Of a DNA stretch of 64,000 nt, positions 1-64,000 are shown in pieces (position 1 is the first letter of the stretch; each line of letters starts with the position of its first letter). The translations under genes were made by a program, and so were the position numbers. Source of the DNA: an uncultured Actinomycetes bacterium. GTDB lineage: Bacteria; Actinomycetota; Actinomycetes; Nanopelagicales; Nanopelagicaceae. The notes beneath the pieces were generated by a model. The model had not been told where the DNA came from. It did no database searches and worked only from the letters and a program-made list of their open reading frames with translations. The stretch is from contig CAIPAI010000043.1 in NCBI GenBank assembly GCA_903863015.1, positions 5,634 to 69,633 on the forward strand. The letters run 5' to 3'.

Positions 1-558
1 TGCTTCGAAAAGCTTCTTGGCTTCGGCGCCGCGAATTTGTACTGGTTGGAAAGCGTCGAAGACGATCATCGCGATGTTTCCTGGCTTGCCAATGGCATCC
101 ATCATCGCTTGAGCGCTTGCGCTACCCAGGAATCCGTTGTCCGTAGTGACGTTGACGAGGATTGGATCCTCAGTGCCACCGGTATCGAGACCGAAGACTG
201 GAACGTTGGCTGCCTTTGCAGCGGCCAAACCTTCGCCGAACTCTTTAGGAGTTCCGAAGGCGAGCACGATGGCATCGACCTTCTGTGAAACAGCGGTAGT
301 GATTTCGCCGTTTACCTTGGCGTTGTCGCTCTTGGTATCGGTGACTGAAGTCTTAAAGCCAGCCGCTTCGGCAGCCTTGACGAACTCGTCGATGGCGGTC
401 TTAGCAGCAGGTTGTGCTGAATAGTCTGGCGAAATAATTGCAATGGTCTTTGCTGGGGCTGGGGCTGGGGCTGCCTCAGACGAACTAGATGAGCTACAAG
501 CAGCGAGCGCAAAGAGCGCTGCCACAGTTGCTCCGATGATCCCTAACTTCTTCTGCAT
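1..558 (-). CDS. Sugar ABC transporter substrate-binding lipoprotein (type I periplasmic-binding fold). Only the 5' part is present; the gene runs off the left edge.
   Basis: My own minus-strand translation from the ATG at 556-558 gives MQKKLGIIGATVAALFALAACSSSSSSEAAPAPAPAKTIAIISPDYSAQP...VDAIVLAFG...VPVFGLDTGG. It has a signal peptide with lipobox LAAC and an RbsB-like layout. It is absent from the ORF track because there is no stop in the window. Confidence 0.75.
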   Translation of the reverse strand, partial: MQKKLGIIGATVAALFALAACSSSSSSEAAPAPAPAKTIAIISPDYSAQPAAKTAIDEFVKAAEAAGFKTSVTDTKSDNAKVNGEITTAVSQKVDAIVLAFGTPKEFGEGLAAAKAANVPVFGLDTGGTEDPILVNVTTDNGFLGSASAQAMMDAIGKPGNIAMIVFDAFQPVQIRGAEAKKLFEA

Positions 559-695
559 CCGTACTCCTCTGTGAAGGTCTGTCCGTAGTAGGTGCTTCTT
601 CCCATCAGAATTGACAGTAAGAGCCTGGAGCCACGCCGTCAAGAGAAAACTAGTTTTTTCTTGTGTCGGAGGGGCAACAGCCCTAAGGTAGCGCC

Positions 696-1916
696 ATGGC
701 TAAGAGTCCCGCATCCCAATTAATTACCTCCTCAGAGGCGATCGATGGCCACTTCGGCCCCTACGGCGGTCGTTTCGTTCCAGAAGCCCTGATCACCGCT
801 CTAGATGAACTGGAACGCACCTATAACGCCGCCAAGGTGGATCCGGCCTTTATCGCCGAATTAGCCGAATTAAATGCCACGTATATCGGTCGTCCCAGCA
901 TCCTCACAGAGGCGCATAATTTTTCGAAAGAGTGCGGTGGCGCTCGCATCCTTTTAAAGCGTGAAGATCTCAACCACACCGGCTCGCACAAAATCAACAA
1001 TGTGATTGGCCAAGCGCTCATCACGAAGCGCATGGGCAAGAAGCGCATCATCGCTGAGACGGGTGCCGGACAGCATGGTGTGGCAGCTGCCACGGCCGCA
1101 GCTCTCATGGGCTTTGAATGTGTTGTGTATATGGGTGCGGAAGATATTCGCCGTCAATCCCTCAACGTAGCTCGCATGAAGCTACTCGGTGCCGAAGTTG
1201 TTCCAGTTACATCCGGATCACAAACCCTCAAAGATGCACTGAACGAAGCGATGCGCGATTGGGTTACGAATGTAGCGACTACGCATTACCTACTCGGGAC
1301 TGTTGCCGGACCCCATCCTTTTCCTACGATGGTTCGCGACTTCCATAGCGTGATCGGTATTGAGGCACGTGAACAAGTTCTCGCACTCACTGGCAAACTT
1401 CCAGACGCAGTCTTGGCTTGCGTCGGTGGCGGCTCAAATGCCATCGGAATTTTCCACCGCTTCATCTCAGATCCTTCTGTACGACTCATTGGATTGGAAG
1501 CCGGCGGAGATGGCATCGACACTGGCCGTCACGCCTCAAGTATCTCTGGTGGTTCCAGCGGCGTGCTCCACGGGTCGCGCACATATGTATTGCAAGATGA
1601 AGATGGACAGACGATCGAATCGCACTCCATCTCGGCAGGTTTGGATTACCCAGGCGTGGGTCCAGAGCATGCCTACCTCAAAGACATGGGACGCGCGGAA
1701 TATCGCTCGGTGACGGATGCGCAAGCAATGGAAGCATTCTCACTTCTTTCGCGCACCGAAGGAATCATCCCAGCAATCGAGACAGCCCACGCGCTCTACG
1801 GCGCTATGGTGCTCGGTCGCGAGCTCGGTCCAGATGCCACCATCTTGATTAACCTTTCTGGCCGCGGAGATAAAGATGTGCAGACCGCTGCTGCATGGTT
1901 TGGTATCGAACTCTGA
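696..1916 (+). CDS. trpB: Tryptophan synthase beta chain
   Basis: 406-aa ORF with the PLP-lysine context [17 protein letters not shown] and GGGSNAIG. It is full length. Confidence 0.97.
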
Positions 1917-2707
1917 TGTCGCTCCTCTCCGAACTCTTCATCCGCACGCGCGCGGAGAACCGTGCCGCACTCATTGGCTACTTACCTGCAGGCTTTCCCA
2001 CTCAGGAGATGTCGATCAAGGTAATCAAGGCAATGATCGAAGGCGGCGTCGATGCCGTTGAGATCGGATTCCCTTATAGCGACCCAGTCATGGATGGTCC
2101 GATCATCCAAGAAGCCGCTGAAACAGCTCGCGCGGCTGGTATCACGATGAAGAAGACTCTTGAGGTGGTACGCGAAGTTGCTACCACCGGTGCACCCACG
2201 TTGATGATGACCTACTGGAACCCGATCGATCGGTACGGCGTTGAGCGTTATGCCGAAGATTTCCACGCAGCCGGCATGGAGGGCGTCATTACACCTGACC
2301 TCACCTTCGAAGAGGCTGATGAATGGCTTGGACTAACTGACCGACTTGGCCTCCATCCTATTTTCGTAGTGGCGCCTAGTACCGCAGATGAACGACTGAA
2401 ACTAGTCGCTTCAAAGTGCTCTGGCTTTATCTATGCAGCAAGCACCATGGGTGTGACTGGTGCACGAACTTCAGTCTCATCTGCAGCCAGCACACTTGTT
2501 GAGCGTCTCCGTGCAATTACCGATACGCCAGTCTGCGTAGGCCTTGGCGTTTCCAATGGCGAACAAGCGGCCGAGGTAGCCAAATATGCCGATGGTGTGA
2601 TCGTGGGTTCGGCTTTCGTGAAAGCGGTACTTGCTCATCCTGAAGATCCGCTTCCTGGAGTGCGCGCAGTTGCTGAAGATCTAGCTCGCGGAGTGCGCAA
2701 CCGCTAA
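1916..2707 (+). CDS. trpA: Tryptophan synthase alpha chain
   Basis: The ORF-track frame begins at 1895, but the ATG at 1916 overlaps the trpB TGA (TGATG) and gives MSLLSELF... The product shows typical TrpA motifs (EIGFPYSDPVMDGPIIQ, GFIYAAS.MGVTG). Confidence 0.95.
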   Translation: MSLLSELFIRTRAENRAALIGYLPAGFPTQEMSIKVIKAMIEGGVDAVEIGFPYSDPVMDGPIIQEAAETARAAGITMKKTLEVVREVATTGAPTLMMTYWNPIDRYGVERYAEDFHAAGMEGVITPDLTFEEADEWLGLTDRLGLHPIFVVAPSTADERLKLVASKCSGFIYAASTMGVTGARTSVSSAASTLVERLRAITDTPVCVGLGVSNGEQAAEVAKYADGVIVGSAFVKAVLAHPEDPLPGVRAVAEDLARGVRNR

Positions 2708-5355
2708 GCGACTTCCTTAGCCAAAGCTCTTGAAAGTATCGGCACCGCATCAGCCCAAGTCATTCCAAAGGTTTCTGCGAACACCGTTTCAAAACTCTTT
2801 CCACCAGCAACGTCTTTGTACATTTGCATGATGACATCTGGACCTTTGATAGCCGCAAAGATTTCACTCACCAAAAAGCCTACGTCGTAAAGCCGCCATT
2901 GCGGATAAGTTTCCCATGGCGCCCAGGACGGGGATGTTGATGGTCCAAGATATGCGTTAAACCATGCTTCGTTATACGTAGCGTTATGGATGAGCTCACC
3001 AGTATCACGGAGACGCTCCGCCAAATACGCATCGTACGACGCATAATCAAGGGCAGCGGCTTGCGAGAACTCAGCCCCACCTTCCAATAACCATCGTGGA
3101 AGATCCCAATAGTGGTAGGGAGTGCCTCTCATCTGAGTTTGTTGAATAGTGTGACTGTATTCATGAGCTTCCAGAGTGCCGTTCGAATGATTGGGATCAC
3201 TCTTCCCCCATGGACTCACAGCGCTCAGAATGATTCCATCGCCAGCAGTGTTCACCCAACTGCTGGCGCCCCAGCAGGTGCTTTCCGTTTGGCAATTATT
3301 TCTTGCCGCGCTATCCCCCGTCGCCAAACCTGTTTGCAGAGCTGCGTACTGCGCCTGTGCCCAATCAATGTCTTGATAGCCGTAATAGATCAGATAAAGA
3401 TGCGCAACTTGATTGAAACCTGCGTAAAGGCGTGACGCCAAATCAATTCCCACCCTTGGATTGGAATTATCCAATGTTGAGTTGGGGCCAATGAGTGTTG
3501 TGACTACCCCTACCGTCGCAGTTGAGGTCTCCACCTTGGCTTTGCTCTTCGTCCATGCAGCTAATGTGACTGCTGCAGGGTTTGCATTGAGTGCGGCCTC
3601 AAGGGTTCCAAGCGAAGTAAGGCTCACTGGCGTCGGGGTGGGCATTGGTGCCGGAGCAGGTGTGGGTACGTCGAGTGCAATGCGAATTTCGTCATTTGCA
3701 CCGTTACTCACCAAGGTTATTTTGAGCCCTGAGTAGGTCAAAGACTTCCCTGGAGTGTTGAGTAGGATCTGCTCCATAGAAATGCTGCCGCCGATAACAA
3801 GCGTGGGATACCAAGAATCTGCGGTTTTTCCATCCGGCCGTAAATACACGGCAAAGCGAGCAACATCATCACCGCGCCCCTCACCCGTTCGATCATTTTC
3901 AATACTTGTATCCACGAGGTATGCAGTCACGCCACCAAAGCTGTCATACCAACTTGGGCCCCATTTATCCTTGCGTCGAGATTCTATGACGAGCACCTGA
4001 TGATCGTTGAGGGTGATCATCGCAGAACGCACACCCGCTTCTTCACGTTCCATGGGAACTAATTTGACGGTCGTAGAAGTGATGTGATCCTTCGAAATGC
4101 AATAAACATCTCCAGGATTGAGCCACCCCGAAATAAGCGCATCCCATGTCGATAACGTCGAAGATTTTCCGGATTGATTTCCCATGATGTTGAGGTCCAC
4201 ATAATCATGTGGAGCGTGGCCTTCAAGACCGTAGGAGTGCATGACCTCGTGCATCCACCACGACCAGATTGGAAGGTTATTTGCATAGATGTACGCTCCC
4301 GGGGCAAAGAAACTAAAGCGCTGAGCCCCTTGATTTGTTTGCCAGGTACGTCCCCGTAAAGTGAATTCAGTTTCTACGGCGCGCGTAGCAGAGGGTAGTA
4401 AGAAGAAGACGGCACCCACTCCAGTGAAGTCGTAATAATCCTTCGCAGCCGTGATGAGCTGATTGCCCATCTCTACATCAGTCTGTGCTTGCGGAGTGGT
4501 TTGCCCGGCATACCCTCCTGACGGTGGATGTGCCCAGTTATATTGTGTTGACGGTTTAGGTGCGCGAATCCACTCGTTATGCACTTGCCATTGAAATTTC
4601 AACTTATCGTTGGTGTAGTACTTGAGCCAAGCATTTACATTATCAATTTGTGACTGACCCACATCCAAAGGTTTGCCGGAACCTGGTACATCTGAGAAAT
4701 CGATTGGGATGAAGGCCACCTTGGTAGTTCCGATTAACTGTAGATTCGGTTCTCGCGAGAAATCCGAAGCAGGGTATGCAACCGCCCCGGTCCAAGGTTG
4801 CGAACTCGTTGCACGATGATCCGTCAGCTGACATACCGAGAGTGGATCTCCCCCAGCAGTAGGTATCACTACGACTGGTGCTGGTGCTGGTGCGGGTGTC
4901 GGCACGGGAATTAAGGTTGGAGTAGGTGTTGGAGTAGGTGTTGGAGTAGGTGTTGAAGTAGGAGTCGGAACCGGCGTGGGTGCCGGCTCGATTGTGGACG
5001 TCTCTGCAGGTTTTGGCGGGGTAGCGCATCCGGCTGATGTTGTCGGGGATGTTGCTGTCGCGCAGAGCGTGGGAAGCGGTTTTGGCGTGGGAGTCGGTAT
5101 TGGTTTTGGTGTGGGAGTCGTTATTGGTTTTGGTGTGGGAGTTGGTGTTGGCTTTGGCTTGGAGATCACAGGGCTCTTCACCACTTGCCAGAGCTTCTTC
5201 TTTCCCACCTGAGCACAGATGAGTTGTTGGCTCTTTAAAGTAGTTTTCTGCCCGATCTTGGTGCAGGTGGATCCGACCTTAACCGATGCGGCAGAGGCCG
5301 GGATTGAGAGCAACAGTGCGAGTGCCGCCGCCATGAGAACCCGCAGAGTACGCAC
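2704..5355 (-). CDS. Secreted multidomain protein with two zincin HExxH motifs: an M6/InhA-like N-terminal catalytic region and a gluzincin-like C-terminal region. It also has PT-rich linkers.
   Basis: The 883-aa ORF starts with signal peptide MRTLRVLMAAALALLLSIPASA. WWMHEVMHSYGLEGH is encoded at 4237-4251. HEYSH is encoded at 3151-3165 and is followed 22 residues later by WLLEGGAEF, which resembles the M1-type WLxEG third-ligand motif. Two PT/PA linkers are present. Confidence 0.8.
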   Translation of the reverse strand: MRTLRVLMAAALALLLSIPASAASVKVGSTCTKIGQKTTLKSQQLICAQVGKKKLWQVVKSPVISKPKPTPTPTPKPITTPTPKPIPTPTPKPLPTLCATATSPTTSAGCATPPKPAETSTIEPAPTPVPTPTSTPTPTPTPTPTPTLIPVPTPAPAPAPVVVIPTAGGDPLSVCQLTDHRATSSQPWTGAVAYPASDFSREPNLQLIGTTKVAFIPIDFSDVPGSGKPLDVGQSQIDNVNAWLKYYTNDKLKFQWQVHNEWIRAPKPSTQYNWAHPPSGGYAGQTTPQAQTDVEMGNQLITAAKDYYDFTGVGAVFFLLPSATRAVETEFTLRGRTWQTNQGAQRFSFFAPGAYIYANNLPIWSWWMHEVMHSYGLEGHAPHDYVDLNIMGNQSGKSSTLSTWDALISGWLNPGDVYCISKDHITSTTVKLVPMEREEAGVRSAMITLNDHQVLVIESRRKDKWGPSWYDSFGGVTAYLVDTSIENDRTGEGRGDDVARFAVYLRPDGKTADSWYPTLVIGGSISMEQILLNTPGKSLTYSGLKITLVSNGANDEIRIALDVPTPAPAPMPTPTPVSLTSLGTLEAALNANPAAVTLAAWTKSKAKVETSTATVGVVTTLIGPNSTLDNSNPRVGIDLASRLYAGFNQVAHLYLIYYGYQDIDWAQAQYAALQTGLATGDSAARNNCQTESTCWGASSWVNTAGDGIILSAVSPWGKSDPNHSNGTLEAHEYSHTIQQTQMRGTPYHYWDLPRWLLEGGAEFSQAAALDYASYDAYLAERLRDTGELIHNATYNEAWFNAYLGPSTSPSWAPWETYPQWRLYDVGFLVSEIFAAIKGPDVIMQMYKDVAGGKSFETVFAETFGMTWADAVPILSRALAKEVA
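4876..5160 (-). repeat. Tandem short-period repeats encoding the Pro-Thr/Pro-Lys linker of the secreted zincin protein
   Basis: Repeated ggtgttggagta units and ~30-nt ggttttggtgtgggagt(c/t)g units are visible. They translate to KPTPTPTPKPITTPTPKPIPTPTPKP...TPTPTPTPTPTPT. Confidence 0.85.
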
Positions 5356-5401
5356 TTGATCAAATTACCACTCAAATCAAAGTAACTGTGATCTACCCGT
5401 T

Positions 5402-5472
5402 GCAAAGAATCTTTGCGCTTCAAGCGCCCGTACTCCTCCTCTGTATATACAGACTCCCCTGTATATACGGAC
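5402..5472. promoter_or_regulatory. Cluster of dyad symmetries (candidate operators) in the divergent intergenic region between the secreted zincin gene and hicA
   Basis: Three elements are visible. GCAAAGAATCTTTGC lies at 5402-5416. GCGCTTCAAGCGC lies at 5415-5427. TGTATATAC(A/G)GAC occurs as a direct repeat at 5442-5454 and 5460-5472, and its core TGTATATACA is a perfect palindrome. Confidence 0.4.
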
Positions 5473-5525
5473 ATTCCTTGCCCCTATCCCTTCACCACGC
5501 TTCGCCCATCGAGCAATTTCCCAAT

Positions 5526-5753
5526 ATGAAAGCGCGGCAACTTCTAAGAATCCTTCAACGGGATCCACTCAATTATGTAGAGGTTCACCAACGTAGGCGC
5601 GGATCTCATCGACTACTCAGAGCGACCGGAAGAAAAGACGTGGTGTTTCACGATCGCGTTACCGTACCTCCTAGATTTGTGAGGAATCTTCTAGTAACCG
5701 ACATCTGTGTCTCCGAGAGAGAGGCAATTCAATTGTTAAGGAGGAACGTATGA
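5526..5753 (+). CDS. hicA: HicA-family (YcfA-like) mRNA-interferase toxin homologue
   Basis: The product is MKARQLLRILQRDPLNYVEVHQRRRGSHRLLRATGRKDVVFHDRVTVPPRFVRNLL..., 75 aa from the ATG at 5526. The MK.R.LL..L N-terminus, the GSHR motif and the FHD..tv.P segment are typical of HicA-like proteins. Confidence 0.6.
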   Translation: MKARQLLRILQRDPLNYVEVHQRRRGSHRLLRATGRKDVVFHDRVTVPPRFVRNLLVTDICVSEREAIQLLRRNV

Positions 5754-5876
5754 ATGAATCGAAGATAGAGAGCAATTACACGAGAACGTGCGCATTGCAA
5801 CTGCAGACTGCTTTGGTGAGGAAGTCGAAATAGCCGAGGTCTTCGCGAATCACGCCCCAAAGAACCAATTAACTCA

Positions 5877-7220
5877 CTAGATAAGCGAGGCGATTGCCTT
5901 CTCGATGATTTCCAGAGCTTCGCGGAGCAGGTGTTCAGGCATCACGAGTGGCGGCAGGAAGCGAAGAACGTTTCCATAAGTACCCGCTGAAAGAACGAGA
6001 ACACCTTCTGCGGTGCAGTACTTCACAATCTGCGAAACCGCATCCGGATTTGGATCCTTGGTGCCTGGCTTCACTAATTCGATTGCCACCATAGCGCCGC
6101 GGCCGCGAACATCACCGATCACTGGATGTTTCGCTTGCATCTCAAGTAAGGATGAAGTCATGATCTCGCCGAGCACCTTCGCTTGGCTCACCAAATCTTG
6201 CTCTTCGATAGTTTCGATGGCACCTAACGCAGCGGCACACGCGATGGGTGAACCGCCGTAAGTCCCACCGAGACCGCCGACGTGCACGCTATCCATAATT
6301 TCGGCGCGCCCAGTAACAGCAGAGAGCGGCAGGCCACCGGCAATGCCCTTAGCAGTAGTGATGAGATCTGGAATGACACCTTCATCTTCGCAGGCAAACA
6401 TTTGACCGGTACGCGCAAAACCGGTCTGTACTTCGTCTGCCACAAATACGATCCCGTGCTTCTTCGCGAAAGCTGCAAGCCCAGGTAGGAAACCCTTAGG
6501 CGGAACAATAAAGCCACCTTCGCCTTGAATAGGCTCGATTACGATAGCCGCGACATTCTCTGGACCGAGTTCCTTCTCCACCTTATGAATAAATTCCTCA
6601 AGGGCTTCGGCGGCGCAGTTCTCTTCGCCGGTAAGCCAACGGTATGGATAGGCCATCGGCATGCGATAAATCTCAGAAGCAAATGGACCAAAACCTTGCT
6701 TGTAAGGCATGTTCTTCGCGGTCATCGCCATAGTGAGATTAGTGCGACCGTGGTAACCATGCTCAAAAACAATCACTGCTTGGCGCTTCGTGTATACGCG
6801 CGCAATCTTGACTGCGTTCTCTAGCGCCTCTGCCCCCGAGTTGAAGAGCGCGCTCTTCTTCTCGTGATCGCCAGGCGTGAGGCGATTGAGGTGCTCACAC
6901 ACTTCGACGTAACCCATGTAAGGAGCAACCATGAAACATGTGTGAGTGAACGCGGCAACCTGTGCCTGAACATTTTCTACAACTTTATCTGCCGAGTTGC
7001 CTACGTTAACGACCGCAATTCCTGCGCCCATGTCGATGATGGAGTTACCGTCGACGTCTTGAATCACTCCGCCACCAGCAGCAGTAACGAATACTGGCAT
7101 ACCCACACCGAGGCCAGCGCTCACTGCGGCGCTACGGCGCTTGAGGAGTTCAGCGGACTTAGGTCCAGGAATAGAAGTTACAAGTTTGCGCTCTTGGGGC
7201 AATGATGGACCGCCGGACAT
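5877..7220 (-). CDS. gabT: 4-aminobutyrate aminotransferase (class III PLP)
   Basis: 447-aa ORF with the GabT-like N-terminus (IPGPKS..LL.RR) and motifs DEVQTGFARTG and TTAKGIAGGLPLSA. Confidence 0.9.
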   Translation of the reverse strand: MSGGPSLPQERKLVTSIPGPKSAELLKRRSAAVSAGLGVGMPVFVTAAGGGVIQDVDGNSIIDMGAGIAVVNVGNSADKVVENVQAQVAAFTHTCFMVAPYMGYVEVCEHLNRLTPGDHEKKSALFNSGAEALENAVKIARVYTKRQAVIVFEHGYHGRTNLTMAMTAKNMPYKQGFGPFASEIYRMPMAYPYRWLTGEENCAAEALEEFIHKVEKELGPENVAAIVIEPIQGEGGFIVPPKGFLPGLAAFAKKHGIVFVADEVQTGFARTGQMFACEDEGVIPDLITTAKGIAGGLPLSAVTGRAEIMDSVHVGGLGGTYGGSPIACAAALGAIETIEEQDLVSQAKVLGEIMTSSLLEMQAKHPVIGDVRGRGAMVAIELVKPGTKDPNPDAVSQIVKYCTAEGVLVLSAGTYGNVLRFLPPLVMPEHLLREALEIIEKAIASLI

Positions 7221-7261
7221 GAAGACTCCTCACTAAGACTGTGGAGCCATCCTAACCCAGG

Positions 7262-8062
7262 TCAGGCAGCCAGCGCCTTTCGCTTGCGGGCGCCAACAAT
7301 CTGGCCAATAACCACGATGGCCAGCGCGATCAGGAAGACTCCGGCGCCAATCACGTTCACTTGGGGTGGGATGCCTCGTTGAGCCGAGCCCCAGACAAAC
7401 ATCGGGAAAGTAACGGTGGAGCCGGAGTTGAAGTTAGTCACAATGAAGTCATCAAAAGAGAGCGAGAAAGAGAGCAACGCGGCACTTGCGATACCTGGCG
7501 CAAGGAGTGGCAAGGTGATGCGGCGGAAAGTCTGCCATTCGTTTGCGTAGAGATCCATGGCCGCTTGCTCTAGCCGTGGATCCATACCGGCCAGACGTGC
7601 CTTGACCGTAACTACTACGAACGAGAGGCAGAACATAATGTGCGCGATCAGAATGGTCCAGAATCCGAGCGGGAAGCTCGCCGAAACGAAGAGAGTGAGC
7701 AGCGATGAACCCATTACTACTTCTGGAGAGGCCATCGGCAAAAAGAGCAGCAGGTTCGCCACACCTTTACCGCGGAAGCGATAGCGCATCAGCGCGTAAG
7801 CCATCAAAGTTCCCAAGATGGTGGCGCCGATCGTGGAGAGTAAACCGATTTTGAGACTCACCATCACTGACGGGCACATCGCCTCCGCGCCAGAACAGGG
7901 ATGCAGCCAGTTGTCGAGCGTAAATTTATCGAAGGTGTAAGTAAGTCGCGACTTTGGTTCGTTGAACGAAAGCGCAATAACCACGAATACTGGGATGAAC
8001 ATGTAGAACAACACCAACATTCCAACGATCATGATGATGTTCTTACGAATCCAATTCATCAC
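7262..8062 (-). CDS. potC: Spermidine/putrescine ABC transporter permease (PotC-like)
   Basis: 266-aa polytopic membrane protein carrying the EAA-loop-like motif EQAAMDLYANEWQTFRRITLP. It is translationally coupled to the upstream permease gene. Confidence 0.85.
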   Translation of the reverse strand: MMNWIRKNIIMIVGMLVLFYMFIPVFVVIALSFNEPKSRLTYTFDKFTLDNWLHPCSGAEAMCPSVMVSLKIGLLSTIGATILGTLMAYALMRYRFRGKGVANLLLFLPMASPEVVMGSSLLTLFVSASFPLGFWTILIAHIMFCLSFVVVTVKARLAGMDPRLEQAAMDLYANEWQTFRRITLPLLAPGIASAALLSFSLSFDDFIVTNFNSGSTVTFPMFVWGSAQRGIPPQVNVIGAGVFLIALAIVVIGQIVGARKRKALAA

Positions 8063-8913
8063 TACACCAACTCTTCAGTGCCGGCGCGCTTCACATATGT
8101 GGCTACCAAAATAACAATGGCAGCCATAAGTACGAAGGAGAGCGCGGCCGCGGTGGGGTAAGCGCCGCGTTCTAAGAATGCGCGATCAATAACATTACCA
8201 ATCATGGTGGTGTTCTTAATGCCACCAAGAAGTTGGGCATTGATGTAGTCACCCGACGCGGGGATAAAGGTAAGAAGTGTGCCAGCTACTACTCCTGGCA
8301 TAGAAAGCGGCAGCACTACTCGACGAAAACCTGTGAAGGGCTTCGAGTAGAGATCGCCAGCAGCTTCGATTAGCCGCGGATCAACCTTTTCCAAACTAGT
8401 GAAGAGTGGAAGAGTCATAAACGGCAGGAAGTTATAGGTAAGACCCATCACCACCGCAAAAGGCGTAGCTAAAATACGTCCACCTTCAGGAAGAATGTGG
8501 ATGTTCTGCAAGAAGTGCACAAAGCTTGAGTTATCGCCGAGAATCGCGGTCCAGGCAAGGGTGCGCAGCAAGAAAGATGTGAAGAAGGGTGCAATGACGA
8601 GTACTAAGAGGATGTTCTTCCACTTCCCAGATTTAAGCGCAATCGCGTAGGCAAGCGGGTAAGCGATAACGAGTGCGAGCACGGTTGCGATGGCCGCAAA
8701 AATAAAAGAGCGGAGGAATTGTGGCCAGTACTCACTCAATGCATCGACGTAGTTGCCTACGTGACCATTCATGACATAGCCAGTCTCGAGCGATCCGCTC
8801 GGATCGTAAAGACTGGTGGCACCCAGGTTGAACATCGGAGTTAAGAAGAAAATCGCCAACCAGAGCGCACCAGGAGCCAGGAGTAGGTAAGGCACCCACT
8901 TCTTATTGGTCAC
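8062..8913 (-). CDS. potB: Spermidine/putrescine ABC transporter permease (PotB-like)
   Basis: 283-aa membrane protein with the EAA loop IEAAGDLYSKPFTGFRRVVLP. Confidence 0.85.
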   Translation of the reverse strand: MTNKKWVPYLLLAPGALWLAIFFLTPMFNLGATSLYDPSGSLETGYVMNGHVGNYVDALSEYWPQFLRSFIFAAIATVLALVIAYPLAYAIALKSGKWKNILLVLVIAPFFTSFLLRTLAWTAILGDNSSFVHFLQNIHILPEGGRILATPFAVVMGLTYNFLPFMTLPLFTSLEKVDPRLIEAAGDLYSKPFTGFRRVVLPLSMPGVVAGTLLTFIPASGDYINAQLLGGIKNTTMIGNVIDRAFLERGAYPTAAALSFVLMAAIVILVATYVKRAGTEELV

Positions 8914-8918
8914 CGGAT

Positions 8919-10052
8919 TTACTCTGTTTCGGCGAGGACATCGCCAGCATAGGCATCTTGCTTTGCATCAAGGGCAAAGGTGTGCGCCGGATCCCAAGAG
9001 ATACGAACCCGATCCCCCGCCATCACTTCTGATGCATCCACGTTCTGTTCGAACACAATGATTTTTTCATCATCAAGAAATCCTGGAATCTCCACGATGA
9101 ACTGAGTTGAAACGCCGATGTATGAACGTTCAAGAACCGTTCCCACTAGTTGGTTACCTAAGTGATCGTGCGCATGATTTGACTCCGCCGAGATGTAAAT
9201 CTTTTCCGGACGGACGCCAACCCATACTTTGGAATTTGAGGTAGCAACGCGGCTTGCGGGAATCTTGATCTGGTTCCCCCACACCTTGACTCCCACGAAG
9301 TCACCTCGTTCTACCACTTCACCTGTGAGCAAATTCGATTGCCCAAGGAAGTTAGCCACGAATGTGGTCCTCGGGTTTTCATAGAGGTCCATCGGGCTAC
9401 CGAGCTGCTCCACCTTGCCTTGATTCATGACCGCAATAGTGTCGGCCATAGTCATAGCTTCTTCTTGGTCATGAGTTACGTGCACGAAGGTGATGCCCAC
9501 TTCAGTCTGGATGCGCTTGAGCTCTAATTGCATCTGGCGACGAAGTTTAAGATCGAGTGCACCCAGTGGCTCATCTAGTAGAAGCACCTCGGGGCGATTG
9601 ATGAGTGCGCGCGCGAGTGCTACTCGTTGCTGTTGACCACCGGATAGTTGCGATGGCTTACGCCGCGCAAAGGCATCTAGTTCTACGAGTGAGAGCATGG
9701 CGTCAACTTGCGCCGACACATCTTTAATACCCCTGCGGCGTAATCCGAAAGCTACGTTCTCGTAGATGTCGAGGTGCGGAAAGAGTGCGTACGACTGAAA
9801 GACCGTATTAACCGGACGGTTGTACGGCTTGAGTGGGGCGATGTCATGATCGCCGATGAGGATCTGCCCAGCAGTGGGCAGTTCAAGACCAGCGACCATA
9901 CGAAGCGTGGTGGTCTTTCCGCACCCTGATGGACCGAGAAGTGCGAAGAAAGAACCTTTTGGAATCAGGATGTCGATGTCATCGACTGCAACGAAATCAC
10001 CAAACTCTTTGCGTAACGAGACAAGGCGAAGATCGCCGCCAATCTGATCCAT
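8919..10052 (-). CDS. potA: Spermidine/putrescine ABC transporter ATPase
   Basis: Walker A GPSGCGKTT, signature LSGGQQQRV, Walker B LLLDEP and a C-terminal TOBE-like domain are present. I prefer the ATG at 10052 (MDQIGG...), which overlaps the potD stop (ATGA), over the ORF-track start at 10088. Confidence 0.9.
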   Translation of the reverse strand: MDQIGGDLRLVSLRKEFGDFVAVDDIDILIPKGSFFALLGPSGCGKTTTLRMVAGLELPTAGQILIGDHDIAPLKPYNRPVNTVFQSYALFPHLDIYENVAFGLRRRGIKDVSAQVDAMLSLVELDAFARRKPSQLSGGQQQRVALARALINRPEVLLLDEPLGALDLKLRRQMQLELKRIQTEVGITFVHVTHDQEEAMTMADTIAVMNQGKVEQLGSPMDLYENPRTTFVANFLGQSNLLTGEVVERGDFVGVKVWGNQIKIPASRVATSNSKVWVGVRPEKIYISAESNHAHDHLGNQLVGTVLERSYIGVSTQFIVEIPGFLDDEKIIVFEQNVDASEVMAGDRVRISWDPAHTFALDAKQDAYAGDVLAETE

Positions 10053-11281
10053 CAGCCGCCCATCACCTTTGCATAAGCGTCTTGGCAAGACTTCTCGGTG
10101 GCTTCATCAAGACCGGCGAAGATATGAGCTTTAGCCAGAGTTGCCGCATCGGGGAAGATCAATGGATTACTAGCAAGAGCCGGATCAATCTTGGCGGCTT
10201 CCTCCTGCGCGCCATCTACCGGGCAGATGTAATTCACATAAGCAGCCACCTGCGCGGCAACCTTGGGATCGTAGTAATAGTTGATCCATGACTCGGCGTT
10301 CTTCTTATGCTTAGCACCATTGGGTACCTGCATGTTGTCTGACCAGAGCATGGCACCTGCATCAGGAATGACGTATTTGATCTTGTCGTTCTTCGCTTGG
10401 AGTTGAATAACATCACCAGACCAAGCAACACATGCTGCAATATTTCCCTTGGCAAGATCTGGTGCATACTCGTTTCCAGTGAACTTACGAATTTGGCCAG
10501 AATTAACTGCCTTCTGAATCTTTTCGATCGCTGCATCAAAATCGGCTTGATTAAAGACTGATGGATCCTTACCCATCGAAAGCAATACGAGGCCCATTGT
10601 GTCACGCATTTCAGAGAGGCAGGTTACTTTGCCTTTGAGATCAGGACGTGTGAAAAGTTCGTCGATAGTCATTACGGGCTTTGTAACTGCCCCGTTATAA
10701 GCGATGCCACCAAACCCTGATTGCCAAGGGGCTGAGTAATCGCGAGTGGCATCCCACGAAGGAGACTTGAGGGCTGCACGGAGATGCGCGTCAACGTTAG
10801 GGATGTTTGCCTTGTCGAGTTTTTGAACCCAACCCAGGCGAATCATCTTTGCTGCCATCCAGTCGGTGAGCACCATCAAATCACGACCCGTGTCTTGACC
10901 TGCGGCCAGTTGATTACGAACCTTGCCGAAGAAAACGTTGTTATCGCTGACATCTTCGGTGTATGCCACTTTGATCCCGGTGGCGGCGGTAAATGCGACA
11001 ACTGATGGACGAATCGACTCATCATTTGCATCGACATCGATGTAGAGCGGCCAGTTCGACACATTCAATGACTTGTCGGCATCCGATTGATCTGCTGTAG
11101 CAGGCGATGCTGAACCTTTAGTTTCGGCAGTGCCTTTAGTACCGCACGCGGCAAGGAATGCAGCGAGACCGACAGCTCCAGCGCCGGTGATTACTCCACG
11201 GCGGGTGACCTGGCTTGAGACGATCTTGCGCATCTCGGGTGTCAGTGACGCAACAGGCGGCAAGTTCTTCTCTTCTGACAT
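10052..11281 (-). CDS. potD: Polyamine ABC transporter substrate-binding lipoprotein (PotD/PotF-like) with a Tat-type signal
   Basis: 409-aa ORF. The N-terminus carries TRRGVITGAGAVGLAAFLAACG, a twin-arginine motif plus lipobox. A GAGGAG Shine-Dalgarno sequence lies upstream. Confidence 0.85.
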   Translation of the reverse strand: MSEEKNLPPVASLTPEMRKIVSSQVTRRGVITGAGAVGLAAFLAACGTKGTAETKGSASPATADQSDADKSLNVSNWPLYIDVDANDESIRPSVVAFTAATGIKVAYTEDVSDNNVFFGKVRNQLAAGQDTGRDLMVLTDWMAAKMIRLGWVQKLDKANIPNVDAHLRAALKSPSWDATRDYSAPWQSGFGGIAYNGAVTKPVMTIDELFTRPDLKGKVTCLSEMRDTMGLVLLSMGKDPSVFNQADFDAAIEKIQKAVNSGQIRKFTGNEYAPDLAKGNIAACVAWSGDVIQLQAKNDKIKYVIPDAGAMLWSDNMQVPNGAKHKKNAESWINYYYDPKVAAQVAAYVNYICPVDGAQEEAAKIDPALASNPLIFPDAATLAKAHIFAGLDEATEKSCQDAYAKVMGG

Positions 11282-11402
11282 GTCTACTCCTCAGCTCATA
11301 CCGGATCGATCAATCGTGATAGTACGGAGCCTAATCACTTAGAGCCCAGAATCCATCGATTCACTGGCCCTAATTCCGTCCGCGTAAGTGGGCGTAGAGA
11401 AA

Positions 11403-12932
11403 TTACTTGCGTGCACTCGCCGCGTGTTTACGGGTAGTGCCGCCAGCAATCCAGAAGACCACTCCCACCAGCACAAAGAAGAGAACTGGCACTGCCTCGG
11501 TGAAGAGGAACTTCCAGCGCTCTGATTGCTCCCAGCCATCTGGTCGGAAGTCATCACCAAACCAATCCACTCCTAGTCCTGGCGCCACCAATTGGAGAGA
11601 GGCGAAGGCCACGATCAGCGTGAGCCAGACCGAGAGGAACTTGGCCCAAGGTGCGCGGTAAGGACGTGGATGATCGGGGTGAGTGACCCGCAAGCGCCAG
11701 AGCGCAGGGAAAATTGCTAAGTATGAGAGCAAGGTAGTGGAGACCGCAATGCCAAGAACTGCAGTGAAGTACTTCATGGCATTGCCTTCACTGATGGTGC
11801 GTGCCATCACAAGAACTGCAGTCGAGAGCAGACCACTCAAAATGTTGACTCGCACTGGGGTTCCGTACTTTGCCGAGATCACTCCCAGTGAGCGGGGGGC
11901 CGCGCCGTCATAGCCGGAAACGGCGAGCGAACGATCAGACCCCATAATCCAGGTAACTCCTGAAGAGAGCACGCAGATGATGAAGAGGAGCCCGCCAATT
12001 CCACCGAGGAAAGCGCCAAAGCCGGTGAGGACAACTCCGTCAGCCCCGGTTGATCCACCGTAGATGGTGAAAACAGCCTTGATCGCGTCGAGGAAACCAC
12101 CGAGATTGGAGACATCTTGCGTGGGAAGCACCACGAGAATGCCAAGGATGGGCAGACCGTAAAGCAATACAGCTGCGATCGCGGCACGGAAGAGACCGTA
12201 GGGGATATCGCGACGCGGATCCTTCATCTCATCGCCGGCACTATTAGGAAGTTCGAATCCGACGTAATTAAAGAGCAGCACACCTGCGAGTGCAACCAGC
12301 CCAGCGAAGGAAATCCCGAAGTCGCCGACATGGACGCCATGAACGCCATTCTTAAATCCGTAGATGACTACCGATATGGAGAAGAAGCCAAGGAGGATGA
12401 ACCGAGCGAAGGCTCCAAAGGTAGGAATCCACTTGCCCACCTTGAAAGAAAGAATGGCGCTCGTGACACCAATCCAGATAAAGGCGAGAGTAAAGATGTA
12501 CCACCAAATATTTGACATCGGATGACCGTTGAGGAAGAAGGTCTCATACGCGGTCGCTCCAACAAGGGCGAGTGTGCCGCCGAGCCAGACTGGGTTCGTC
12601 ACCCAGTAGAGCACATTGTTGATCGCGGCAGCGAGCCGACCGAAAGCTAAGCGCGCCCAGAGATATGAGCCACCCTCTTGTGGGAATGATGTACCGAGTT
12701 CAGCGAAGAGAAGTGCTTGTGGCACAAAGAAGACGATGGCGAAGATGATTAACCAGGTAAATGCCTGAGCACCCGATGCCGCAACTGTTCCGATCGTATC
12801 GATTCCCACCAAAGTGCAAATGGTGAAGAAGAGAATGTCGTATCTACCGAAGTGCTTTTGCAAATGCGCAGTTTCAGTGAGTGCATCGGACGTGAGATCA
12901 AGCTCTTTAGCCAAGCCGCTATCTATGGACAT
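11403..12932 (-). CDS. APC-superfamily amino acid/polyamine permease
   Basis: 509-aa ORF with about 12 predicted hydrophobic segments and an APC-like N-terminus (FFTICTLVGIDTIG). Confidence 0.85.
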   Translation of the reverse strand: MSIDSGLAKELDLTSDALTETAHLQKHFGRYDILFFTICTLVGIDTIGTVAASGAQAFTWLIIFAIVFFVPQALLFAELGTSFPQEGGSYLWARLAFGRLAAAINNVLYWVTNPVWLGGTLALVGATAYETFFLNGHPMSNIWWYIFTLAFIWIGVTSAILSFKVGKWIPTFGAFARFILLGFFSISVVIYGFKNGVHGVHVGDFGISFAGLVALAGVLLFNYVGFELPNSAGDEMKDPRRDIPYGLFRAAIAAVLLYGLPILGILVVLPTQDVSNLGGFLDAIKAVFTIYGGSTGADGVVLTGFGAFLGGIGGLLFIICVLSSGVTWIMGSDRSLAVSGYDGAAPRSLGVISAKYGTPVRVNILSGLLSTAVLVMARTISEGNAMKYFTAVLGIAVSTTLLSYLAIFPALWRLRVTHPDHPRPYRAPWAKFLSVWLTLIVAFASLQLVAPGLGVDWFGDDFRPDGWEQSERWKFLFTEAVPVLFFVLVGVVFWIAGGTTRKHAASARK

Positions 12933-12967
12933 GCGCCAACCTCTTCTGGAGTAGTGATAGGAGGGTG

Positions 12968-14395
12968 TTACTCGCCGATATTGATCATGACGTGCTTGAT
13001 GCGGGTGTAATCCTCGAAACCGTACATAGAGAGATCTTTCCCGTATCCAGAATGCTTGAAACCACCATGCGGCATTTCAGCCACAATCGGAATGTGCGTA
13101 TTCACCCAAACAACGCCAAAATCGAGACCGCGAGACATGCGCATTGCGGTGCCATTGTCTTTAGTCCACACACTTGAAGCTAAGCCGTACTTCACATCAT
13201 TGGAGAAGGTAAGCGCCTCCGCTTCATTTTGGAATTTTTGTACAGTGACCACAGGTCCAAAGATTTCGTCTTGGATCATCTCGTCCTTTTGTTGCAAATC
13301 TGCAACGACCGTAGCCTCATGGAAATAGCCAGCGCGATCTACTTGATGTCCGCCAGTAACGACATTGGCGTGTGCAGGTACACGCTCCAAGAATCCCTTA
13401 ACGCGCGCTAATTGATTTGCATTATTGAGCGGTCCATAAAGAATCTCTTCATCAGGTGCGCCCGTCGTGGCGATTTCTTTGACCTTCTCTGCGAGCAGCG
13501 CTACGAAATCTTTATACGCCCCCGCTTCCACCATGACACGCGTGGCTGCGGTGCAATCTTGGCCAGCATTGAAGTAGCCGCCAATAGCAACACCTTCTGC
13601 GGCAGCTTCGAGATTAGCATCATCGAAAATGACAACCGGCGCTTTGCCTCCTAATTCGAGGTGGACGCGCTTCACATCTTTAGCAGCGGAGCCAGCAACT
13701 TCCATACCTGCGCGAACCGAGCCGGTAATGGAGACCATCTGCGGAATCTTGTGCTCCACCAGCGAGCGGCCGCTATCGCGGTCACCGCAAACTACGTTGA
13801 AGACACCAGGAGGCAAGAACTCCGCCATGATGTTTGCCATCCAGACGGTTGACGCTGGAGTGGTATCACTAGGCTTCAATACAACGGTGTTTCCGGCTGC
13901 AATTGCCGGCGCCCACTTCCATACGGCCATCATCATTGGGTAATTCCATGGCGTTACTTGCGCACACACACCAATGGGTTCGCGACGAATGATTGAAGTA
14001 TGTCCGCGCATGTACTCACCTGCGCTACGACCTTCGAGAATGCGGGCAGCGCCAGCAAAGAAGCGGATCTGATCAAGCATTGCGGGCATCTCTTCTGACA
14101 TGGTGATCGCCAGTGGCTTGCCGGTGTTCTCGCTCTCGATTGCAATCATTTCCTCGGCACGCGATTCAAATGCATCAGCAATCTTCAGAAGTGCCTTTTG
14201 GCGCTCAGCAGGAGTTGAATCGCGCCAGGACTCGAATGCGATCGACGCTGCGTTAATGGCATGGTCTACATCTGACGCGTTAGATATCGGCGCAGTGGCA
14301 TAGGGCTTACCGGTGACCGGGCTGATGAGCTCGCTGACATTTCCAGACTTACTGTCTAAAGCGAGGCCGTTGACGAAATTCTGAAGCTTCTTCAT
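12968..14395 (-). CDS. NAD-dependent aminoaldehyde dehydrogenase (gamma-aminobutyraldehyde/betaine-aldehyde dehydrogenase-like)
   Basis: 475-aa ORF. The ALDH catalytic motifs LELGGKAP and GQDCTAATR are present, and the N-terminus resembles PatD/YdcW. Confidence 0.9.
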   Translation of the reverse strand: MKKLQNFVNGLALDSKSGNVSELISPVTGKPYATAPISNASDVDHAINAASIAFESWRDSTPAERQKALLKIADAFESRAEEMIAIESENTGKPLAITMSEEMPAMLDQIRFFAGAARILEGRSAGEYMRGHTSIIRREPIGVCAQVTPWNYPMMMAVWKWAPAIAAGNTVVLKPSDTTPASTVWMANIMAEFLPPGVFNVVCGDRDSGRSLVEHKIPQMVSITGSVRAGMEVAGSAAKDVKRVHLELGGKAPVVIFDDANLEAAAEGVAIGGYFNAGQDCTAATRVMVEAGAYKDFVALLAEKVKEIATTGAPDEEILYGPLNNANQLARVKGFLERVPAHANVVTGGHQVDRAGYFHEATVVADLQQKDEMIQDEIFGPVVTVQKFQNEAEALTFSNDVKYGLASSVWTKDNGTAMRMSRGLDFGVVWVNTHIPIVAEMPHGGFKHSGYGKDLSMYGFEDYTRIKHVMINIGE

Positions 14396-14473
14396 GGATC
14401 TCCTTCTGAGTGCCTAGGCGTGAGAGTACGCGGAAATGGACCTTTTGGACACCACCCCAGGCGTAAAAGTAAG

Positions 14474-14509
14474 GAATCCGCAGATATTTGATCTTTTTGC
14501 TACGGATTC
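14474..14509. promoter_or_regulatory. Inverted repeat GAATCCG-N22(AT-rich)-CGGATTC in the divergent ALDH/lrp promoter region; candidate Lrp-type operator
   Basis: The arms lie at 14474-14480 and 14503-14509, flanking the AT-rich spacer cagatatttgatctttttgcta. A related dyad, GAATCcatcGATTC, lies upstream of potD at 11349-11362. Confidence 0.3.
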
Positions 14510-14546
14510 TTTTGCCTTTTGGCTCGAAGTCGGGCATTCTCGGGGC

Positions 14547-15047
14547 ATGTCGGCATCTAGCGTCCCCCGCGGCCTCGCCTTTACTAAGGCTCGCCCCGCC
14601 CGGGTCGCCCTCGATGACACCTCTAAATCCATCATCGAAGAGCTCCAGAGCGATGGCCGTAAGTCCTACGCCGCTATCGGGCTGGCTGTTGGACTCTCTG
14701 AAGCGGCTGTGCGCCAGCGCGTGCAGCGCCTCATCGACTCAGGTGTGATGCAGATCGTCGCTGTTACTGATCCGCTCACCGTGGGCTTTAACCGCATGGC
14801 CATGATCGGCATCAAAGTGGAGGGCGACCTTCAAGATGTTGCAGACCAACTCGCAACTTTCCCGGAAGTTGACTACGTAGTCGTCACGGCCGGTTCATTC
14901 GATTTACTCGCTGAAGTTATTTGTGAAGACGACGATCATCTTCTCGAACTGCTTCAACGCTTTAGAACAATCAAAACGGTGCGCTCAACCGAGAGCTTCG
15001 TTTATTTGAAACTGCAGAAGCAGTTATATAACTGGGGGACAAGATGA
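14547..15047 (+). CDS. Lrp/AsnC-family transcriptional regulator
   Basis: An HTH segment (SYAAIGLAVGLSEAAVRQRVQRL) is followed by a RAM domain. I prefer the ATG at 14547 (MSASS...). The ORF-track start at 14436 would add 37 non-homologous residues. Confidence 0.85.
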   Translation: MSASSVPRGLAFTKARPARVALDDTSKSIIEELQSDGRKSYAAIGLAVGLSEAAVRQRVQRLIDSGVMQIVAVTDPLTVGFNRMAMIGIKVEGDLQDVADQLATFPEVDYVVVTAGSFDLLAEVICEDDDHLLELLQRFRTIKTVRSTESFVYLKLQKQLYNWGTR

Positions 15048-16444
15048 GTATCTCACCACAGGATGTTGTCGAACATTTCGACGACAATCTTTCTAAACGC
15101 GCGACCGAACATATGTGGATGTACTTCTCTCGAATGGGCAGTTACCACGAGGGCGCTTCAGTTCCGATCATCGTGCGCGGTCAAGGTGCGTACATCTTTG
15201 ATGATCGTGGCCGACGCTACCTCGATGGCCTCTCCGGACTCTTCACTGTGCAGATGGGACATGGCCGCGAGGAACTGGCCGACGCTGCCTACAAACAAAT
15301 GATGAAGCTTGCCCACTTCCCTATTTGGGGCTACGGCAATCCCCCAGCCATAGAATTAGCTGAAAAGTTGGCAAGTTTGACTCCGCAAGGTTTGGATCGC
15401 GTCTTCTTCACTACCGCAGGTGGCGAAGCAGTTGAGAGTGCATTCAAATTAGTGAAGCAGTATTTCAAGATGACAGGTAAGCCACTCAAGCACAAAGTCA
15501 TCTCACGCTCGATTGCCTACCATGGCACGACGCAGGGCGCGCTCTCTATCACTGGTATTCCGGCGGCCAAGCAATGGTTTGAGCCACTCATTCCAGGAGC
15601 GCATAAAGTTCCGAACACAAACTTCTACCGCGCGCCAGAACACCTACAGAATGACATCAATGCATTTAGCGAGTGGGCTTCATCGCGAATTGAAGAAGCC
15701 ATCCTCATGGAAGGGCCCGATACAGTCGCGGCAGTGTTTGTTGAACCGGTGCAAAACTCCGGTGGATGCTTCCCGCCTCCCCCCGGCTATTTGCAGCGAG
15801 TTCGCGAAATTTGCGACAAATACGACGTCATCATGGTCTGCGACGAAGTCATCACCGCTTTCGGACGTATCGGTGATTGGTTTGCTAGCAATCGCTACGG
15901 CATCGTGCCCGACATCATCACTTGCGCCAAGGGAATGACCTCAGGTTATGCACCGATGGGAGCGATGATCGTCAACGAACGACTCTATGAACCATTTACC
16001 CAAGGCACCAATACCTTCCTTCATGGCTTCACTTGGGGCGGACACCCCATGGGTGCTGCCGTTGCGCTTGCGAATCTCGAGCTCATGGAGAAAGAGAAGA
16101 TCAACGAACACGTTCGTAGTAACGAGGACGCGTTTAAGAAGACTCTCGAGAAGCTTTACGATCTCGACATCGTCGGCGAGGTGCGCGGCACCGGTTACTT
16201 CTACGGAATCGAATTGGTACGCGACAAGAAGACTCGCGAGACTTTCACGGCCGAAGAGAGCGAGCGCTTACTTCGCGGATTCCTCTCCACGGCGCTCTAC
16301 GACGGTGGGCTCTATTGCCGCACCGATGATCGTGGAGACCCAGTGATTCAGCTCGCTCCCCCATTGATCTGCGACCAATCTCATTTTGATGAGATCGAGC
16401 AAATCTTGCGTGGCGCCCTCGTGGAAGCGATGAAGGTCGTTTGA
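15044..16444 (+). CDS. Class III omega-aminotransferase (putrescine/omega-amino acid:pyruvate-type)
   Basis: 466-aa ORF with DEVITAFGRIG and the PLP lysine in ITCAKGMTSGYAPMGA. Its start overlaps the lrp stop. Confidence 0.9.
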   Translation: MSISPQDVVEHFDDNLSKRATEHMWMYFSRMGSYHEGASVPIIVRGQGAYIFDDRGRRYLDGLSGLFTVQMGHGREELADAAYKQMMKLAHFPIWGYGNPPAIELAEKLASLTPQGLDRVFFTTAGGEAVESAFKLVKQYFKMTGKPLKHKVISRSIAYHGTTQGALSITGIPAAKQWFEPLIPGAHKVPNTNFYRAPEHLQNDINAFSEWASSRIEEAILMEGPDTVAAVFVEPVQNSGGCFPPPPGYLQRVREICDKYDVIMVCDEVITAFGRIGDWFASNRYGIVPDIITCAKGMTSGYAPMGAMIVNERLYEPFTQGTNTFLHGFTWGGHPMGAAVALANLELMEKEKINEHVRSNEDAFKKTLEKLYDLDIVGEVRGTGYFYGIELVRDKKTRETFTAEESERLLRGFLSTALYDGGLYCRTDDRGDPVIQLAPPLICDQSHFDEIEQILRGALVEAMKVV

Positions 16445-17082
16445 GTAAGCGCACACAGGTTCGTCGACTTCCCAAGAAAGCAGTCAACGATCGCGAAGTC
16501 ATGAATCAGATACTCGATGCCGCACTCGTTGCGCATGTGGCAATTGTCGATGACAAACAGCCATATGCGCTGCCGGTGGGCTTTGCTCGAGACGGAGATC
16601 GACTACTTCTTCATGGTTCGGCGGCGTCTCGTCTCTTCAAGAAACTTGCAGATGGAAAACCTTGCTGCGCCACTATCACCATCATGGATGGCCTAGTGAT
16701 GGCTCGTTCTGCCTTTGAATCTTCGATGCATTACAGATGCGTCATGGTCCTGGGTGAAGCAGTGGAGTTGCACGGCGACGAGAAGGTGGCTGCTTTCGAT
16801 CTGCTTGTGAAGGCTTTTATGCCAGGCAGAGAACTCGAAGTCCGCAAGAGCACAAAGAAAGAATTAAAGGCGACCACACTGGTCGCGCTCTCTCTCGATG
16901 AGGCGAGCGTCAAGGTTTCGAATTTCGAGCCAGGCGATCTTCCAGAAGATATGGACTCGCCACTGTGGGCCGGCATTATTCCCATTCAACACACCTTTGG
17001 AACCCCGCGCGATGCCGCAGATCTCAAGCCGGGAATTCCGGTACCTGGTTACATCGCAAAGTGGACCAACGGACGTACTTGA
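16441..17082 (+). CDS. Pyridoxamine 5'-phosphate oxidase-family (FMN-binding split-barrel) protein
   Basis: 213-aa ORF. Its TTG start overlaps the aminotransferase stop. The N-terminal pattern RRLPKKAVNDREVMNQILD...HVA is typical of the Pyridox_ox_2 family. Confidence 0.7.
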   Translation: MSKRTQVRRLPKKAVNDREVMNQILDAALVAHVAIVDDKQPYALPVGFARDGDRLLLHGSAASRLFKKLADGKPCCATITIMDGLVMARSAFESSMHYRCVMVLGEAVELHGDEKVAAFDLLVKAFMPGRELEVRKSTKKELKATTLVALSLDEASVKVSNFEPGDLPEDMDSPLWAGIIPIQHTFGTPRDAADLKPGIPVPGYIAKWTNGRT

Positions 17083-18476
17083 TGAACCTCTGGCTCGAGA
17101 CTCTTGATGCGCCGCTACAACATCGAGCTGGCATTATTGACGATCTCGATGTGGACATCGCGATCGTGGGTGGCGGATTCACTGGGCTCTGGGCCGCGCA
17201 CTTTCTCCGCAAAGAGATGCCCGGCGCAAACATCGTTGTACTGGAAAAAGAGTTTGTAGGTTTTGGGGCCAGCGGCCGAAATGGTGGGTGGGCATCGGCG
17301 CTCTATCCCGTCGCCTTCGATCGTCTAGTCATCGAAGTGGGCCAGGAACGCGCTCGAAATGTGCGGGAAGTGTGGCGCCGAAGCGTTCCTGAATTGGGCG
17401 CAGAATTGGCCGGACTCAGCATCGATGCCGGATTCTCATACGGTGGAAACATCACAGTGGCGCGCACCCAAGTACAAATGAAGCGCGTTGATGCGCAATT
17501 CCTAGCGGCCACGCATGCTGGTGAAGGCGCTGTGCGACTTTCGAAAGATCAAATGCAAGAACGTATCAATGTGAAAGACGCCGTAGGTGGTCTCTTTATA
17601 CGTGAGTGCGCCCGTATTCATCCAGCAAACGCGGTACGCGGTCTTGCTCATGCAGTCGAAAGGGCGGGCGTACGAATCTTTGAAGAGAGCGAAGTGCTCT
17701 CTTTGCGTCCGGGAACATCATCAGTAGCCAAAAAGGGAATCGTGAAAGTGCGACATCGCGGAACGATACGTCGCGTACATGCCACACATATCGTGGAAGC
17801 AACTGAAGGATTCCTTCCCTCCATTAATACACCAGCGCGCTCCAACCGCAGCGTTGTACCGGTCTACTCATTGATGACCGCTACGGAACCACTCTCTCCA
17901 GAAATCTGGAAGGAGATCGGGTGGAGTGGGAATGAAACGCTCGCGGAGGCAAGCCACCTCATTACATATGCTCAGCGCACGGCAGATAATCGCATCGCTA
18001 TTGGCGGACGAGGCGCCCCTTACTTCTTCAATTCAAAGATCTCTCCAGAACAAGATCGAGATCCAGTTGTTCATGGACACTTACGGGAATTGGCGCGTTC
18101 GTGGTTTCCACTCTTGCGCGATGTCAATTTCACCCATGCCTGGGGAGGTCCTTTGGGAATTTCCCGCGATTGGCACCCCACCGTCTCTTTCGATGAGACC
18201 AGTGGTTATGCGCGAGCAGGTGGATATGTGGGCGACGGCGTCACGAGTTCATATGTAGCCGGGCGCACCCTCGCCGACCTTATTTCCGGGAAAGAGAGCG
18301 AATTCACTCATCTCCCCTGGGTCAACCATCAAAGCCCTCAATGGGAAGGCGAACCCGTTCGCTGGCTGGCGATTAATGCCGGCCTGAAAGTGATGACATG
18401 GGCTGATCGTGAGGAGCGTCTCACCCATAGGGAGAGCCTCATTGCGCGTGCGATGGCTCCCCTGCTCGGCCATTAG
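17082..18476 (+). CDS. FAD-dependent amine oxidoreductase (DAO family, PuuB-like)
   Basis: The ATG at 17082 overlaps the preceding TGA. A Rossmann motif DIAIVGGGFTGLWAA is present. The ORF-track N-terminal extension (from 16965) overlaps the upstream gene. Confidence 0.85.
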   Translation: MNLWLETLDAPLQHRAGIIDDLDVDIAIVGGGFTGLWAAHFLRKEMPGANIVVLEKEFVGFGASGRNGGWASALYPVAFDRLVIEVGQERARNVREVWRRSVPELGAELAGLSIDAGFSYGGNITVARTQVQMKRVDAQFLAATHAGEGAVRLSKDQMQERINVKDAVGGLFIRECARIHPANAVRGLAHAVERAGVRIFEESEVLSLRPGTSSVAKKGIVKVRHRGTIRRVHATHIVEATEGFLPSINTPARSNRSVVPVYSLMTATEPLSPEIWKEIGWSGNETLAEASHLITYAQRTADNRIAIGGRGAPYFFNSKISPEQDRDPVVHGHLRELARSWFPLLRDVNFTHAWGGPLGISRDWHPTVSFDETSGYARAGGYVGDGVTSSYVAGRTLADLISGKESEFTHLPWVNHQSPQWEGEPVRWLAINAGLKVMTWADREERLTHRESLIARAMAPLLGH

Positions 18477-18488
18477 TAGACTCCACGT

Positions 18489-19658
18489 ATGGATCCAAAG
18501 AGCGCCTTAGACCTCCTTTCAATCGATCATCTCCTCAGCGACGAAGAGCGCGATATCCGCGACACCGTGCGCAAAGTAGTAGATGACAAAGTCCGCCCTT
18601 ATGTTGCGGACTGGTACGAGAAAGGCGATCTCCCAGCTCGCGAACTCGCAAGGGAATTTGGCAAGCTTGGCTTGCTAGGTATGCATCTTGAGGGTTACGG
18701 CTGCGCCGGCACTTCAGCAACCGCATATGGACTTGCCTGCATGGAATTAGAAGCCGGCGACTCAGGACTGCGATCGCTGGTCAGCGTGCAGGGTTCACTT
18801 GCCATGTTTGCCATCTGGAAGTTTGGTTCAGAAGAACAAAAGCAACAGTGGCTGCCCGGAATGGCAAGCGGCGAATTCATTGGCTGCTTTGGTCTCACCG
18901 AAGCCGACTACGGCTCCAATCCGTCCGGCATGATCACTCATGCAAAGCGCGATGGAAAAGATTGGGTGCTTAACGGTTCGAAGATGTGGATCACTAACGG
19001 TCCCATCGCAGATGTCGCAGTTGTGTGGGCACAGACCGAAGATGGTATTCGTGGTTTTGTTGTTCCCACCAAAACAAAGGGTTTCCAAGCCAACATCATT
19101 CATAAGAAACTCTCGCTCCGTGCTTCGATTACCGGCGAATTAGTCTTCACCGACCTGCGTCTTCCCGAAGATGCAGTGCTTCCTGGTGTTGTCGGGCTTA
19201 AGGGTCCAATGTCTTCGCTAAACGAAGCACGCTTCGGAATCCTCTACGGAACCGTGGGCGCCGCACGTGACTGCCTAGAAGTGGCTACCGATTATGCACT
19301 CTCCCGCATTCAATTCGATCGTCCGATCGCCGCCTTCCAACTCACGCAAGAGAAGTTGGCAAACATGGCACTCGAAGTACAAAAGGGTTTCTTGCTGGCA
19401 ATGCATCTTGGTCGCTTGAAAGATGAAGAGAAATTACATCCCGATCAGATCAGCCTAGGCAAACTCAACAACGTTCGCATGGCTCTCGAAGTGGCTCGCA
19501 TGTCACGCACCATCTTGGCTGCAAACGGCGTCACCCTCGAGTACCCGATCATGCGTCATGCCAACAACTTGGAATCGGTACTTACCTACGAAGGAACGAG
19601 CGAGATTCACCTTCTCACCATCGGACGCGCACTGACTGGCATTCAAGCCTTCAAGTAA
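18489..19658 (+). CDS. gcdH: Glutaryl-CoA dehydrogenase
   Basis: 389-aa ORF with long collinear similarity to GCDH: GYGCAG.S..AYGL, GCFGLTE...GS.PS.M, KMWITN, LGRLKD and YEGT..IH.L..GRA.TGIQAF. Confidence 0.88.
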   Translation: MDPKSALDLLSIDHLLSDEERDIRDTVRKVVDDKVRPYVADWYEKGDLPARELAREFGKLGLLGMHLEGYGCAGTSATAYGLACMELEAGDSGLRSLVSVQGSLAMFAIWKFGSEEQKQQWLPGMASGEFIGCFGLTEADYGSNPSGMITHAKRDGKDWVLNGSKMWITNGPIADVAVVWAQTEDGIRGFVVPTKTKGFQANIIHKKLSLRASITGELVFTDLRLPEDAVLPGVVGLKGPMSSLNEARFGILYGTVGAARDCLEVATDYALSRIQFDRPIAAFQLTQEKLANMALEVQKGFLLAMHLGRLKDEEKLHPDQISLGKLNNVRMALEVARMSRTILAANGVTLEYPIMRHANNLESVLTYEGTSEIHLLTIGRALTGIQAFK

Positions 19659-19747
19659 ACGGGGATATCCCGATCTGACAGCTCTCAACAAGGCGCATAC
19701 CTACCGGTGGCAGGAGAAACCGCGGGGAAATCGGCTAACCTGCTCCC

Positions 19748-21502
19748 ATGAAGAAGAGCGGAAAATTCCTCACCGGCATCGTCGCTGTTATTGCCCTGGT
19801 CGCGGCTGGAAGCGCGCGCGCCGAAGTAGTCGTCCCTGAAGATTTCGGCATGCAACCCATGTACGGAACCGTGGTCAGTGATGGCACGCTCTTCTCGAAC
19901 CAATCCGTTTCCAGCGTCTCGGCACACACTCCGCCTGACCAAACGACCGGCAAAGGCGGTGGTAATTGGGTCTGCAAGAATTTCGATGACCCAAATTGCC
20001 AAACACAATCCTGGATGGACGGAACGATCATCCTCTCCCCATGCAGCAAGACCACGGAACCAGTTTGTATCGACTCACTCTCAATTGGCAGAGATGGCGA
20101 AAAACTCTCTCCCGCTACCTTGGCATTTGAAGCCGTCTCGCAGAAGATTCCTGCAAGTCCTGCATCAGGGGTCCCAGCCGGTGGAAGTGCGAGTCTCTGG
20201 AAGAGTTCAGGAGTACCCAACGCCTTCGGAAGCAATGACTACTTAGTAGTGGTCGCGATGACGTATTCCAAGAATAAAGGTACGGAGAAGGCAACACTGA
20301 ACGGCTTCACTGCAAATGTACTTCCCGCTCAAGTAAGAACTGGTGATACCTACTACGCGGCTGAGAGCTTCACTGAAACCTCGAGCACCGGCATGCCGCA
20401 AGCAGGCGTGGGCTGGCGAGGTGCTCGCGGAATGATCAACCACAGCGAGTGCGAAATGACCACCGATGGATACTGCTTTATTCGTGAAGATTTCTCGGCG
20501 AATACCAAGGTGTCCATCAACTTACATTTGAATAACAGCCTCACCGGCTGGCTCTTTGGACGATTAAAGACTCCAACAATTTCCGTAAGCAAAATTTCTG
20601 ACTCAATCAACCAACTCACCGTTGAGGCCCTGCCCACTGTTGTGCCTAACTTGGTGGGCGCAGTTTTGAAATCTGATCTCTCTAAGAATCCAAAGATTGA
20701 CAACTATCTCAAAGGAAAGGGATACCCGGGCGAAATCGAGAACTACAACCGAATAGTCGGCACTAGTGGGTTTGATGGTTCCCTCGGAAGTGGCATGAAT
20801 AACCTCGAGCGTTTCAGAGTTTTCGAGGAAGTACTGAAGGTCTACTCAGGCAATGATTCGAGATTCCAGAAATTTACTCGCTGGACTTTTGGATCTACCC
20901 AATATGACGCAAGTGGCGCCGGTAGCGCGTGCTTTTCTGATAAAACCAAGTTGGTAGGTATCGTTACAACTAATTCACCGTTTTATGAATCGGGCCCTCC
21001 TAAGTTCAAAGATGATTCGTTAAACTATGTCGTTGCTGGACCGCACTTTGACGTGGATGGCAAGACGCTCTTCTCCGGTGTCTATGACTTGAATATGCGC
21101 TCTGAAGCCGCCCGCTGTCTCTACGGTTTCTCGTCGGCGCCGCTTAAAGCAGTTGTTTCGGTAACGTCTGCAGATGGCTCAACCCAAGATGTGCAGACCG
21201 AAGCTTTAAGTGAGAAGGATGGTTGGCTCCACCTCGGGGCGTACAACTTCCATTTCTCCCAGCCCACCATCCGCATCAAACTTTCACAAGAGAAGACCGT
21301 GGTGCCAACTCCTGCCGCTACGCCTACTTCCACCCCGAACGCTCCTGCGGCCACGACTCCTGCACCCAAGGCAAATGCGCCAGCCGCTCCGGCAATACCA
21401 AATAAAGCAAAGACCATCATTATCACTTGCGTGAAGGGGAAGACGACCAAGAAAGTAGTGGGCACCAACCCCACGTGTCCCGCCGGATATAAGAAGAAGT
21501 AA
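19748..21502 (+). CDS. Secreted protein of unknown function with a PA/PT linker and a C-terminal Cys-pair Lys-rich module
   Basis: 584-aa ORF with signal peptide MKKSGKFLTGIVAVIALVAAGSARA. I recognise no catalytic motif. The C-terminus reads ...PTPAATPTSTPNAPAATTPAPKANAPAAPAIPNKAKTIIITCVKGKTTKKVVGTNPTCPAGYKKK. Confidence 0.75.
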   Translation: MKKSGKFLTGIVAVIALVAAGSARAEVVVPEDFGMQPMYGTVVSDGTLFSNQSVSSVSAHTPPDQTTGKGGGNWVCKNFDDPNCQTQSWMDGTIILSPCSKTTEPVCIDSLSIGRDGEKLSPATLAFEAVSQKIPASPASGVPAGGSASLWKSSGVPNAFGSNDYLVVVAMTYSKNKGTEKATLNGFTANVLPAQVRTGDTYYAAESFTETSSTGMPQAGVGWRGARGMINHSECEMTTDGYCFIREDFSANTKVSINLHLNNSLTGWLFGRLKTPTISVSKISDSINQLTVEALPTVVPNLVGAVLKSDLSKNPKIDNYLKGKGYPGEIENYNRIVGTSGFDGSLGSGMNNLERFRVFEEVLKVYSGNDSRFQKFTRWTFGSTQYDASGAGSACFSDKTKLVGIVTTNSPFYESGPPKFKDDSLNYVVAGPHFDVDGKTLFSGVYDLNMRSEAARCLYGFSSAPLKAVVSVTSADGSTQDVQTEALSEKDGWLHLGAYNFHFSQPTIRIKLSQEKTVVPTPAATPTSTPNAPAATTPAPKANAPAAPAIPNKAKTIIITCVKGKTTKKVVGTNPTCPAGYKKK

Positions 21503-21503
21503 A

Positions 21504-21917
21504 GTGATGAAGCAAGTCCGCTTGATCATGGCTGCGTTGCTTGCTATTGGATTGCTTGCTTGCACTTCACAGACTTCCACGGCAGCCACTGCGACCAGCA
21601 AACTGAAAATCGTTTTCCAAGAATCACCGGACTCGCCAAAAGAGACCTGGACCCTCAACTGCAAACCAAACAGTGGCACTTTCCCTGGCATTGCGATGGC
21701 CTGCAAGAAACTAGCTTCATTGAAGAATCCATTCGCTAAGCCTTCAGCAGATCAAATGTGCACAGAAATCTATGGCGGGGATCAAACCGCGATGATCACC
21801 GGAACCTGGCTGGGAAAGAAAGTAAGCCGTAAATATTCACGAATTAATGGCTGCGAAATTGACGCTTGGGAGAGCATCTATCCCGTACTCCCCCGCGTAC
21901 AGGGTGTTACTCAGTAA
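21504..21917 (+). CDS. SSI-family (Streptomyces subtilisin inhibitor-like) protease-inhibitor lipoprotein
   Basis: 137-aa ORF with lipobox LLAC. Cysteine spacing is C-x13-C and C-x30-C, close to the SSI disulfide pairs. Family motifs include WTLNC.P..G, MCTEIYGG, ITGTW.GKKV and a C-terminal NGC. A GTG/ATG start lies 1-4 nt after the upstream stop. Confidence 0.7.
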   Translation: MMKQVRLIMAALLAIGLLACTSQTSTAATATSKLKIVFQESPDSPKETWTLNCKPNSGTFPGIAMACKKLASLKNPFAKPSADQMCTEIYGGDQTAMITGTWLGKKVSRKYSRINGCEIDAWESIYPVLPRVQGVTQ

Positions 21918-22125
21918 GAAGTCCTCCGTGGATTGTGAGCACCTTCGCATCAAGCGCGCTGATCAATCGAAGATCATGTTCCGAAATAATGACGAGAGCG
22001 CCATCACGCGCCTTTGCGTTGAGTATGGACGCAGTATTCATAGAGAGTACTTCTTGAAAGCCCGGCACGCGCAGCGACCGCAGCGCGTCGTCGCTCGCGA
22101 TGATCTGCAACGTTTGAAGCCTCAA
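21907..22125 (-). pseudogene. C-terminal fragment of an ABC-transporter ATPase (Walker B, D-loop and H-loop region only); probable gene remnant
   Basis: The 72-codon ORF has a TTG start. LQIIASDDALRSL...GALVIISEHDLRLISALDAKVLTIHGG aligns by eye to hhhhDEPtsaLD...tvl.vtHd...a..ladrv..l..G. Walker A, Q-loop and the LSGGQ signature are absent, and no room remains upstream because rlmN ends at 22152. Confidence 0.45.
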
Positions 22126-22151
22126 TCTTTAGCCTAAGGAAATTCGGCCAC

Positions 22152-23285
22152 CTAATCCGCAGGAGCGCCTGTGATCGCGATTTCGCTAGCCGCAAGCTGA
22201 CCGCACGCGCCATCAATGTCGCGACCACGCGTATCTCGCACGGTTACTGCGACTCCATACGCCTCGAGTAGGCGGACGAAGGTATCTTCATCCTCCTGGC
22301 GAGAAGCCGTCCACTTTGACCCGGGGGTGGGGTTGAGTGGAATGAGGTTTACGTGGGCGTTGCGATTCTTCAACAAGCGACCAAGGAGATCTGCGCGCCA
22401 TGCCTGATCGTTGATGTCGCGGATGAGGGCGTACTCGATTGAGTAGCGACGACCGGTCTTATTCGAATAGGCATCGGCGGCTTCAAGAACTTCACTGACT
22501 TTCCAACGAGTATTGATGGGAACGAGTGTGTCGCGCAATTCGTCATCGGGCGCGTGGAGTGAAACGGCCAGAGTGACTGGGATGTCTTCATCGATCAACT
22601 TCATGATCGCAGGAACGAGGCCAACAGTTGAGAGCGTGACCGAACGCGCACCGATCGCTAAACCTTCTGGATGCGGGGAAGTAATGTTGCGAATCGATTG
22701 AATGACCGCGTTGTAATTGGCGAGTGGTTCTCCCATACCCATGAAAACCACATTCGAGAGGCGCATGGTGCCGCCAGGGATCTCGCCACTATCAAGAGCG
22801 CGAGCAGCCATCACGACTTGTTCAGTAATTTCACCTGCGGTGAGGTTACGAGTAAGGCCACTTTGACCGGTGGCGCAGAATGGACAATTCATTCCACACC
22901 CGGCTTGCGATGAAATACAGACCGTTGCGCGGTCGGAGTAACGCATGATGACGCTCTCGACGAGAACACCGTCGTGCATCTTCCAGAGGTCCTTGCGTGT
23001 TCGACCGCGATCGCATTCGAGCGAACGAACCGGAGAGAGAAGTTCTGGAAGGAGGAGGTCCTTCAATGTGCCCCGAAGGTCTACAGGAATATCGCTCCAG
23101 GTATCTGGATTGTTATTCAAATGTTCAAAGTAGTGCAGTGCTACTTGCTTGGCACGAAAACCAGGTAGCCCAAGGTCTTCGGCAAACTTCTTGCGATCCT
23201 TTGCTGGTACATCGCTGATGTGCTGAGGTGCTTTCTTGCCGCGCTTAGGCGCTGCGAAGACCAACTCTCCCGGCTTTAGCGCCAT
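22152..23285 (-). CDS. rlmN: 23S rRNA/tRNA m2A methyltransferase, radical SAM
   Basis: 377-aa ORF with the radical-SAM cluster motif [12 protein letters not shown] and RlmN-like termini. Confidence 0.95.
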
Positions 23286-24106
23286 TAGAGCCCCACAAAA
23301 TGCGAAATAAGTATGTACGCAAAAGGTGCGGTGAGCAGAAGCGAATCGAGACGATCCAAAATGCCGCCATGGCCGGGCAGAAGCGCACCCATATCTTTCA
23401 CGCCTAGATCACGCTTGAGTGCACTCTCGATGAGATCTCCACACGTTGCGGTGATCACCGTGACAACTGCCAAAACCGCACCTTGCCAGAAGGGACGATC
23501 CAGCCAAATCATATAAAGCGTTCCAGCGCCGCCGATGGCAAGCACGAGTGAACCGACTACCCCTTCAAGCGATTTCTTTGGACTGATGGTCGGTGCGATG
23601 CGATGCTTTCCAAAGAGCACGCCCGCTATGAGGCCACCAGTGTCGCTTAATGCAACCGCCGCAATAAATGCCATCACACGAGCGCGACCGTTATCGGGAT
23701 GTGCAAGAAGGATCGCGAAGCCCGCAGGAATAGGCAAGTAGAGCAAAGTAAAGAGCGTTGCTGTCACATCTTGCACAAATGAAGTAACACCAGAACGCAG
23801 TCGGATCACGAGAAGCACCGGAATGGAAATCCCTGCGGCAATCGCTAAACCAGAAAGGCCCCAGAACCAACTCGACATCACAATCGAGACGCTGGCAATC
23901 GCCGAAGTGTATGGATCAATCAAAATGCTCTTGAGGGCAAAAGCTCGCGAGAGTTCCCAGACCGCCGGGATCATCGCTATCGAAACGAGAATCGCAAAGA
24001 ACATGCGGTTCCACGAAAGGGATGCGATCACAAGCCCTAAGAGTGAGAAGCCCACTGTGAGAGCGAGAGGAATGTTGCGCCCGGCCCGGGCATTAATGTC
24101 TGTCAC
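23285..24106 (-). CDS. cdsA: Phosphatidate cytidylyltransferase
   Basis: 273-aa membrane protein carrying the signature [28 protein letters not shown]. Confidence 0.9.
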
Positions 24107-24108
24107 GA

Positions 24109-24666
24109 TTAAACTTCGAGAAGTTCGCTCTCTTTGTGTTTCAAGAGCTCATCGATCTTGTCAACGTGCGATGCGGTGACTTTGTCGAGCTCCTTTTCAG
24201 CGCGGCCGAGTTCGTCTTCACCAAAGCCACCATCTTTTGCTAACTTATCTAATCCTTCTTTGGCGTGGCGACGAATGTTGCGAAGTGAGACACGAGCCTC
24301 TTCTGCCTTGTGGCGAGCGACCTTGATGTACTCCTTGCGGCGTTCCTCGGTGAGTTGTGGGAAACCGACGCGAATGACTCCGCCATCGTTACCGGGATTA
24401 ACGCCGAGATCGCTTTCACGGATCGCCTTTTCGATGGCGGCCATAGCGCTCTTATCGAATGGGCTAATAAGCGCCATGCGCGCTTCTGGAATTTGAATAG
24501 AAGCCAATTGGTTTAGCGCGGTGAAGGTGCCGTAGTAATCAACCATAATCTTATTGAACATGGCGGGATGCGCACGGCCGGTGCGGATTGAGCCGAAGTC
24601 TTCTTTCGCAACTTCTACGGCTTTGTCCATCTTCGCAAGAGCTTCTGCAAGTGTTGCGTCGATCAT
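24109..24666 (-). CDS. frr: Ribosome recycling factor
   Basis: 185 aa, canonical RRF sequence throughout. Confidence 0.97.
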
Positions 24667-24712
24667 GGCTTCTCCTTCGTTGCGATCAATTAACAGTGGT
24701 CTGAGAATTACC

Positions 24713-25468
24713 TCAGTGAACTAAAGTGCCGATCTTCTCACCGCGAACAGCCTTGGCGATATTTCCATCTTCCATGAGGTTGAACACGATGATGGGAAGG
24801 TGGTTCTCACTACAGAGCGAGAATGCGGCTGCATCGGCGACCCCAAGCCCCTTGGTGATGACCTCGTTGTAAGAAATCGAGTCGTACTTCGTAGCGGAAG
24901 CATCTTTGCGCGGATCGGCAGAATAGACGCCGTCGACGCCGCTCTTAGCAAGAAGGAGCGCTTCGCAACCAATTTCAAGTGCGCGCTGCGCGGCCACAGT
25001 GTCAGTAGAGAAGTAAGGCATGCCTGCTCCTGCACCGAAGATCACCACGCGTCCCTTATCAAGGTGGCGCATAGCGCGACGTGGAATGTAAGGCTCGGCA
25101 ACTTGGCCCATAGTGATCGCGGTTTGTACGCGAGTATCGATCTCTTGTTTCTCAAGGAAGTCTTGGAGGGCGAGGCAGTTCATTACCGTGCCCAGCATGC
25201 CCATGTAATCGGCGCGAGCGCGGTCCATGCCACGTTGTGAAAGTTCAGCCCCGCGGAAGTAATTGCCTCCACCGATAACGATGGCTACTTGAGTTCCGCT
25301 CCGTACCACATCTGCAATTTGCTTGGCGATGTCTTGTACAACATCTGGGTCGACGCCAATACCCTTCTCGCCGCCAAATACTTCACCCGAGAGCTTAAGA
25401 AGCACTCGACGGTACGCGGAGCGAGAAGGGCTCATGGCATCAGGCCTGTCCGACGCGGAATCGCGCAA
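24713..25468 (-). CDS. pyrH: UMP kinase
   Basis: Motifs [11 protein letters not shown] and GGGN.FRG are present. The alternative ATG at 25435 (MSPSRS...) would avoid overlap with tsf. Confidence 0.95.
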
Positions 25469-26270
25469 AGCCAGTCACCGTAGTGCCAGCTTCTTTCAGG
25501 ACTTGGTCAACACTCTTCTTGTTGTCTTTCGCATATGCTTGCTCGAGAAGTGAAACTTCCTTCACGAAACCGGTGACGCGACCTTCAACAATTTTGGCAA
25601 GTGCAGCTTCTGGCTTGCCTTCATTGCGAGCAGTCTCTTCGGCAATACGACGCTCGTTCTCGACAACATCTGCAGGAACATCTTCGCGCGCAACATATTG
25701 CGGTGAGAATGCTGCGATGTGCTGAGCTACGTCTTTGCCGATTGCATTATCGGTTGAAAGGGCCACCACGACGCCAACTTGCGGAGGCAAGTCTGGGCTT
25801 GTGCGGTGGAGGTACACAGCAGCTGGTGATCCGGCGAAAACAGCCACACGGCTGAGTTCAATCTTCTCACCAAGAGTTGCATTGCCTTCGTCGATATGTG
25901 CAGCCAGTGTCTTGCCGCCACCGAAATCGGAGGCGAGAAGAGCATCGAGATCTGAGATCTTGGTCTTTGCAACATGGCTGAGGATTTCCTCTGCGAGCGC
26001 TTGAAAGCGATCGCCCTTTGCTACGAAGTCCGTCTCGCAGTTGAGTTCGAGAATAACGCCGAGATCGCCTTCGACCTTTGCGGTCACGAGACCGTTAGAT
26101 GCAGAGCGACCTTCGCGCTTTGTTACGCCCTTGAGCCCTTTGACGCGGATGATGTCGACTGCCTTGTCGAAGTCGCCATCGGCTTCTACGAGTGCGTTCT
26201 TGCAATCGAGCATTCCTGCTGCAGTGAGTTCACGCAGCTTTTTTACGTCTGCGGCGGTGTAGTTCGCCAA
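25440..26270 (-). CDS. tsf: Elongation factor Ts
   Basis: 276 aa. N-terminus: [27 protein letters not shown]. Confidence 0.97.
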
Positions 26271-26299
26271 GATGTATCTCTCCTATCAGAATTTCGGGG

Positions 26300-27112
26300 T
26301 CAGGCTTGTGGGGCGGTTTCAGCGGCAACAGCCTCGGCTGGTGCAACTTCTGCAACAGGAGCGGCGGCATCGAGAATTTCTTGAGCGATTGCTTCGACCG
26401 CTGCTGGCTTGTTGGCCGTAGCAATCTCTGAGCGCTTCTTGAGACCTTCTGCAACTGCATCGGTGATGACGCGAGTCAAGAGTGTGACGGAACGAATAGC
26501 GTCGTCGTTACCTGGAATGCGGTAATCAACTTCGTCTGGATCGCAGTTGGTGTCGAGGATGCCGACGATGGTGATACCAAGCTTGCGAGCTTCCTTGATT
26601 GCAAGGTGCTCTTTCTTGGTGTCTACAACCCAGATGATGCTTGGGACCTTCACCATGTCGCGGATTCCACCGAGCACGCGGTCAAGCTTGACCTTCTCAC
26701 GGTGAAGAACGAGGAGTTCTTTCTTCGTGAGGAGTTGGTCGTTTGATGCTTCGAGAGCTTCGAGTTCCTTGAGGCGAGCAATGCGCTTGCTGACGGTTCC
26801 GAAGTTAGTGAGCATTCCACCCAACCAACGCTCCGTGACGTATGGCATGCCTACGCGACGAGCTTGCTCAACGATGGGCTCTTGCGCCTGCTTCTTGGTT
26901 CCGACATAAAGAATGCTGCCACCGTGGGCAACGGTCTCTTTGACGAACTCATATGCGTTATCGATGAGTGCGAGTGATTGTTGAATATCGATGATGTAAA
27001 TGCCGTTGCGTTCCGTGAAGATGAATCGCTTCATCTTTGGATTCCAACGACGTGTCTGGTGTCCGAAGTGAACACCTGCGTCGAGTAACTCGCGCATCGT
27101 GACGACCGCCAT
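26300..27112 (-). CDS. rpsB: 30S ribosomal protein S2 with an Ala/Pro/Glu-rich C-terminal tail
   Basis: The true start is the ATG at 27112 ([25 protein letters not shown]), preceded by AAGGAG. The ORF-track 387-aa version is an artefactual upstream extension through G+C-rich sequence that lacks stop codons. Confidence 0.95.
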
Positions 27113-27442
27113 GGCCGCACACTCCTTTCGCATCCGGGCAAGCTGCGCCGGACGCACTCGGTTGATGGCAGGTACCGGTTGGTACTTGCCCCTGACATCC
27201 CACGCTTGACCCAAAGGACCGAGTGGAGTGTGGGCTACGTGGGAGCAAGCCCCCGGTAACCCACGGTGTGGGATGTGCGATGTCACCGCTTTCACGGTGC
27301 GGGCTAAGGGTATCGGAGCGGGCAGGCTGGGCGCGAACTCGGGTCGCGGCGCCCCTTCCACAGGAGTGGGCCCTCCCGGGAGAGCGTCCACAGCCACCCT
27401 CGAAGAAGCCCCGCGGGCGGGATTGACGCTCACCCTGGGGCG
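27113..27442 (-). other. Unusually long, G+C-rich untranslated region between the divergent rpsB and M23 genes; candidate structured 5' leader or ncRNA
   Basis: About 330 nt carries no credible ORF, in a genome where most spacers are under 50 nt. Several short GC hairpins are visible, for example CCCACggtGTGGG near 27260-27272, CACCGctttcaCGGTG at 27284-27299, and GTACCggttGGTAC at 27172-27185. Confidence 0.3.
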
Positions 27443-27952
27443 ATGAGACACCTCCCCGCCCACTTAATGATCGCTGGCACCTTGACCCTGGCTCCCGCCG
27501 GTCTGGCGCTCGCCTCCGCCACCCCGTCGCCCAGCGCGCCCCACACCCTGCACACGTGGCGCCTGCCGCTGGCTACTACCCAACTCCTTCGCCCGTTTAC
27601 CCCGCCGACCAGGCGTTATGGGCGCGGCCATCGAGGCGTGGATCTCACCGCCACGATCGGAAGCCCGGTCTGCGCCCCCGCCGATGGCACCCTCACCTTC
27701 GTCGGTCAGGTCAACCACGTGGCCACCGTGGTCCTCGCCCATGGCGCCGGATATCGCTCCACCTACCAATCCGTGACCTCGCGCTTGAAGGTGGGCACCA
27801 CAATCACCGCTGGTGAAGCCTTCGGCATAGTGAGCGCTTCCGGACATCTCGCAGGACCCACCTGCCTTCACTGGGGATTACTTCAAGGGCCCACCTATCT
27901 CGACCCGCTCTCGCTGCTGCCGCACTTGCAGACCCATCTCCTACCCTCTTAG
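27443..27952 (+). CDS. Secreted M23/LytM-family peptidase-like protein
   Basis: 169-aa ORF with a signal-like N-terminus. HRGVD is encoded at 27629-27643. The C-terminal motif reads CLHWG (27863-27877) where the canonical motif is HxH. Its position next to rpsB is conserved among actinobacteria. Confidence 0.8.
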
Positions 27953-27959
27953 CCGCAAG

Positions 27960-28122
27960 ATGCGGATCACATTCAGCGAGCATGCTCTTAAACGGATGGA
28001 GGAGCGAGATCTTTCTCCGCCAATCTTGGGTTCCAAGTTACGGTGAGTTAAAAGTCTGGGTCGATGCACTTCCGAATGAGCGAAATACGGTTACCGTAAT
28101 CTCGAACTCTTCGCCCCTCTGA
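27960..28122 (+). pseudogene. Decayed DUF4258-family toxin gene (frameshifted and shortened)
   Basis: The ATG at 27960 gives MRITFSEHALKRMEERDLSPP..., the characteristic DUF4258 N-terminus, then a stop at 28044-28046 after 28 codons. The +1 frame continues ...GELKVWVDALPNERNTVTVISNSSPL, which resembles the family's C-terminal beta-strand region. Confidence 0.35.
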
Positions 28123-28254
28123 GCCAGGCTCAAACTTCCCGACTCGTTTCTGATCTCGAACTTTCACCAGAGGTCGCGCTGGAATTGCGAGCTCGCTGCC
28201 AAGGCGCTCCGTGAAGGCTCGGCGGATCGCCAGGGTCGGCATTAGGCTGGGTGC

Positions 28255-31209
28255 ATGTCTGGAGCACCTCTCGATCCCGTTGAAACCGTTAAGAAATACT
28301 TCGGAATCGATGGGAGTGCCACGCAACTTAACGGCGAACGAGATCTCAATTACCGCATCACCACAGCAGTAGATGGCGCCACCCGAGACTATGTCTTAAA
28401 AATTCATCAACCTGGACATCGTGATTGGCTCTCGTTGCAAGATCGCGCGCTCACCGCACTCTCACATTTAGCGCCACACCTTCCCATCCCAGTGCGCGCA
28501 CTAGGTGGCGAAATATCGGTCGATATCCCCGGTGGTCGCACCGCACGTTTACTCACTTGGGTAGCGGGCAGCGCCTGGGCGGAAACCGAAACCACGAGCA
28601 CCGATCTGCGCGACCTCGGAACTATTTTGGGGCGTATTGATAAAGAACTCGCAAAGATGGAGATCACCGAACCCGTCGAAGAGATTCTGACTCGAGAATT
28701 TATGTGGAACATGATGCAGGCGGGTCGCCTCTCGCAACACGTGCATCGCATCACTGACGAAACGTTGCGAAATGTAGTCATCGAAGTACTTGAAGATTTC
28801 CGCGAAGAACAACTTCCAAAACTTGCGCTCTTACCGCGGCAGATGATTCATAACGATGCCAACGATTACAACATCTTTGTCAGCGAACGCGGCATCGGTG
28901 TGATCGACTTTGGCGACATCGTGCTTGGCGCCAAAATTATTGGCCTCGCAGTTGCAGCTTCGTACGCTGCCATCGGTCACGATGACCCAGTAAAAGCGCT
29001 TTTGCCACTTGTGCGCGGTTATCACATCACCTCACCGCTCTCCCCTAGTGAATTAGAGCTACTCCTGCCGCTCACTAAGGTGCGGCTGGCGATGAGCGTT
29101 GTGAACGCAGCCGTACAGAGTGCCGCAGACCCCACCAACGAATACTTAAACATCAGTCAGGGCGTTATCCCCGCGCTTCTCTTGCAATTGCATGCCACTG
29201 ATTTCAATCATTCACTTTTCCGCTTCCGCGATGCGTGTGGTTACGAAGGAAATCCCAACTCACGCGCCGTGCGTCAATACCTATCGACAGTGGCAAGGCG
29301 CGCAGACGTGGTTTGTCCACCATTTAAGGACCATAAGTACATCTACTTAGATTGGTCAGTTGAGAATACTTCCATCCCGCGATGGAGCGAAGATATCGCC
29401 AATCTCATGGCATCCAAAGGTGCAGATGTTGCGATTGGTCATTACTGTGAAAACCGAAATGTTTACCAAGGCGATGCTTACAACACAGCAAGCCCCAGTG
29501 CACGCACGATTCACTTGGGCGTCGATCTCTTTCTCCCAGCAGGTTCGCCCGTTTATTCCGCGCTCGATGGTGTAGTCGATGCCTTTAACGACAACAACAC
29601 CCCACTCGACTACGGCCCAGTCATTCTTCTGCGCCACGAAACCACCGAAGGCATTCCCTTCTGGACGCTCTATGGTCACCTCTCGCGCGAATCACTTCCT
29701 AAACTTTCAGTAGGAATGAAAGTCAACGCTGGCGATCAAATCGCCACCATCGGTCAAGAACACGAAAATGTTGGCTGGCCCCCACATACCCACTTCCAAC
29801 TGCTGACAGATCTTTGTGGCATGGGACTTGATGTGTATGGCGTAGCACCGAAGGATGAGATCTCGCTCTGGCGCAGCATCTCACCGAATCCCAACTTGGC
29901 GCTCGGAATCGCCAGTGGAACCGACGCACACGCACACCTTGCAACCGACGTCATTCGTGAAGATCGAACGACGGTGCTCTCGCGAAATCTCAGTCTCAAC
30001 TTCCGAACACCACTCGAGATAGTGCGCGGTGAAGGCGCATATCTCTACGACGTTAATGGGAAGGCCTATCTCGACCTGGTAAATAACGTGGCGCACGTCG
30101 GCCACGGACATCCCCGCGTGGTTGCCGCCGGGGCCGCGCAGATGGCCGCACTTAATACCAATACGCGCTACCTCCACCAAAATATTGTGGAATATGCCCG
30201 CGCACTTACCAGCACACTCCCGGATCCGCTGAGTGTGGTCTTCTTCGTGAACTCCGGAAGCGAAGCAAACGATCTAGCCATTCGCCTCGCTCGTGCACAC
30301 ACAAAAGCCCGCGGCTTCATCGCACTCAAGCATGCCTACCACGGTCATACCGCAAGTGTGGTCGACATCAGCCCTTACAAGTTCCTCGGCAAGGGTGGGC
30401 TAGGCGCGCCCGATCATGTGCGCGTAGCTAACCTTCCCGATCCTTATCGCGGGGTACACAAGGGCGAAGCGGCCGGCAGTCAATACGCCGCAGACTTTGC
30501 CGCCACACTCGCAGACCTCAATCAGCCACTCGCCGCGTTTATCTCAGAAGGCATCGTCAGCACTGCAGGACAAATCGTGCTCGCCGATGGATTCCTGAAG
30601 AACGCCTACGAACAAGTACGCGCCGTTGGCGGGCTTGCAATCGCAGATGAAGTGCAAATTGGTTTAGGTCGTGTGGGCAACAAATTCTGGGGATTTGAGT
30701 TGCACGATGTGGTGCCAGATATCGTCACCATGGGCAAGCCGCTCGGAAATGGTCACCCACTTGCCGCGGTTGTCACCACCCCCGAAGTAGCTGCTTCTTT
30801 CCATAACGGCATGGAGTACTTCAACACCTTTGGTGGCAATCCAGTGAGCGCAGCAATTGGTCTTGCGGTGCTAGAAGTTGTGCAAGATGGTCACCTCCAA
30901 GCCAATGCCATCAACATGGGTAAGTACCTCACTGATGGCGTGCGAGAGATGAGTAAGCGCCATTCAATGATTGGCGACGTGCGTGGATCCGGTCTCTTTA
31001 TCGGCGTGGAATTAATGCGCGACGAAAAACCAGCCACCGAAGAGATGGGCGACCTCATCGAGTACGCCAAAGAACGCGGCGTCTTCCTTTCGTGTGATGG
31101 CCCTGATAACAACGTGCTGAAGATCAAACCGCCCATGGTGCTCACTACCAAGGATGTTGATCTCTTCTTGAATATCTTCGACGAGGGTTTAGGCGCAGTT
31201 AAACGCTAA
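28255..31209 (+). CDS. Three-domain fusion protein: APH-type (hydroxylysine-kinase-like) phosphotransferase, M23/LytM-like domain, and class III PLP phospho-lyase/aminotransferase (ETNPPL/PHYKPL-like)
   Basis: 984-aa ORF without a signal peptide. The kinase domain carries [12 protein letters not shown] (His at 28849) and VIDFGD. The M23 domain carries IHLGVD (29512-29526), YGHLS and PHTHFQ (29785-29793). The C-terminal domain carries [11 protein letters not shown] and [19 protein letters not shown], with the PLP lysine at 30736-30738. Confidence 0.9.
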
Positions 31210-31220
31210 TTAGTTGGCCG

Positions 31221-32153
31221 CTAAGCCCGTGGATGAGCGTTCTTGAACGCTTCTTTGAGTCGATCAATAGATACGTGCGTGTAAATCTGCGTCGTTCCAA
31301 GTGAAGCGTGCCCCAAGATCTCCTGCACAGTTCTTAAATCCGCGCCGCCTTCAAGAAGGTGCGTGGCCGCAGAGTGGCGCAATCCGTGTGGACCCATATC
31401 GGGCGCACCCGGAGACGCCAACATCGCCTCATGGACGAGGGTGCGCACCGTACGTGGATCAATCCGCTTCCCCTTCACACCTACAAAGAGCGCGCGTGAA
31501 CTCTCTTTGATCATGGAATCTCTGCCGCGACCGATCCAGGATTCAAGTGCTAGGCGCGCAGGATCGCCAAAAGGAACTGTGCGCTCTTTATTTCCTTTAC
31601 CAATCACTTGAAGAGTACGTCGATCAAAATTGAGACTTTCTAGATTGAGGCCACAGAGTTCAGAGACCCGAATTCCGGTGGCGTAGAGCACTTCGACGAT
31701 TGCGCGATCGCGAAGGGTGAGAGGCGTTTCATCTTCATTCGCTGCAGCATCTAATGCATCGAGAACTTCATCGGCCTGGCCACGATTAAGAACACCGGGC
31801 AGCGTGCGATGTGATTTAGGAGAGACCAACGTCGCCGCAAAATCACTTTCGATGAACCCGCGACGATGCGCCCACCCGGTAAAGACTCGAATCGAAGAGG
31901 CTCGACGGGCCATCGACGTGCGCGCAGCTCCCGAGAGTTGCATGGTTGCTAACCATGAACGGACTAACGAGAGCGAGAGAGCAGCCGGATCGCCCTTCGC
32001 TTCACGTCGGGCATAATCACCGAGCGTTTCAAGATCATTGAGATAGGCGCGCACCGTATTCTCCGAGAGGTTACGTTCATCGACGAGATAACTTCGGAAG
32101 CCATCGAGCGCCCGGGCGAATTCCGCGGTCACTTCTAGTTCAGGGCGTTCCAT
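31221..32153 (-). CDS. xerC: Tyrosine recombinase XerC
   Basis: 310-aa ORF with the catalytic region GLRHSAATHLLEGGADLRTVQEILGHASLGTTQIYTH. It sits in the conserved context next to dprA. Confidence 0.9.
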   Translation of the reverse strand: MERPELEVTAEFARALDGFRSYLVDERNLSENTVRAYLNDLETLGDYARREAKGDPAALSLSLVRSWLATMQLSGAARTSMARRASSIRVFTGWAHRRGFIESDFAATLVSPKSHRTLPGVLNRGQADEVLDALDAAANEDETPLTLRDRAIVEVLYATGIRVSELCGLNLESLNFDRRTLQVIGKGNKERTVPFGDPARLALESWIGRGRDSMIKESSRALFVGVKGKRIDPRTVRTLVHEAMLASPGAPDMGPHGLRHSAATHLLEGGADLRTVQEILGHASLGTTQIYTHVSIDRLKEAFKNAHPRA

Positions 32154-32184
32154 ATTGACACGGTCGCGGAAAGTATTACGAAGG

Positions 32185-33228
32185 TCAAGCAGGCGCGAGT
32201 AGAAATGCGCCTCTACTATCGCGAACCACTGCGCCGAGCGCCATCAATTCTGCGAGGGCGGCGAAAGCTTGACTCACTTCGAGTGCACCTAAATGCGCCA
32301 ACTCTTCGGCGGTGATGCCTTGCCGGCGTGAGAGCAATGCTAAAAGCGGATGATCTACCCGTGGAATTTCTAACGGTGAAATAAGTGCAATGACATCTTC
32401 TACCTGAGTAATGAGATTTGCCACGTTCTCAGAGATGAGACGGTGCACCCCCGCTGACATGGGCGAAGTGATCGCTCCTGGAACGCCCATGACATAGCGA
32501 TGGAGTTCGGCTGCATCGAATGCGGTACGGAGGGAACCACTGCGCATCGCTGCTTCCACCACGATCGTTCCTTGCGAGAGCGCGGCTATCAGCCGATTAC
32601 GCACCAGGAATCGAGATCGAAAGGCGAAGGCTTGCGGACGCACCTCCGAGATAAGTAGCCCGCCTTCGGCTATTTGTGCAAAGAGGCGAGAGTGCGCCAC
32701 GGGATAACTACGACTCACGCCAGATGCAAGCACGGCGCAGGTGACACCGTTCGCGGCGAGCGCTCCACGGTGAGCGGCCGCATCGATACCAAAGGCGCCT
32801 CCACTGACGATCGCCAATCCGCGATCACATAATTGCGCCGCAAAATTTTCGGCGACCCGGACTCCGTAAGAGGTGGCCGTACGCGAACCTACGATCGCAA
32901 CAGAAGAAGCGAGTGTGCCTATTTGCCCACCGCCCACGACCGAGAGCGCAATCGGTGGAACCTGGAGATCATTCAACGCTACTGGCCAGTGCGCATCCGA
33001 TGGGATCAACAGATGCGCCCCAGACCGTCGCCACTCCTCTTCCAACTCGCTCTCATCTAAATCTTGGATAGCACGCGTTGCCACACTGGCCACTTCATGA
33101 AAGTGACCAGCACGTAATCGTTCTAGAGTCTCTGGCGCACCATGACGTTCGATGCTGGAGGCAATGTGGAGTAGACCTGGTTCGCAGATTGCCATCAAGA
33201 TGCGCCGGGCATCGTGTTCACTTCTCAT
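32185..33228 (-). CDS. dprA: DNA-processing protein DprA
   Basis: 347-aa ORF with the Rossmann-like core AIVGSRTATSYG...SGGAFGIDAAAHRGAL. Its start overlaps the comM stop. Confidence 0.9.
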   Translation of the reverse strand: MRSEHDARRILMAICEPGLLHIASSIERHGAPETLERLRAGHFHEVASVATRAIQDLDESELEEEWRRSGAHLLIPSDAHWPVALNDLQVPPIALSVVGGGQIGTLASSVAIVGSRTATSYGVRVAENFAAQLCDRGLAIVSGGAFGIDAAAHRGALAANGVTCAVLASGVSRSYPVAHSRLFAQIAEGGLLISEVRPQAFAFRSRFLVRNRLIAALSQGTIVVEAAMRSGSLRTAFDAAELHRYVMGVPGAITSPMSAGVHRLISENVANLITQVEDVIALISPLEIPRVDHPLLALLSRRQGITAEELAHLGALEVSQAFAALAELMALGAVVRDSRGAFLLAPA

Positions 33229-34757
33229 GCGGCACCGACCAGTTGTGAAATCCCGCTGCGCAAGAGGTAGGCCTCGGCGACATCTTCTCGACGAGGTCGA
33301 TCATGGCCGGCAAGATCAGCGATACTCCACGCCACCCGCAGCACCTTATGTAGCCCCCTGGCGGTGACTCGATGGTGTTCAAGTTCGCGGTGAATAAGAG
33401 CCATGGCGTCATCGCTTGCCGCAAATTCGCGGCGCAACGCACTACCCGAAACATGCGCATTCGTAGCAAACCCACTTCCGGCTAAACGTGCTGACGTCCG
33501 CTCCCTCGCGATAAGCACCCGTTCACGCACCACCGCACTCGCCTCCCCCACATCACTAGCCGCCAACGCAACTCGGCTCACTGGTTCAACAAAGATTTGC
33601 AAGTCAACGCGATCGAGGAGTGGCCCTGAAAGTTTGGAGAGATAGCGACGAATAGCAAGAGGTGTGCAATTACATGCACGGCCATCTCCAGTAAATCGAC
33701 CGCAGGGGCATGGGTTTGCGGCGAGCACTAAGAGAAAGCGGGCCGGAAAGAGCGCACTGCCGCCCGTGCGCGCAAGTGAAACCACTCCCGACTCGAGCGG
33801 TTCACGAAGTGCATCGAGTACCCCACTTATAAACTCGGGTGCTTCATCGAGAAAGAGCACACCACGGTGCGCCAAAGAGATCGCACCGGGTCTCGGTTGA
33901 TTCATGCCACCGCCGATGATCGCTGAGCGCGTCGCAGTGTGATGCGGCGCCACAAAAGGTGGCGTGCGAATAAGTGGCGCACTTCCTTTAACTAGCCCGG
34001 CGATGGAGTGGATGGAAGTCACTTCGATAGCTGCATCTGTATCGAGCGGCGGCATGATCGACGGTAAACGTTCAGCGAGCATGGTCTTCCCGGCACCGGG
34101 AGTACCCATCATTAAGAGATGATGCTCGCCTACCGCCGCAATTTCGATCGCGCGGCGCGCTTCGTATTGTCCGAGTACATCAGCGAGATCGGGAGCAGCA
34201 TGTGGACTTTCAATACTCTCGATCTCATCATCTTCTTGAAATTCCAGACCACGGAGAAATGCCACCACGTTTATTAATTGAGAAAATCCAAAGACTTCGA
34301 TACCTGGAATGAGACTTGCCTCTGCCAGGTTTGCGCGAGGAACAATGGCGCGAGTGAAGCCAGCATCGCGCGCCACCACCATGGCAGGAAGCGCCCCGGC
34401 GATTGCGCGAACGCGTCCGTCGAGACTCAACTCCCCCAAGACCACCGTGTCGTGCAACCCTTCCGAAGAAATCTTCATTTCGCCGGCAAGGAGTGCCAGC
34501 GCTACTGAGAGATCGAAGCCACTTCCGCGTTTCGGGAGTGAGGCAGGGGAAAGTGCAACAGTGGTGCGCTTATTAGGCCACGCTTCTCCAGAATTGATCA
34601 ATGCAGAGCGAACGCGATCTCTCGATTCGGAAAGTGCGGCATCAGGTAGCCCGAGCAAATTGAAAGCCGGAACTCCATCAGCGATATCTGCTTCGACTTC
34701 CACGATATGGCCAGCCACCCCCAGTAGAGCCACGGAGTACACCTTTGCGAGGGCCAT
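33225..34757 (-). CDS. comM: Mg-chelatase-like AAA+ protein YifB/ComM
   Basis: 510-aa ORF with an N-terminal Lon-like domain, Walker A GTPGAGKTM and GVLFLDEAPEF. Confidence 0.92.
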   Translation of the reverse strand: MALAKVYSVALLGVAGHIVEVEADIADGVPAFNLLGLPDAALSESRDRVRSALINSGEAWPNKRTTVALSPASLPKRGSGFDLSVALALLAGEMKISSEGLHDTVVLGELSLDGRVRAIAGALPAMVVARDAGFTRAIVPRANLAEASLIPGIEVFGFSQLINVVAFLRGLEFQEDDEIESIESPHAAPDLADVLGQYEARRAIEIAAVGEHHLLMMGTPGAGKTMLAERLPSIMPPLDTDAAIEVTSIHSIAGLVKGSAPLIRTPPFVAPHHTATRSAIIGGGMNQPRPGAISLAHRGVLFLDEAPEFISGVLDALREPLESGVVSLARTGGSALFPARFLLVLAANPCPCGRFTGDGRACNCTPLAIRRYLSKLSGPLLDRVDLQIFVEPVSRVALAASDVGEASAVVRERVLIARERTSARLAGSGFATNAHVSGSALRREFAASDDAMALIHRELEHHRVTARGLHKVLRVAWSIADLAGHDRPRREDVAEAYLLRSGISQLVGAA

Positions 34758-35102
34758 TTAGATTCCCTTTCGATAGTCGATGAAAACTTTGGGTAGCAGA
34801 GTGATCGCTAAGCCGTCGACGCGGAGTCGGTCATAGCCGCGCAACTCCTTCTCATAGACCCACATGCGAAGAAGTAAGTGGAGTCGGTGCAGTTTGCGAG
34901 GAGTAATCGCTTCTAAGGGGTGTCCGGTGCGCCCGGTGGTGCGAGTCTTAACTTCGATGGCGGCTATCGTTGCGCCGTCGCGCACCAGGAGATCAATCTC
35001 GCCGGCGGCACAACGCCAATTACGATCTAGGATTTCTAATCCGGCTCTTTCTAGAAATGCCGCCGCCAAAACTTCTCCGCGTTTACCTGTCTCTTGATTC
35101 AC
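34758..35102 (-). CDS. yraN: YraN-family (UPF0102) endonuclease-like protein
   Basis: 114 aa with G..GE..A...L...G..IL.RN.R...GEIDLL, typical of UPF0102. Confidence 0.85.
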   Translation of the reverse strand: MNQETGKRGEVLAAAFLERAGLEILDRNWRCAAGEIDLLVRDGATIAAIEVKTRTTGRTGHPLEAITPRKLHRLHLLLRMWVYEKELRGYDRLRVDGLAITLLPKVFIDYRKGI

Positions 35103-35162
35103 CGAAGCAGAATGGCGAAAGTAGGCGGCTTTGCGCCGCGCTCCTTATTAACTGTGGAGGGA

Positions 35163-35768
35163 TTACGCGAGCGCAGCAATATTTGCAAAGGAGAAGCGAT
35201 GGATCTTTGACGGTCCGTGAGCGAGGAGCGCAGATTTGTGAGCAGCCGTGACGTACCCCTTATGTATCTCTAATCCATATTCGGGATATTCCACTGCCAA
35301 CTCTCGCATGATCCGATCCCGGGTTACTTTCGCAAGAATCGAGGCCGCCCCGATCGTGCGCGAAACGCTATCGCCTTTCCAAACCGCCAGATTGGGAACG
35401 GTGAGCCCATCAATTGCATAACCATCGGTGAGCGCGTAATCAGCAGCAGGAGCGAGAGCAGATATTGCTCGGCGCATTCCCGCCAAGTTAGAGATGTGCA
35501 AACCCACTTCATCTATTTCGGAGGCGGGAACTTCAATAATTGAGTATGCGAGCGCGACCTCTTTCACACGTTCAAACCGGCGCTCGCGTTCTGCTTCGCT
35601 AATAGATTTTGAATCGACGCAAGCAGAGAGATCAACACCAGAATCAGAACGAGGAAGGATGACAGCGGCAATGATCAGCGGGCCGGCACACGCGCCGCGC
35701 CCTGCTTCATCTACCCCGGCGATGCGGGAGAACCCGATGCCCTCAAGGGAGATTTCTGGAGCGATCAC
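35163..35768 (-). CDS. rnhB: Ribonuclease HII
   Basis: 201 aa with GVDEAGRGACAGPL and DSK motifs. Confidence 0.93.
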   Translation of the reverse strand: MIAPEISLEGIGFSRIAGVDEAGRGACAGPLIIAAVILPRSDSGVDLSACVDSKSISEAERERRFERVKEVALAYSIIEVPASEIDEVGLHISNLAGMRRAISALAPAADYALTDGYAIDGLTVPNLAVWKGDSVSRTIGAASILAKVTRDRIMRELAVEYPEYGLEIHKGYVTAAHKSALLAHGPSKIHRFSFANIAALA

Positions 35769-36448
35769 GGCTTGATGCTAGTGAGAACTTCCGGACGTTG
35801 AAGCGTTTTAGCGTGAGCCACCGGCCACACAACTGCCACCGCGCGCCCAATCACGTCGTTAAGAGGAACCATTCCCTTGCGGGGATCTTCTTGGTGATAG
35901 CGCGAATCTTCACTCGCTCCTCGATGGTCACCCATCACCCAGATGCTGCCCTTTGGAACTTTTACTTCGAAAGCCAAGTCGCTTGGAGTATTCCCGGGAT
36001 AGAGATATTTCTCGTCGATAGAAACGCCGTTCACGCTGAGGCGTCCTTGCGCGTCACAACACTTCACCGTATCGCCAGCAACTCCGATGGTTCGCTTGAT
36101 GAGATCTTGATCAGCTGGATCGGGAAGCAAACCGATTGCTACAAAACCATTCTTGATGTGTTGACCAAAACTGACCTGGTCAGAGACATAGGGCTCCGGC
36201 AACCAACCGCCTGGATCTTTAAAAACTACTACGTCGCCTCGGCCAATATTTCCGAGATGCATACCAAGCTTGTTAACGATGACTCGATCATTGACTCGAA
36301 GTGTGTTCTCCATCGAACCCGAAGGGATGTAGAACGCTTGAATGAGAAAAGCTTTAAGAATGACCGAAATAACAATGGCCGTAACAATGAGAACCGGAAT
36401 TTCTCGGAGGAGCGAACCTTTAGCGGGTACTTTGAAAGGTAGCTTCAC
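35765..36448 (-). CDS. lepB: Signal peptidase I
   Basis: 227 aa with an N-terminal TM segment, IPSGSMENTL (catalytic Ser), RGDVVVF and GDHRGASEDSR. Confidence 0.92.
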   Translation of the reverse strand: MKLPFKVPAKGSLLREIPVLIVTAIVISVILKAFLIQAFYIPSGSMENTLRVNDRVIVNKLGMHLGNIGRGDVVVFKDPGGWLPEPYVSDQVSFGQHIKNGFVAIGLLPDPADQDLIKRTIGVAGDTVKCCDAQGRLSVNGVSIDEKYLYPGNTPSDLAFEVKVPKGSIWVMGDHRGASEDSRYHQEDPRKGMVPLNDVIGRAVAVVWPVAHAKTLQRPEVLTSIKP

Positions 36449-36499
36449 GGGGAAGATACTAGTGCGCGCTGGCCGAGGAAATTCGAATTAATGCTGAGA

Positions 36500-37042
36500 T
36501 TAAGCAGTGGGTTCTTCAGCAGCGGCGGCAGGTGCAGCAGCTTCTGCCACTGGTGCCTCAGTTGCTGGCGCTTCTGCAGGCACTGCTTCGTGCACGACAG
36601 GAGTCTCCACTACGGCCTCTTCCACTACAGCCACTTCCACTACCGGGGCGGCAACCACTGGTGTCTCGATCACGGTTTCTTCAATGAAGAGACCATCTTG
36701 ACCACGACGTTCGCGGATCTTGGCAGCCTTGCCGCGAAGATCGCGGAGGTAGTAAAGCTTCGCGCGACGAACATCGCCACGACGAACAATTTCAAACTTC
36801 TCAATGACTGGGGTGTGCACTGGGAAAGTGCGCTCTACGCCCACGCCGTAAGAGACCTTGCGAATGGTGAAGGTTTCGCGAGCGCCAGAACCTGAGCGAC
36901 GGATGATGACGCCTTGGAAGACCTGGATACGGCTCTTGCTACCTTCGATAACGCGCACGTGAACCTTGAGTTCATCGCCCGAGCGAAATGCCGGGATGCC
37001 AGAACGGAGGGTGGCGGAGTCAACCGCGTCGAGTACGTGCAT
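36500..37042 (-). CDS. rplS: 50S ribosomal protein L19 with a ~65-residue acidic Val/Ala/Pro/Glu-rich C-terminal extension
   Basis: 180 aa. The canonical L19 core runs up to ...AAKIRERR. It is followed by [67 protein letters not shown]. Confidence 0.95.
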
Positions 37043-37158
37043 GATCGGTCCTTACTTCGAAATGAGGCGCTCGGGACGATTCCCCCGGAGCCCGCTTAGT
37101 CTGCCACAGACCCTCGCGTACCCCACAATCGGGGTGTTTTACCCTCCCCGATCAGGGC

Positions 37159-37863
37159 CTAGGGAAGAAGTTCTGGCCGGACTGCCCGGGTGCGCTCGAG
37201 CGCCTGGGCGGCGCGCCACTGCGCGATCTTGCCGTGGTGGCCCTCTCGCAGCAGGGCAGGAACGTCCAGCCCCCGCCACGTCGCTGGCTTTGTATAGGAC
37301 GGAGCTTCGAGCAGGCCGTTATCCCCATGGGACTCTTCGGCGAGGGAATCAGGGTTCCCAATGACCCCTGGAAGGAGACGGGCTACGGCTTCGATGATCG
37401 CCATGGCGGCCACTTCCCCACCGTTGAGCACATAATCCCCGAGGGAGAGCTCGAGAACTTCGGCAATCTCTGGACGGGTAGCGAAGTGCTCGCCTACCCG
37501 GGCATCGATTCCTTCGTATCGACCACAGGCGAAAATGAGCCACTCCGTTGATGCGAGCGCCTCTGCCCGGCGTTGATGGAAGAGCGCTCCAGCGGGGGTA
37601 GTGAAAATCAAGATGGCTCGGGCGCCCGCGCCACCACTTGCGAGGACGGCATCGATGGCCTCGCCCCACGGCTCGGCGAGCATCACCATGCCGGCGCCTC
37701 CGCCGTAAGGAGTGTCATCTACCGTGTGGTGGGCATCGTGCGTGTAATCGCGCAGGTTATGAATTCTGATGTCGAGCACGCTCTTACTTTGCGCTTTACC
37801 CAGCAAGGAGAGCGAAAGTGGTTCCAGGTATTCCGGAAAGATGGAGATAACGTCGATACGCAT
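37159..37863 (-). CDS. trmD: tRNA (guanine37-N1)-methyltransferase
   Basis: 234 aa. N-terminus [12 protein letters not shown]..., plus [13 protein letters not shown]. Confidence 0.95.
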
Positions 37864-38369
37864 TACGCCTCCATCATTCCGACGGGCGGAGTGATCACTA
37901 CTCGCCGCGCCTTCGTATCAACAACAGGAACTAATTCGCGAACAAAGGGAATGAGAAGTTCATCTAATCCCTCGCGCTTAATTGCCAACGTATCCTGCGC
38001 GGGCAGATGGAGCACTTCGCGGATAATTCCGACGTGGGTGCCGTCTTCAAGTTCTACACGAGCATCAATCAATTGGTAATCGTGAAAATCATCTTCATCT
38101 TCACCTGGCGCATCAATATCTACCTCAGCGAGCAGGAGCGTGTTACGTAAGCGCTCTACTTGCGTACGATCTTCGAAACCTTCGAATGTGAGCAACATGG
38201 TGCCGGAATGAAAGCGCGCTCGCGCAATCGTGACGAGACCTTGATCTGGCTCAGTAAAGAGTTTCGCACCGACGGCCAGACGTGAATCTGGATCATCGGT
38301 GCGTAGCTCTACTGTTGCTTCTCCTTTGAGACCGTGTGCGCGACCTACGCGCGCGACCACGAGGAGCAT
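37863..38369 (-). CDS. rimM: 16S rRNA processing protein RimM
   Basis: 168 aa. [13 protein letters not shown] at the N-terminus and a PRC-barrel C-terminus. It overlaps the trmD start by 1 nt. Confidence 0.9.
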
Positions 38370-38379
38370 GGTGCTGGTG

Positions 38380-38631
38380 TTACTCAGGACGCGACTTGCC
38401 GCCGTCCACGTCGACTAAATCGACGCGAACGCTTTCACCGCCGAGTGCGACGATGACGGTGCGAAGGGCCTTAGCAGTACGACCATTTCGTCCAATTACT
38501 CGGCCGAGGTCTTCTGGATGCACGCGAACTTCAAGGGTGCGACCACGACGACCATTGCGATCAGTCACGGTTACATCGTCGGGGTTATCGACGATGCCCT
38601 TTACTAAGTGAGAGAGGGCTTCCTCAATCAC
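38380..38631 (-). CDS. KH-domain RNA-binding protein (UPF0109)
   Basis: 83 aa carrying [15 protein letters not shown] (GxxG KH motif). It lies in the conserved position between rpsP and rimM. Confidence 0.85.
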
Positions 38632-39200
38632 TCAGCAGCACCTTCTTCGGCAACTGGAGCTGCAGGTGCAGCTTCGGCAACTGGAGCTGCAGGTGCAGCT
38701 TCGGCGACAGGAGCAGCTTCTACCTCTGGAGCATCAGCCACGGGTGCGTCAGCAACTGGTGCCTCGACAACCGCAACTTCTTCAACAGGTGCTTCTGCCT
38801 TCACGGCTTTTGCTTCAAGCTTCTTCTTTGCAGTGGTCGCGCCATCCTTAGGTGCGTTCTCTGCATCTTTTACGGCTGCTTCAAAAGCGGCGCGCTTGTT
38901 GGGCTTTGGTGGTGCAACGCGAAGCGTTCCCTCGGCACCAGGAAGACCCTTGAACTTTTGCCAGTCACCAGTGACCTTGAGGATCGCGATAACGGACTCA
39001 GTAGGTTGCGCACCTGTCTTGAGCCAATGTTGGACGCGCTCGGAGTTAACCTCAATGAGCGATGGCTCTTGAGTGGGCGCGTACTTGCCTACCTCTTCGA
39101 TTGAGAGACCATTGCGAGCCTTGCGGGCGTCAGCAATAACGATGCGGTAGTACGGCGCGCGGATTTTTCCAAGACGCATGAGCTTGATCTTTACGGCCAC
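38628..39200 (-). CDS. rpsP: 30S ribosomal protein S16 with a long Ala/Pro/Val/Glu-rich C-terminal extension
   Basis: 190 aa. The N-terminal core is [31 protein letters not shown]. The tail contains [44 protein letters not shown]. Confidence 0.95.
38645..38720 (-). repeat. 27-nt tandem repeat (two full copies plus a partial third) inside the rpsP tail
   Basis: The unit cttcggcaactggagctgcaggtgcag occurs at 38645-38671 and again, identical, at 38672-38698. A diverged partial copy follows. It encodes the repeated AAPAAPVAE. Confidence 0.85.
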
Positions 39201-39391
39201 GGGGCCTATCTCCTTGAAACTAGGGCGGCACTTGCTTCGCTTCGCCGTGGGGACAGCTCGCTTGCTTCGTACCTAAATGGACATCGCCGGCGAATTGGTG
39301 AGAGGGCCAACTCGAGCGCGTTCGCCCCGTAGTCTGCCATCCGGGCAGGCTCAGCGCGAAATCGCTCTCGGGTCGCCCAGGCGCGCACGCC

Positions 39392-39412
39392 TAAAAATCC
39401 CTTCAAAAAGGG
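39392..39412 (-). terminator. Weak intrinsic-terminator-like hairpin immediately after ffh
   Basis: In minus sense the sequence is TAA-CCCTT-TTTG-AAGGG-ATTTTTA: a 5-bp stem, a 4-nt loop and a U-run. The stem is short, so confidence is low. Confidence 0.35.
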
Positions 39413-40966
39413 TTAGCGCCCCTCTTCGAGCGCCCGTTTTGCCGGGTTTCCGCTCTTGGACTTCTTCTTCTGCGGGCTCTGCTTGCCGCCCCCAAAACCA
39501 CCCCCAAAACCACCACCGAAACCGCCGCCGAAAGTACCTGCCCCCGTCGCCATCCCGGCACCACCCATGCCACCCATGCCACCCATGCCAGCCATGCCAC
39601 CCATGCCAGCCATGCCACCCATACCCGGTGGCATCTTCATGCCGGGTGGCATCTGCGGCATGCCGCCCTTGGCCATTTGGCGCATCATCTTCTGCGCGCC
39701 AGTGAACCGCTCAATAAGCGAGTTCACTTCGCTCACCTTGCGACCCGAGCCCTGCGCGATGCGAGCCCGTCGTGAGCCATTGAGAATTTTGGGGTTCTCA
39801 CGTTCCAGTGGAGTCATCGATTGAATGATGGCCTCAACGCGGACAATTTCGCCGTCATCAATATCGGCGATCTGCTTCTTCATCGCTGCGGCTCCAGGGA
39901 GCATGCCAAGGATCTTGCTCATTGAACCCATTTGCTTAAGGCCCTGCATTTGCTTGAGGAAGTCGGTGAGGGTGAAATCTTGACCCGATGCGAACTTCGC
40001 CTCCATCGCCTCAATTTCATCGCCACCGATGGCGCGCTTGGCTTGTTCTGCAAGAGAGGCGACATCGCCCATACCAAGAATTCGTTGCGCCATGCGCTCT
40101 GGATAGAAGAGATCAAAGTCGGAAAGCTTTTCACCGCTCGAGGCGAACATGATGGGCTTACCAATGACAGACGAAAGTGAAAGCGCTGCGCCACCACGCG
40201 CATCACCATCTAACTTGGTGAGCACTACGCCAGTGAAGCCGACACCATCACGGAATGCTTCTGCAGTAGTGAGCGCATCTTGGCCGATCATGGCATCTAC
40301 TACGAAGAGAATTTCATCTGGATTAATGGCATCCCGGATCTTGCTCGCTTGATTCATCAATTCCGCATCAACACCAAGTCGACCGGCTGTATCAACAATG
40401 ACAATGTCATGAAGTTTGGTGCGCGCATGTTCCACACCGTCACGAGCAACTTTGATCGGATCGCCCACACCGTTACCAGGCTCCGGACTGAAGATCGGAA
40501 CCCCTACTTGCTTGGCAACTTGTGCCAGTTGTTCAACAGCATTCGGACGTTGCAAATCGCAAGCCACCAAAAGCGGAGTATGCCCTTCGCGCTTGAGCCA
40601 CATCGCCAACTTTCCGGCGAGCGTAGTTTTACCGGCACCTTGCAAACCGGCAAGCATGATGACTGTGGGCGGACGTTTTGCCAGCGTGATGCGTCGCGCT
40701 GCGCCACCGAGTACATCTACTAATTCTTCGTAGATGATCGTAATGATTTGTTGGCTCGGGTTAAGACCGGGCGTTACCTGCACTCCAGCAGAACGTTCAC
40801 GTACTTTCTCCACCACGGAGGTGACCACCGAGAGCGCTACGTCTGCTTCTAAGAGAGCTTCACGAATCTCTGTGCACGTCTGCTCAATATCTTTATCGCT
40901 GAGGCGTCCCTTGCCACGAAGGTTGGCAAAGGTCTGCGAGAGGCGATCTGAAAGTGAGTCGAACAC
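39413..40966 (-). CDS. ffh: Signal recognition particle protein Ffh with a Gly/Met- and Gly/Phe-repeat C-terminal tail
   Basis: 517 aa. The NG domain carries GLQGAGKTT and DTAGR. The M domain is followed by PGMKMPPGMGGMAGMGGMAGMGGMGGMGGAGMATGAGTFGGGFGGGFGGGFGGGKQ... Confidence 0.97.
   Translation of the reverse strand: MFDSLSDRLSQTFANLRGKGRLSDKDIEQTCTEIREALLEADVALSVVTSVVEKVRERSAGVQVTPGLNPSQQIITIIYEELVDVLGGAARRITLAKRPPTVIMLAGLQGAGKTTLAGKLAMWLKREGHTPLLVACDLQRPNAVEQLAQVAKQVGVPIFSPEPGNGVGDPIKVARDGVEHARTKLHDIVIVDTAGRLGVDAELMNQASKIRDAINPDEILFVVDAMIGQDALTTAEAFRDGVGFTGVVLTKLDGDARGGAALSLSSVIGKPIMFASSGEKLSDFDLFYPERMAQRILGMGDVASLAEQAKRAIGGDEIEAMEAKFASGQDFTLTDFLKQMQGLKQMGSMSKILGMLPGAAAMKKQIADIDDGEIVRVEAIIQSMTPLERENPKILNGSRRARIAQGSGRKVSEVNSLIERFTGAQKMMRQMAKGGMPQMPPGMKMPPGMGGMAGMGGMAGMGGMGGMGGAGMATGAGTFGGGFGGGFGGGFGGGKQSPQKKKSKSGNPAKRALEEGR
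39488..39625 (-). repeat. Short-period tandem repeats (9/18-nt catgccacc units and 12-nt ccaccnccraaa units) encoding the Ffh GM/GGF tail
   Basis: Visible runs: catgccacccatgccacccatgccagccatgccacccatgccagccatgccaccc and ccccaaaaccacccccaaaaccaccaccgaaaccgccgccgaaa. Confidence 0.8.
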
Positions 40967-40978
40967 GGGTGAAGGTTA

Positions 40979-43270
40979 CTACCGATCGATGAGTGCCTGC
41001 TCGACCCGGCTGACCACCTCATCAGCATGACCCTCCGAGAGGGCGGAGCCGTCCACCTCACGCAGGTAGAGGATGTCGAATGCTTCCGCGCCCAAGGTAG
41101 AGACGATGGCCGCCCGGACATCAACCCCGCTCTCAGTGATCGCGCGTGCCACATCGTGGAGCAATCCCACACGATCATGGCTGCGCACTTCTAAAACAGT
41201 GGCATCGGTTGCCGCATCATGGAGAACGCGCACCACCGGGGCCGGCACATTAATCACGGCATATGCCGCAGCCTTCTTCTTCACTTGTGCCGCGATCTCC
41301 TGCGCATCCTCCAGTGCGCGCATGAGATCCATCCGAAGTCGCTCACCATCGGGAACTCCCCCACCTCGGCCAGGTGCAACTAGCCAATTCATCACCGCAG
41401 AATATCCATGAGTGATGGTGCGAGCAGAGCGCACGTCAAACTTTGCCAACGTCATAACTCCTGCTACGACAGCGAGCAACCCCGCGCTATCTGGCGCGAT
41501 GACTTCAATATCGTAATTAGATTCATTTGCGCGTACGATCACCCGCACTTTTCCTGACGCTGCAGCGTTTACCTGATCCGGTGTTAATGGAGGTGGCGGA
41601 GGAAGTTCTACACCTGCAATGCGATCACGTACTCGGTCTACTAATGACTGAACGAGGCCAGCCTTCCATTTACTCCATCCGGCACTTCCTGTTGCCGTGC
41701 CATCGGCGATTGATAAGGCATGCAGCAGTTCAAGAAAAGCTGCTGCATCTTCTGGCAGTACATCCACGACCGAATCAGTAGTTGCTGGATCGTCTATATC
41801 TCTTCGCGTCGCAAGAATGGGGAGCAATAGATGATGAAGTACAAGTAACGTAATAATCTCAACATCGTGACCATGCCATCCTAAGTCAGTAACAATCTGG
41901 CCCACCATTTCGGCTCCCACGATTGAATGATCACCTTCAAGCCCTTTACCTAAATCGTGCAAAAGCGCTGCGACCAATAAGAGATCAGGGCGATGCACCA
42001 TGCGCGTGAGGGCAGCGGCTTGAACTGCTGTTTCCACCATATGCCGATCAACAGTGTGACGGTGCAACGAGTTTCGCTGTGGCAAGTTACGCAGCCTTGT
42101 CCAACTCGGAATGTAGCGCTCAATTAATCCTGATTGTTCGAGAGCTTCCCAGACCCGCACCATCGCGGGCCCCGCCCCAAGAAAAGTAACGAGTAATTCG
42201 CGCGCCTCTCGCGGCCACGGTTGCGGCATCGGAGGAGCAAATTGAATCAAACGTTGACAAGCAAATGGAGAGAGTGGCAGACCTGATTGCGCCGCGTAAG
42301 CCGCAGCTCGAAGTCCTAGTAACGGATCAGAGTCGACAGGTGCGTCAAATTCGAGAACTACTTCACTTTGAAAGATCGCCACACCATCACCCACCGGTTC
42401 TGGTTTTATGGGACGAGTACGTGTGAGGAAAGTTCGCCGTTTAGTGTTGGCGCTCTGTTCTACTCGATGCCACGTCAACTCACTTGCGTAGTCAATGATT
42501 CGAGCACTCTGCGCTACACGCTTCATCAATTCATCAGCATCCGTAAACTTGAGTACTTCTGCCACTTGATCCTGCTCTTGCATTAATAGAACATCTTTGT
42601 CGCGACCTGAGGCAATGTGCAGAGCATCACGAGTATCGAGTAAGAATTCTTCGGCTTCTGCTAAATGCTCATGGGGCAAATCAGTGATCCACGTAGCTGC
42701 AATTGCACGCATGATCACGACATCTCGAAGACCACCACGCGCTTCCTTCAAGTCTGGTTCTAATAGAAAAGCCAGTTCACCGAATCGGGTAGCTCTCTCT
42801 TGATATGAACTGCGTAGTTCCCTGAGTCGCTCGGCTCCGGCGCCGCGCCACGACTCTTTGCTTCGAGAAGCAAGCTCGACCGTGAGCTCTTCATCACCAG
42901 CAACGTGACGAGCATCGAGTAAACCCAAGGCAACTTTGAGATCCTTCTTTGCCATCTGCAGAGATTCCTCGATAGTGCGCACCGAATGATCAACCACACT
43001 CTTTGAATCCCAAAGTGGGTAGAGAATTCCATCAACGAGTTTCTTGAGTTGATCTTCTCTCAGAGTTCCATCATGGAGGAGCACGAAATCCAGGTCGGAA
43101 CCAGGCGAAAGAGTCGCTCGTCCGTAGCCGCCAACGGCGACGAGCGCGATCCCCGAAGAGGGTGAGTTCGCACTTTGTGAACTCACAAAGAGAGAGGTGA
43201 GTCGCTCATCTGCTTCGGATGCCCGAACCGCACGAGCGCTCGCTCCAATCTCTGCTCCCATATCGGCCAA
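40979..43270 (-). CDS. glnD: PII uridylyl/adenylyl-transferase GlnD
   Basis: 763 aa with a nucleotidyltransferase N-terminus (GGYGR..L.P.SDLD), an HD domain (LLHDLGKG) and two C-terminal ACT domains. Confidence 0.92.
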   Translation of the reverse strand: MADMGAEIGASARAVRASEADERLTSLFVSSQSANSPSSGIALVAVGGYGRATLSPGSDLDFVLLHDGTLREDQLKKLVDGILYPLWDSKSVVDHSVRTIEESLQMAKKDLKVALGLLDARHVAGDEELTVELASRSKESWRGAGAERLRELRSSYQERATRFGELAFLLEPDLKEARGGLRDVVIMRAIAATWITDLPHEHLAEAEEFLLDTRDALHIASGRDKDVLLMQEQDQVAEVLKFTDADELMKRVAQSARIIDYASELTWHRVEQSANTKRRTFLTRTRPIKPEPVGDGVAIFQSEVVLEFDAPVDSDPLLGLRAAAYAAQSGLPLSPFACQRLIQFAPPMPQPWPREARELLVTFLGAGPAMVRVWEALEQSGLIERYIPSWTRLRNLPQRNSLHRHTVDRHMVETAVQAAALTRMVHRPDLLLVAALLHDLGKGLEGDHSIVGAEMVGQIVTDLGWHGHDVEIITLLVLHHLLLPILATRRDIDDPATTDSVVDVLPEDAAAFLELLHALSIADGTATGSAGWSKWKAGLVQSLVDRVRDRIAGVELPPPPPLTPDQVNAAASGKVRVIVRANESNYDIEVIAPDSAGLLAVVAGVMTLAKFDVRSARTITHGYSAVMNWLVAPGRGGGVPDGERLRMDLMRALEDAQEIAAQVKKKAAAYAVINVPAPVVRVLHDAATDATVLEVRSHDRVGLLHDVARAITESGVDVRAAIVSTLGAEAFDILYLREVDGSALSEGHADEVVSRVEQALIDR

Positions 43271-43273
43271 CGC

Positions 43274-44940
<1,667 letters not shown>

Positions 44941-45008
44941 TGGTTCCCCTCTCGCACAATTCCCTGAATTCCTGGTCGCTTCAGTAAGCAGCACTCTCTA
45001 CCGTGCGA

Positions 45009-45066
45009 GTTTCTACGAGGGGCACAAGGGATTTCCAGGAAGTCACAGATTGGGGTGTTGCGTTAC
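45009..45066 (-). promoter_or_regulatory. Candidate GlnR-type boxes upstream of amtB-glnK-glnD
   Basis: Read in minus sense, GTAAC lies at 45066-45062, GTGAC-n6-GAAAT at 45046-45031, and GAAAC at 45013-45009. These resemble the actinobacterial GlnR a-site/b-site pattern gTnAc-n6-GaAAc. The match was made by eye only. Confidence 0.3.
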
Positions 45067-45077
45067 AAGTGTGTGAA

Positions 45078-46037
45078 CTAGGAGAGGATTCCTTCAACAA
45101 AAAGTTCAGCATCAAACGGTGCAAGGTCATCGATACTCTCACCGAGGCCTACAAATTTGACCGGGATTCCCAGTTCGCGCTGAATTGCGATGATGATTCC
45201 ACCTCGTGCGCTGCCGTCGAGTTTCGTCAGGATGACGCCGGTGAGAGCTACCGCTTCGCCAAAGACTTTGGCCTGAGTAAGGCCGTTCTGGCCGGTGGTA
45301 GCGTCAAGCACCAAGAGAATTTCATCGACCTGCGCGCCCTTCTCGACTACTCGGCGCACTTTTCCTAATTCATTCATCAAATCGACTTTGGTATGTAGAC
45401 GACCTGCGGTATCGACCAAGACCAAGTCGGCTCCGCTCTCCTTGGCAGATTTCACTGCGTCGAAGGCAATCGCTGCAGGATCCCCGCCAGCGCCACCAGT
45501 GACAATTTGCGCACCTGCGCGCTCTGCCCACGTTTCTACTTGTTCTGTAGCGGCGGCGCGGAAGGTATCGGCCGCGGCGATGACAACTCGAGCACCTTCT
45601 TCTACCGCCAAATGTGCGAGCTTGCCGACACTGGTGGTCTTACCCGCGCCGTTTACCCCGACTATAAGAAAGACACGCGGCGTGCCATCTTCGCGCTTTG
45701 TTATTTCGACATCTCGGCTCTGCTCGCAAGCTAGGGCATCAAGCAATGTGGCTCTTAGCGCCTCAACTGGTTCATCCTTGCGAGACATGCGCTCTCGCAT
45801 CTCGGCCAGAATCGAACGAGTAGCACTCGTGCCCACATCTGCGCCAAGCAAGGTGGCTTCTAATTCATCCCACTCTGCTTGATCCAATTTCCCTGAGGTG
45901 AAGATGGCGCGCAGGCGACGACCGAACTTCTGCGAAGGCTCTAACTTCTCGCGACGGCGAAAGAGTCGACCAGAACCGTTAAACACTTTCTGATTCAACC
46001 TCGCGCAAACGCTGGGAAATAACTTCGGTAACGCCAT
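45078..46037 (-). CDS. ftsY: Signal recognition particle receptor FtsY
   Basis: The NG domain carries GVNGAGKTT, DTAGR and TKLDG. The ORF-track ATG at 46037 overlaps smc by 59 nt. An in-frame GTG at 45986 (VFNGSGRLF...) overlapping the smc stop is an equally plausible start. Confidence 0.93.
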   Translation of the reverse strand: MALPKLFPSVCARLNQKVFNGSGRLFRRREKLEPSQKFGRRLRAIFTSGKLDQAEWDELEATLLGADVGTSATRSILAEMRERMSRKDEPVEALRATLLDALACEQSRDVEITKREDGTPRVFLIVGVNGAGKTTSVGKLAHLAVEEGARVVIAAADTFRAAATEQVETWAERAGAQIVTGGAGGDPAAIAFDAVKSAKESGADLVLVDTAGRLHTKVDLMNELGKVRRVVEKGAQVDEILLVLDATTGQNGLTQAKVFGEAVALTGVILTKLDGSARGGIIIAIQRELGIPVKFVGLGESIDDLAPFDAELFVEGILS

Positions 46038-49000
46038 CTCCGCGCATCGTCACACCGTAGAGCGCATCGGCAATCTCCATGGTGCGCTTCTGGTGCGTAA
46101 TGATGATGAGTTGAGAAGAACTACGAAGTTCATCGAGAATGCCGATGAGACGACCAAGGTTGGTGTCATCGAGTGCGGCCTCTACTTCGTCGAGGACATA
46201 GAACGGACTAGGGCGCGCCTTGAAGATTGCGACCAAGAGCGCCACAGCAGTCAGCGAGCGCTCTCCACCAGAGAGCAGCGAGAGGCGCTTGATCTTCTTG
46301 CCGGGAGGACGAGCCTCTACTTCGATACCCGTGGTGAGCATGTCATCGGGGTTCGTGAGAACGAGACGACCTTCACCACCCGGGAAGAGACGAGCAAAAA
46401 CACCTTCGAATTCGCGTGCCGTATCAATGAATGCTTCGCGGAAGACAATCTCTACGCGCTCATCAACTTCACGGATGATTTCTAGGAGATCGCGGCGGGT
46501 GTTCTTCAGATCCTCAAGTTGCTCGCCAAGGAATTGTGCACGCTCTTCGAGAGCTGCGAACTCTTCGAGAGCGAGTGGGTTAACGCGTCCCAGAAGTGCA
46601 AGTGACTTCTCCGTAGCACGTAAACGCTTCTCTTGCTCTTCACGTACGTAGGCGACCACGGGACCGGGAACGAAATCGCCCGCCTCATTCTCAACGAATG
46701 TGGGCACTTCCTTCTCTGGGCCGTACTCATTTAAAAGGGTTTCGGCATCGACGCCGAGCTCTTCGAGAACTTTGCCCTCGAGTGCTTCAATGCGCAGGCG
46801 GTACTCAGCACGCGCTACTTCGTCGCGGTGAACGCTGGAAGTGAGTTGCTCGAGTTCAGAGGTAAGTTCACGTGCACGCAAGCGGACGGCGAGCAATTCA
46901 CCTTCGCGCTCAGTGCGTGATGCTTCTGCCTGACCGCGCTCACTCGCTGCCTGCGCAATTGAAATCTCAAGTGCCGACAGCGCCTCTTGGGCGAGCACAG
47001 TGACAGCACGCGCAGTAACCGCACCAATAGCACGGGCTTCGCGACGCTTTACCGCAGTGGCACGTGCATCGCGCTCTGCAGCAGCATTGCGTTCGAGTTG
47101 TTCGGCACGCTGTCCTGCAGAGTGTGCACGCTCCTCACCTGTGCGCAATGCAAGGCGAGCATCCATCTCACGCTGACGAGCAGCAGCTACCGCAGAACGG
47201 AAAGTTTCGAGAGTGGCCACGTCGGGTTCGTTATCTGTGGGCTCAGATTCAGCTTGGGAAAGTCGTGTTTCGAGTTCAGCAAGACCAGCAAGATCACGCT
47301 CACGAGCATTCAGCGCCTCGTTAATAGCTTGATCGATGCGAGTGGCTTCGGCATTGGCGCTACGTACTGCTTGGCCGGCGAGACTCATCTGCTCTGCGAG
47401 TGCAGCCATTCGGGCATCGGATTCGTGCAGACGAGCCATCGCAGCATCTGAAACTTCTTGCGCGCGAACTAATGATTCGCTGGCCCCGGCTAATTCGAAA
47501 CGAATCCGGTCGGAGCGATGAATCGCCTCTTCAAGAAGAGCGGTGGTCTCATCGATAGCGGCTTTGACTTCGATGAGGCTAGCGCGCTTGCTCGAACCGC
47601 CTCGTGCGATGACCGGACCAATCACATCGCCTGTACGGGTGACCGCAATCAAGCGATCATCAGTGCGTCGTACTGCAGAAATGAGATCAAGACTCTCGAC
47701 TAATACCGTGCGCTCCAGCAACGCTTCTAGTGTCGCCGAGATATCTGCCGACGAACGAATGACATCTACTGCATATACGGCACCTTGAGGAAGAGCTGGC
47801 CACGATGAACGAGGAGAAGAAGCGCGCCCACCGCCAACGATGAATGAAGCATTGCCGGCATCTGCATCTTTGAGGTGGCTGATTGCATTGCTGGCGGCAT
47901 CGCTATCGCTTACCGCGATCGAATCGGCAGCATTTCCCAAAGCGGCAGAAACTGCGGCTTGCCAACCGGGCTCAACCACTACCAAGTTTGCAATTGAACC
48001 GAGCACTCCGCGAAGTTGTGCACCCAAAAGAACGGCGCTGCCATCTTTTTGCGTAGCGCTCATGCGAAGGGCTTCTAGTCTGGCCTCATGAGTTGAACGA
48101 TCGCGATCTGCGCGACGCTCCTCTTCCTTTAGGTTGTCTACCTTGGCTTGCGCTTCGACTAATGCTGATTGGGCGGACTCGTACTCTGCATCCAGGCTCT
48201 CTTCACCTTGATCGATGCCAGCAACTTGAGACTCGAGCACAGAGAATTCTTGTTGAGCATTACGGGCTCGCGAAAGCGCCTCATCCTTTGTTGCAGTAAG
48301 GCGGGCCACTTCTTCTTCGCTTGCAGACGAACGCGTTTTAAGCGCGCCCACTTCACCTCGGAGGCGAGCAAGCCCCTCGCGGCGATCGGCGGCAGCGCGA
48401 ACAGCGGCCGAAACCGTTGCTTCTTCGCGGCGCAATGCATCTTCACTTGATAAGCGAGCAGATTCGGCCTCGGCTAATTCATCGCTATGGGCCTGAGTAG
48501 TCGAAAGCAGATCTGCTTCTTCTGCACGCAGTTGTGCGGCTTCAGATTCCATCGCTTCTGGATCTCGCCCAGCAGCACGAGCTTCGTCGGCCTCTTCTGA
48601 AAGAAAGCGAGAACGTTCGGCAGCCAAATCTGCAGTGCCGCGAAAGCGCTCTTTCAAGCTTGTCAGTTTGTAATACGTCTCCTGCACGCGAGCGAGTAAC
48701 GGTGCGTCGGCAGCGGCAGCGGTATCTAGTTCTGTTTCACGTTCGTGTGTTTGCGCAAGCGCACCTTCGACGTCTGCTCGACGTTGGCGAAGCGCTGTTT
48801 CGTCGGCAACTTCTGCCTGCAACGTGGATCGCATCTGGATGAGGTCGTCGGCAAAGAGTCGCAACCGTGCATCGCGAAGGTCTGCTTGAATTGTGGCGGC
48901 TTTACGGGCAACTTCAGCTTGCTTACCCAATGGCTTAAGTTGACGACGAAGTTCCGCTACTAAATCTTGGATGCGAGTGAGGTTTGCTTGCATAGCCTCA

Positions 49001-49542
49001 AGCTTGCGAAGCGCCTTTTCCTTGCGCTTGCGGTGTTTAAGAACGCCGGCAGCTTCTTCAATAAATCCGCGGCGATCTTCGGGAGTTGCAGAAAGCACAG
49101 AGTCGAGTTGTCCCTGGCCGACAATGACGTGCATCTCACGACCGATGCCGGAGTCGCTCAATAATTCTTGAATGTCGAGCAAACGTGAACTCTCGCCGTT
49201 GATCGCGTACTCACTTGCACCATTTCGGAAGAGTGTGCGAGTAATTGTTACTTCAGAGAATTCAATGGGGAGCGCGCCATCACTGTTGTCGATGGTGAGC
49301 GAGACTTCAGCGCGACCAAGCGGCGCGCGTCCTGACGTTCCAGCGAAGATAACGTCTTCCATCTTGCCGCCGCGCAAACTCTTCGCGCCTTGCTCGCCCA
49401 TCACCCACGTAAGTGCGTCAACCACATTTGATTTACCGGAACCGTTTGGTCCGACAACAGCGGTGATACCTGGTTCAAAGCGAAGAGAGGTAGCCGAAGC
49501 GAAGGATTTGAACCCTTTGAGGGTCAAACTCTTCAGATACAC
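45979..49542 (-). CDS. smc: Chromosome partition protein Smc
   Basis: 1187 aa. N-terminal Walker A GPNGSGKSN, long coiled coils, a hinge, and a C-terminal LSGGE...LDEVEAALD. Confidence 0.96.
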   Translation of the reverse strand: MYLKSLTLKGFKSFASATSLRFEPGITAVVGPNGSGKSNVVDALTWVMGEQGAKSLRGGKMEDVIFAGTSGRAPLGRAEVSLTIDNSDGALPIEFSEVTITRTLFRNGASEYAINGESSRLLDIQELLSDSGIGREMHVIVGQGQLDSVLSATPEDRRGFIEEAAGVLKHRKRKEKALRKLEAMQANLTRIQDLVAELRRQLKPLGKQAEVARKAATIQADLRDARLRLFADDLIQMRSTLQAEVADETALRQRRADVEGALAQTHERETELDTAAAADAPLLARVQETYYKLTSLKERFRGTADLAAERSRFLSEEADEARAAGRDPEAMESEAAQLRAEEADLLSTTQAHSDELAEAESARLSSEDALRREEATVSAAVRAAADRREGLARLRGEVGALKTRSSASEEEVARLTATKDEALSRARNAQQEFSVLESQVAGIDQGEESLDAEYESAQSALVEAQAKVDNLKEEERRADRDRSTHEARLEALRMSATQKDGSAVLLGAQLRGVLGSIANLVVVEPGWQAAVSAALGNAADSIAVSDSDAASNAISHLKDADAGNASFIVGGGRASSPRSSWPALPQGAVYAVDVIRSSADISATLEALLERTVLVESLDLISAVRRTDDRLIAVTRTGDVIGPVIARGGSSKRASLIEVKAAIDETTALLEEAIHRSDRIRFELAGASESLVRAQEVSDAAMARLHESDARMAALAEQMSLAGQAVRSANAEATRIDQAINEALNARERDLAGLAELETRLSQAESEPTDNEPDVATLETFRSAVAAARQREMDARLALRTGEERAHSAGQRAEQLERNAAAERDARATAVKRREARAIGAVTARAVTVLAQEALSALEISIAQAASERGQAEASRTEREGELLAVRLRARELTSELEQLTSSVHRDEVARAEYRLRIEALEGKVLEELGVDAETLLNEYGPEKEVPTFVENEAGDFVPGPVVAYVREEQEKRLRATEKSLALLGRVNPLALEEFAALEERAQFLGEQLEDLKNTRRDLLEIIREVDERVEIVFREAFIDTAREFEGVFARLFPGGEGRLVLTNPDDMLTTGIEVEARPPGKKIKRLSLLSGGERSLTAVALLVAIFKARPSPFYVLDEVEAALDDTNLGRLIGILDELRSSSQLIIITHQKRTMEIADALYGVTMRGDGVTEVISQRLREVESESV

Positions 49543-49597
49543 AATGGCCCCCGGCTGTCATGCGGCAGGAACGGCCCTGCCTTGGCTCCTCAGAACC

Positions 49598-50440
49598 CTA
49601 TCGTGAGCGCGGGGCACGCTGACACCGGGGGCAGAAGTGGCTCCCGCGGTTCATAAACTCCTCCCGCTTAAGGAGGGCGCCGCAACGGGGGCAGGGCTCC
49701 CCGTGACGCTGGTAGACCTGGAGAGCGCGATCAAAGTAGCCGCTCTCCCCGTTCACATTCACATAGAGGGCGTCAAAGGAGGTGCCGCCGGCCGCGAGCG
49801 CGGCTGACATCACCTCTCGGGCTTGCTCCAGCACGAGGCGAGCCTGCACCTGGGTCAGCGAGCTCGCCCATCGCCTGGGATGGATGCCGGCCAGGAAGAG
49901 CGCCTCATCAGCGTAGATATTGCCCACCCCGCTGACCACGCGCTGATCGAGCAGGATGCGCTTTACTTCAGAATTCTTCGATCTCAGTTGCGCGATGGCG
50001 CCATTCATATCAAAGGCTGGGTCAAAAGGATCAAGGCCAATATGCGAAATAGAGGTGGGAACGCGGTCCGGGCCCGCCCACTCATCAATATGAAAGCCAC
50101 CAAAGGTGCGCTGATCAAGGAAGAGTAATTCTCCGTCGTCGAGAGTGAAGTGCACTCGTACATGAGGGTGGTGTAACTCCTCTTTTTCAACGCGAAATTG
50201 CCCGCTCATTCCAAGATGGGCGATGAGCGGAAAATCGGTGAGTTCAAACCAGAGATATTTTCCGCGGCGATGTACACCTTCTATGACTTGGTGCTTCAGG
50301 TGATCTTCGAAATCTCTTGCTCCGGGCTGATGGCGTCTTACTGCCCGCGGATGACGAACGTCAACATCAACAATCGTGCGCCCAAGGGTCCAATCAATTA
50401 ATCCTTGGCGCACGGTCTCCACTTCTGGCAACTCCGGCAT
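49598..50440 (-). CDS. mutM: Formamidopyrimidine-DNA glycosylase
   Basis: 280 aa. MPELPEVE at the N-terminus and a C-terminal zinc finger CPRCG...FCPRCQ. Confidence 0.93.
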   Translation of the reverse strand: MPELPEVETVRQGLIDWTLGRTIVDVDVRHPRAVRRHQPGARDFEDHLKHQVIEGVHRRGKYLWFELTDFPLIAHLGMSGQFRVEKEELHHPHVRVHFTLDDGELLFLDQRTFGGFHIDEWAGPDRVPTSISHIGLDPFDPAFDMNGAIAQLRSKNSEVKRILLDQRVVSGVGNIYADEALFLAGIHPRRWASSLTQVQARLVLEQAREVMSAALAAGGTSFDALYVNVNGESGYFDRALQVYQRHGEPCPRCGALLKREEFMNRGSHFCPRCQRAPRSR

Positions 50441-50449
50441 GAAGGAAAG

Positions 50450-51139
50450 TTACTTCGTCTCCTCGAGCGCCGCGAATGCAGCGGCGGCGGCCCGTTGCTC
50501 GGCTTCCTTCTTACTCTTTCCTTCGCCCGTGCCCAGCGCGTTCTTACCTATGGTGCACGTGGCAATGAAATGCTTGAGGTGATCAGGCCCGGATTCTTCT
50601 ACTGAATACTCGGGCAGGCCGCGCCCCAATTGTGCTGCAAGTTCTTGCAACGAAGTCTTCCAATCAAGACCCGCGCCGAGATTCTCGGCGGCTTCAATAG
50701 TGGGGGCCATGATTCGGCGTACAAATGTGACCGTCTTATCGAAACCTTGGTCTACATAGATGGCACCGATGAGAGCCTCTACGGAATCAGCCAGCATGGA
50801 ATTCTTTTCGCGCCCGCCAGTGACTTCTTCGCCTTTGCCAATCATGAGCGCTTCACCCAGGCCGAGGAAGCGACCGACTTCCGCGAGCGCCCGCATATTT
50901 ACAGTTGCTGCACGTAATTTGGCCAAACGCCCTTCGGGAAATTCTGGGAAGCGGTTGTAGAGCTCTTCGGTGACGATGATGCCAAGGACGCTGTCACCAA
51001 GAAACTCAAGGCGCTCATTAGTGGGTACGCCACCGTTCTCATACGCAAAGGAACGATGCGTCAGGGCTAAATCAAGAATTGCAGAGGAGAGAGGTAAACC
51101 AATGTGTGCGAGGAGTTTCTCGCGGGGCGAGAGTGCCAA
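50450..51139 (-). CDS. rnc: Ribonuclease III
   Basis: The RNase III signature [12 protein letters not shown] and a dsRBD C-terminus are present. The ORF-track start at 51184 overlaps rpmF. An in-frame TTG at 51139, 5 nt after the rpmF stop, gives [14 protein letters not shown]... Confidence 0.9.
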
Positions 51140-51144
51140 GCGAC

Positions 51145-51318
51145 TTAGACGTCGAGTACTTGGCGACCGTTGTAGGTACCGCAAGTGCCACAGGCAACGT
51201 GCGGACGCTTCTTTTCACGGCAACGCTCGCAGAGCACAAGAGTAGTTGCGGTGGTCTTCCACTGGCTGCGGCGTGAGCGCGTATTAGAGCGCGACATCTT
51301 TCGCTTGGGAACCGGCAC
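51145..51318 (-). CDS. rpmF: 50S ribosomal protein L32
   Basis: This gene is not in the ORF track in the correct frame. My own translation from the GTG at 51318 gives (M)[56 protein letters not shown]. It has the canonical L32 N-terminus and a CxxC...CxxC zinc ribbon. Confidence 0.9.
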
Positions 51319-51352
51319 GACATACTCCTTCAGGCGGACGTTCTGGGTTCTA

Positions 51353-51976
51353 CTAACCCGAAGAGGAAGTATCCCCCATCTCGGCGCTTCCCCCCAAATC
51401 GAGGCGGTTCTTCAGGTCAGCCCAACGGGGATCGATCACCTCGTGAGCGTGATCTGCCGGCAAATCCCGCCAAGGAAGGCCGCACTCCACGCAGAGGCCG
51501 GGACAGAGCGGATCGCAGAGCGGGGCAAACGGCAGCGCTAAGACAACTGCGTCGAGGAAGGGTGGCTCGAGGTCGAGGAGCTCACCGTCGAGCTTATAGA
51601 GCGCCTCGTCGGCCTCCATCTCCTCATCTTCTTCGCGATGCTTAGCGGCTTTCTTCGCCTTCTTGCCTCCCGAGGGGCGATCGTCATCGTCATAGAGGTA
51701 GAGCTCTTGGATGTAGAGATCGAGGTCCTCAACGACCGGATCCAGACAACGCGCACACTCACCTACTGCACTGGCTTCTACTGTTGCAGTGACGAGCACA
51801 CCCTCGATGACCGATTCCAAACGAAGGTCAATAAAAAGTTCAGCCCCTGCTGGGATACCGATGACTTCGATACCAATCGGGTATGGCGTAACTATTTCAA
51901 CCGTGGATTCGCGCATCTCACCTGGTCGTCTTATGAGTTCACGAGTATCAATTAGAAAAGGTGATGCTTTACTCAT
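51353..51976 (-). CDS. yceD: YceD/DUF177-family protein
   Basis: The ATG at 51976 ([14 protein letters not shown]...) overlaps the upstream stop (ATGAGTAA). CxxC motifs and an acidic insert are present. Its position upstream of rpmF is conserved. Confidence 0.85.
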
Positions 51977-52484
51977 CGATGACAAGACCATCATTCTCTT
52001 TCTCACCAGCAAGGCGCGCACGCCCACGGGTAATGGCGTCCATCGTCTTTGTCAGGACAACTTCCAGAGTTGCTAATCGATTATCAACGTAAGTATCAGT
52101 TTCAAGTTTGATTGCTTCGGCATCTTCGTTTGCCATTTGAATAATTTCATCTGCTCGATCGCGAGCCGCGCTGACCACTGCAGTCTCTTCCACCATACGC
52201 GATGCTTCTTCGCGGGCATGAATGAGGAATTGTTCGGCTGAATAACGCCCTTCTTCAATAACAGCATCTTTTTGGGTGAGCACAGCCTTGGCTTGATCTA
52301 AGTCTTGTGGAAGTAGATCCCGGGCGGCAACTAAGAGATTGAGCAGATCGGCGCGATGCACGATTGCTGATGCAGAGAAAGGAACGCCTTTACCTTCTTG
52401 CACAAGAGCGATCGCTTCATCAATTGCAATCTGAACATCTACTACTTGAGGTGCTGCTTGAACTTCTCCGCCTTCGATCGACAT
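51969..52484 (-). CDS. Conserved actinobacterial coiled-coil protein, probably of the SepIVA/Rv2927c family
   Basis: 171 aa, predicted helical and coiled-coil, with the C-terminal motif DTYVDNRLATLE. It sits between coaD and yceD as in other actinobacteria. The family assignment rests on synteny and recollection, not on a search. Confidence 0.5.
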   Translation of the reverse strand: MSIEGGEVQAAPQVVDVQIAIDEAIALVQEGKGVPFSASAIVHRADLLNLLVAARDLLPQDLDQAKAVLTQKDAVIEEGRYSAEQFLIHAREEASRMVEETAVVSAARDRADEIIQMANEDAEAIKLETDTYVDNRLATLEVVLTKTMDAITRGRARLAGEKENDGLVIDE

Positions 52485-52486
52485 CT

Positions 52487-52966
52487 TTAGGCCTTCACTT
52501 TCTTAAGAAGTTGAGTGAGAACCGAGGAGGGCACGTAAGCGGAAACGTCACCACCATACGTAGCAATTTCCTTCACGAGAGATGAAGAGAGGTATGAATA
52601 CTGAGGCGACGTGGAGATGAAAACAGTTTCGACTCCGGCCAGTTGATGATTCATCTGGGACATCTGCAATTCGTATTCAAAGTCAGAGACGGCGCGTAAA
52701 CCCTTAACAATCGCTGGAATCTCATTCTTCTTGCAGAAATCCACCAGGAGTCCGTGCCAAGAGTCGACTCGAACGTTAGGGAACTTCTTGCAGACGTCTT
52801 GGATGAGTTCAATTCTCTCTTCGACGGTGAAGAGCGACTTCTTAGAGTGGTTAATCATGACCGCCACCACGACTTCGTCGTAGAGGGAGCTAGCCCGCTC
52901 AATAATGTCGAGGTGACCGTTGGTGATGGGGTCGAAGGACCCTGGGCAGACTGCGCTTCGCTTCAT
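52487..52966 (-). CDS. coaD: Phosphopantetheine adenylyltransferase
   Basis: 159 aa with the CPGSFDPITNGHLDI motif. Confidence 0.95.
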   Translation of the reverse strand: MKRSAVCPGSFDPITNGHLDIIERASSLYDEVVVAVMINHSKKSLFTVEERIELIQDVCKKFPNVRVDSWHGLLVDFCKKNEIPAIVKGLRAVSDFEYELQMSQMNHQLAGVETVFISTSPQYSYLSSSLVKEIATYGGDVSAYVPSSVLTQLLKKVKA

Positions 52967-52976
52967 AAGTGAGACG

Positions 52977-53537
52977 CTAGCAATCTTTGGAGGCGTAGCG
53001 CACTATCGCGAGCCCATAAGCGCGCTCGCGTTCTGCCAAATACCCCACTGGCCAGGCAAAAGATGGACTCTTCGACTCCCTTTCCACCGACACCAGCGCC
53101 CGGTCAGTTAAGAGCCCTTGGCTCAAAAGGAGCTCCAACACATGCTCTACTCGGTCGTTGGCGAGGGAATACGGCGGATCAATGAGCACGATGTCGTAAG
53201 GAGCAGGGGCCACTTCCTGGGTCAGCCACTTTTCAACGGCAAGAGCATGAACTTTGACTCCGGAAAGACCCACCTTCTCAATATTGGCCCGACAGACCGC
53301 CACTGCCTTGGCATCGTTTTCGATGAGATCCACTGACGTCGCCCCTCGAGATGCTGCCTCTAAACCCAGTGCACCGGTACCGGCATAGAGATCGAGGACT
53401 CGTAGATCGTGCAATTCGCCAAAGAGCGAACTAATGGTGGAGAAGACCCCTTCGCGCGCACGATCCGATGTAGGACGCGTAGCCCCTTGCGGTGCATCTA
53501 ATTTTCTGCCGCGAGCAGATCCGGCGATGATGCGCAT
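52977..53537 (-). CDS. rsmD: 16S rRNA (guanine966-N2)-methyltransferase
   Basis: 186 aa with MRIIAGSARGRKL, LDLYAGTGALGLEA and IDPPY. Confidence 0.9.
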   Translation of the reverse strand: MRIIAGSARGRKLDAPQGATRPTSDRAREGVFSTISSLFGELHDLRVLDLYAGTGALGLEAASRGATSVDLIENDAKAVAVCRANIEKVGLSGVKVHALAVEKWLTQEVAPAPYDIVLIDPPYSLANDRVEHVLELLLSQGLLTDRALVSVERESKSPSFAWPVGYLAERERAYGLAIVRYASKDC

Positions 53538-53539
53538 AT

Positions 53540-55756
53540 TTATCCCTTCTCCATAAACGAGACATGCTCTTCTGTCTCAAGTGCTGAAAGCGCGGCGACC
53601 AGATCACTTTCGTTCTTTAGTTCCGGGTCTGCTTCTAAGAGAGAGATGGCGGCAGCACGAGCGCTTTCGATAAGTGACTCATCGCGCAACACCCTCAACA
53701 ACCGCAAGTGTGATCTATTTCCACTCTGCGAAGTACCCAGCACATCACCTTCGCGGCGCTGTTCAAGGTCGATACGAGAGAGTTCAAAACCATCGAGAGT
53801 GGCAGCCACGGCGTCGAGACGTTCCCGTGAAGGCGTCCCCTCTTCAGCGTCTGAAATCAAAATACAAAGTCCAGGTGCACTTCCTCGACCGACGCGACCA
53901 CGAAGTTGATGCAATTGAGAGACACCAAAACGTTCCGCATCGAGCACGATCATGGTGGTGGCATTTGGCACATCCACACCGACCTCGATCACCGTCGTGG
54001 CAATGAGGACATCGAGATCTCCGCGCGCAAAATCTGACATCACGCGATCTTTCTCTTCACTCGCTAATCGACCATGCAGAATGCCAACTCGCACAGCGGA
54101 GAGCGGGCCTTGCATGAGTTGAGGAGCGATCTCTAGGAGTGCGATGGGTCTGCGCTTGCTCTCTGATTCTTCGCCGTCCGAACTCTCCGCCAACTCTCCA
54201 CTGGCCGCGTCATCGCTTGCTCCTTCGTCACCGATGCGTGGCACCACGACATACGCCTGGAAACCTTTTGCAACCTCTTCCACTACCCGCTGCCAGGCGC
54301 GTTCTACAAATGCCGGCTTTTCGAGTTGAGAGACCACGTGCGTAGTGATGGGCGAGCGACCTTTTGGCAACTCCGCAAGGATAGAGACATCAAGGTCTCC
54401 AAATACTGTCATTGCAACGGTGCGAGGAATCGGAGTTGCGGTCATCACGAGCAAATGAGGTTGTTCGCCTTTAGCCCGCAAGGCATCTCGTTGTTCAACG
54501 CCGAAGCGGTGTTGCTCGTCAACTACAACGAGCCCTAGCTCTGCGAAGGAAACATTCTCGGAAAGTAGTGCGTGCGTCCCAATAACAATGCCGGCTTCGC
54601 CACTAGCGATATCGAGCATGGTGGAACGCCTAGTCGCAGTATTCATCGATCCAGTTAACAAGACCACTTTGGTGGAGTGCGCAGCCCCGCCCAGCATATT
54701 CTTCATTGCTAAATCACCGAGCATGAGTGAGATCGACCTAAAGTGTTGTTGTGCCAAAACTTCGGTAGGCGCCAAGAGTGCACATTGGCCTCCCGCATCA
54801 ATCACCGCAAGCATTGCTCGCAAGGCAACTACCGTTTTACCCGAACCCACTTCTCCTTGAAGGAGACGATGCATGGGATGCGACCTACAAAGATCAGTTT
54901 CAATCTCTGCACTCACTTCTCGCTGTCCTTTAGTGAGATCAAACGGTAAGCGGGCGTCAAACTCTTCAAGGAGCCCGCCACCTCGCAGCGCACGAGGTTG
55001 CGACACAAGCGCGCGCAGTTGTGCACGTCGCTTCCCGAGCAATACCTGAAGCGTAAATGCTTCTTCAAAGGCGAGAGCTTCACGCGCCTTGGCCGCTTCG
55101 GCGCGTGTCTCGGGTTGGTGCACGCCTCGAATAGCGGCTGGCGCCGAAGGAAAACCTAACTCTTTTCGCACTTTGACCGGAATGACGTCGGGAACTTCAC
55201 CCAAAACTGTAAGTACCGTGTCTATGCACTGACCGATCTTCCATGATGGCAATTTTGCCGTTGCTGGATAGACCGGGACTAAAGCGCTTGCATATTCCCG
55301 AGCTTTGCTTTCAGCGGAATCAGAATCCGAAGCGTCTAAGAATTGATAATCTGGATGAGCAAGTTGTCGCTTACCTTTGTAAGTAGAGACCTTCCCAGCA
55401 AAGAGCGCTCGGCGCCCGACTCGAATCTCGCGTTCGCGCCACGCCTGATTGAAGAAGGTCATCGTGACCACCGATTGACCATCAGAGACGATGACTTCAA
55501 GCATGGAACCCTTTCGGGTTTTCCATTGTCGGTTCGTTACTTTAGATATTTCGCCAACAAGTGTGACTAACTCACCATCGACTAAACCATCGAGACTTGT
55601 GAGCTCACCGCGCTCGGCGTATCGGCGCGGGTAATGACGAATCAGATCCTCCACCGTGCGAAGGGCGAGCCCGCTCTCTAATACTTTCGCCGTTTTATCA
55701 CCCAAATACTTCTTGAGCGGTGCCTGAAACTGGGCCGTAAGTTCTGTATTACTCAC
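53540..55756 (-). CDS. recG: ATP-dependent DNA helicase RecG
   Basis: 738 aa with a wedge domain, helicase motifs GEVGSGKT and DEQHRFG, and the TRG-like motif QLRGRVGRG. Confidence 0.95.
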   Translation of the reverse strand: MSNTELTAQFQAPLKKYLGDKTAKVLESGLALRTVEDLIRHYPRRYAERGELTSLDGLVDGELVTLVGEISKVTNRQWKTRKGSMLEVIVSDGQSVVTMTFFNQAWREREIRVGRRALFAGKVSTYKGKRQLAHPDYQFLDASDSDSAESKAREYASALVPVYPATAKLPSWKIGQCIDTVLTVLGEVPDVIPVKVRKELGFPSAPAAIRGVHQPETRAEAAKAREALAFEEAFTLQVLLGKRRAQLRALVSQPRALRGGGLLEEFDARLPFDLTKGQREVSAEIETDLCRSHPMHRLLQGEVGSGKTVVALRAMLAVIDAGGQCALLAPTEVLAQQHFRSISLMLGDLAMKNMLGGAAHSTKVVLLTGSMNTATRRSTMLDIASGEAGIVIGTHALLSENVSFAELGLVVVDEQHRFGVEQRDALRAKGEQPHLLVMTATPIPRTVAMTVFGDLDVSILAELPKGRSPITTHVVSQLEKPAFVERAWQRVVEEVAKGFQAYVVVPRIGDEGASDDAASGELAESSDGEESESKRRPIALLEIAPQLMQGPLSAVRVGILHGRLASEEKDRVMSDFARGDLDVLIATTVIEVGVDVPNATTMIVLDAERFGVSQLHQLRGRVGRGSAPGLCILISDAEEGTPSRERLDAVAATLDGFELSRIDLEQRREGDVLGTSQSGNRSHLRLLRVLRDESLIESARAAAISLLEADPELKNESDLVAALSALETEEHVSFMEKG

Positions 55757-55758
55757 CT

Positions 55759-57321
55759 TTACTCAACTCCGAGCAAAAGCGGGTACCACGCCTGACCGCC
55801 ATGAATGATAGATATGTCGATGCCAGGATTGATGGTTCGCGCCGAGTGGGCGACTGCATCTGCGAGCGCGCTATCACCGCCTTCGCCAATAACAATGGTG
55901 AGCAAGTCACCTCCGTCACGCAAAATGAGTGCAGCAGTATCACGTGCTGCTTGCTCGAGACTCTTGCCCACCACAGCAACATCACCGTTGATTAATCCGA
56001 GTACGTCACCGGCCGCACATTCGCCTGCGAAAGTAAGAAATGGTCGACGTGCCACTGCAAGCGTTGCATATTTCGCATGAGCGACCGCTTCGGTCATCTC
56101 CCCTAAGACCTCGTCGAAACTCTTGCTCTCGTCATGTAGCGCGATGGCTGCCAAAGATTGCACTGGAGAACGTGAGGGTAAGACCGCTGCGCGAGCGCCA
56201 TCTTCTCGAATGACGATGAGAGCTTCATCTGCAGTCGACTTACCCGCCTTGTCGTGTGGAAGAAGCAGTACCTCATGGGCACCTTCGGCCGCGTCGATCC
56301 ACTCATCAACGCCGACTCGACGAGATTCAAAAGCCGCGATGACCGTGACTCCTGATGCTTCAAGCACTTCTTGTAATCCCGCGCCGTTTGCCACGGTAAT
56401 CACGCGCCGTGTTCCGCCTACGGCAGAAGATGCGAGTGTCGTGATGCGAACGCGGTGCACGGTTCCTGCCTTCATACCTGCGTCGACCGCAGCGCCCGCG
56501 TCGTCTGTATGTATGTGAACGTTCCAGGTAGGTGAATCACCCACCACTATCACGCTTGATCCGATCGCATCTAAATCGCTGCGCAACTTCGAAACTTTAT
56601 GCACTTCTTCCGTCGAGAGTAGGTACATCACTTCGTATTCGCCATCAGGTTCGCCTTCGCAGGCTGTAACACTGGCGGGAGTGAAAGTAATCCCTTCGAG
56701 TGGGGCCGAAGCAGGATCAAGAACTTCCACTAGCGCTGCCAAGATTCGTTCCAATGCATGTGCGCCGGCATCGATAACACCAGCAGCTTCAGGAATAGGT
56801 GGGTTGAGTGCTGAATCAATCACCGCACGATGTGCACCGCTCCAGGCAGCCCGGGCAATCTCTATCGCACTTCCTGCTTCACAACGCTGGGCGAATTCTG
56901 TCGCCGATGTCATCGCCGTAAGGATCGTGCCCGGCAACGGTTTGGCAACCGCATCCCAAGCTCTTTGCTGAGCCGCCTCGAGAGCAGCAACCAGGCCGCC
57001 ATCGAGCCCAGATGCTATGCCAGCAAAAATCTGACTGGTGATAACCCCGGAATTGCCCCGCGCCCCCACCAACGCGCCCTGCGCAAAGAGGGCCGGAGCC
57101 TGCCCTGTTGAGGGCCCTCCACCTAACGCGACGCGGCCTGCTTCCACTGTGGCCCAGACATTGGTCCCGGTATCGCCATCGGCCACGGGATAGACGTTTT
57201 CGCTGTTGAGCCCCTCGCGAGCTTGCCCCAGCAAGGTCGCGCTACGCTCAATCCAGGCACGAAACTCGACTGCACTCAACCCATCGGGGCGAGTTTCAGG
57301 CGCGCTGGGGGTGTTGGCCAT
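55759..57321 (-). CDS. DAK2-domain fusion protein (YloV family)
   Basis: 520 aa with DGDTGTN in the N-terminal DhaL-like domain and a C-terminal DegV-like region. It lies upstream of recG, as is usual. Confidence 0.88.
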   Translation of the reverse strand: MANTPSAPETRPDGLSAVEFRAWIERSATLLGQAREGLNSENVYPVADGDTGTNVWATVEAGRVALGGGPSTGQAPALFAQGALVGARGNSGVITSQIFAGIASGLDGGLVAALEAAQQRAWDAVAKPLPGTILTAMTSATEFAQRCEAGSAIEIARAAWSGAHRAVIDSALNPPIPEAAGVIDAGAHALERILAALVEVLDPASAPLEGITFTPASVTACEGEPDGEYEVMYLLSTEEVHKVSKLRSDLDAIGSSVIVVGDSPTWNVHIHTDDAGAAVDAGMKAGTVHRVRITTLASSAVGGTRRVITVANGAGLQEVLEASGVTVIAAFESRRVGVDEWIDAAEGAHEVLLLPHDKAGKSTADEALIVIREDGARAAVLPSRSPVQSLAAIALHDESKSFDEVLGEMTEAVAHAKYATLAVARRPFLTFAGECAAGDVLGLINGDVAVVGKSLEQAARDTAALILRDGGDLLTIVIGEGGDSALADAVAHSARTINPGIDISIIHGGQAWYPLLLGVE

Positions 57322-57429
57322 AAGCGTCAGGCTAGCGCCGATTTCGCCCCAAGGCAGGCTCTCGGCTACTCTTCAACCGTAAGCAAGGCGCTTTTGCGCC
57401 TGATGAAAACCCCTATCAAGGAGTATGAC

Positions 57430-57615
57430 GTGGCATCGGTATGCGAGATCTGTGGCAAGGGCCCATCGTGGGGCAACAGCATTTCCCATTCCCACGTACG
57501 TACTTCACGCCGCTGGAACCCCAACATTCAACGCGTCCGCGCGATCATCAAGGGCACCCCAAAGCGCGTCAACGTCTGCGTCTCTTGCCTGAAGGCCGGC
57601 AAAGTAACTCGCTAG
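57430..57615 (+). CDS. rpmB: 50S ribosomal protein L28
   Basis: The GTG at 57430 is preceded by AAGGAG (57417-57422). The product is (M)ASVCEICGKGPSWGNSISHSHVRTSRRWNPNIQRVR..., 61 aa. The ORF-track version from 57223 is an upstream extension. Confidence 0.92.
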   Translation: MASVCEICGKGPSWGNSISHSHVRTSRRWNPNIQRVRAIIKGTPKRVNVCVSCLKAGKVTR

Positions 57616-57636
57616 TCCGCTTCATTAACGCGCACT

Positions 57637-58074
57637 TCAACTAATCTGCAGAGCCCTGGTTTCGCGATTCTCTAAGAGCGCGCCCACACATGTAAATGCT
57701 CCCGGACTCATCCGGTAGACCGCGTTCTGTCCGAACTGGCGAGCGAACTCCAAGACTGTCGCTTCGTCCAAACCCATTACTGCAAATCCCGGTTCTATCC
57801 AGGTTGAGGCTGGGTCATGGCCCACTGCATCGAAGAGAAAGGCTCCGGCACGTTCTAACCCGCGACGAAGTCCCGCATTCAGGGCAGCGTTCATCTGTGG
57901 GGTGAATTGATCGCTGCTCCATGGGTTGGCTGCCGTCATCACAAAGAATTCTTCCGCAGGAAAATTCCACTCACCGCTCGGCACGTCAGTAGCCATAAGG
58001 AGATGGGTGCGAGTGTGATCATCAGTGACACGTACGTGCGTCTCCATATAGAACTTCCAAAAATCGTTTGTCAT
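57637..58074 (-). CDS. Conserved hypothetical protein, DUF3293-like
   Basis: The pattern FFVMTAANPWS...N..L...L.R.G......GHDP....EPGFAV.GL....A..FA..FGQNAVY resembles DUF3293. I prefer the ATG at 58074, which avoids overlap with thiD. Confidence 0.5.
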   Translation of the reverse strand: MTNDFWKFYMETHVRVTDDHTRTHLLMATDVPSGEWNFPAEEFFVMTAANPWSSDQFTPQMNAALNAGLRRGLERAGAFLFDAVGHDPASTWIEPGFAVMGLDEATVLEFARQFGQNAVYRMSPGAFTCVGALLENRETRALQIS

Positions 58075-58078
58075 CTCA

Positions 58079-58876
58079 TCAACTCTTTCGACTTTGCCAA
58101 CCATGATCTACCGGACCAATCCCTGAACCTAATGGAAAACCCAACATGATGGCACCAGTGATGTACTTCTTCGCTAGCTCCACCGATTCTGGAACAGAAT
58201 TGCCAAGCGCTAGGTAACTTGCGATTGCCGAGGCAAGAGTGCAACCCGTTCCGTGAGTATGTCGATTCTCGTACCGCACGGATTCAAAGCGATGGCTCTC
58301 CTTTCCATTTGTTAGCAGATCAACTGCTGGTCCAGAGAGGTGGCCACCTTTGATCAACACCCACTCGGGACCGAAAGCCAGGAGCGCATCAGCCGCGTGA
58401 GTCATACCTTTCTCATCAGAAATAGTAATTCCAGTGAGCTGCGAAACTTCGTAAAGGTTTGGAGTAATCACCGTAGCTATCGGAATGAGTCGCTCGCGAA
58501 GGTTCGTCAGCGCATCAACGGCAAGAAGAGAATCACCATGCTTACTCACGCCCACAGGATCAACCACGATCGGCACGTCGGCGGGGAGTCGTTCTAAGAG
58601 CTGCGCAACTACCGCAACTAGTTGCGCATTTGCCAGCATCCCGGTCTTCACCGCATCGACACCAATATCGTCAACGACAGAGTGAAACTGCGCCTCAACC
58701 GCCTCTGAAGACATCTCCCAAACGCCTTGCACTCCCAACGAATTCTGCGCGGTGATCGCGGTAACCACGCTCATCCCGTGCACGCCACAGGCAAGCATTG
58801 TTTTGAGATCGGCCTGGATGCCGGCACCACCGCCGCTATCGGACCCTGCGATGGTGAGCACACGCTTCATATTCAC
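58079..58876 (-). CDS. thiD: Hydroxymethylpyrimidine/phosphomethylpyrimidine kinase
   Basis: 265 aa with [21 protein letters not shown] and [11 protein letters not shown]. Confidence 0.92.
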
Positions 58877-58891
58877 ACTCTAATTCATTAG

Positions 58892-59842
58892 TTAAGCGGA
58901 AAAGTGATCATGGCCAAGATGACCTAGTGCAATCCCTGCACTTACTACCGCACCCTCACCTCTTGGACACACGATGCCGATAGCACGTGCGCCTGCGGGT
59001 GGCACTGCTTGGGGCGGCAACGTGCCAGTGAACGCGTGATCTTCTCCACCACCCAGGGCCCACTCGAATGGATCTACTTCAAGTTCGTGGGCAGCAGCGA
59101 ATAGCTCAGAAATATCTAAGGCATCAACATCGATATCAATAGTGACCCCACTGGCATCGGCAATATGACCCAAATCAGCAACAAGACCATCGCTCACATC
59201 ACAGAGAGATGTGGCACCTAGCGCAGCGAATTCACGTGCACTTTCATACGGAGGCTTGGGAACTTTATGAAGAGCAATGAGACCAGGAGCAATGCCAAGT
59301 CCACGAGAAAGAATTTCAAGTCCAGCTGCCGACGCACCAGTTTGGCCGAGGAGATAAACGATGTCACCCACCTGAGCACCAGTGCGTGTGACTGGAGCAG
59401 AGATCGCAGGGCTTACTTCGCCAATTGCGGTAATCGAAATAGTGATGATTTCCCCGCGCACAGTATCTCCACCGACCACGCTGGCACCTTCCACCGCGCA
59501 CTCGTCGTTAATACCTTGGGTTAGTTGCAAAGCCCACTCGGTAGAAAGCTGCGGCGGCGCGGCAAAAGCCACAACAAGGGCTCGAGTAACACCACCCATG
59601 GCAGCAATATCAGCCAAATTTGCCGCTGCACATTTGCGACCGATCTCGTACGCACTCGACCAATCAGTGCGAAAGTGCACACCCTCCACTGCCATATCAG
59701 TGGTGATAAGTACTTTCCCGGACGAGACCGCGACGAGGGCAGCATCATCACCAATTCCGATCTCCACTCCTGCGCCAACGCGCGTGGCGAGTGCGATTGC
59801 AGCAATCAGCCCGAACTCCCCCACCTCGCCGAGGCTACTCAT
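58892..59842 (-). CDS. thiL: Thiamine-monophosphate kinase
   Basis: 316 aa, AIR-synthase-like fold, with GEFGLI and IGDDAA at the N-terminus. Confidence 0.9.
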   Translation of the reverse strand: MSSLGEVGEFGLIAAIALATRVGAGVEIGIGDDAALVAVSSGKVLITTDMAVEGVHFRTDWSSAYEIGRKCAAANLADIAAMGGVTRALVVAFAAPPQLSTEWALQLTQGINDECAVEGASVVGGDTVRGEIITISITAIGEVSPAISAPVTRTGAQVGDIVYLLGQTGASAAGLEILSRGLGIAPGLIALHKVPKPPYESAREFAALGATSLCDVSDGLVADLGHIADASGVTIDIDVDALDISELFAAAHELEVDPFEWALGGGEDHAFTGTLPPQAVPPAGARAIGIVCPRGEGAVVSAGIALGHLGHDHFSA

Positions 59843-59910
59843 AGCGCACTCCAGCCGTTACGCTCCTGGCAGAGGAGGCACCCCATCGTCTCCGAGTGAG
59901 AGGAGTGATC

Positions 59911-60150
59911 ATGTCCACCGTGCACGCTTACATCTTGATTCAGACTGAGGTCGGTAAGTCCGCTGAAGTGGCCGATGCCATTCGACAACTCCCTGGCATC
60001 ACTCTCGCCGAAGATGTCACCGGTCCATACGACGTCATCGTGCGCTCTGAAGCTACCGACATGAACGAGCTTGGCCGACAAGTGGTTGCGAAAGTACAGG
60101 CAGTGCCGGGAATTACTCGCACGCTTACTTGCCCCGTGGTGCATTTCTAA
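59911..60150 (+). CDS. Stand-alone Lrp/AsnC ligand-binding (RAM) domain protein without an HTH
   Basis: The ATG at 59911 is preceded by GAGAGGAG. The 79-aa product MSTVHAYILIQTEVGKSAEVADAIRQLPGI..AEDVTGPYDVIV... matches the AsnC_trans_reg C-terminal domain only. Confidence 0.75.
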   Translation: MSTVHAYILIQTEVGKSAEVADAIRQLPGITLAEDVTGPYDVIVRSEATDMNELGRQVVAKVQAVPGITRTLTCPVVHF

Positions 60151-60153
60151 CCG

Positions 60154-61203
60154 CTATCGCAAAATCGTGGTGGGGCGCGCGAGCGCTTCATCAAGCAAGA
60201 TGGATATAAGTTCTGCGTAAGGCACGCCACTGGCATCCCACAAACGTGGATACATCGAAGTGGGCGTAAAGCCAGGCATGGTATTCACTTCGTTAATGAG
60301 TGGACCTTCGGCGGTCAAGAAGAAATCAACGCGCGCCAACCCCTCGCAACCAAGTGCGATAAAGGCCTCCTGCGCCATCGCTTGAATCTCTTTAACTAAA
60401 GGGCTGTCTAGTTCAGCCGGAATTGTAAGAGTGGTGCCGTCGTCAAAATACTTGGCAGCGAAATCATAAAATTCGTATTTACTGTCTACCAAAATTTCAC
60501 CTGGAATCGAGACCATAATTTCGCCTTGAGCATTTTGAAGTACTGCACATTCAACTTCGCGACCAATGACGCCCTCTTCAACAATGATGCGTGCGTCGTG
60601 TTCGCCTGCAGCTGCAATCGCATCGCCAAGATCAGCCGCGCTCTTCACTTTTGTAATTCCTTGGCTCGATCCTGCGCGCGAAGGTTTGACGAATACTGGA
60701 AGTGGAAGGTGCTCGGTGATTTCACTTTCAATGCCGGCGGGATCGAGCACCCAGTCTGCAAAGCGGAATGAGACGTGGTCTGGTGTGGGAAGTTCAGCAG
60801 AAGTAAGCAGTTGCTTCATTGCTGACTTCTCCATAGATGCCGCCGATGCCAGCACGCCAGACCCGACATAGCGCATCTTGGCACTTTCCATTAATCCTTG
60901 AATGGCTCCATCTTCACCATAAGCACCGTGGAGCAGTGGGAAAACCACATCGAATCCGTCAAGAAGTGCCGGTCCAGCAAGTGCACTATGTGTGGCATCT
61001 GTGATCTCCGGCAATACGTCTCCACGAAGAACGAAATCAGGGCTTTCCATCACGCGCCAACCACCATCGCGAGTAATTCCAAGCACAGTCACGTCGAAGC
61101 GATCCTGGTCGATCGCAGCGAGCACGCTACCGGTAGAGACGCAGGAGATACCGTGCTCACTACTTTGCCCTCCACACAAGAGGGCTACACGTACTCGAGG
61201 CAT
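60154..61203 (-). CDS. ddl: D-alanine--D-alanine ligase
   Basis: 349 aa with an ATP-grasp fold, GG.S.EH.IS at the N-terminus and a NEVNTMPGFT C-terminal motif. Confidence 0.95.
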   Translation of the reverse strand: MPRVRVALLCGGQSSEHGISCVSTGSVLAAIDQDRFDVTVLGITRDGGWRVMESPDFVLRGDVLPEITDATHSALAGPALLDGFDVVFPLLHGAYGEDGAIQGLMESAKMRYVGSGVLASAASMEKSAMKQLLTSAELPTPDHVSFRFADWVLDPAGIESEITEHLPLPVFVKPSRAGSSQGITKVKSAADLGDAIAAAGEHDARIIVEEGVIGREVECAVLQNAQGEIMVSIPGEILVDSKYEFYDFAAKYFDDGTTLTIPAELDSPLVKEIQAMAQEAFIALGCEGLARVDFFLTAEGPLINEVNTMPGFTPTSMYPRLWDASGVPYAELISILLDEALARPTTILR

Positions 61204-61243
61204 GAGATGACAGTACCCGAACGAGCTGATAAGTCGCCCGATA

Positions 61244-62398
61244 GTGGATACTTACTCCATGAGTGATTCCGCCGACAAAGCCGTCCGTATCGAGACAACA
61301 GTGGTGCACGCCGGTCGGCCGCCGCGAATAGCTGGCGCGCCAGTCAACCCCACCATCTCACTCTCCTCCACCTACATTGCCGGTCCGGAAGATAATCCAC
61401 CGCTCTACGCGTACGCCCGCGAACATCACGAAACTGGTCGCGCCTTTGAGGATGCACTTGGTGAATTAGAAGGTGGACTCGCCCTCGCTTATGGCTCTGG
61501 CATGGCAGCCACCACCACCGTCATGGGATTGGTGCCGATCGGTGGCATCGTCGTAGTTCCGCATGTCGCCTACACCGGTGCACTCAACGTTGCGCGCACC
61601 AAAGAAGAGCGCGGTGAAATCATCCGCCGCCCCATCGACACGAGCAATCTTGCAGAGATCGAGAAAGCGGTCCAAGGCGCGCACATGCTCTGGATTGAAA
61701 CGCCAACCAACCCGACCCTTGCCATCACTGACATCACACGCGCTGCAGCGATTGCACATGCGGCCGGTGCGATGGTGGTGGTCGATTCCACTTTTGCTAC
61801 GCCAATGCTCACAAATCCACTTTCGCTCGGTGCCGACATCGTGATCCACTCGGTTACGAAGTGGATCGCCGGTCACTCGGATCTACTTATGGGCGCAACC
61901 GTCGTAAAAGAAGAGGTGCTTTACGACAAACTCCAACTTGCAAGAGTCCTGAATGGTGCGGTTATCGCGCCTTTTGAGGCATGGCTCGCTCTTCGCGGAA
62001 TGCGCACATTAGCCATTCGCGTAAAAGAAGCGTGTAGTAGCGCAGAACTCCTGGCAGCTCGTCTTTCCGAACATCCTGCAGTTTCTCGAGTTTCCTACCC
62101 TGGGCTACCTAGCCATCCACAACATGAATTAGCTAAGAATCAGATGAGTGGGCGCTTCGGCTCCATCATCGCCATTGAATTGCATGGTGGAAAGAATGCC
62201 GCAATCAAACTCTGTGACTCCACGAAGATCTGGATGCATGGAACGAGCATCGGCGGCGTGGAGTCCCTTCTGGAACGTCGCCGTCGCTGGAAATCTGAAT
62301 CACCAGAAGTGGACGATTCACTTATTCGCCTCAGCGTGGGAATTGAAAACGTGGAAGATCTCTGGAGCGATTTAGAAAGCGCGCTCAACTCTCTTTAA
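61244..62398 (+). CDS. Cys/Met-metabolism PLP enzyme (cystathionine gamma-synthase/gamma-lyase family)
   Basis: 384 aa with the PLP lysine in HSVTKWIAGHSD. The start is either the GTG at 61244 or the ATG at 61259. No clear Shine-Dalgarno sequence is present, so the transcript may be leaderless. Confidence 0.88.
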   Translation: MDTYSMSDSADKAVRIETTVVHAGRPPRIAGAPVNPTISLSSTYIAGPEDNPPLYAYAREHHETGRAFEDALGELEGGLALAYGSGMAATTTVMGLVPIGGIVVVPHVAYTGALNVARTKEERGEIIRRPIDTSNLAEIEKAVQGAHMLWIETPTNPTLAITDITRAAAIAHAAGAMVVVDSTFATPMLTNPLSLGADIVIHSVTKWIAGHSDLLMGATVVKEEVLYDKLQLARVLNGAVIAPFEAWLALRGMRTLAIRVKEACSSAELLAARLSEHPAVSRVSYPGLPSHPQHELAKNQMSGRFGSIIAIELHGGKNAAIKLCDSTKIWMHGTSIGGVESLLERRRRWKSESPEVDDSLIRLSVGIENVEDLWSDLESALNSL

Positions 62399-63391
62399 CT
62401 ACTCAGCTCGCTTTTCACGTGACATCAATTTGCGGACCGCATCGGTTGGCGTAAGCGCGCCTTCGATCACGGCAACTACCGCTTCAGTAATAGGCATCGA
62501 CTCGCCGTGGCGAATCGCCAGTTCCAGAAGTGGTCTCGCGCTCTTTACTGCTTCAGCAGTCGTTGAAGCAGCCTCAGTTGCTTCGGAGAGAGTGAGGCCC
62601 TTGCCTAGTCGCTCGCCGAAAGTGCGGTTACGTGAAAGTGGCGAGGAGCAAGTGGCAACCAAATCGCCGAGTCCGGCTAATCCAGAAAAAGTAGCGTCCT
62701 CCGCTCCCATGGCTACTCCCAGCCGGGTGATCTCGGCCAAACCTCGAGTAATCACCGTGGCTTGCGTGTTGTCACCCATGCCCAGTCCGACAGCCATACC
62801 CACCGTAAAAGCGATGACGTTCTTGCCGACACCTGCAATTTCGCAACCGACTACATCTGTTGATGTGTATGGACGAAAATACGGCGCACCTGAAAGAGAT
62901 TGCAGGAGCAACGCGCTCTGTTCCGACGATGATGCGACAACGCCAGCAGCAGGTTGCCGCGCAATGATTTCGCCAGCCAAGTTAGGTCCAGTGACAAGCG
63001 CGAACCGATCCGCTTGGTGTCCCCACTCTTGCGCGACAATTTCACTTACCCGAAGCGAGGTAGTCATTTCCAAACCTTTAAGCAGACTCACAACTAGAGA
63101 GTCATCTGAAATATATGGTTTCCACGCCTGCAAGTTGCTACGCAATGCTTGAGTAGGCACAGCAAGTACCACTACATCAGCAGCGAGCGCTCGTGGGGCA
63201 TCACTCGTTGCGGTTATCGATTCTGAAAGCGCGATTCCGGCATGGAACTTGGAGTTCATGTGACGTGAATTAATCTCTGCAATGACGGCTTCATCTCGAC
63301 CCCAGAGGAGCACCTGATGACCAGCATCGGCCACCACTTGCGCAAAAGCAGTTCCCCAGGAACCAGCACCGAGAATAGAGATTGAGGTCAT
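62399..63391 (-). CDS. gpsA: NAD(P)H-dependent glycerol-3-phosphate dehydrogenase
   Basis: 330 aa with ILGAGSWGTA at the N-terminus. Confidence 0.95.
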   Translation of the reverse strand: MTSISILGAGSWGTAFAQVVADAGHQVLLWGRDEAVIAEINSRHMNSKFHAGIALSESITATSDAPRALAADVVVLAVPTQALRSNLQAWKPYISDDSLVVSLLKGLEMTTSLRVSEIVAQEWGHQADRFALVTGPNLAGEIIARQPAAGVVASSSEQSALLLQSLSGAPYFRPYTSTDVVGCEIAGVGKNVIAFTVGMAVGLGMGDNTQATVITRGLAEITRLGVAMGAEDATFSGLAGLGDLVATCSSPLSRNRTFGERLGKGLTLSEATEAASTTAEAVKSARPLLELAIRHGESMPITEAVVAVIEGALTPTDAVRKLMSREKRAE

Positions 63392-64000
63392 CGTTTCTTC
63401 TTCTTAAAGTTGCCGGTTCGCGGAAGGTCGGACTTGCGAAGGTCGAATCGCTCAGCGGGAGCTTTCTCTCCACGAATCTCTTCCAGCATTGACGTAATAG
63501 CGTCCATGACAAAATTTGTTACTTCAATGAGCACCTGTTGATTAATGGGTTTACCGAGCCACGGCGAGAGATCTAATGCAGGACCTGCATGTACGTGAAC
63601 GAGAGTTCGTGGAAAGAGTTTGATTCGCTTTGCGTAAGTTCCGATGATTTCTTGGGCGCCCCACTGGGCAACTGGAATAACGGGCGCACCGGTTTCCAAT
63701 GCAATGCGTGCGACTCCAGTTTTTCCAGTCATCGGCCAGTGGTGAGGATCTCTCGTCAAAGTAGCCTCGGGGTAGACGCCCAGAAGTTCTCCACCTTTCA
63801 CAGCCTCTACCGCGGCCATATAGGCGGCGTGAGCGCCATCGCTTTCGCGAAAGACTGGAATCTGGCCGGCGCCACGAATAATGCGTCCCACAATGGGAAC
63901 CGAGAAGAGACCGGACTTGGCCAGGAAACGTCCCGGCCGGCCATTGTCAAAGAGGTAGTGCGCAAAGACCAAGGGGTCGGCGTGCGAAATATGGTTCACC
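63388..64000 (-). CDS. plsC: 1-acyl-sn-glycerol-3-phosphate acyltransferase. Only the 3' part is present; the gene runs off the right edge.
   Basis: The acyltransferase H(x)4D motif NHISHAD lies at the window edge, followed by FPEATLTRD-like and PVIPVA blocks. The true start lies beyond 64000. Confidence 0.85.
   Translation of the reverse strand, partial: VNHISHADPLVFAHYLFDNGRPGRFLAKSGLFSVPIVGRIIRGAGQIPVFRESDGAHAAYMAAVEAVKGGELLGVYPEATLTRDPHHWPMTGKTGVARIALETGAPVIPVAQWGAQEIIGTYAKRIKLFPRTLVHVHAGPALDLSPWLGKPINQQVLIEVTNFVMDAITSMLEEIRGEKAPAERFDLRKSDLPRTGNFKKKKR

What the first reader, a model, noticed from the sequence alone, without database searches (positions are those of the whole stretch)
19748..21917. 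Translationally coupled pair: orphan 584-aa secreted protein plus SSI-family protease-inhibitor lipoprotein
**The pair.**
- A large Sec-signal protein with no motif I can assign is followed 1-4 nt later by a 137-aa lipoprotein.
- The lipoprotein's cysteine spacing (C-x13-C and C-x30-C) and motifs (MCTEIYGG, TGTW.GKKV, NGC) fit the Streptomyces subtilisin inhibitor fold.

**Predicted P1 residue.**
- In SSI the reactive-site P1 residue lies two positions after the third Cys (Cys71-x-Met73).
- By that alignment P1 here would be Glu (C-T-E-I).
- That would point to a Glu-specific target protease rather than a subtilisin.

**Why it matters.**
- The tight coupling suggests a functional pair. The big protein could be a novel hydrolase kept latent by the inhibitor, or a surface protein protected from proteolysis.
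- No cognate serine protease gene is present in the window.
- The pair is wedged between a catabolic cluster and the rlmN backbone, next to an ABC-ATPase gene remnant, which suggests an accessory insertion.
Basis: partly seen in the sequence, partly recalled or inferred. Interest (0 to 1): 0.65.

Follow-up and report, generated by a model that had tools for sequence, protein, structure and literature searches.

The report
Protease inhibitor beside orphan surface protein
A freshwater actinobacterium encodes a genuine SSI-type protease inhibitor, probably lipid-anchored and with glutamate at its specificity site, directly after one copy of a large, multi-copy, uncharacterised secreted protein family; the two are neighbours in one genus only, and nothing shows they work as a pair.

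Summary
Both ORFs are real and conserved. B is best read as 136 aa starting at ATG 21507. It is an SSI-family inhibitor: Pfam PF00720 scores above its cut-off, all four cysteines align with SSI, and the predicted structure matches only SSI, SSTI and sermetstatin. Glu88 aligns with SSI Met73, the P1 residue. Across the wider subfamily that position varies (E/Q/M) inside a fixed C-T-x-I-Y-G-G frame, as expected for a specificity residue. NCBI already annotates a close relative as an SSI family inhibitor.

A belongs to an unannotated family of freshwater Actinobacteria. It has several copies per genome, often in tandem. It has a variable N-terminal part, a conserved C-terminal domain, a Pro/Thr linker and a basic disulfide-hairpin tail. 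Its confident model matches no solved or viral structure, and I found no catalytic signature.

The proposed functional pairing is not supported. Only 3 of 79 family-A loci carry B, and all three are the same syntenic slot in one genus. Two A types only 40% identical precede the same B. Distant B homologues stand alone. The 4-nt gap equals the genome's median spacing. The "ABC remnant" is the scar of a ~4.4 kb deletion. A tail-bearing S1 protease in the same genus is a candidate target (inference).

The parts
19748..21502 (+). Gene A: 584-aa secreted protein of an unannotated, multi-copy family from freshwater Actinobacteria ('type 1' at this slot)
   Evidence: ORF. 152 homologues, all 'hypothetical' and without Pfam domains. 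No Pfam, NCBIfam, PHROGs or PADLOC hit. AF2 model pLDDT 84.3, pTM 0.80, almost all beta. No Foldseek hit at E<=1e-3 in PDB or BFVD.
19748..19822 (+). Sec signal peptide of A (aa 1-25, ...GSARA|EVV)
   Evidence: Read from the sequence. Low-pLDDT N-terminal helix. No Cys, so not a lipoprotein signal.
19823..20923 (+). Variable N-terminal part of A (aa 26-392), with invariant Cys pairs C76/C84 and C99/C107, and C235/C243 (invariant among 36 sequences, at least 90% among 117)
   Evidence: Alignments A1 and A2. Mean most-common-residue frequency is about 0.3. Type 1 versus type 2 identity is 0.22-0.36.
20924..21292 (+). Conserved C-terminal domain of A (aa 393-515; VTTNS..Y..GPP, Y.VAG.H, YDL..RS..ARCLYGFS.AP, EKDGW...A.GF.FS.PTI)
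   Evidence: Mean most-common-residue frequency 0.65. Type 1 versus type 2 identity 0.61. Invariant columns listed.
21293..21412 (+). Pro/Thr/Ala-rich low-complexity linker of A (aa 516-555)
   Evidence: Sequence. pLDDT below 50 at residues 536-553. Length varies across the family.
21413..21499 (+). Basic Cys-hairpin C-terminal tail (KTIIITCVKGKTTKKVVGTNPTCPAGYKKK), a putative wall/surface-association module
   Evidence: Conserved family-wide, with C561 and C577 invariant among 36 sequences and at least 90% among 117. Modelled as a beta-hairpin with pLDDT above 90. The segment from aa 552 has pI 10.2 against 5.4 for the globular part. The same tail sits on fn3, YHYH, CAP and trypsin-domain proteins.
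21507..21917 (+). Gene B: 136-aa SSI-family (PF00720) protease-inhibitor homologue, probably a lipoprotein (alternative GTG start at 21504)
   Evidence: Pfam SSI E=1e-9. PDB profile hits 3sic/3ssi ~1e-9, 6i0i 7e-9, 4hwx 2e-5. AF2 core pLDDT above 90. Foldseek top 14 hits all SSI family. A cluster member is named 'SSI family serine proteinase inhibitor' by NCBI.
21552..21563 (+). Lipobox-like L-L-A-C (Cys20 in 137-aa numbering)
   Evidence: Sequence. A lipobox-like motif occurs in 94 of the 150 best subfamily representatives. The nearest relatives read LLTC or ILTF, so the call is likely but not secure.
21600..21875 (+). SSI domain core, with two disulfides inferred by alignment (C53-C67 and C86-C117)
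   Evidence: All four Cys align with SSI Cys35/50/71/101. Confident strands and helices.
21759..21770 (+). Putative reactive-site segment C86-T87-E88-I89 (P3-P2-P1-P1'); Glu88 corresponds to SSI Met73
   Evidence: HMM alignment 'CteiYGG' against 'CPMVYD' of 3ssi. The segment lies in a loop of the model. The P1-equivalent varies E54/Q42/M21/D5/K5/R4... within a fixed C-T-x-I-Y-G-G frame.
21907..22125 (-). Remnant ORF. Its 3' part (to about 21992) is the C-terminal end of an ABC-transporter ATPase that is intact in relatives
   Evidence: tblastn 61% over 41 aa to L010 8114-8236. DNA homology stops at window 21992, equivalent to L010 8196. Full gene in L010, L080 and L088.
22079..22228 (-). Remnant of the first ~50 codons of a TetR regulator; other edge of the ~4.4 kb deletion
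   Evidence: DNA homology resumes at window 22079, equivalent to L010 12607. The L010 TetR gene is at 12076-12756.

Best explanation
These are two separate cell-envelope genes that are probably co-transcribed, not a dedicated enzyme-inhibitor pair. B is exported and most likely lipid-anchored at Cys20. It folds as an SSI domain with two disulfides and presents a canonical substrate-like loop, C86-T87-E88|I89-Y90. By analogy with SSI, the loop would block the active site of a serine protease, and the P1 glutamate would favour an enzyme that accepts acidic side chains. The target is unknown. A plausible candidate is a surface-tail-bearing trypsin-family (S1) protease encoded in a MAG of the same genus; a foreign protease is also possible. 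A is exported by Sec. It has a disulfide-rich, beta-rich ectodomain whose N-terminal two-thirds vary, a conserved C-terminal domain, a Pro/Thr spacer and a strongly basic disulfide hairpin. That tail is a module shared with other secreted proteins and probably holds them on the wall or membrane surface. A is one copy of an expanded, tandemly duplicating family, and gain and loss of copies makes this slot variable. Shown here: the family assignment and P1 alignment of B, the architecture, distribution and lack of known fold of A, the synteny, the two A types and the deletion. Inferred: inhibition itself, the Glu preference, the target, the anchoring role of the tail, and the surface location and non-enzymatic nature of A.
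For: B: Pfam SSI above the gathering score. The profile matches SSI, SSTI and sermetstatin, with all four Cys aligned and E88 on Met73. The AF2 model matches only SSI-family structures at prob 1.0. The P1-equivalent position is variable inside a conserved frame across 150 representatives. Engineered P1 variants of SSI exist as complexes with subtilisin and trypsin (titles of 3sic, 5sic and 2tld). A: signal peptide, ten conserved Cys (six invariant and four at 90% or more among 117 sequences), linker and tail. There are 124 family-A genes in 79 loci, with arrays of up to five copies within one locus. No neighbour family occurs in more than 12 of the 79 loci. The tail is found on fn3, YHYH, CAP and trypsin-domain proteins. 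Relationship: B follows A only in L009, L010 and L012 plus the L080-L090 loci, which are all the same syntenic slot of one genus. Type 1 and type 2 A are 40% identical, while B stays 78-83% identical. Other A paralogues in the same MAGs have no B. Distant B homologues have no A upstream. The 4-nt spacing equals the genome median. An S1 protease with the same tail is encoded in the MAG that also holds L012.
Against: No biochemical data exist for any member of this SSI subfamily or of family A. A-B adjacency is conserved across at least four lineages, with flanks about 82-89% identical at DNA level and only 4-9 nt between the genes, so a looser functional link (for example B shielding A from proteolysis) cannot be excluded. 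Acidic P1 residues are uncommon in characterised SSI-family inhibitors (my recollection of the literature, not checked here). The loop could therefore serve another purpose. Lipidation is uncertain because close relatives have Thr at position -1 or no Cys. The A model was compared only with PDB and BFVD, not with AlphaFold DB, so a cryptic enzymatic fold is not formally excluded. The conserved polar residues R272, N409, H433, R456 and E489 could form a functional site.
Confidence: 0.55

Rival explanations
1. Dedicated latent enzyme-inhibitor pair: A is a novel hydrolase or protease kept inactive by B until release.
For: Same strand with a 4-9 nt gap in all members of the genus. A has no assigned function, so enzyme activity cannot be formally excluded.
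Against: A has no protease or hydrolase motif or fold match. About 120 of the 124 family-A genes in the 79 loci have no B next to them, including paralogues in the same MAGs. B keeps 78-83% identity while the preceding A switches between types only 40% identical. B's subfamily is widespread without A.
Confidence: 0.05
2. B is a guardian of the surface: it is co-expressed with A to protect A and other tail-anchored envelope proteins from foreign proteases (grazer or competitor enzymes) or from the cell's own tail-anchored S1 protease.
For: Probable co-transcription. Both products are exported. A tail-anchored S1 protease exists in the same genus. Surface structures are linked to grazing resistance in freshwater Actinobacteria (Tarao et al. 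2009, as cited in PMC12817590; the paper itself could not be read).
Against: Only one of three or four A paralogues per genome sits beside B. There is no evidence of the target or of expression. This overlaps with the best explanation and differs only in claiming that the adjacency has a purpose.
Confidence: 0.2
3. B acts mainly on a metalloprotease through a second site, as sermetstatin and SSTI do. A possible target is the window's secreted 883-aa HExxH protein (2704-5355, minus strand).
For: SSTI (6i0i) and sermetstatin (4hwx; 4hx3 in complex with snapalysin) are among the closest structures. The 883-aa ORF has a signal peptide, a basic Cys module, a PT linker and HEVMHSYGLEGH plus HEYSH.
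Against: The 883-aa ORF has no significant family hit. Its motif is HExxHxxGxxxH, one residue off the metzincin consensus. It lies 15 kb away on the other strand. No metalloprotease-binding loop could be mapped in B.
Confidence: 0.07
4. B belongs functionally to the convergent Fe/heme-type ABC uptake cluster (FecCD permease, Peripla_BP_2, ATPase, two small secreted proteins, TetR) that abuts it in relatives.
For: In L010, L080 and L088 the 3' end of B overlaps the ATPase gene by 11 nt, and the cluster is conserved next to B.
Against: The window lost about 4.4 kb of that cluster but keeps an intact B. The exact 136-aa B sequence is recorded on 8 contigs, and close variants occur in several metagenomes. 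The genes are convergent, not co-oriented. Distant B homologues lie in unrelated contexts.
Confidence: 0.04
5. Polymorphic toxin plus immunity protein.
For: A large variable secreted protein is followed by a small conserved ORF, and the slot is variable.
Against: The polarity is wrong: the N-terminal part of A varies and the C-terminal part is conserved. B does not change with the A type. B has a signal peptide and an inhibitor fold. There are no PADLOC or PHROGs hits.
Confidence: 0.02

Closest known systems
Streptomyces subtilisin inhibitor (SSI; Pfam PF00720, MEROPS I16; PDB 3ssi, 2sic)
   Same: Same domain by HMM and by predicted fold. All four cysteines and the Cys-x-P1-P1'-Tyr frame align. 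The position of the reactive loop is the same.
   Different: B has a lipoprotein-type signal instead of being a free secreted dimer. P1 is Glu rather than Met. The loop frame is C-T-E-I-Y-G-G-D-Q rather than C-P-M-V-Y-D-P. Sequence identity is about 30%. B comes from a streamlined freshwater actinobacterium. Inhibition and dimerisation are untested.
SSTI (Streptomyces subtilisin and TAMP inhibitor, 6i0i) and sermetstatin/ScNPI (4hwx, 4hx2, 4hx3)
   Same: Best or near-best structural and sequence matches. They show that this fold can carry a second site against metalloproteases.
   Different: No second reactive site could be mapped in B. No confirmed metalloprotease partner was found.
Uncharacterised 'CT[E/Q/M]IYGG' SSI-like (lipo)proteins of Actinobacteria, which PGAP annotates as 'SSI family serine proteinase inhibitor'
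   Same: B is a member of this group. There are 2,686 cluster representatives at E<=1e-3, with the same motif frame and frequent lipoboxes. An NCBI name exists for a member of B's own 90% cluster.
   Different: Nothing sets B apart within this group except its position after a family-A gene.
Non-covalent cell-surface anchoring modules of Gram-positive bacteria (SLH, LysM, GW, basic C-terminal tails) - an analogy for A's tail only
   Same: A short terminal module placed after a flexible Pro/Thr spacer on many unrelated secreted domains. It is strongly basic.
   Different: There is no sequence relationship to any curated family. It is about 29 aa with one conserved Cys pair. Its binding partner is unknown and anchoring is inferred, not shown.

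Membership tests
SSI family (Pfam PF00720 / MEROPS I16) | Match to the family HMM above the curated threshold | tested here: met
   PF00720 E=1e-9, 38.7 bits against a gathering score of 23.9, aa 43-109 on profile positions 18-86 of 92. 13 of 14 homologues carry PF00720.
SSI family (Pfam PF00720 / MEROPS I16) | Four cysteines at the positions of the SSI disulfides Cys35-Cys50 and Cys71-Cys101 | tested here: met
   C53, C67, C86 and C117 align with the four SSI cysteines. The spacing is C-x13-C and C-x30-C. All four are invariant in alignment A3. Disulfide formation itself is inferred.
SSI family (Pfam PF00720 / MEROPS I16) | SSI alpha/beta fold | tested here: met
   AF2 core pLDDT about 90, with strands and two helices in SSI order. 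The Foldseek top 14 PDB hits are all SSI, SSTI or sermetstatin at prob 1.00, with target-normalised TM 0.48-0.61.
SSI family (Pfam PF00720 / MEROPS I16) | Exposed reactive-site loop with P1 two residues after the third Cys | tested here: met
   E88 aligns with Met73 and the segment is a loop in the model. The position varies (E/Q/M/D/K/R...) within a fixed frame across 150 representatives.
SSI family (Pfam PF00720 / MEROPS I16) | Tight-binding inhibition of a serine protease (standard mechanism) | not testable with these tools
   Requires purified protein and enzyme assays.
SSI family (Pfam PF00720 / MEROPS I16) | Homodimer | not tested
   No multimer prediction was available.
Bacterial lipoprotein (Lgt/LspA substrate) | Signal peptide ending in a lipobox [LVI][ASTVI][GAS]C | tested here: inconclusive
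   The window has L-L-A-C20. Distant homologues read VAGC, LSAC, LTGC, LLAC and LMAC. The closest relatives read LLTC or ILTF with no Cys. 94 of 150 representatives are lipobox-like.
Translationally coupled gene pair | Overlapping or abutting stop and start codons (e.g. ATGA, TAATG), with spacing that stands out from the genomic background | tested here: not met
   TAA, then AGTG, then ATG, giving a 4-nt gap (1 nt if GTG is used). The gap is 4 nt in L088 and 9 nt in L010. The genome's median same-strand gap is 4 nt. Co-transcription remains likely.
Co-conserved functional pair (A with B) | The two families co-occur across genomes beyond shared synteny | tested here: not met
   3 of 79 family-A loci carry B, and all three are the same slot in one genus. 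No partner family occurs in more than 12 of 79 loci. Distant B homologues have no A nearby.
Sortase/LPXTG or other C-terminal sorting-signal proteins (for A) | Sorting motif followed by a hydrophobic helix and a basic tail | tested here: not met
   The tail has no LPXTG motif and no hydrophobic stretch. There is no NCBIfam sorting-domain hit.
Hydrolase or protease (for A) | Recognisable catalytic fold or motif | tested here: not met
   No hit in Pfam, NCBIfam or the PDB-sequence profile search. No Foldseek hit at E<=1e-3 in PDB or BFVD. AlphaFold DB was not available.
Polymorphic toxin / immunity pair | Conserved N-terminal part with a variable C-terminal toxin domain, and an immunity gene that co-varies with the toxin | tested here: not met
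   The N-terminal part is variable and the C-terminal part conserved. B is unchanged between the two A types.

The most novel reading that the evidence does not exclude
Family A is the main variable surface-coat protein family of abundant freshwater Actinobacteria. It would have a previously unseen fold and be held on the cell by a new ~29-aa basic disulfide-hairpin anchor shared by many exoproteins. The lipid-anchored, Glu-P1 SSI inhibitor would be placed behind it to control a co-anchored S1 protease or to neutralise grazer or competitor proteases. Together they would form a small surface-protection module relevant to phage and grazing resistance.
Probability: 0.12. Interest if true: 0.6.

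Novelty: new member of a known kind. Interest (0 to 1): 0.3.

Why it matters
B adds little on its own. It is one more SSI-family member and public annotation already recognises it. It does belong to a very large, unstudied, mostly lipoprotein subfamily whose P1 is mainly Glu, Gln or Met, which implies targets other than the classical subtilisin. The more useful result concerns A. It defines a widespread, multi-copy, tandemly expanding family of secreted proteins in some of the most abundant freshwater bacteria, with a confident predicted structure that matches nothing solved. It also carries a portable basic Cys-hairpin tail that marks a set of surface-displayed proteins, including S1 proteases. 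That gives a concrete handle on the poorly known cell envelope of these organisms, which bears on phage and grazer interactions. None of this depends on A and B being a pair.

Tried and rejected
1. The latent hydrolase idea. I found no catalytic fold or motif in A with Pfam, NCBIfam, a PDB-sequence profile, or Foldseek against PDB and BFVD.
2. Phage or defence origin. There were no PHROGs or PADLOC hits, and no family-A relative in IMG/VR viral contigs.
3. An obligate partner gene for family A. Clustering the neighbours of 79 loci found none.
4. A profile search with the 42-aa tail, meant to list the domains that carry it. It returned only 31-74 aa fragments and was uninformative. Pfam scans of tail-bearing ORFs in the fetched loci replaced it.
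5. Promoter and terminator scan and Rfam. Nothing informative.
6. Literature searches on this SSI subfamily, on Glu-P1 SSI and on family A found nothing specific. Tarao et al. 2009 was not held.
7. The window's 883-aa HExxH ORF as a cognate metalloprotease. It has no family support, and the motif is one residue off the metzincin consensus.
8. Allele replacement at the A slot. The better reading is differential retention of two tandem paralogues (type 2 then type 1, as in L001/L088), with a homogenised 3' end.
9. Naming the organism from housekeeping proteins. The exact sequences were not in the collection, and relatives are labelled only Actinomycetota or Actinomycetes MAGs.
Full report
**Observation.** The two ORFs exist as described. 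A is at 19748-21502 (584 aa, ATG) and B at 21504-21917 (137 aa from GTG), on the + strand. B's cysteines lie at 20, 53, 67, 86 and 117, which gives the stated C-x13-C and C-x30-C spacing, and the quoted motifs are all present. Both are real genes. A has 152 or more homologues. B has 14 by word search and 2,686 cluster representatives by exhaustive profile search. One correction: the conserved start of B is ATG 21507 (136 aa). All homologues begin there, the GTG is absent in L088, and the exact 136-aa product is in the public collection. The gap after A's TAA is therefore 4 nt, with no overlap.

**What B is.**
- Pfam SSI (PF00720) matches at E=1e-9, 38.7 bits against a cut-off of 23.9.
- A profile of B's family hits SSI (3sic, 3ssi, about 1e-9), SSTI (6i0i, 7e-9) and sermetstatin/ScNPI (4hwx, 2e-5). 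All four cysteines align, and 'CTEIYGG' lies over 'CPMVYD', so Glu88 falls on SSI Met73, the P1 residue.
- The AF2 model has a core pLDDT of about 90. Among solved structures it retrieves only SSI-family chains in its top 14, at probability 1.00.
- In the 150 best representatives of the subfamily the frame C-T-x-[IVQL]-Y-G-G is fixed, while the P1-equivalent varies: E 54, Q 42, M 21, D 5, K 5, R 4 and others. This is the pattern expected of a specificity-determining P1. In B's near relatives it is always Glu.
That Glu implies a Glu-specific target is inference. It rests on established canonical-inhibitor behaviour and on the engineered SSI P1 variants listed (3sic, 5sic, 2tld).
- NCBI already names a member of B's 90% cluster 'SSI family serine proteinase inhibitor', so this is not a discovery.
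- The lipoprotein call is likely but not secure. The window has LLAC, and most distant homologues have good lipoboxes, but the closest relatives read LLTC or lack the Cys.

**What A is.** A has no hit in Pfam, NCBIfam, PHROGs, PADLOC or PDB sequences. Its homologues are all unnamed proteins from freshwater Actinobacteria: Nanopelagicaceae, Planktophila, Rhodoluna and unclassified MAGs. The architecture is as follows:
- a Sec signal peptide;
- a variable region, aa 26-392, with invariant Cys pairs;
- a conserved domain, aa 393-515;
- a Pro/Thr/Ala linker;
- a 29-aa basic tail, TIIITCVKGKTTKKVVGTNPTCPAGYKKK, with two conserved cysteines.

The AF2 model is confident (pLDDT 84.3, pTM 0.80) and nearly all beta, and the tail forms a hairpin. 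It matches nothing at E<=1e-3 in PDB or BFVD. AlphaFold DB was not available, so 'no known fold' is provisional. The globular part is acidic (pI 5.4) and the tail basic (pI 10.2). The same tail ends unrelated secreted proteins carrying fn3, YHYH, CAP and trypsin domains. I therefore read it as a portable surface-association module; this is inference. The family has several copies per genome and often forms tandem arrays of two to five genes. It is absent from viral contigs.

**Are A and B a functional pair?** The evidence is against it.
- Of 79 family-A loci from species-representative genomes, holding 124 family-A genes, only L009, L010 and L012 have an SSI-like gene, and it lies directly downstream of A.
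- Those three loci, and the further contigs L080-L090, are the same syntenic slot in close relatives of the window's organism. Their flanking proteins are 90-98% identical and the DNA 82-89% identical.
- Other A paralogues in the same MAGs have no B.
- At this slot two A types occur that are only 40% identical. The window has type 1, L010 has type 2, and L001/L088 have type 2 then type 1 in tandem. In the window, L010 and L088, where the downstream sequence is available, B follows the last A gene and stays 78-83% identical.
- Only the 3' end of A (linker and tail) is homogenised between the types.
- Distant B homologues stand alone.
- No neighbour family accompanies A in more than 12 of 79 loci.
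- The 4-nt spacing equals the median for this 95.5%-coding window. It argues for co-transcription, not for special coupling.

**Surroundings.** Upstream is a catabolic cluster: aldehyde dehydrogenase, AsnC-type regulator, class-III aminotransferase, Pyridox_ox_2, DAO and acyl-CoA dehydrogenase. Downstream, relatives carry an ABC ATPase, a FecCD permease, Peripla_BP_2, two small secreted proteins and TetR before rlmN. The window keeps only the last codons of the ATPase and the first ~50 codons of TetR. Homology breaks at window 21992 and resumes at 22079, against L010 8196 and 12607, so the window carries a ~4.4 kb deletion. The pair is thus not a recent insertion. It occupies a conserved position whose A content and downstream neighbours vary.

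**Possible target.** No S1 or S8 signature is present in the window. However, the MAG that contains L012 also encodes a trypsin-family protease (L017 12487-13455). It scores 57 bits on Pfam Trypsin and has the TAAHC and GDSGSP motifs, a signal peptide, a PT linker and the same tail. A similar protease lies next to a family-A gene in L054. Its residue 189 aligns as Thr, so its specificity is unknown. It is a reasonable but untested candidate for B's target.

**Verdict.** B is a new member of a known inhibitor family. A is a member of an uncharacterised but widespread envelope-protein family. The pairing is a lineage-specific adjacency.

Noticed in passing
window 21413-21499; also L032 7481-10228, L035 7592-8821, L048 7647-9236, L054 604-1956, L017 12487-13455: A ~29-aa basic tail with two conserved cysteines (consensus TITCVKGKxxKKVTGxxPKCPxGYKKK) follows a Pro/Thr linker. 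It ends not only family-A proteins but also secreted proteins with fn3, YHYH, CAP and trypsin domains. It looks like an undescribed portable surface-association module of freshwater Actinobacteria.
   Followed up: partly
L017 12487-13455 (+); L054 604-1956 (-): Trypsin-family (S1) proteases with an intact triad, a signal peptide, a PT linker and the same basic Cys tail. One is in the MAG that also carries the A-B pair (L012). The other lies divergently next to a family-A gene. They are candidate targets of the SSI-like inhibitor.
   Followed up: partly
window 2704-5355 (-): An 883-aa secreted ORF. After the signal peptide it has a basic Cys...Cys module resembling the family-A tail, then a long PT linker, then HEVMHSYGLEGH (HExxHxxGxxxH, one residue off the metzincin consensus) and a second HEYSH. 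It has no significant family or structure match. It may be a surface metalloprotease.
   Followed up: partly
window 21992-22079 versus L010 8196-12607: A ~4.4 kb deletion in the window removed most of the ATPase and TetR genes and all of the FecCD permease, Peripla_BP_2 binding-protein and two small secreted-protein genes. Only the two gene ends remain.
   Followed up: yes
L010 10731-11231 and 11259-12050 (+): Two small secreted proteins lie next to the Fe/heme-type ABC transporter. They give only weak, sub-threshold Neocarzinostatin-family hits (E 5e-5 and 5e-4). They could be ligand-capturing partners of the transporter.
   Followed up: no
L039 4114-13297, L065 1402-9366, L049 3-8408: Tandem arrays of five family-A genes per locus, separated by about 3 nt or slightly overlapping. 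L039 and L065 overlap on one Microbacteriaceae contig, so together they imply more than five copies there. L049 is from a Planktophila MAG. This shows ongoing tandem expansion of the family.
   Followed up: partly
L002 1-4244: The contig reads: ACAD 3' end, type-1 A, the first 10 codons of B ending in a stop, ACAD codons 264-389 again, then type-2 A. It is either a chimeric assembly of co-existing strains or a real rearrangement at this slot.
   Followed up: partly
P0135, P0136, P0140, P0141 and other subfamily representatives: Some members of B's subfamily contain two tandem SSI domains with different P1-equivalent residues (for example Ser/Gln, Lys/Gln, Met/Glu). They may be double-headed inhibitors.
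   Followed up: no
window ~27130-27950: A stretch of 64-71% GC in a ~53% GC genome lies between rpsB and the next gene. It covers the rpsB upstream region and a 169-aa ORF (27443-27952, +) that looks like a secreted M23-type peptidase judged by eye. The composition is unexplained: horizontal acquisition or an assembly join are both possible.
   Followed up: no
window 28255-31209 (+): A 984-aa fusion protein that combines an APH-type phosphotransferase domain, a Peptidase_M23 domain and a class-III aminotransferase domain.
   Followed up: no

Follow-up and report, generated by a model that had tools for sequence, protein, structure and literature searches.

The 984-residue protein encoded by one gene of a 64-kb stretch of DNA (the window) belongs to the PRK06148 family and is most plausibly, with a probability of about 60%, a cytoplasmic enzyme of catabolism that is complete in itself, in which a kinase and a phospho-lyase would act in succession and an M23 domain located between them would provide an upstream step. 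The kinase-plus-lyase chemistry is quite probable. A catalytic role of the M23 domain in the same pathway is tentative, with the odds somewhat against it. The architecture is already catalogued (PRK06148, 'hypothetical protein') and widespread, with hundreds of relatives, including one in Sinorhizobium meliloti 1021.

The ORF, Pfam and hydropathy analyses agree on one uninterrupted ORF without a signal peptide, comprising three modules and encoding a cytoplasmic protein, as had been predicted. Pfam profiles detect APH, Peptidase_M23 and Aminotran_3, in this order in one polypeptide (residues 26-257, 419-517 and 586-976), with the M23 ligands at ligand positions; the coordinates first quoted for HNDANDYN, HLGVD, HTH and K828 are exact (Table 1). 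No hydrophobic N-terminal segment, signal peptide or membrane segment was found in the sequence and hydropathy profile of the protein, whose peak 19-residue hydropathy, 2.0, falls within a helix that belongs to the kinase domain and is modelled with confidence. The NCBIfam profile NF004799 (PRK06148) aligns with the protein end to end (residues 11-983 with model positions 19-1012 of 1015) and gives 1131.2 bits, a small margin over the cut-off of 1128. The whole-length AlphaFold2 model has a mean pLDDT of 85.6 and a pTM of 0.83; the latter suggests that the predicted domain arrangement is compact and fixed.

Table 1. Positions of the fusion gene, its predicted functional sites and the neighbouring ORFs in the window
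Feature	Position	Strand	Basis or remark
Kinase-M23-PLP lyase fusion gene	28255..31209	+	ATG start, 984 aa, uninterrupted ORF
Small-molecule kinase module of APH fold at the N terminus, residues 1-345	28255..29289	+	Pfam APH 26-257, E 6.9e-19
K49 (VLKIH), presumed ATP-binding lysine	28399..28401	+	role predicted from protein-kinase-like fold
Kinase catalytic loop H199-N-D201-A-N-D-Y-N206 (HNDANDYN)	28849..28872	+	conservation in homologues
IDFGD (217-221), kinase metal-binding Asp motif	28903..28917	+	D218 and D221 invariant, 179/179
M23 module as in the free-standing form, residues 341-559	29275..29931	+	free-standing relatives and module model
Y397-C-E399-N-R401, segment just ahead of M23 core	29443..29457	+	E399 and R401 invariant, 179/179
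HLGVD (H420, D424), first two M23 zinc ligands (predicted)	29512..29526	+	aligns with LytM HYGVD
H475 (YGHL), equivalent of LytM mid-domain catalytic His	29677..29679	+	LytM alignment
HTH, with predicted catalytic H511 and predicted third zinc ligand H513	29785..29793	+	aligns with LytM HVH
Class III PLP domain, phospho-lyase type, residues 586-976	30010..31182	+	Pfam Aminotran_3, E 1.9e-77
D798 (ADEVQ), expected partner of PLP pyridine nitrogen	30646..30648	+	role predicted from fold-type I enzymes
K828 ([10 protein letters not shown]), PLP Schiff-base lysine	30736..30738	+	aligns with ETNPPL MGKPMGNGHP
Secreted M23 gene	27443-27952		neighbour of fusion gene
Antisense ORF	28048-28326	antisense	92 aa

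A kinase-then-lyase route in one polypeptide, as had been anticipated, is the natural reading because the PLP domain groups with phospho-lyases and the kinase is homologous to the animal hydroxylysine kinase, HYKK. Conjecturally, the route would begin with the M23 domain as a working zinc amidohydrolase that attacks the amide or peptide bond of a small imported conjugate, so that an amino alcohol (or the amine in it) becomes available to the kinase and lyase sites. By homology, the APH-fold kinase would spend ATP on phosphorylating a vicinal amino alcohol at its hydroxyl, the primary amine being on the neighbouring carbon. By close homology to characterised enzymes, the PLP domain would then bind the amine as an aldimine and eliminate phosphate. 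As with ETNPPL and PHYKPL, an aldehyde or ketone would be released together with ammonia and phosphate.

The M23 family is known for hydrolases that are secreted and act on the cell wall. The extracytoplasmic location and cell-wall substrate, which are typical of the family although not strictly defining, do not fit this module, which is placed between ATP- and PLP-dependent domains. The match to Peptidase_M23 (PF01551) is nevertheless clear (E 6.8e-16, 58.7 bits against a gathering cut-off of 28.7). The model of the isolated module has a pLDDT of 93.9 and its structural matches are solely M23/LytM proteins, with target-normalised TM scores of 0.57-0.74 to the isolated catalytic or LytM domains checked. 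The prediction that the metal ligands are intact is upheld by residue alignment to LytM and StM23, in which HLGVD corresponds to HYGVD, YGHL to YMHN and PHTHFQ to PHVHFQ. The zinc ligands in LytM numbering are presumably H210, D214 and H293, and the catalytic residues H260 and H291. All three active sites of the fusion protein are essentially invariant across a set of 179 homologues of 38-100% identity from many phyla. In the M23 site, H420, D424, H511 and H513 are present in every member and H475 is His in 177. E399 and R401, just ahead of the core, are kept in free-standing M23 relatives as well. By eye, the Y397-R401 segment corresponds to the F-G-x-R of canonical M23 proteins.

These free-standing relatives, one of which is P0170 of Thalassospira, have 210-265 residues and no signal peptide, and are 40-50% identical to the module over 85-95% of its length. 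The module belongs to a distinct M23 subtype, which comprises 317 representative clusters at E<=1e-30 and has extra conserved segments. A bolder version of the proposal, doubtful but not far-fetched, would make the module the founding member of a cytoplasmic, metabolic M23 branch. The domain would be an active zinc amidase unmasking an amide-linked amino alcohol, for example an N-acyl ethanolamine, or a 5-hydroxylysine that is N-epsilon-acylated or bound in a peptide and stems from cell-wall or collagen-like material; deconjugation, phosphorylation and elimination would be combined in one polypeptide, and the free-standing relatives lacking signal peptides would constitute a previously unrecognised intracellular peptidase family.

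It is also conceivable, but unlikely, that the kinase and the lyase act as proposed while the M23 domain is a zinc-stabilised structural, oligomerisation or regulatory module, holding the kinase to the dimeric PLP domain or sensing a ligand. M23/LytM domains are known as non-catalytic partners, and the structures that match the module include EnvC and DipM; the high pTM suggests that the module is packed tightly between the other two domains in the model. Adjacent two-gene operons of a kinase and a lyase, found in Azospirillum, Rahnella, Klebsiella and on S. meliloti pSymA, manage the chemistry without M23, and the M23 step is therefore not intrinsic to it. The conservation pattern, however, speaks for catalysis and against a scaffold. 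All five residues are kept across phyla, including the two histidines that are not ligands, H475 and H511, whose LytM equivalents are catalytic. The known non-catalytic LytM domains have lost the metal and catalytic residues. Moreover, the M23 core is conserved above the kinase, both in identity to the most distant bin of homologues (49% against 32%) and in invariant columns (10.5% against 2.6%). A scaffold role would also make little sense for the close free-standing relatives, which adjoin other hydrolases: two of their three genuine contexts are overlapping operons, with M14 in one and with S9 and Amidohydro_3 in the other.

The same free-standing relatives are surrounded by genes for the general catabolism of peptides and amino acids, and neither a kinase nor a lyase is encoded close by, which would fit an active peptidase of unrelated substrate, for example in general cytoplasmic peptide turnover, that was fused for co-expression only. 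This is improbable, however, as the placement of M23 between both partners is fixed across many phyla, and in all 78 metagenomic loci with a script-detected M23 module a single ORF encoded the module together with the kinase, the PLP domain or both. The compact fold predicted for the whole protein would likewise be unusual for an unrelated passenger.

Among solved structures, the closest relatives of the PLP domain are human ETNPPL (6tor; E 2e-128, 433 bits) and an Arthrobacter phospholyase (5g4i; E 5.7e-94, 319 bits), whereas the best non-lyase enzyme gives E 2e-57 and no solved non-lyase exceeds 198 bits. The Foldseek ranking follows the same order, with a TM score of 0.90 to 6tor. D798 and K828 are invariant in the 179 homologues. 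These data support the grouping of the domain with phospho-lyases, and not with transaminases, racemases or decarboxylases, in agreement with its first description as ETNPPL/PHYKPL-like. An ordinary aminotransferase or racemase, serving the biosynthesis or modification of an aminated compound and not catabolism by elimination, is very improbable. NCBI names the protein only 'aminotransferase class III-fold PLP-dependent enzyme', and many transaminase NCBIfam models match the domain significantly, but all of them far under their own cut-offs; the identity to human ETNPPL, 49-51%, is nearly double the 28% to the two other class III enzymes of the window, the genome's own transaminases.

The kinase module has the properties of an APH-fold enzyme, namely the Pfam APH match, the HxDxxxxN loop and the metal-binding Asp. 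Within the 179 homologues, D201 and N206 of the loop are invariant and H199 is present in 164; position 49 is Lys in 177 and Arg in two. Standalone homologues of about 340 residues carry the JGI label 'hydroxylysine kinase', and the similarity to bee HYKK, although weak, extends over 85% of the module (E 3.4e-8, 26% identity). The kinases of the two-gene operons resemble the animal HYKK as much as the fused ones do, or more, so that hydroxylysine specificity cannot be transferred to the fused kinase. A 5-hydroxylysine-like basic amino acid is one possible substrate, and ethanolamine or 1-amino-2-propanol is an equally plausible one; some other compound has to be given nearly as large a share.

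Hints from the gene context point weakly to a lysine-like substrate. In the acI clade, the fusion gene is found near genes for an aldehyde dehydrogenase, an acyl-CoA dehydrogenase and a CoA-transferase. The best NCBIfam match of the first and the last is a lysine-catabolic enzyme, below cut-off in each case, and glutaryl-CoA dehydrogenase is only the third-ranked match, also below cut-off, of the acyl-CoA dehydrogenase. In S. meliloti, the gene comes after a binding-protein transporter of the Lys/Arg/Orn type and also after an SDR gene. An OCD/mu-crystallin gene is directly upstream of the fusion in nine loci from at least three phyla. The neighbours of the two-gene operons are amine or amino-acid ABC transporters, GntR regulators and SDR oxidoreductases. 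The neighbourhood of the fusion gene is not conserved across phyla, and a universal one was sought in 147 pooled loci, which yielded lineage-specific partners only. In 17 soil loci, an exported repeat protein without a family or structure match is encoded directly upstream; it is probably irrelevant.

A survey of the architecture found the three-domain form to be widespread: the best 120 of 2603 relatives all have M23 and Aminotran_3. PRK06148 is abundant in freshwater acI actinobacteria, soil metagenomes and rhizobia. Three loci that resembled split operons, with kinase, M23 and PLP as adjacent genes (L085, L087 and L088), are frameshifted fusions from long-read assemblies, because tblastn places their pieces end to end along the query but in differing reading frames. 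Apparent two-domain forms were also unreliable, P0254 being an internal deletion and P0249 ending after M23. That the fusion in the window is itself an artefact, a chimeric contig or genes merged by sequencing error, is already excluded: the sequence is metagenome-derived and frameshift errors do distort PRK06148 genes in long-read assemblies, but the errors seen split the gene and never join genes, the identical 984-residue protein is recorded on three contigs, and the same uninterrupted architecture is present in complete genomes of cultured bacteria. A literature search found no biochemical characterisation of a bacterial three-domain protein, or of the activity of any member. Fusions of this kind were reportedly the clue by which a 2012 study identified the animal hydroxylysine kinase. 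A review cites the 2012 hydroxylysine kinase work as a case of gene fusion revealing function.

The fusion gene stands alone among housekeeping genes in the window and has the same base composition as its flanks. It occupies a slot between rpsB/M23 and xerC, which had been described as variable. This is correct in so far as the position of the gene varies between clades, since the site is common to five close relatives and the gene is sited elsewhere in other clades; among those five relatives the slot is the same. No empty rpsB/M23-xerC slot was found for comparison. The neighbouring secreted M23 protein shares only generic family similarity with the cytoplasmic module, and its gene is ruled out as the source of the latter. 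The toxin-antitoxin remnant reported beside the fusion gene is not borne out, as the antisense ORF has no family match in Pfam or NCBIfam. The sole toxin-like candidate near the gene is a 29-codon ORF, so judged by eye only.

The kinase-plus-phospho-lyase route needs neither vitamin B12 nor a microcompartment to degrade amino alcohols such as ethanolamine. Because of its abundance in acI, soil and rhizobia, the PRK06148 family may consume nitrogen-rich small molecules in significant amounts. If a strictly conserved M23 domain is catalytic within a metabolic enzyme of the cytoplasm, the known range of this fold would be widened, and identifying what the domain does would show which compound the family naturally acts on. 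The gene is also present in the genetically tractable S. meliloti 1021, which makes direct tests feasible.

Among the known systems compared, the 1008-residue PRK06148 protein of S. meliloti 1021, whose locus is at 1203427-1206378 of pSymB, has the same three domains in the same order and shares 46% of its residues with the window protein across 98% of the length. Its neighbours are transporter and SDR genes, whereas those of the window gene are housekeeping genes; the window protein comes from an uncultured freshwater actinobacterium and is just over the PRK06148 cut-off. In animals, HYKK with PHYKPL or ETNPPL carries out the two steps that are predicted for the fusion, and the PLP domain of the fusion shares the lysine motif and about half of its residues with ETNPPL, but these are separate proteins without M23, and the kinase identity is only 26%. 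Among the bacterial two-gene operons are presumably those of the mycobacterial aminopropanol pathway and those for the amino-alcohol kinase and the O-phosphate phospho-lyase in Erwinia and Pseudomonas. They encode the kinase and then the lyase, often with an SDR, a GntR regulator and a transporter, and lack M23; their lyases are 41-46% identical to the window lyase, less than human ETNPPL is. The Arthrobacter aurescens protein A1RDF1 (5g4i), a bacterial class III enzyme of about 40% identity that was deposited as a phospholyase and is the second-best solved relative, is a single domain with neither kinase nor M23 fused to it. Finally, the M23 domain of the fusion shares its fold and all five active-site residues with the M23 peptidoglycan endopeptidases of the LytM/lysostaphin type. 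The latter act on peptides of the cell wall, as secreted or periplasmic enzymes, whereas the M23 domain of the fusion has no signal peptide.

The 984-codon gene at 28255-31209 (plus strand) is a single unbroken open reading frame, which begins at the first available start codon. As originally predicted, it joins a kinase, an M23 peptidase and a PLP enzyme, with every motif at exactly the predicted position (see table). A hydrophobic stretch is absent from the N-terminus, in agreement with the predicted lack of a signal peptide; hydrophobicity peaks only in a helix of the kinase domain that is modelled with confidence. The fusion is real, because the identical protein is on record from three contigs, the gene has the same base composition as its flanks, and M23 and Aminotran_3 are present in all of the best 120 of 2603 relatives, most of which also have a detectable APH domain. 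The full-length AlphaFold2 model (pLDDT 85.6, pTM 0.83) predicts a compact fold for what, judged from its sequence, is a single cytoplasmic polypeptide carrying three intact, conserved catalytic sites.

Coordinates of the fusion protein, its motifs and related loci (L, loci of relatives; window positions unless stated)
Feature	Location	Strand	Basis or remark
APH	residues 26-257	+	Pfam, well over threshold
Peptidase_M23	residues 419-517	+	Pfam, well over threshold
Aminotran_3	residues 586-976	+	Pfam, well over threshold
HNDANDYN (kinase)	start 28849	+	position in ORF
HLGVD (M23)	29512-29526	+	position in ORF
HTH (M23)	29785-29793	+	position in ORF
PLP lysine	30736-30738	+	position in ORF
S. meliloti 1021 M23-containing fusion	L176 8935-11961 = pSymB 1203427-1206378		behind LAO-type transporter and SDR
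S. meliloti M23-less kinase and lyase operon	L181 5929-8297 (pSymA)		with SDR, GntR, ABC transporter
Free-standing M23 loci	L086 6925-8699; L089 2398-7271; L083 8001-9145		without signal peptides
Frameshifted fusion copies	L085 6901-9985; L087 4916-7870; L088 4901-7970		tblastn; long-read metagenome assemblies
Amine/amino-acid catabolism cluster	5877-21502		GABA transaminase, APC-family transporter, aminobutyraldehyde dehydrogenase (over NCBIfam cut-off), Lrp/AsnC regulator, omega-aminotransferase, pipecolate-oxidase-like flavoenzyme, acyl-CoA dehydrogenase
dprA near fusion	32185-33228; L107, L116, L123, L148, L151, L159

The PLP domain resembles ETNPPL and PHYKPL rather than an ordinary transaminase, as had been proposed. 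Its nearest solved structures are the two enzymes deposited as phospho-lyases, one human (ETNPPL, E 2e-128) and one from Arthrobacter (A1RDF1, E 5.7e-94); a racemase is the next family (2e-57), and the ranking by structure, using the full-length model, agrees with that by sequence. Compared directly, the domain shares 51% identity with ETNPPL but only 28% with the two other class III enzymes of the window. From these rankings and identities, the domain therefore does not cluster with ordinary transaminases. In the kinase, the customary catalytic loop and the aspartate for metal binding are both present. Taken alone, the domain resembles nothing in NCBIfam but generic small-molecule kinases; it is nevertheless homologous to an animal hydroxylysine kinase across 85% of its length (E 3.4e-8), as well as to bacterial proteins of about 340 residues that JGI labels hydroxylysine kinase.

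The M23 domain is detectable by profile, and alignment with LytM pairs its HLGVD with HYGVD, its YGHL with YMHN and its HTH with HVH, positions that in LytM are the three zinc ligands and two catalytic histidines; the predicted ligands thus occupy ligand positions. A separate model of the module (residues 341-559) has a pLDDT of 93.9, and M23/LytM structures are its only matches. Conservation was assessed in 179 non-identical full-length homologues (38-100% identity) from Actinomycetota, Alphaproteobacteria, Acidobacteriota, Desulfobacterales, Bacteroidota, Chloroflexota and Planctomycetota. Kinase residues D201, N206 and D218, PLP-domain residues D798 and K828, and M23 residues H420, D424, H511 and H513 are invariant in all of them, while K49 and H475 are each retained in 177. 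In the 49 most distant homologues, identity to the window protein is 54% for the PLP domain, 49% for the M23 core and 32% for the kinase, and the share of invariant columns in the M23 core is four times that of the kinase. Because of these two differences from the kinase, the M23 module is, on the alignment, constrained at least as strongly as a bona fide enzyme domain, and the constraint extends beyond metal binding to residues for catalysis. The main alternative, that the module is a non-catalytic zinc scaffold, is weakened by the retained catalytic histidines but still plausible.

The original interpretation of a kinase-lyase route in one polypeptide is reasonable, and the observation behind it is confirmed. 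By homology, the kinase would phosphorylate a vicinal amino alcohol, and the lyase would eliminate phosphate and ammonia to yield an aldehyde or ketone. A catalytic M23 module may act ahead of these steps by hydrolysing an amide bond, freeing the amino alcohol or its amine, as its conservation and the neighbours of free-standing relatives suggest.

The fusion gene is flanked by xerC on one side and, on the other, by a small secreted-type M23 gene that adjoins rpsB. The xerC neighbour is kept in five close relatives (93-96% identity), as is rpsB in the three whose contigs reach upstream; in other clades the fusion gene is located elsewhere. An OCD/mu-crystallin gene is directly upstream of the fusion in 9 loci of at least three phyla. 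In the acI clade (66% identity) the neighbours also include genes for a TPP enzyme, for an aldehyde dehydrogenase and an acyl-CoA dehydrogenase, and for a family III CoA-transferase. The top NCBIfam match is piperideine-6-carboxylate dehydrogenase for the aldehyde dehydrogenase and succinate-glutarate CoA-transferase for the CoA-transferase; for the acyl-CoA dehydrogenase, glutaryl-CoA dehydrogenase ranks third. Each of these matches scores below cut-off. In S. meliloti, an SDR and a binding-protein transporter of the Lys/Arg/Orn type precede the fusion gene; in Aestuariispira the gene has a divergent AsnC/Lrp regulator. These are weak hints that the substrate might be lysine-like or otherwise derived from a basic amino acid, and the neighbourhood is insufficiently conserved to settle the matter.

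The window also contains a catabolism cluster, separated from the fusion gene by housekeeping genes; its acyl-CoA dehydrogenase shares 62% identity with that encoded beside the acI homologue. The adjoining upstream M23 protein (27443-27952; Pfam E 2.1e-15) keeps HRGVD, and by eye has STYQS and CLHWG at the places of the canonical catalytic histidines, so this exported protein looks less canonical than the cytoplasmic domain. In the roughly 300-bp spacer (27953-28254), a 29-codon ORF at 27961-28050 (MRITFSEHALKRMEERDLS...) resembles by eye the start of a DUF4258-type toxin; an antisense 92-residue ORF (28048-28326) matched no family in Pfam or NCBIfam. In two clades dprA is a near neighbour of the fusion, at a distance of one to three genes: among the window's actinobacterial relatives it follows xerC on the opposite strand, and in a soil clade it precedes topA on the same strand. 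This is probably a coincidence.

Genuine M23-less operons of a kinase gene followed by a class III enzyme gene occur in Azospirillum, Rahnella, Klebsiella, S. meliloti pSymA and one metagenomic contig. Their typical companions are genes for a GntR regulator, for an SDR oxidoreductase and for an ABC transporter of amines or amino acids. Human ETNPPL is 51-54% identical to the lyase domains of M23-containing fusions and 37-47% to the operon lyases; the two bacterial groups share 38-46%, below the similarity of the fusions to ETNPPL. This hints that the animal phospho-lyases may descend from the fused lineage. The animal kinase, in contrast to ETNPPL, shows no preference for the fusions over the operons. 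With a fusion on pSymB and an operon on pSymA, S. meliloti has both forms, a convenient natural pair for genetics. What an apparently active M23 domain does in the cytoplasm is a real, moderately interesting question that could be tackled directly in this species.

Free-standing M23 proteins of the fusion subtype lack signal peptides and share the additional conserved segments G-x-Y-x-E-x-R, D-Y-G-P and N-G-x-W-x-P-H-x-H-x-Q. Three genuine gene contexts were readable: in one the gene overlaps by 4 bp an M14 carboxypeptidase gene that precedes it; another is a string of S9 peptidase, Amidohydro_3, M23 and GST, with genes of the arginase, M20 and D-amino-acid-oxidase types nearby; in the third, from Thalassospira, a DUF1491 gene comes next. 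These relatives may form an unrecognised family of intracellular M23 hydrolases. Apparent split operons with separate kinase, M23 and PLP genes at three further loci proved by tblastn to be frameshifted copies of the fused gene. Such copies, which the protein collection lists as individual 'APH', 'M23' and 'Aminotran_3' proteins (records P0147, P0148 and P0155), can be mistaken for split operons or for M23 proteins that stand alone.

The NCBIfam model NF004799 (PRK06148, 'hypothetical protein') matches the fusion protein end to end, slightly over its cut-off; the pSymB orthologue of S. meliloti 1021 (46% identical) scores 1468 bits on the same model. One scan of species-representative genomes gave 79 loci, of which almost every one has the complete architecture. 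At least 600 metagenome stretches matched, and among the matches listed the M23 module was found in 78 of the 80 loci kept, each time in an ORF also having kinase and/or PLP similarity. The M23 subtype comprises 317 clusters (E<=1e-30) among 1.8 billion representatives; on reading, the best 150 included about 80 fusion-type and about 35 free-standing proteins (about 200-290 residues). Precisely such 'bi- or tri-functional' fusions in bacteria reportedly led Veiga-da-Cunha et al. (J Biol Chem 2012) to the functions of animal AGPHD1/HYKK and AGXT2L1/2. A literature search did not find a biochemical study of the bacterial three-domain protein. A 2025 review gives the 2012 work as an example of gene fusion revealing function. 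According to a 2021 paper, which describes the new ammonia-lyase PbfA alongside them, no class III phospho-lyases other than ETNPPL and its close relative were then known. The three-domain architecture is widespread and has been both noticed and catalogued before, so the window gene adds one more example to a known family.
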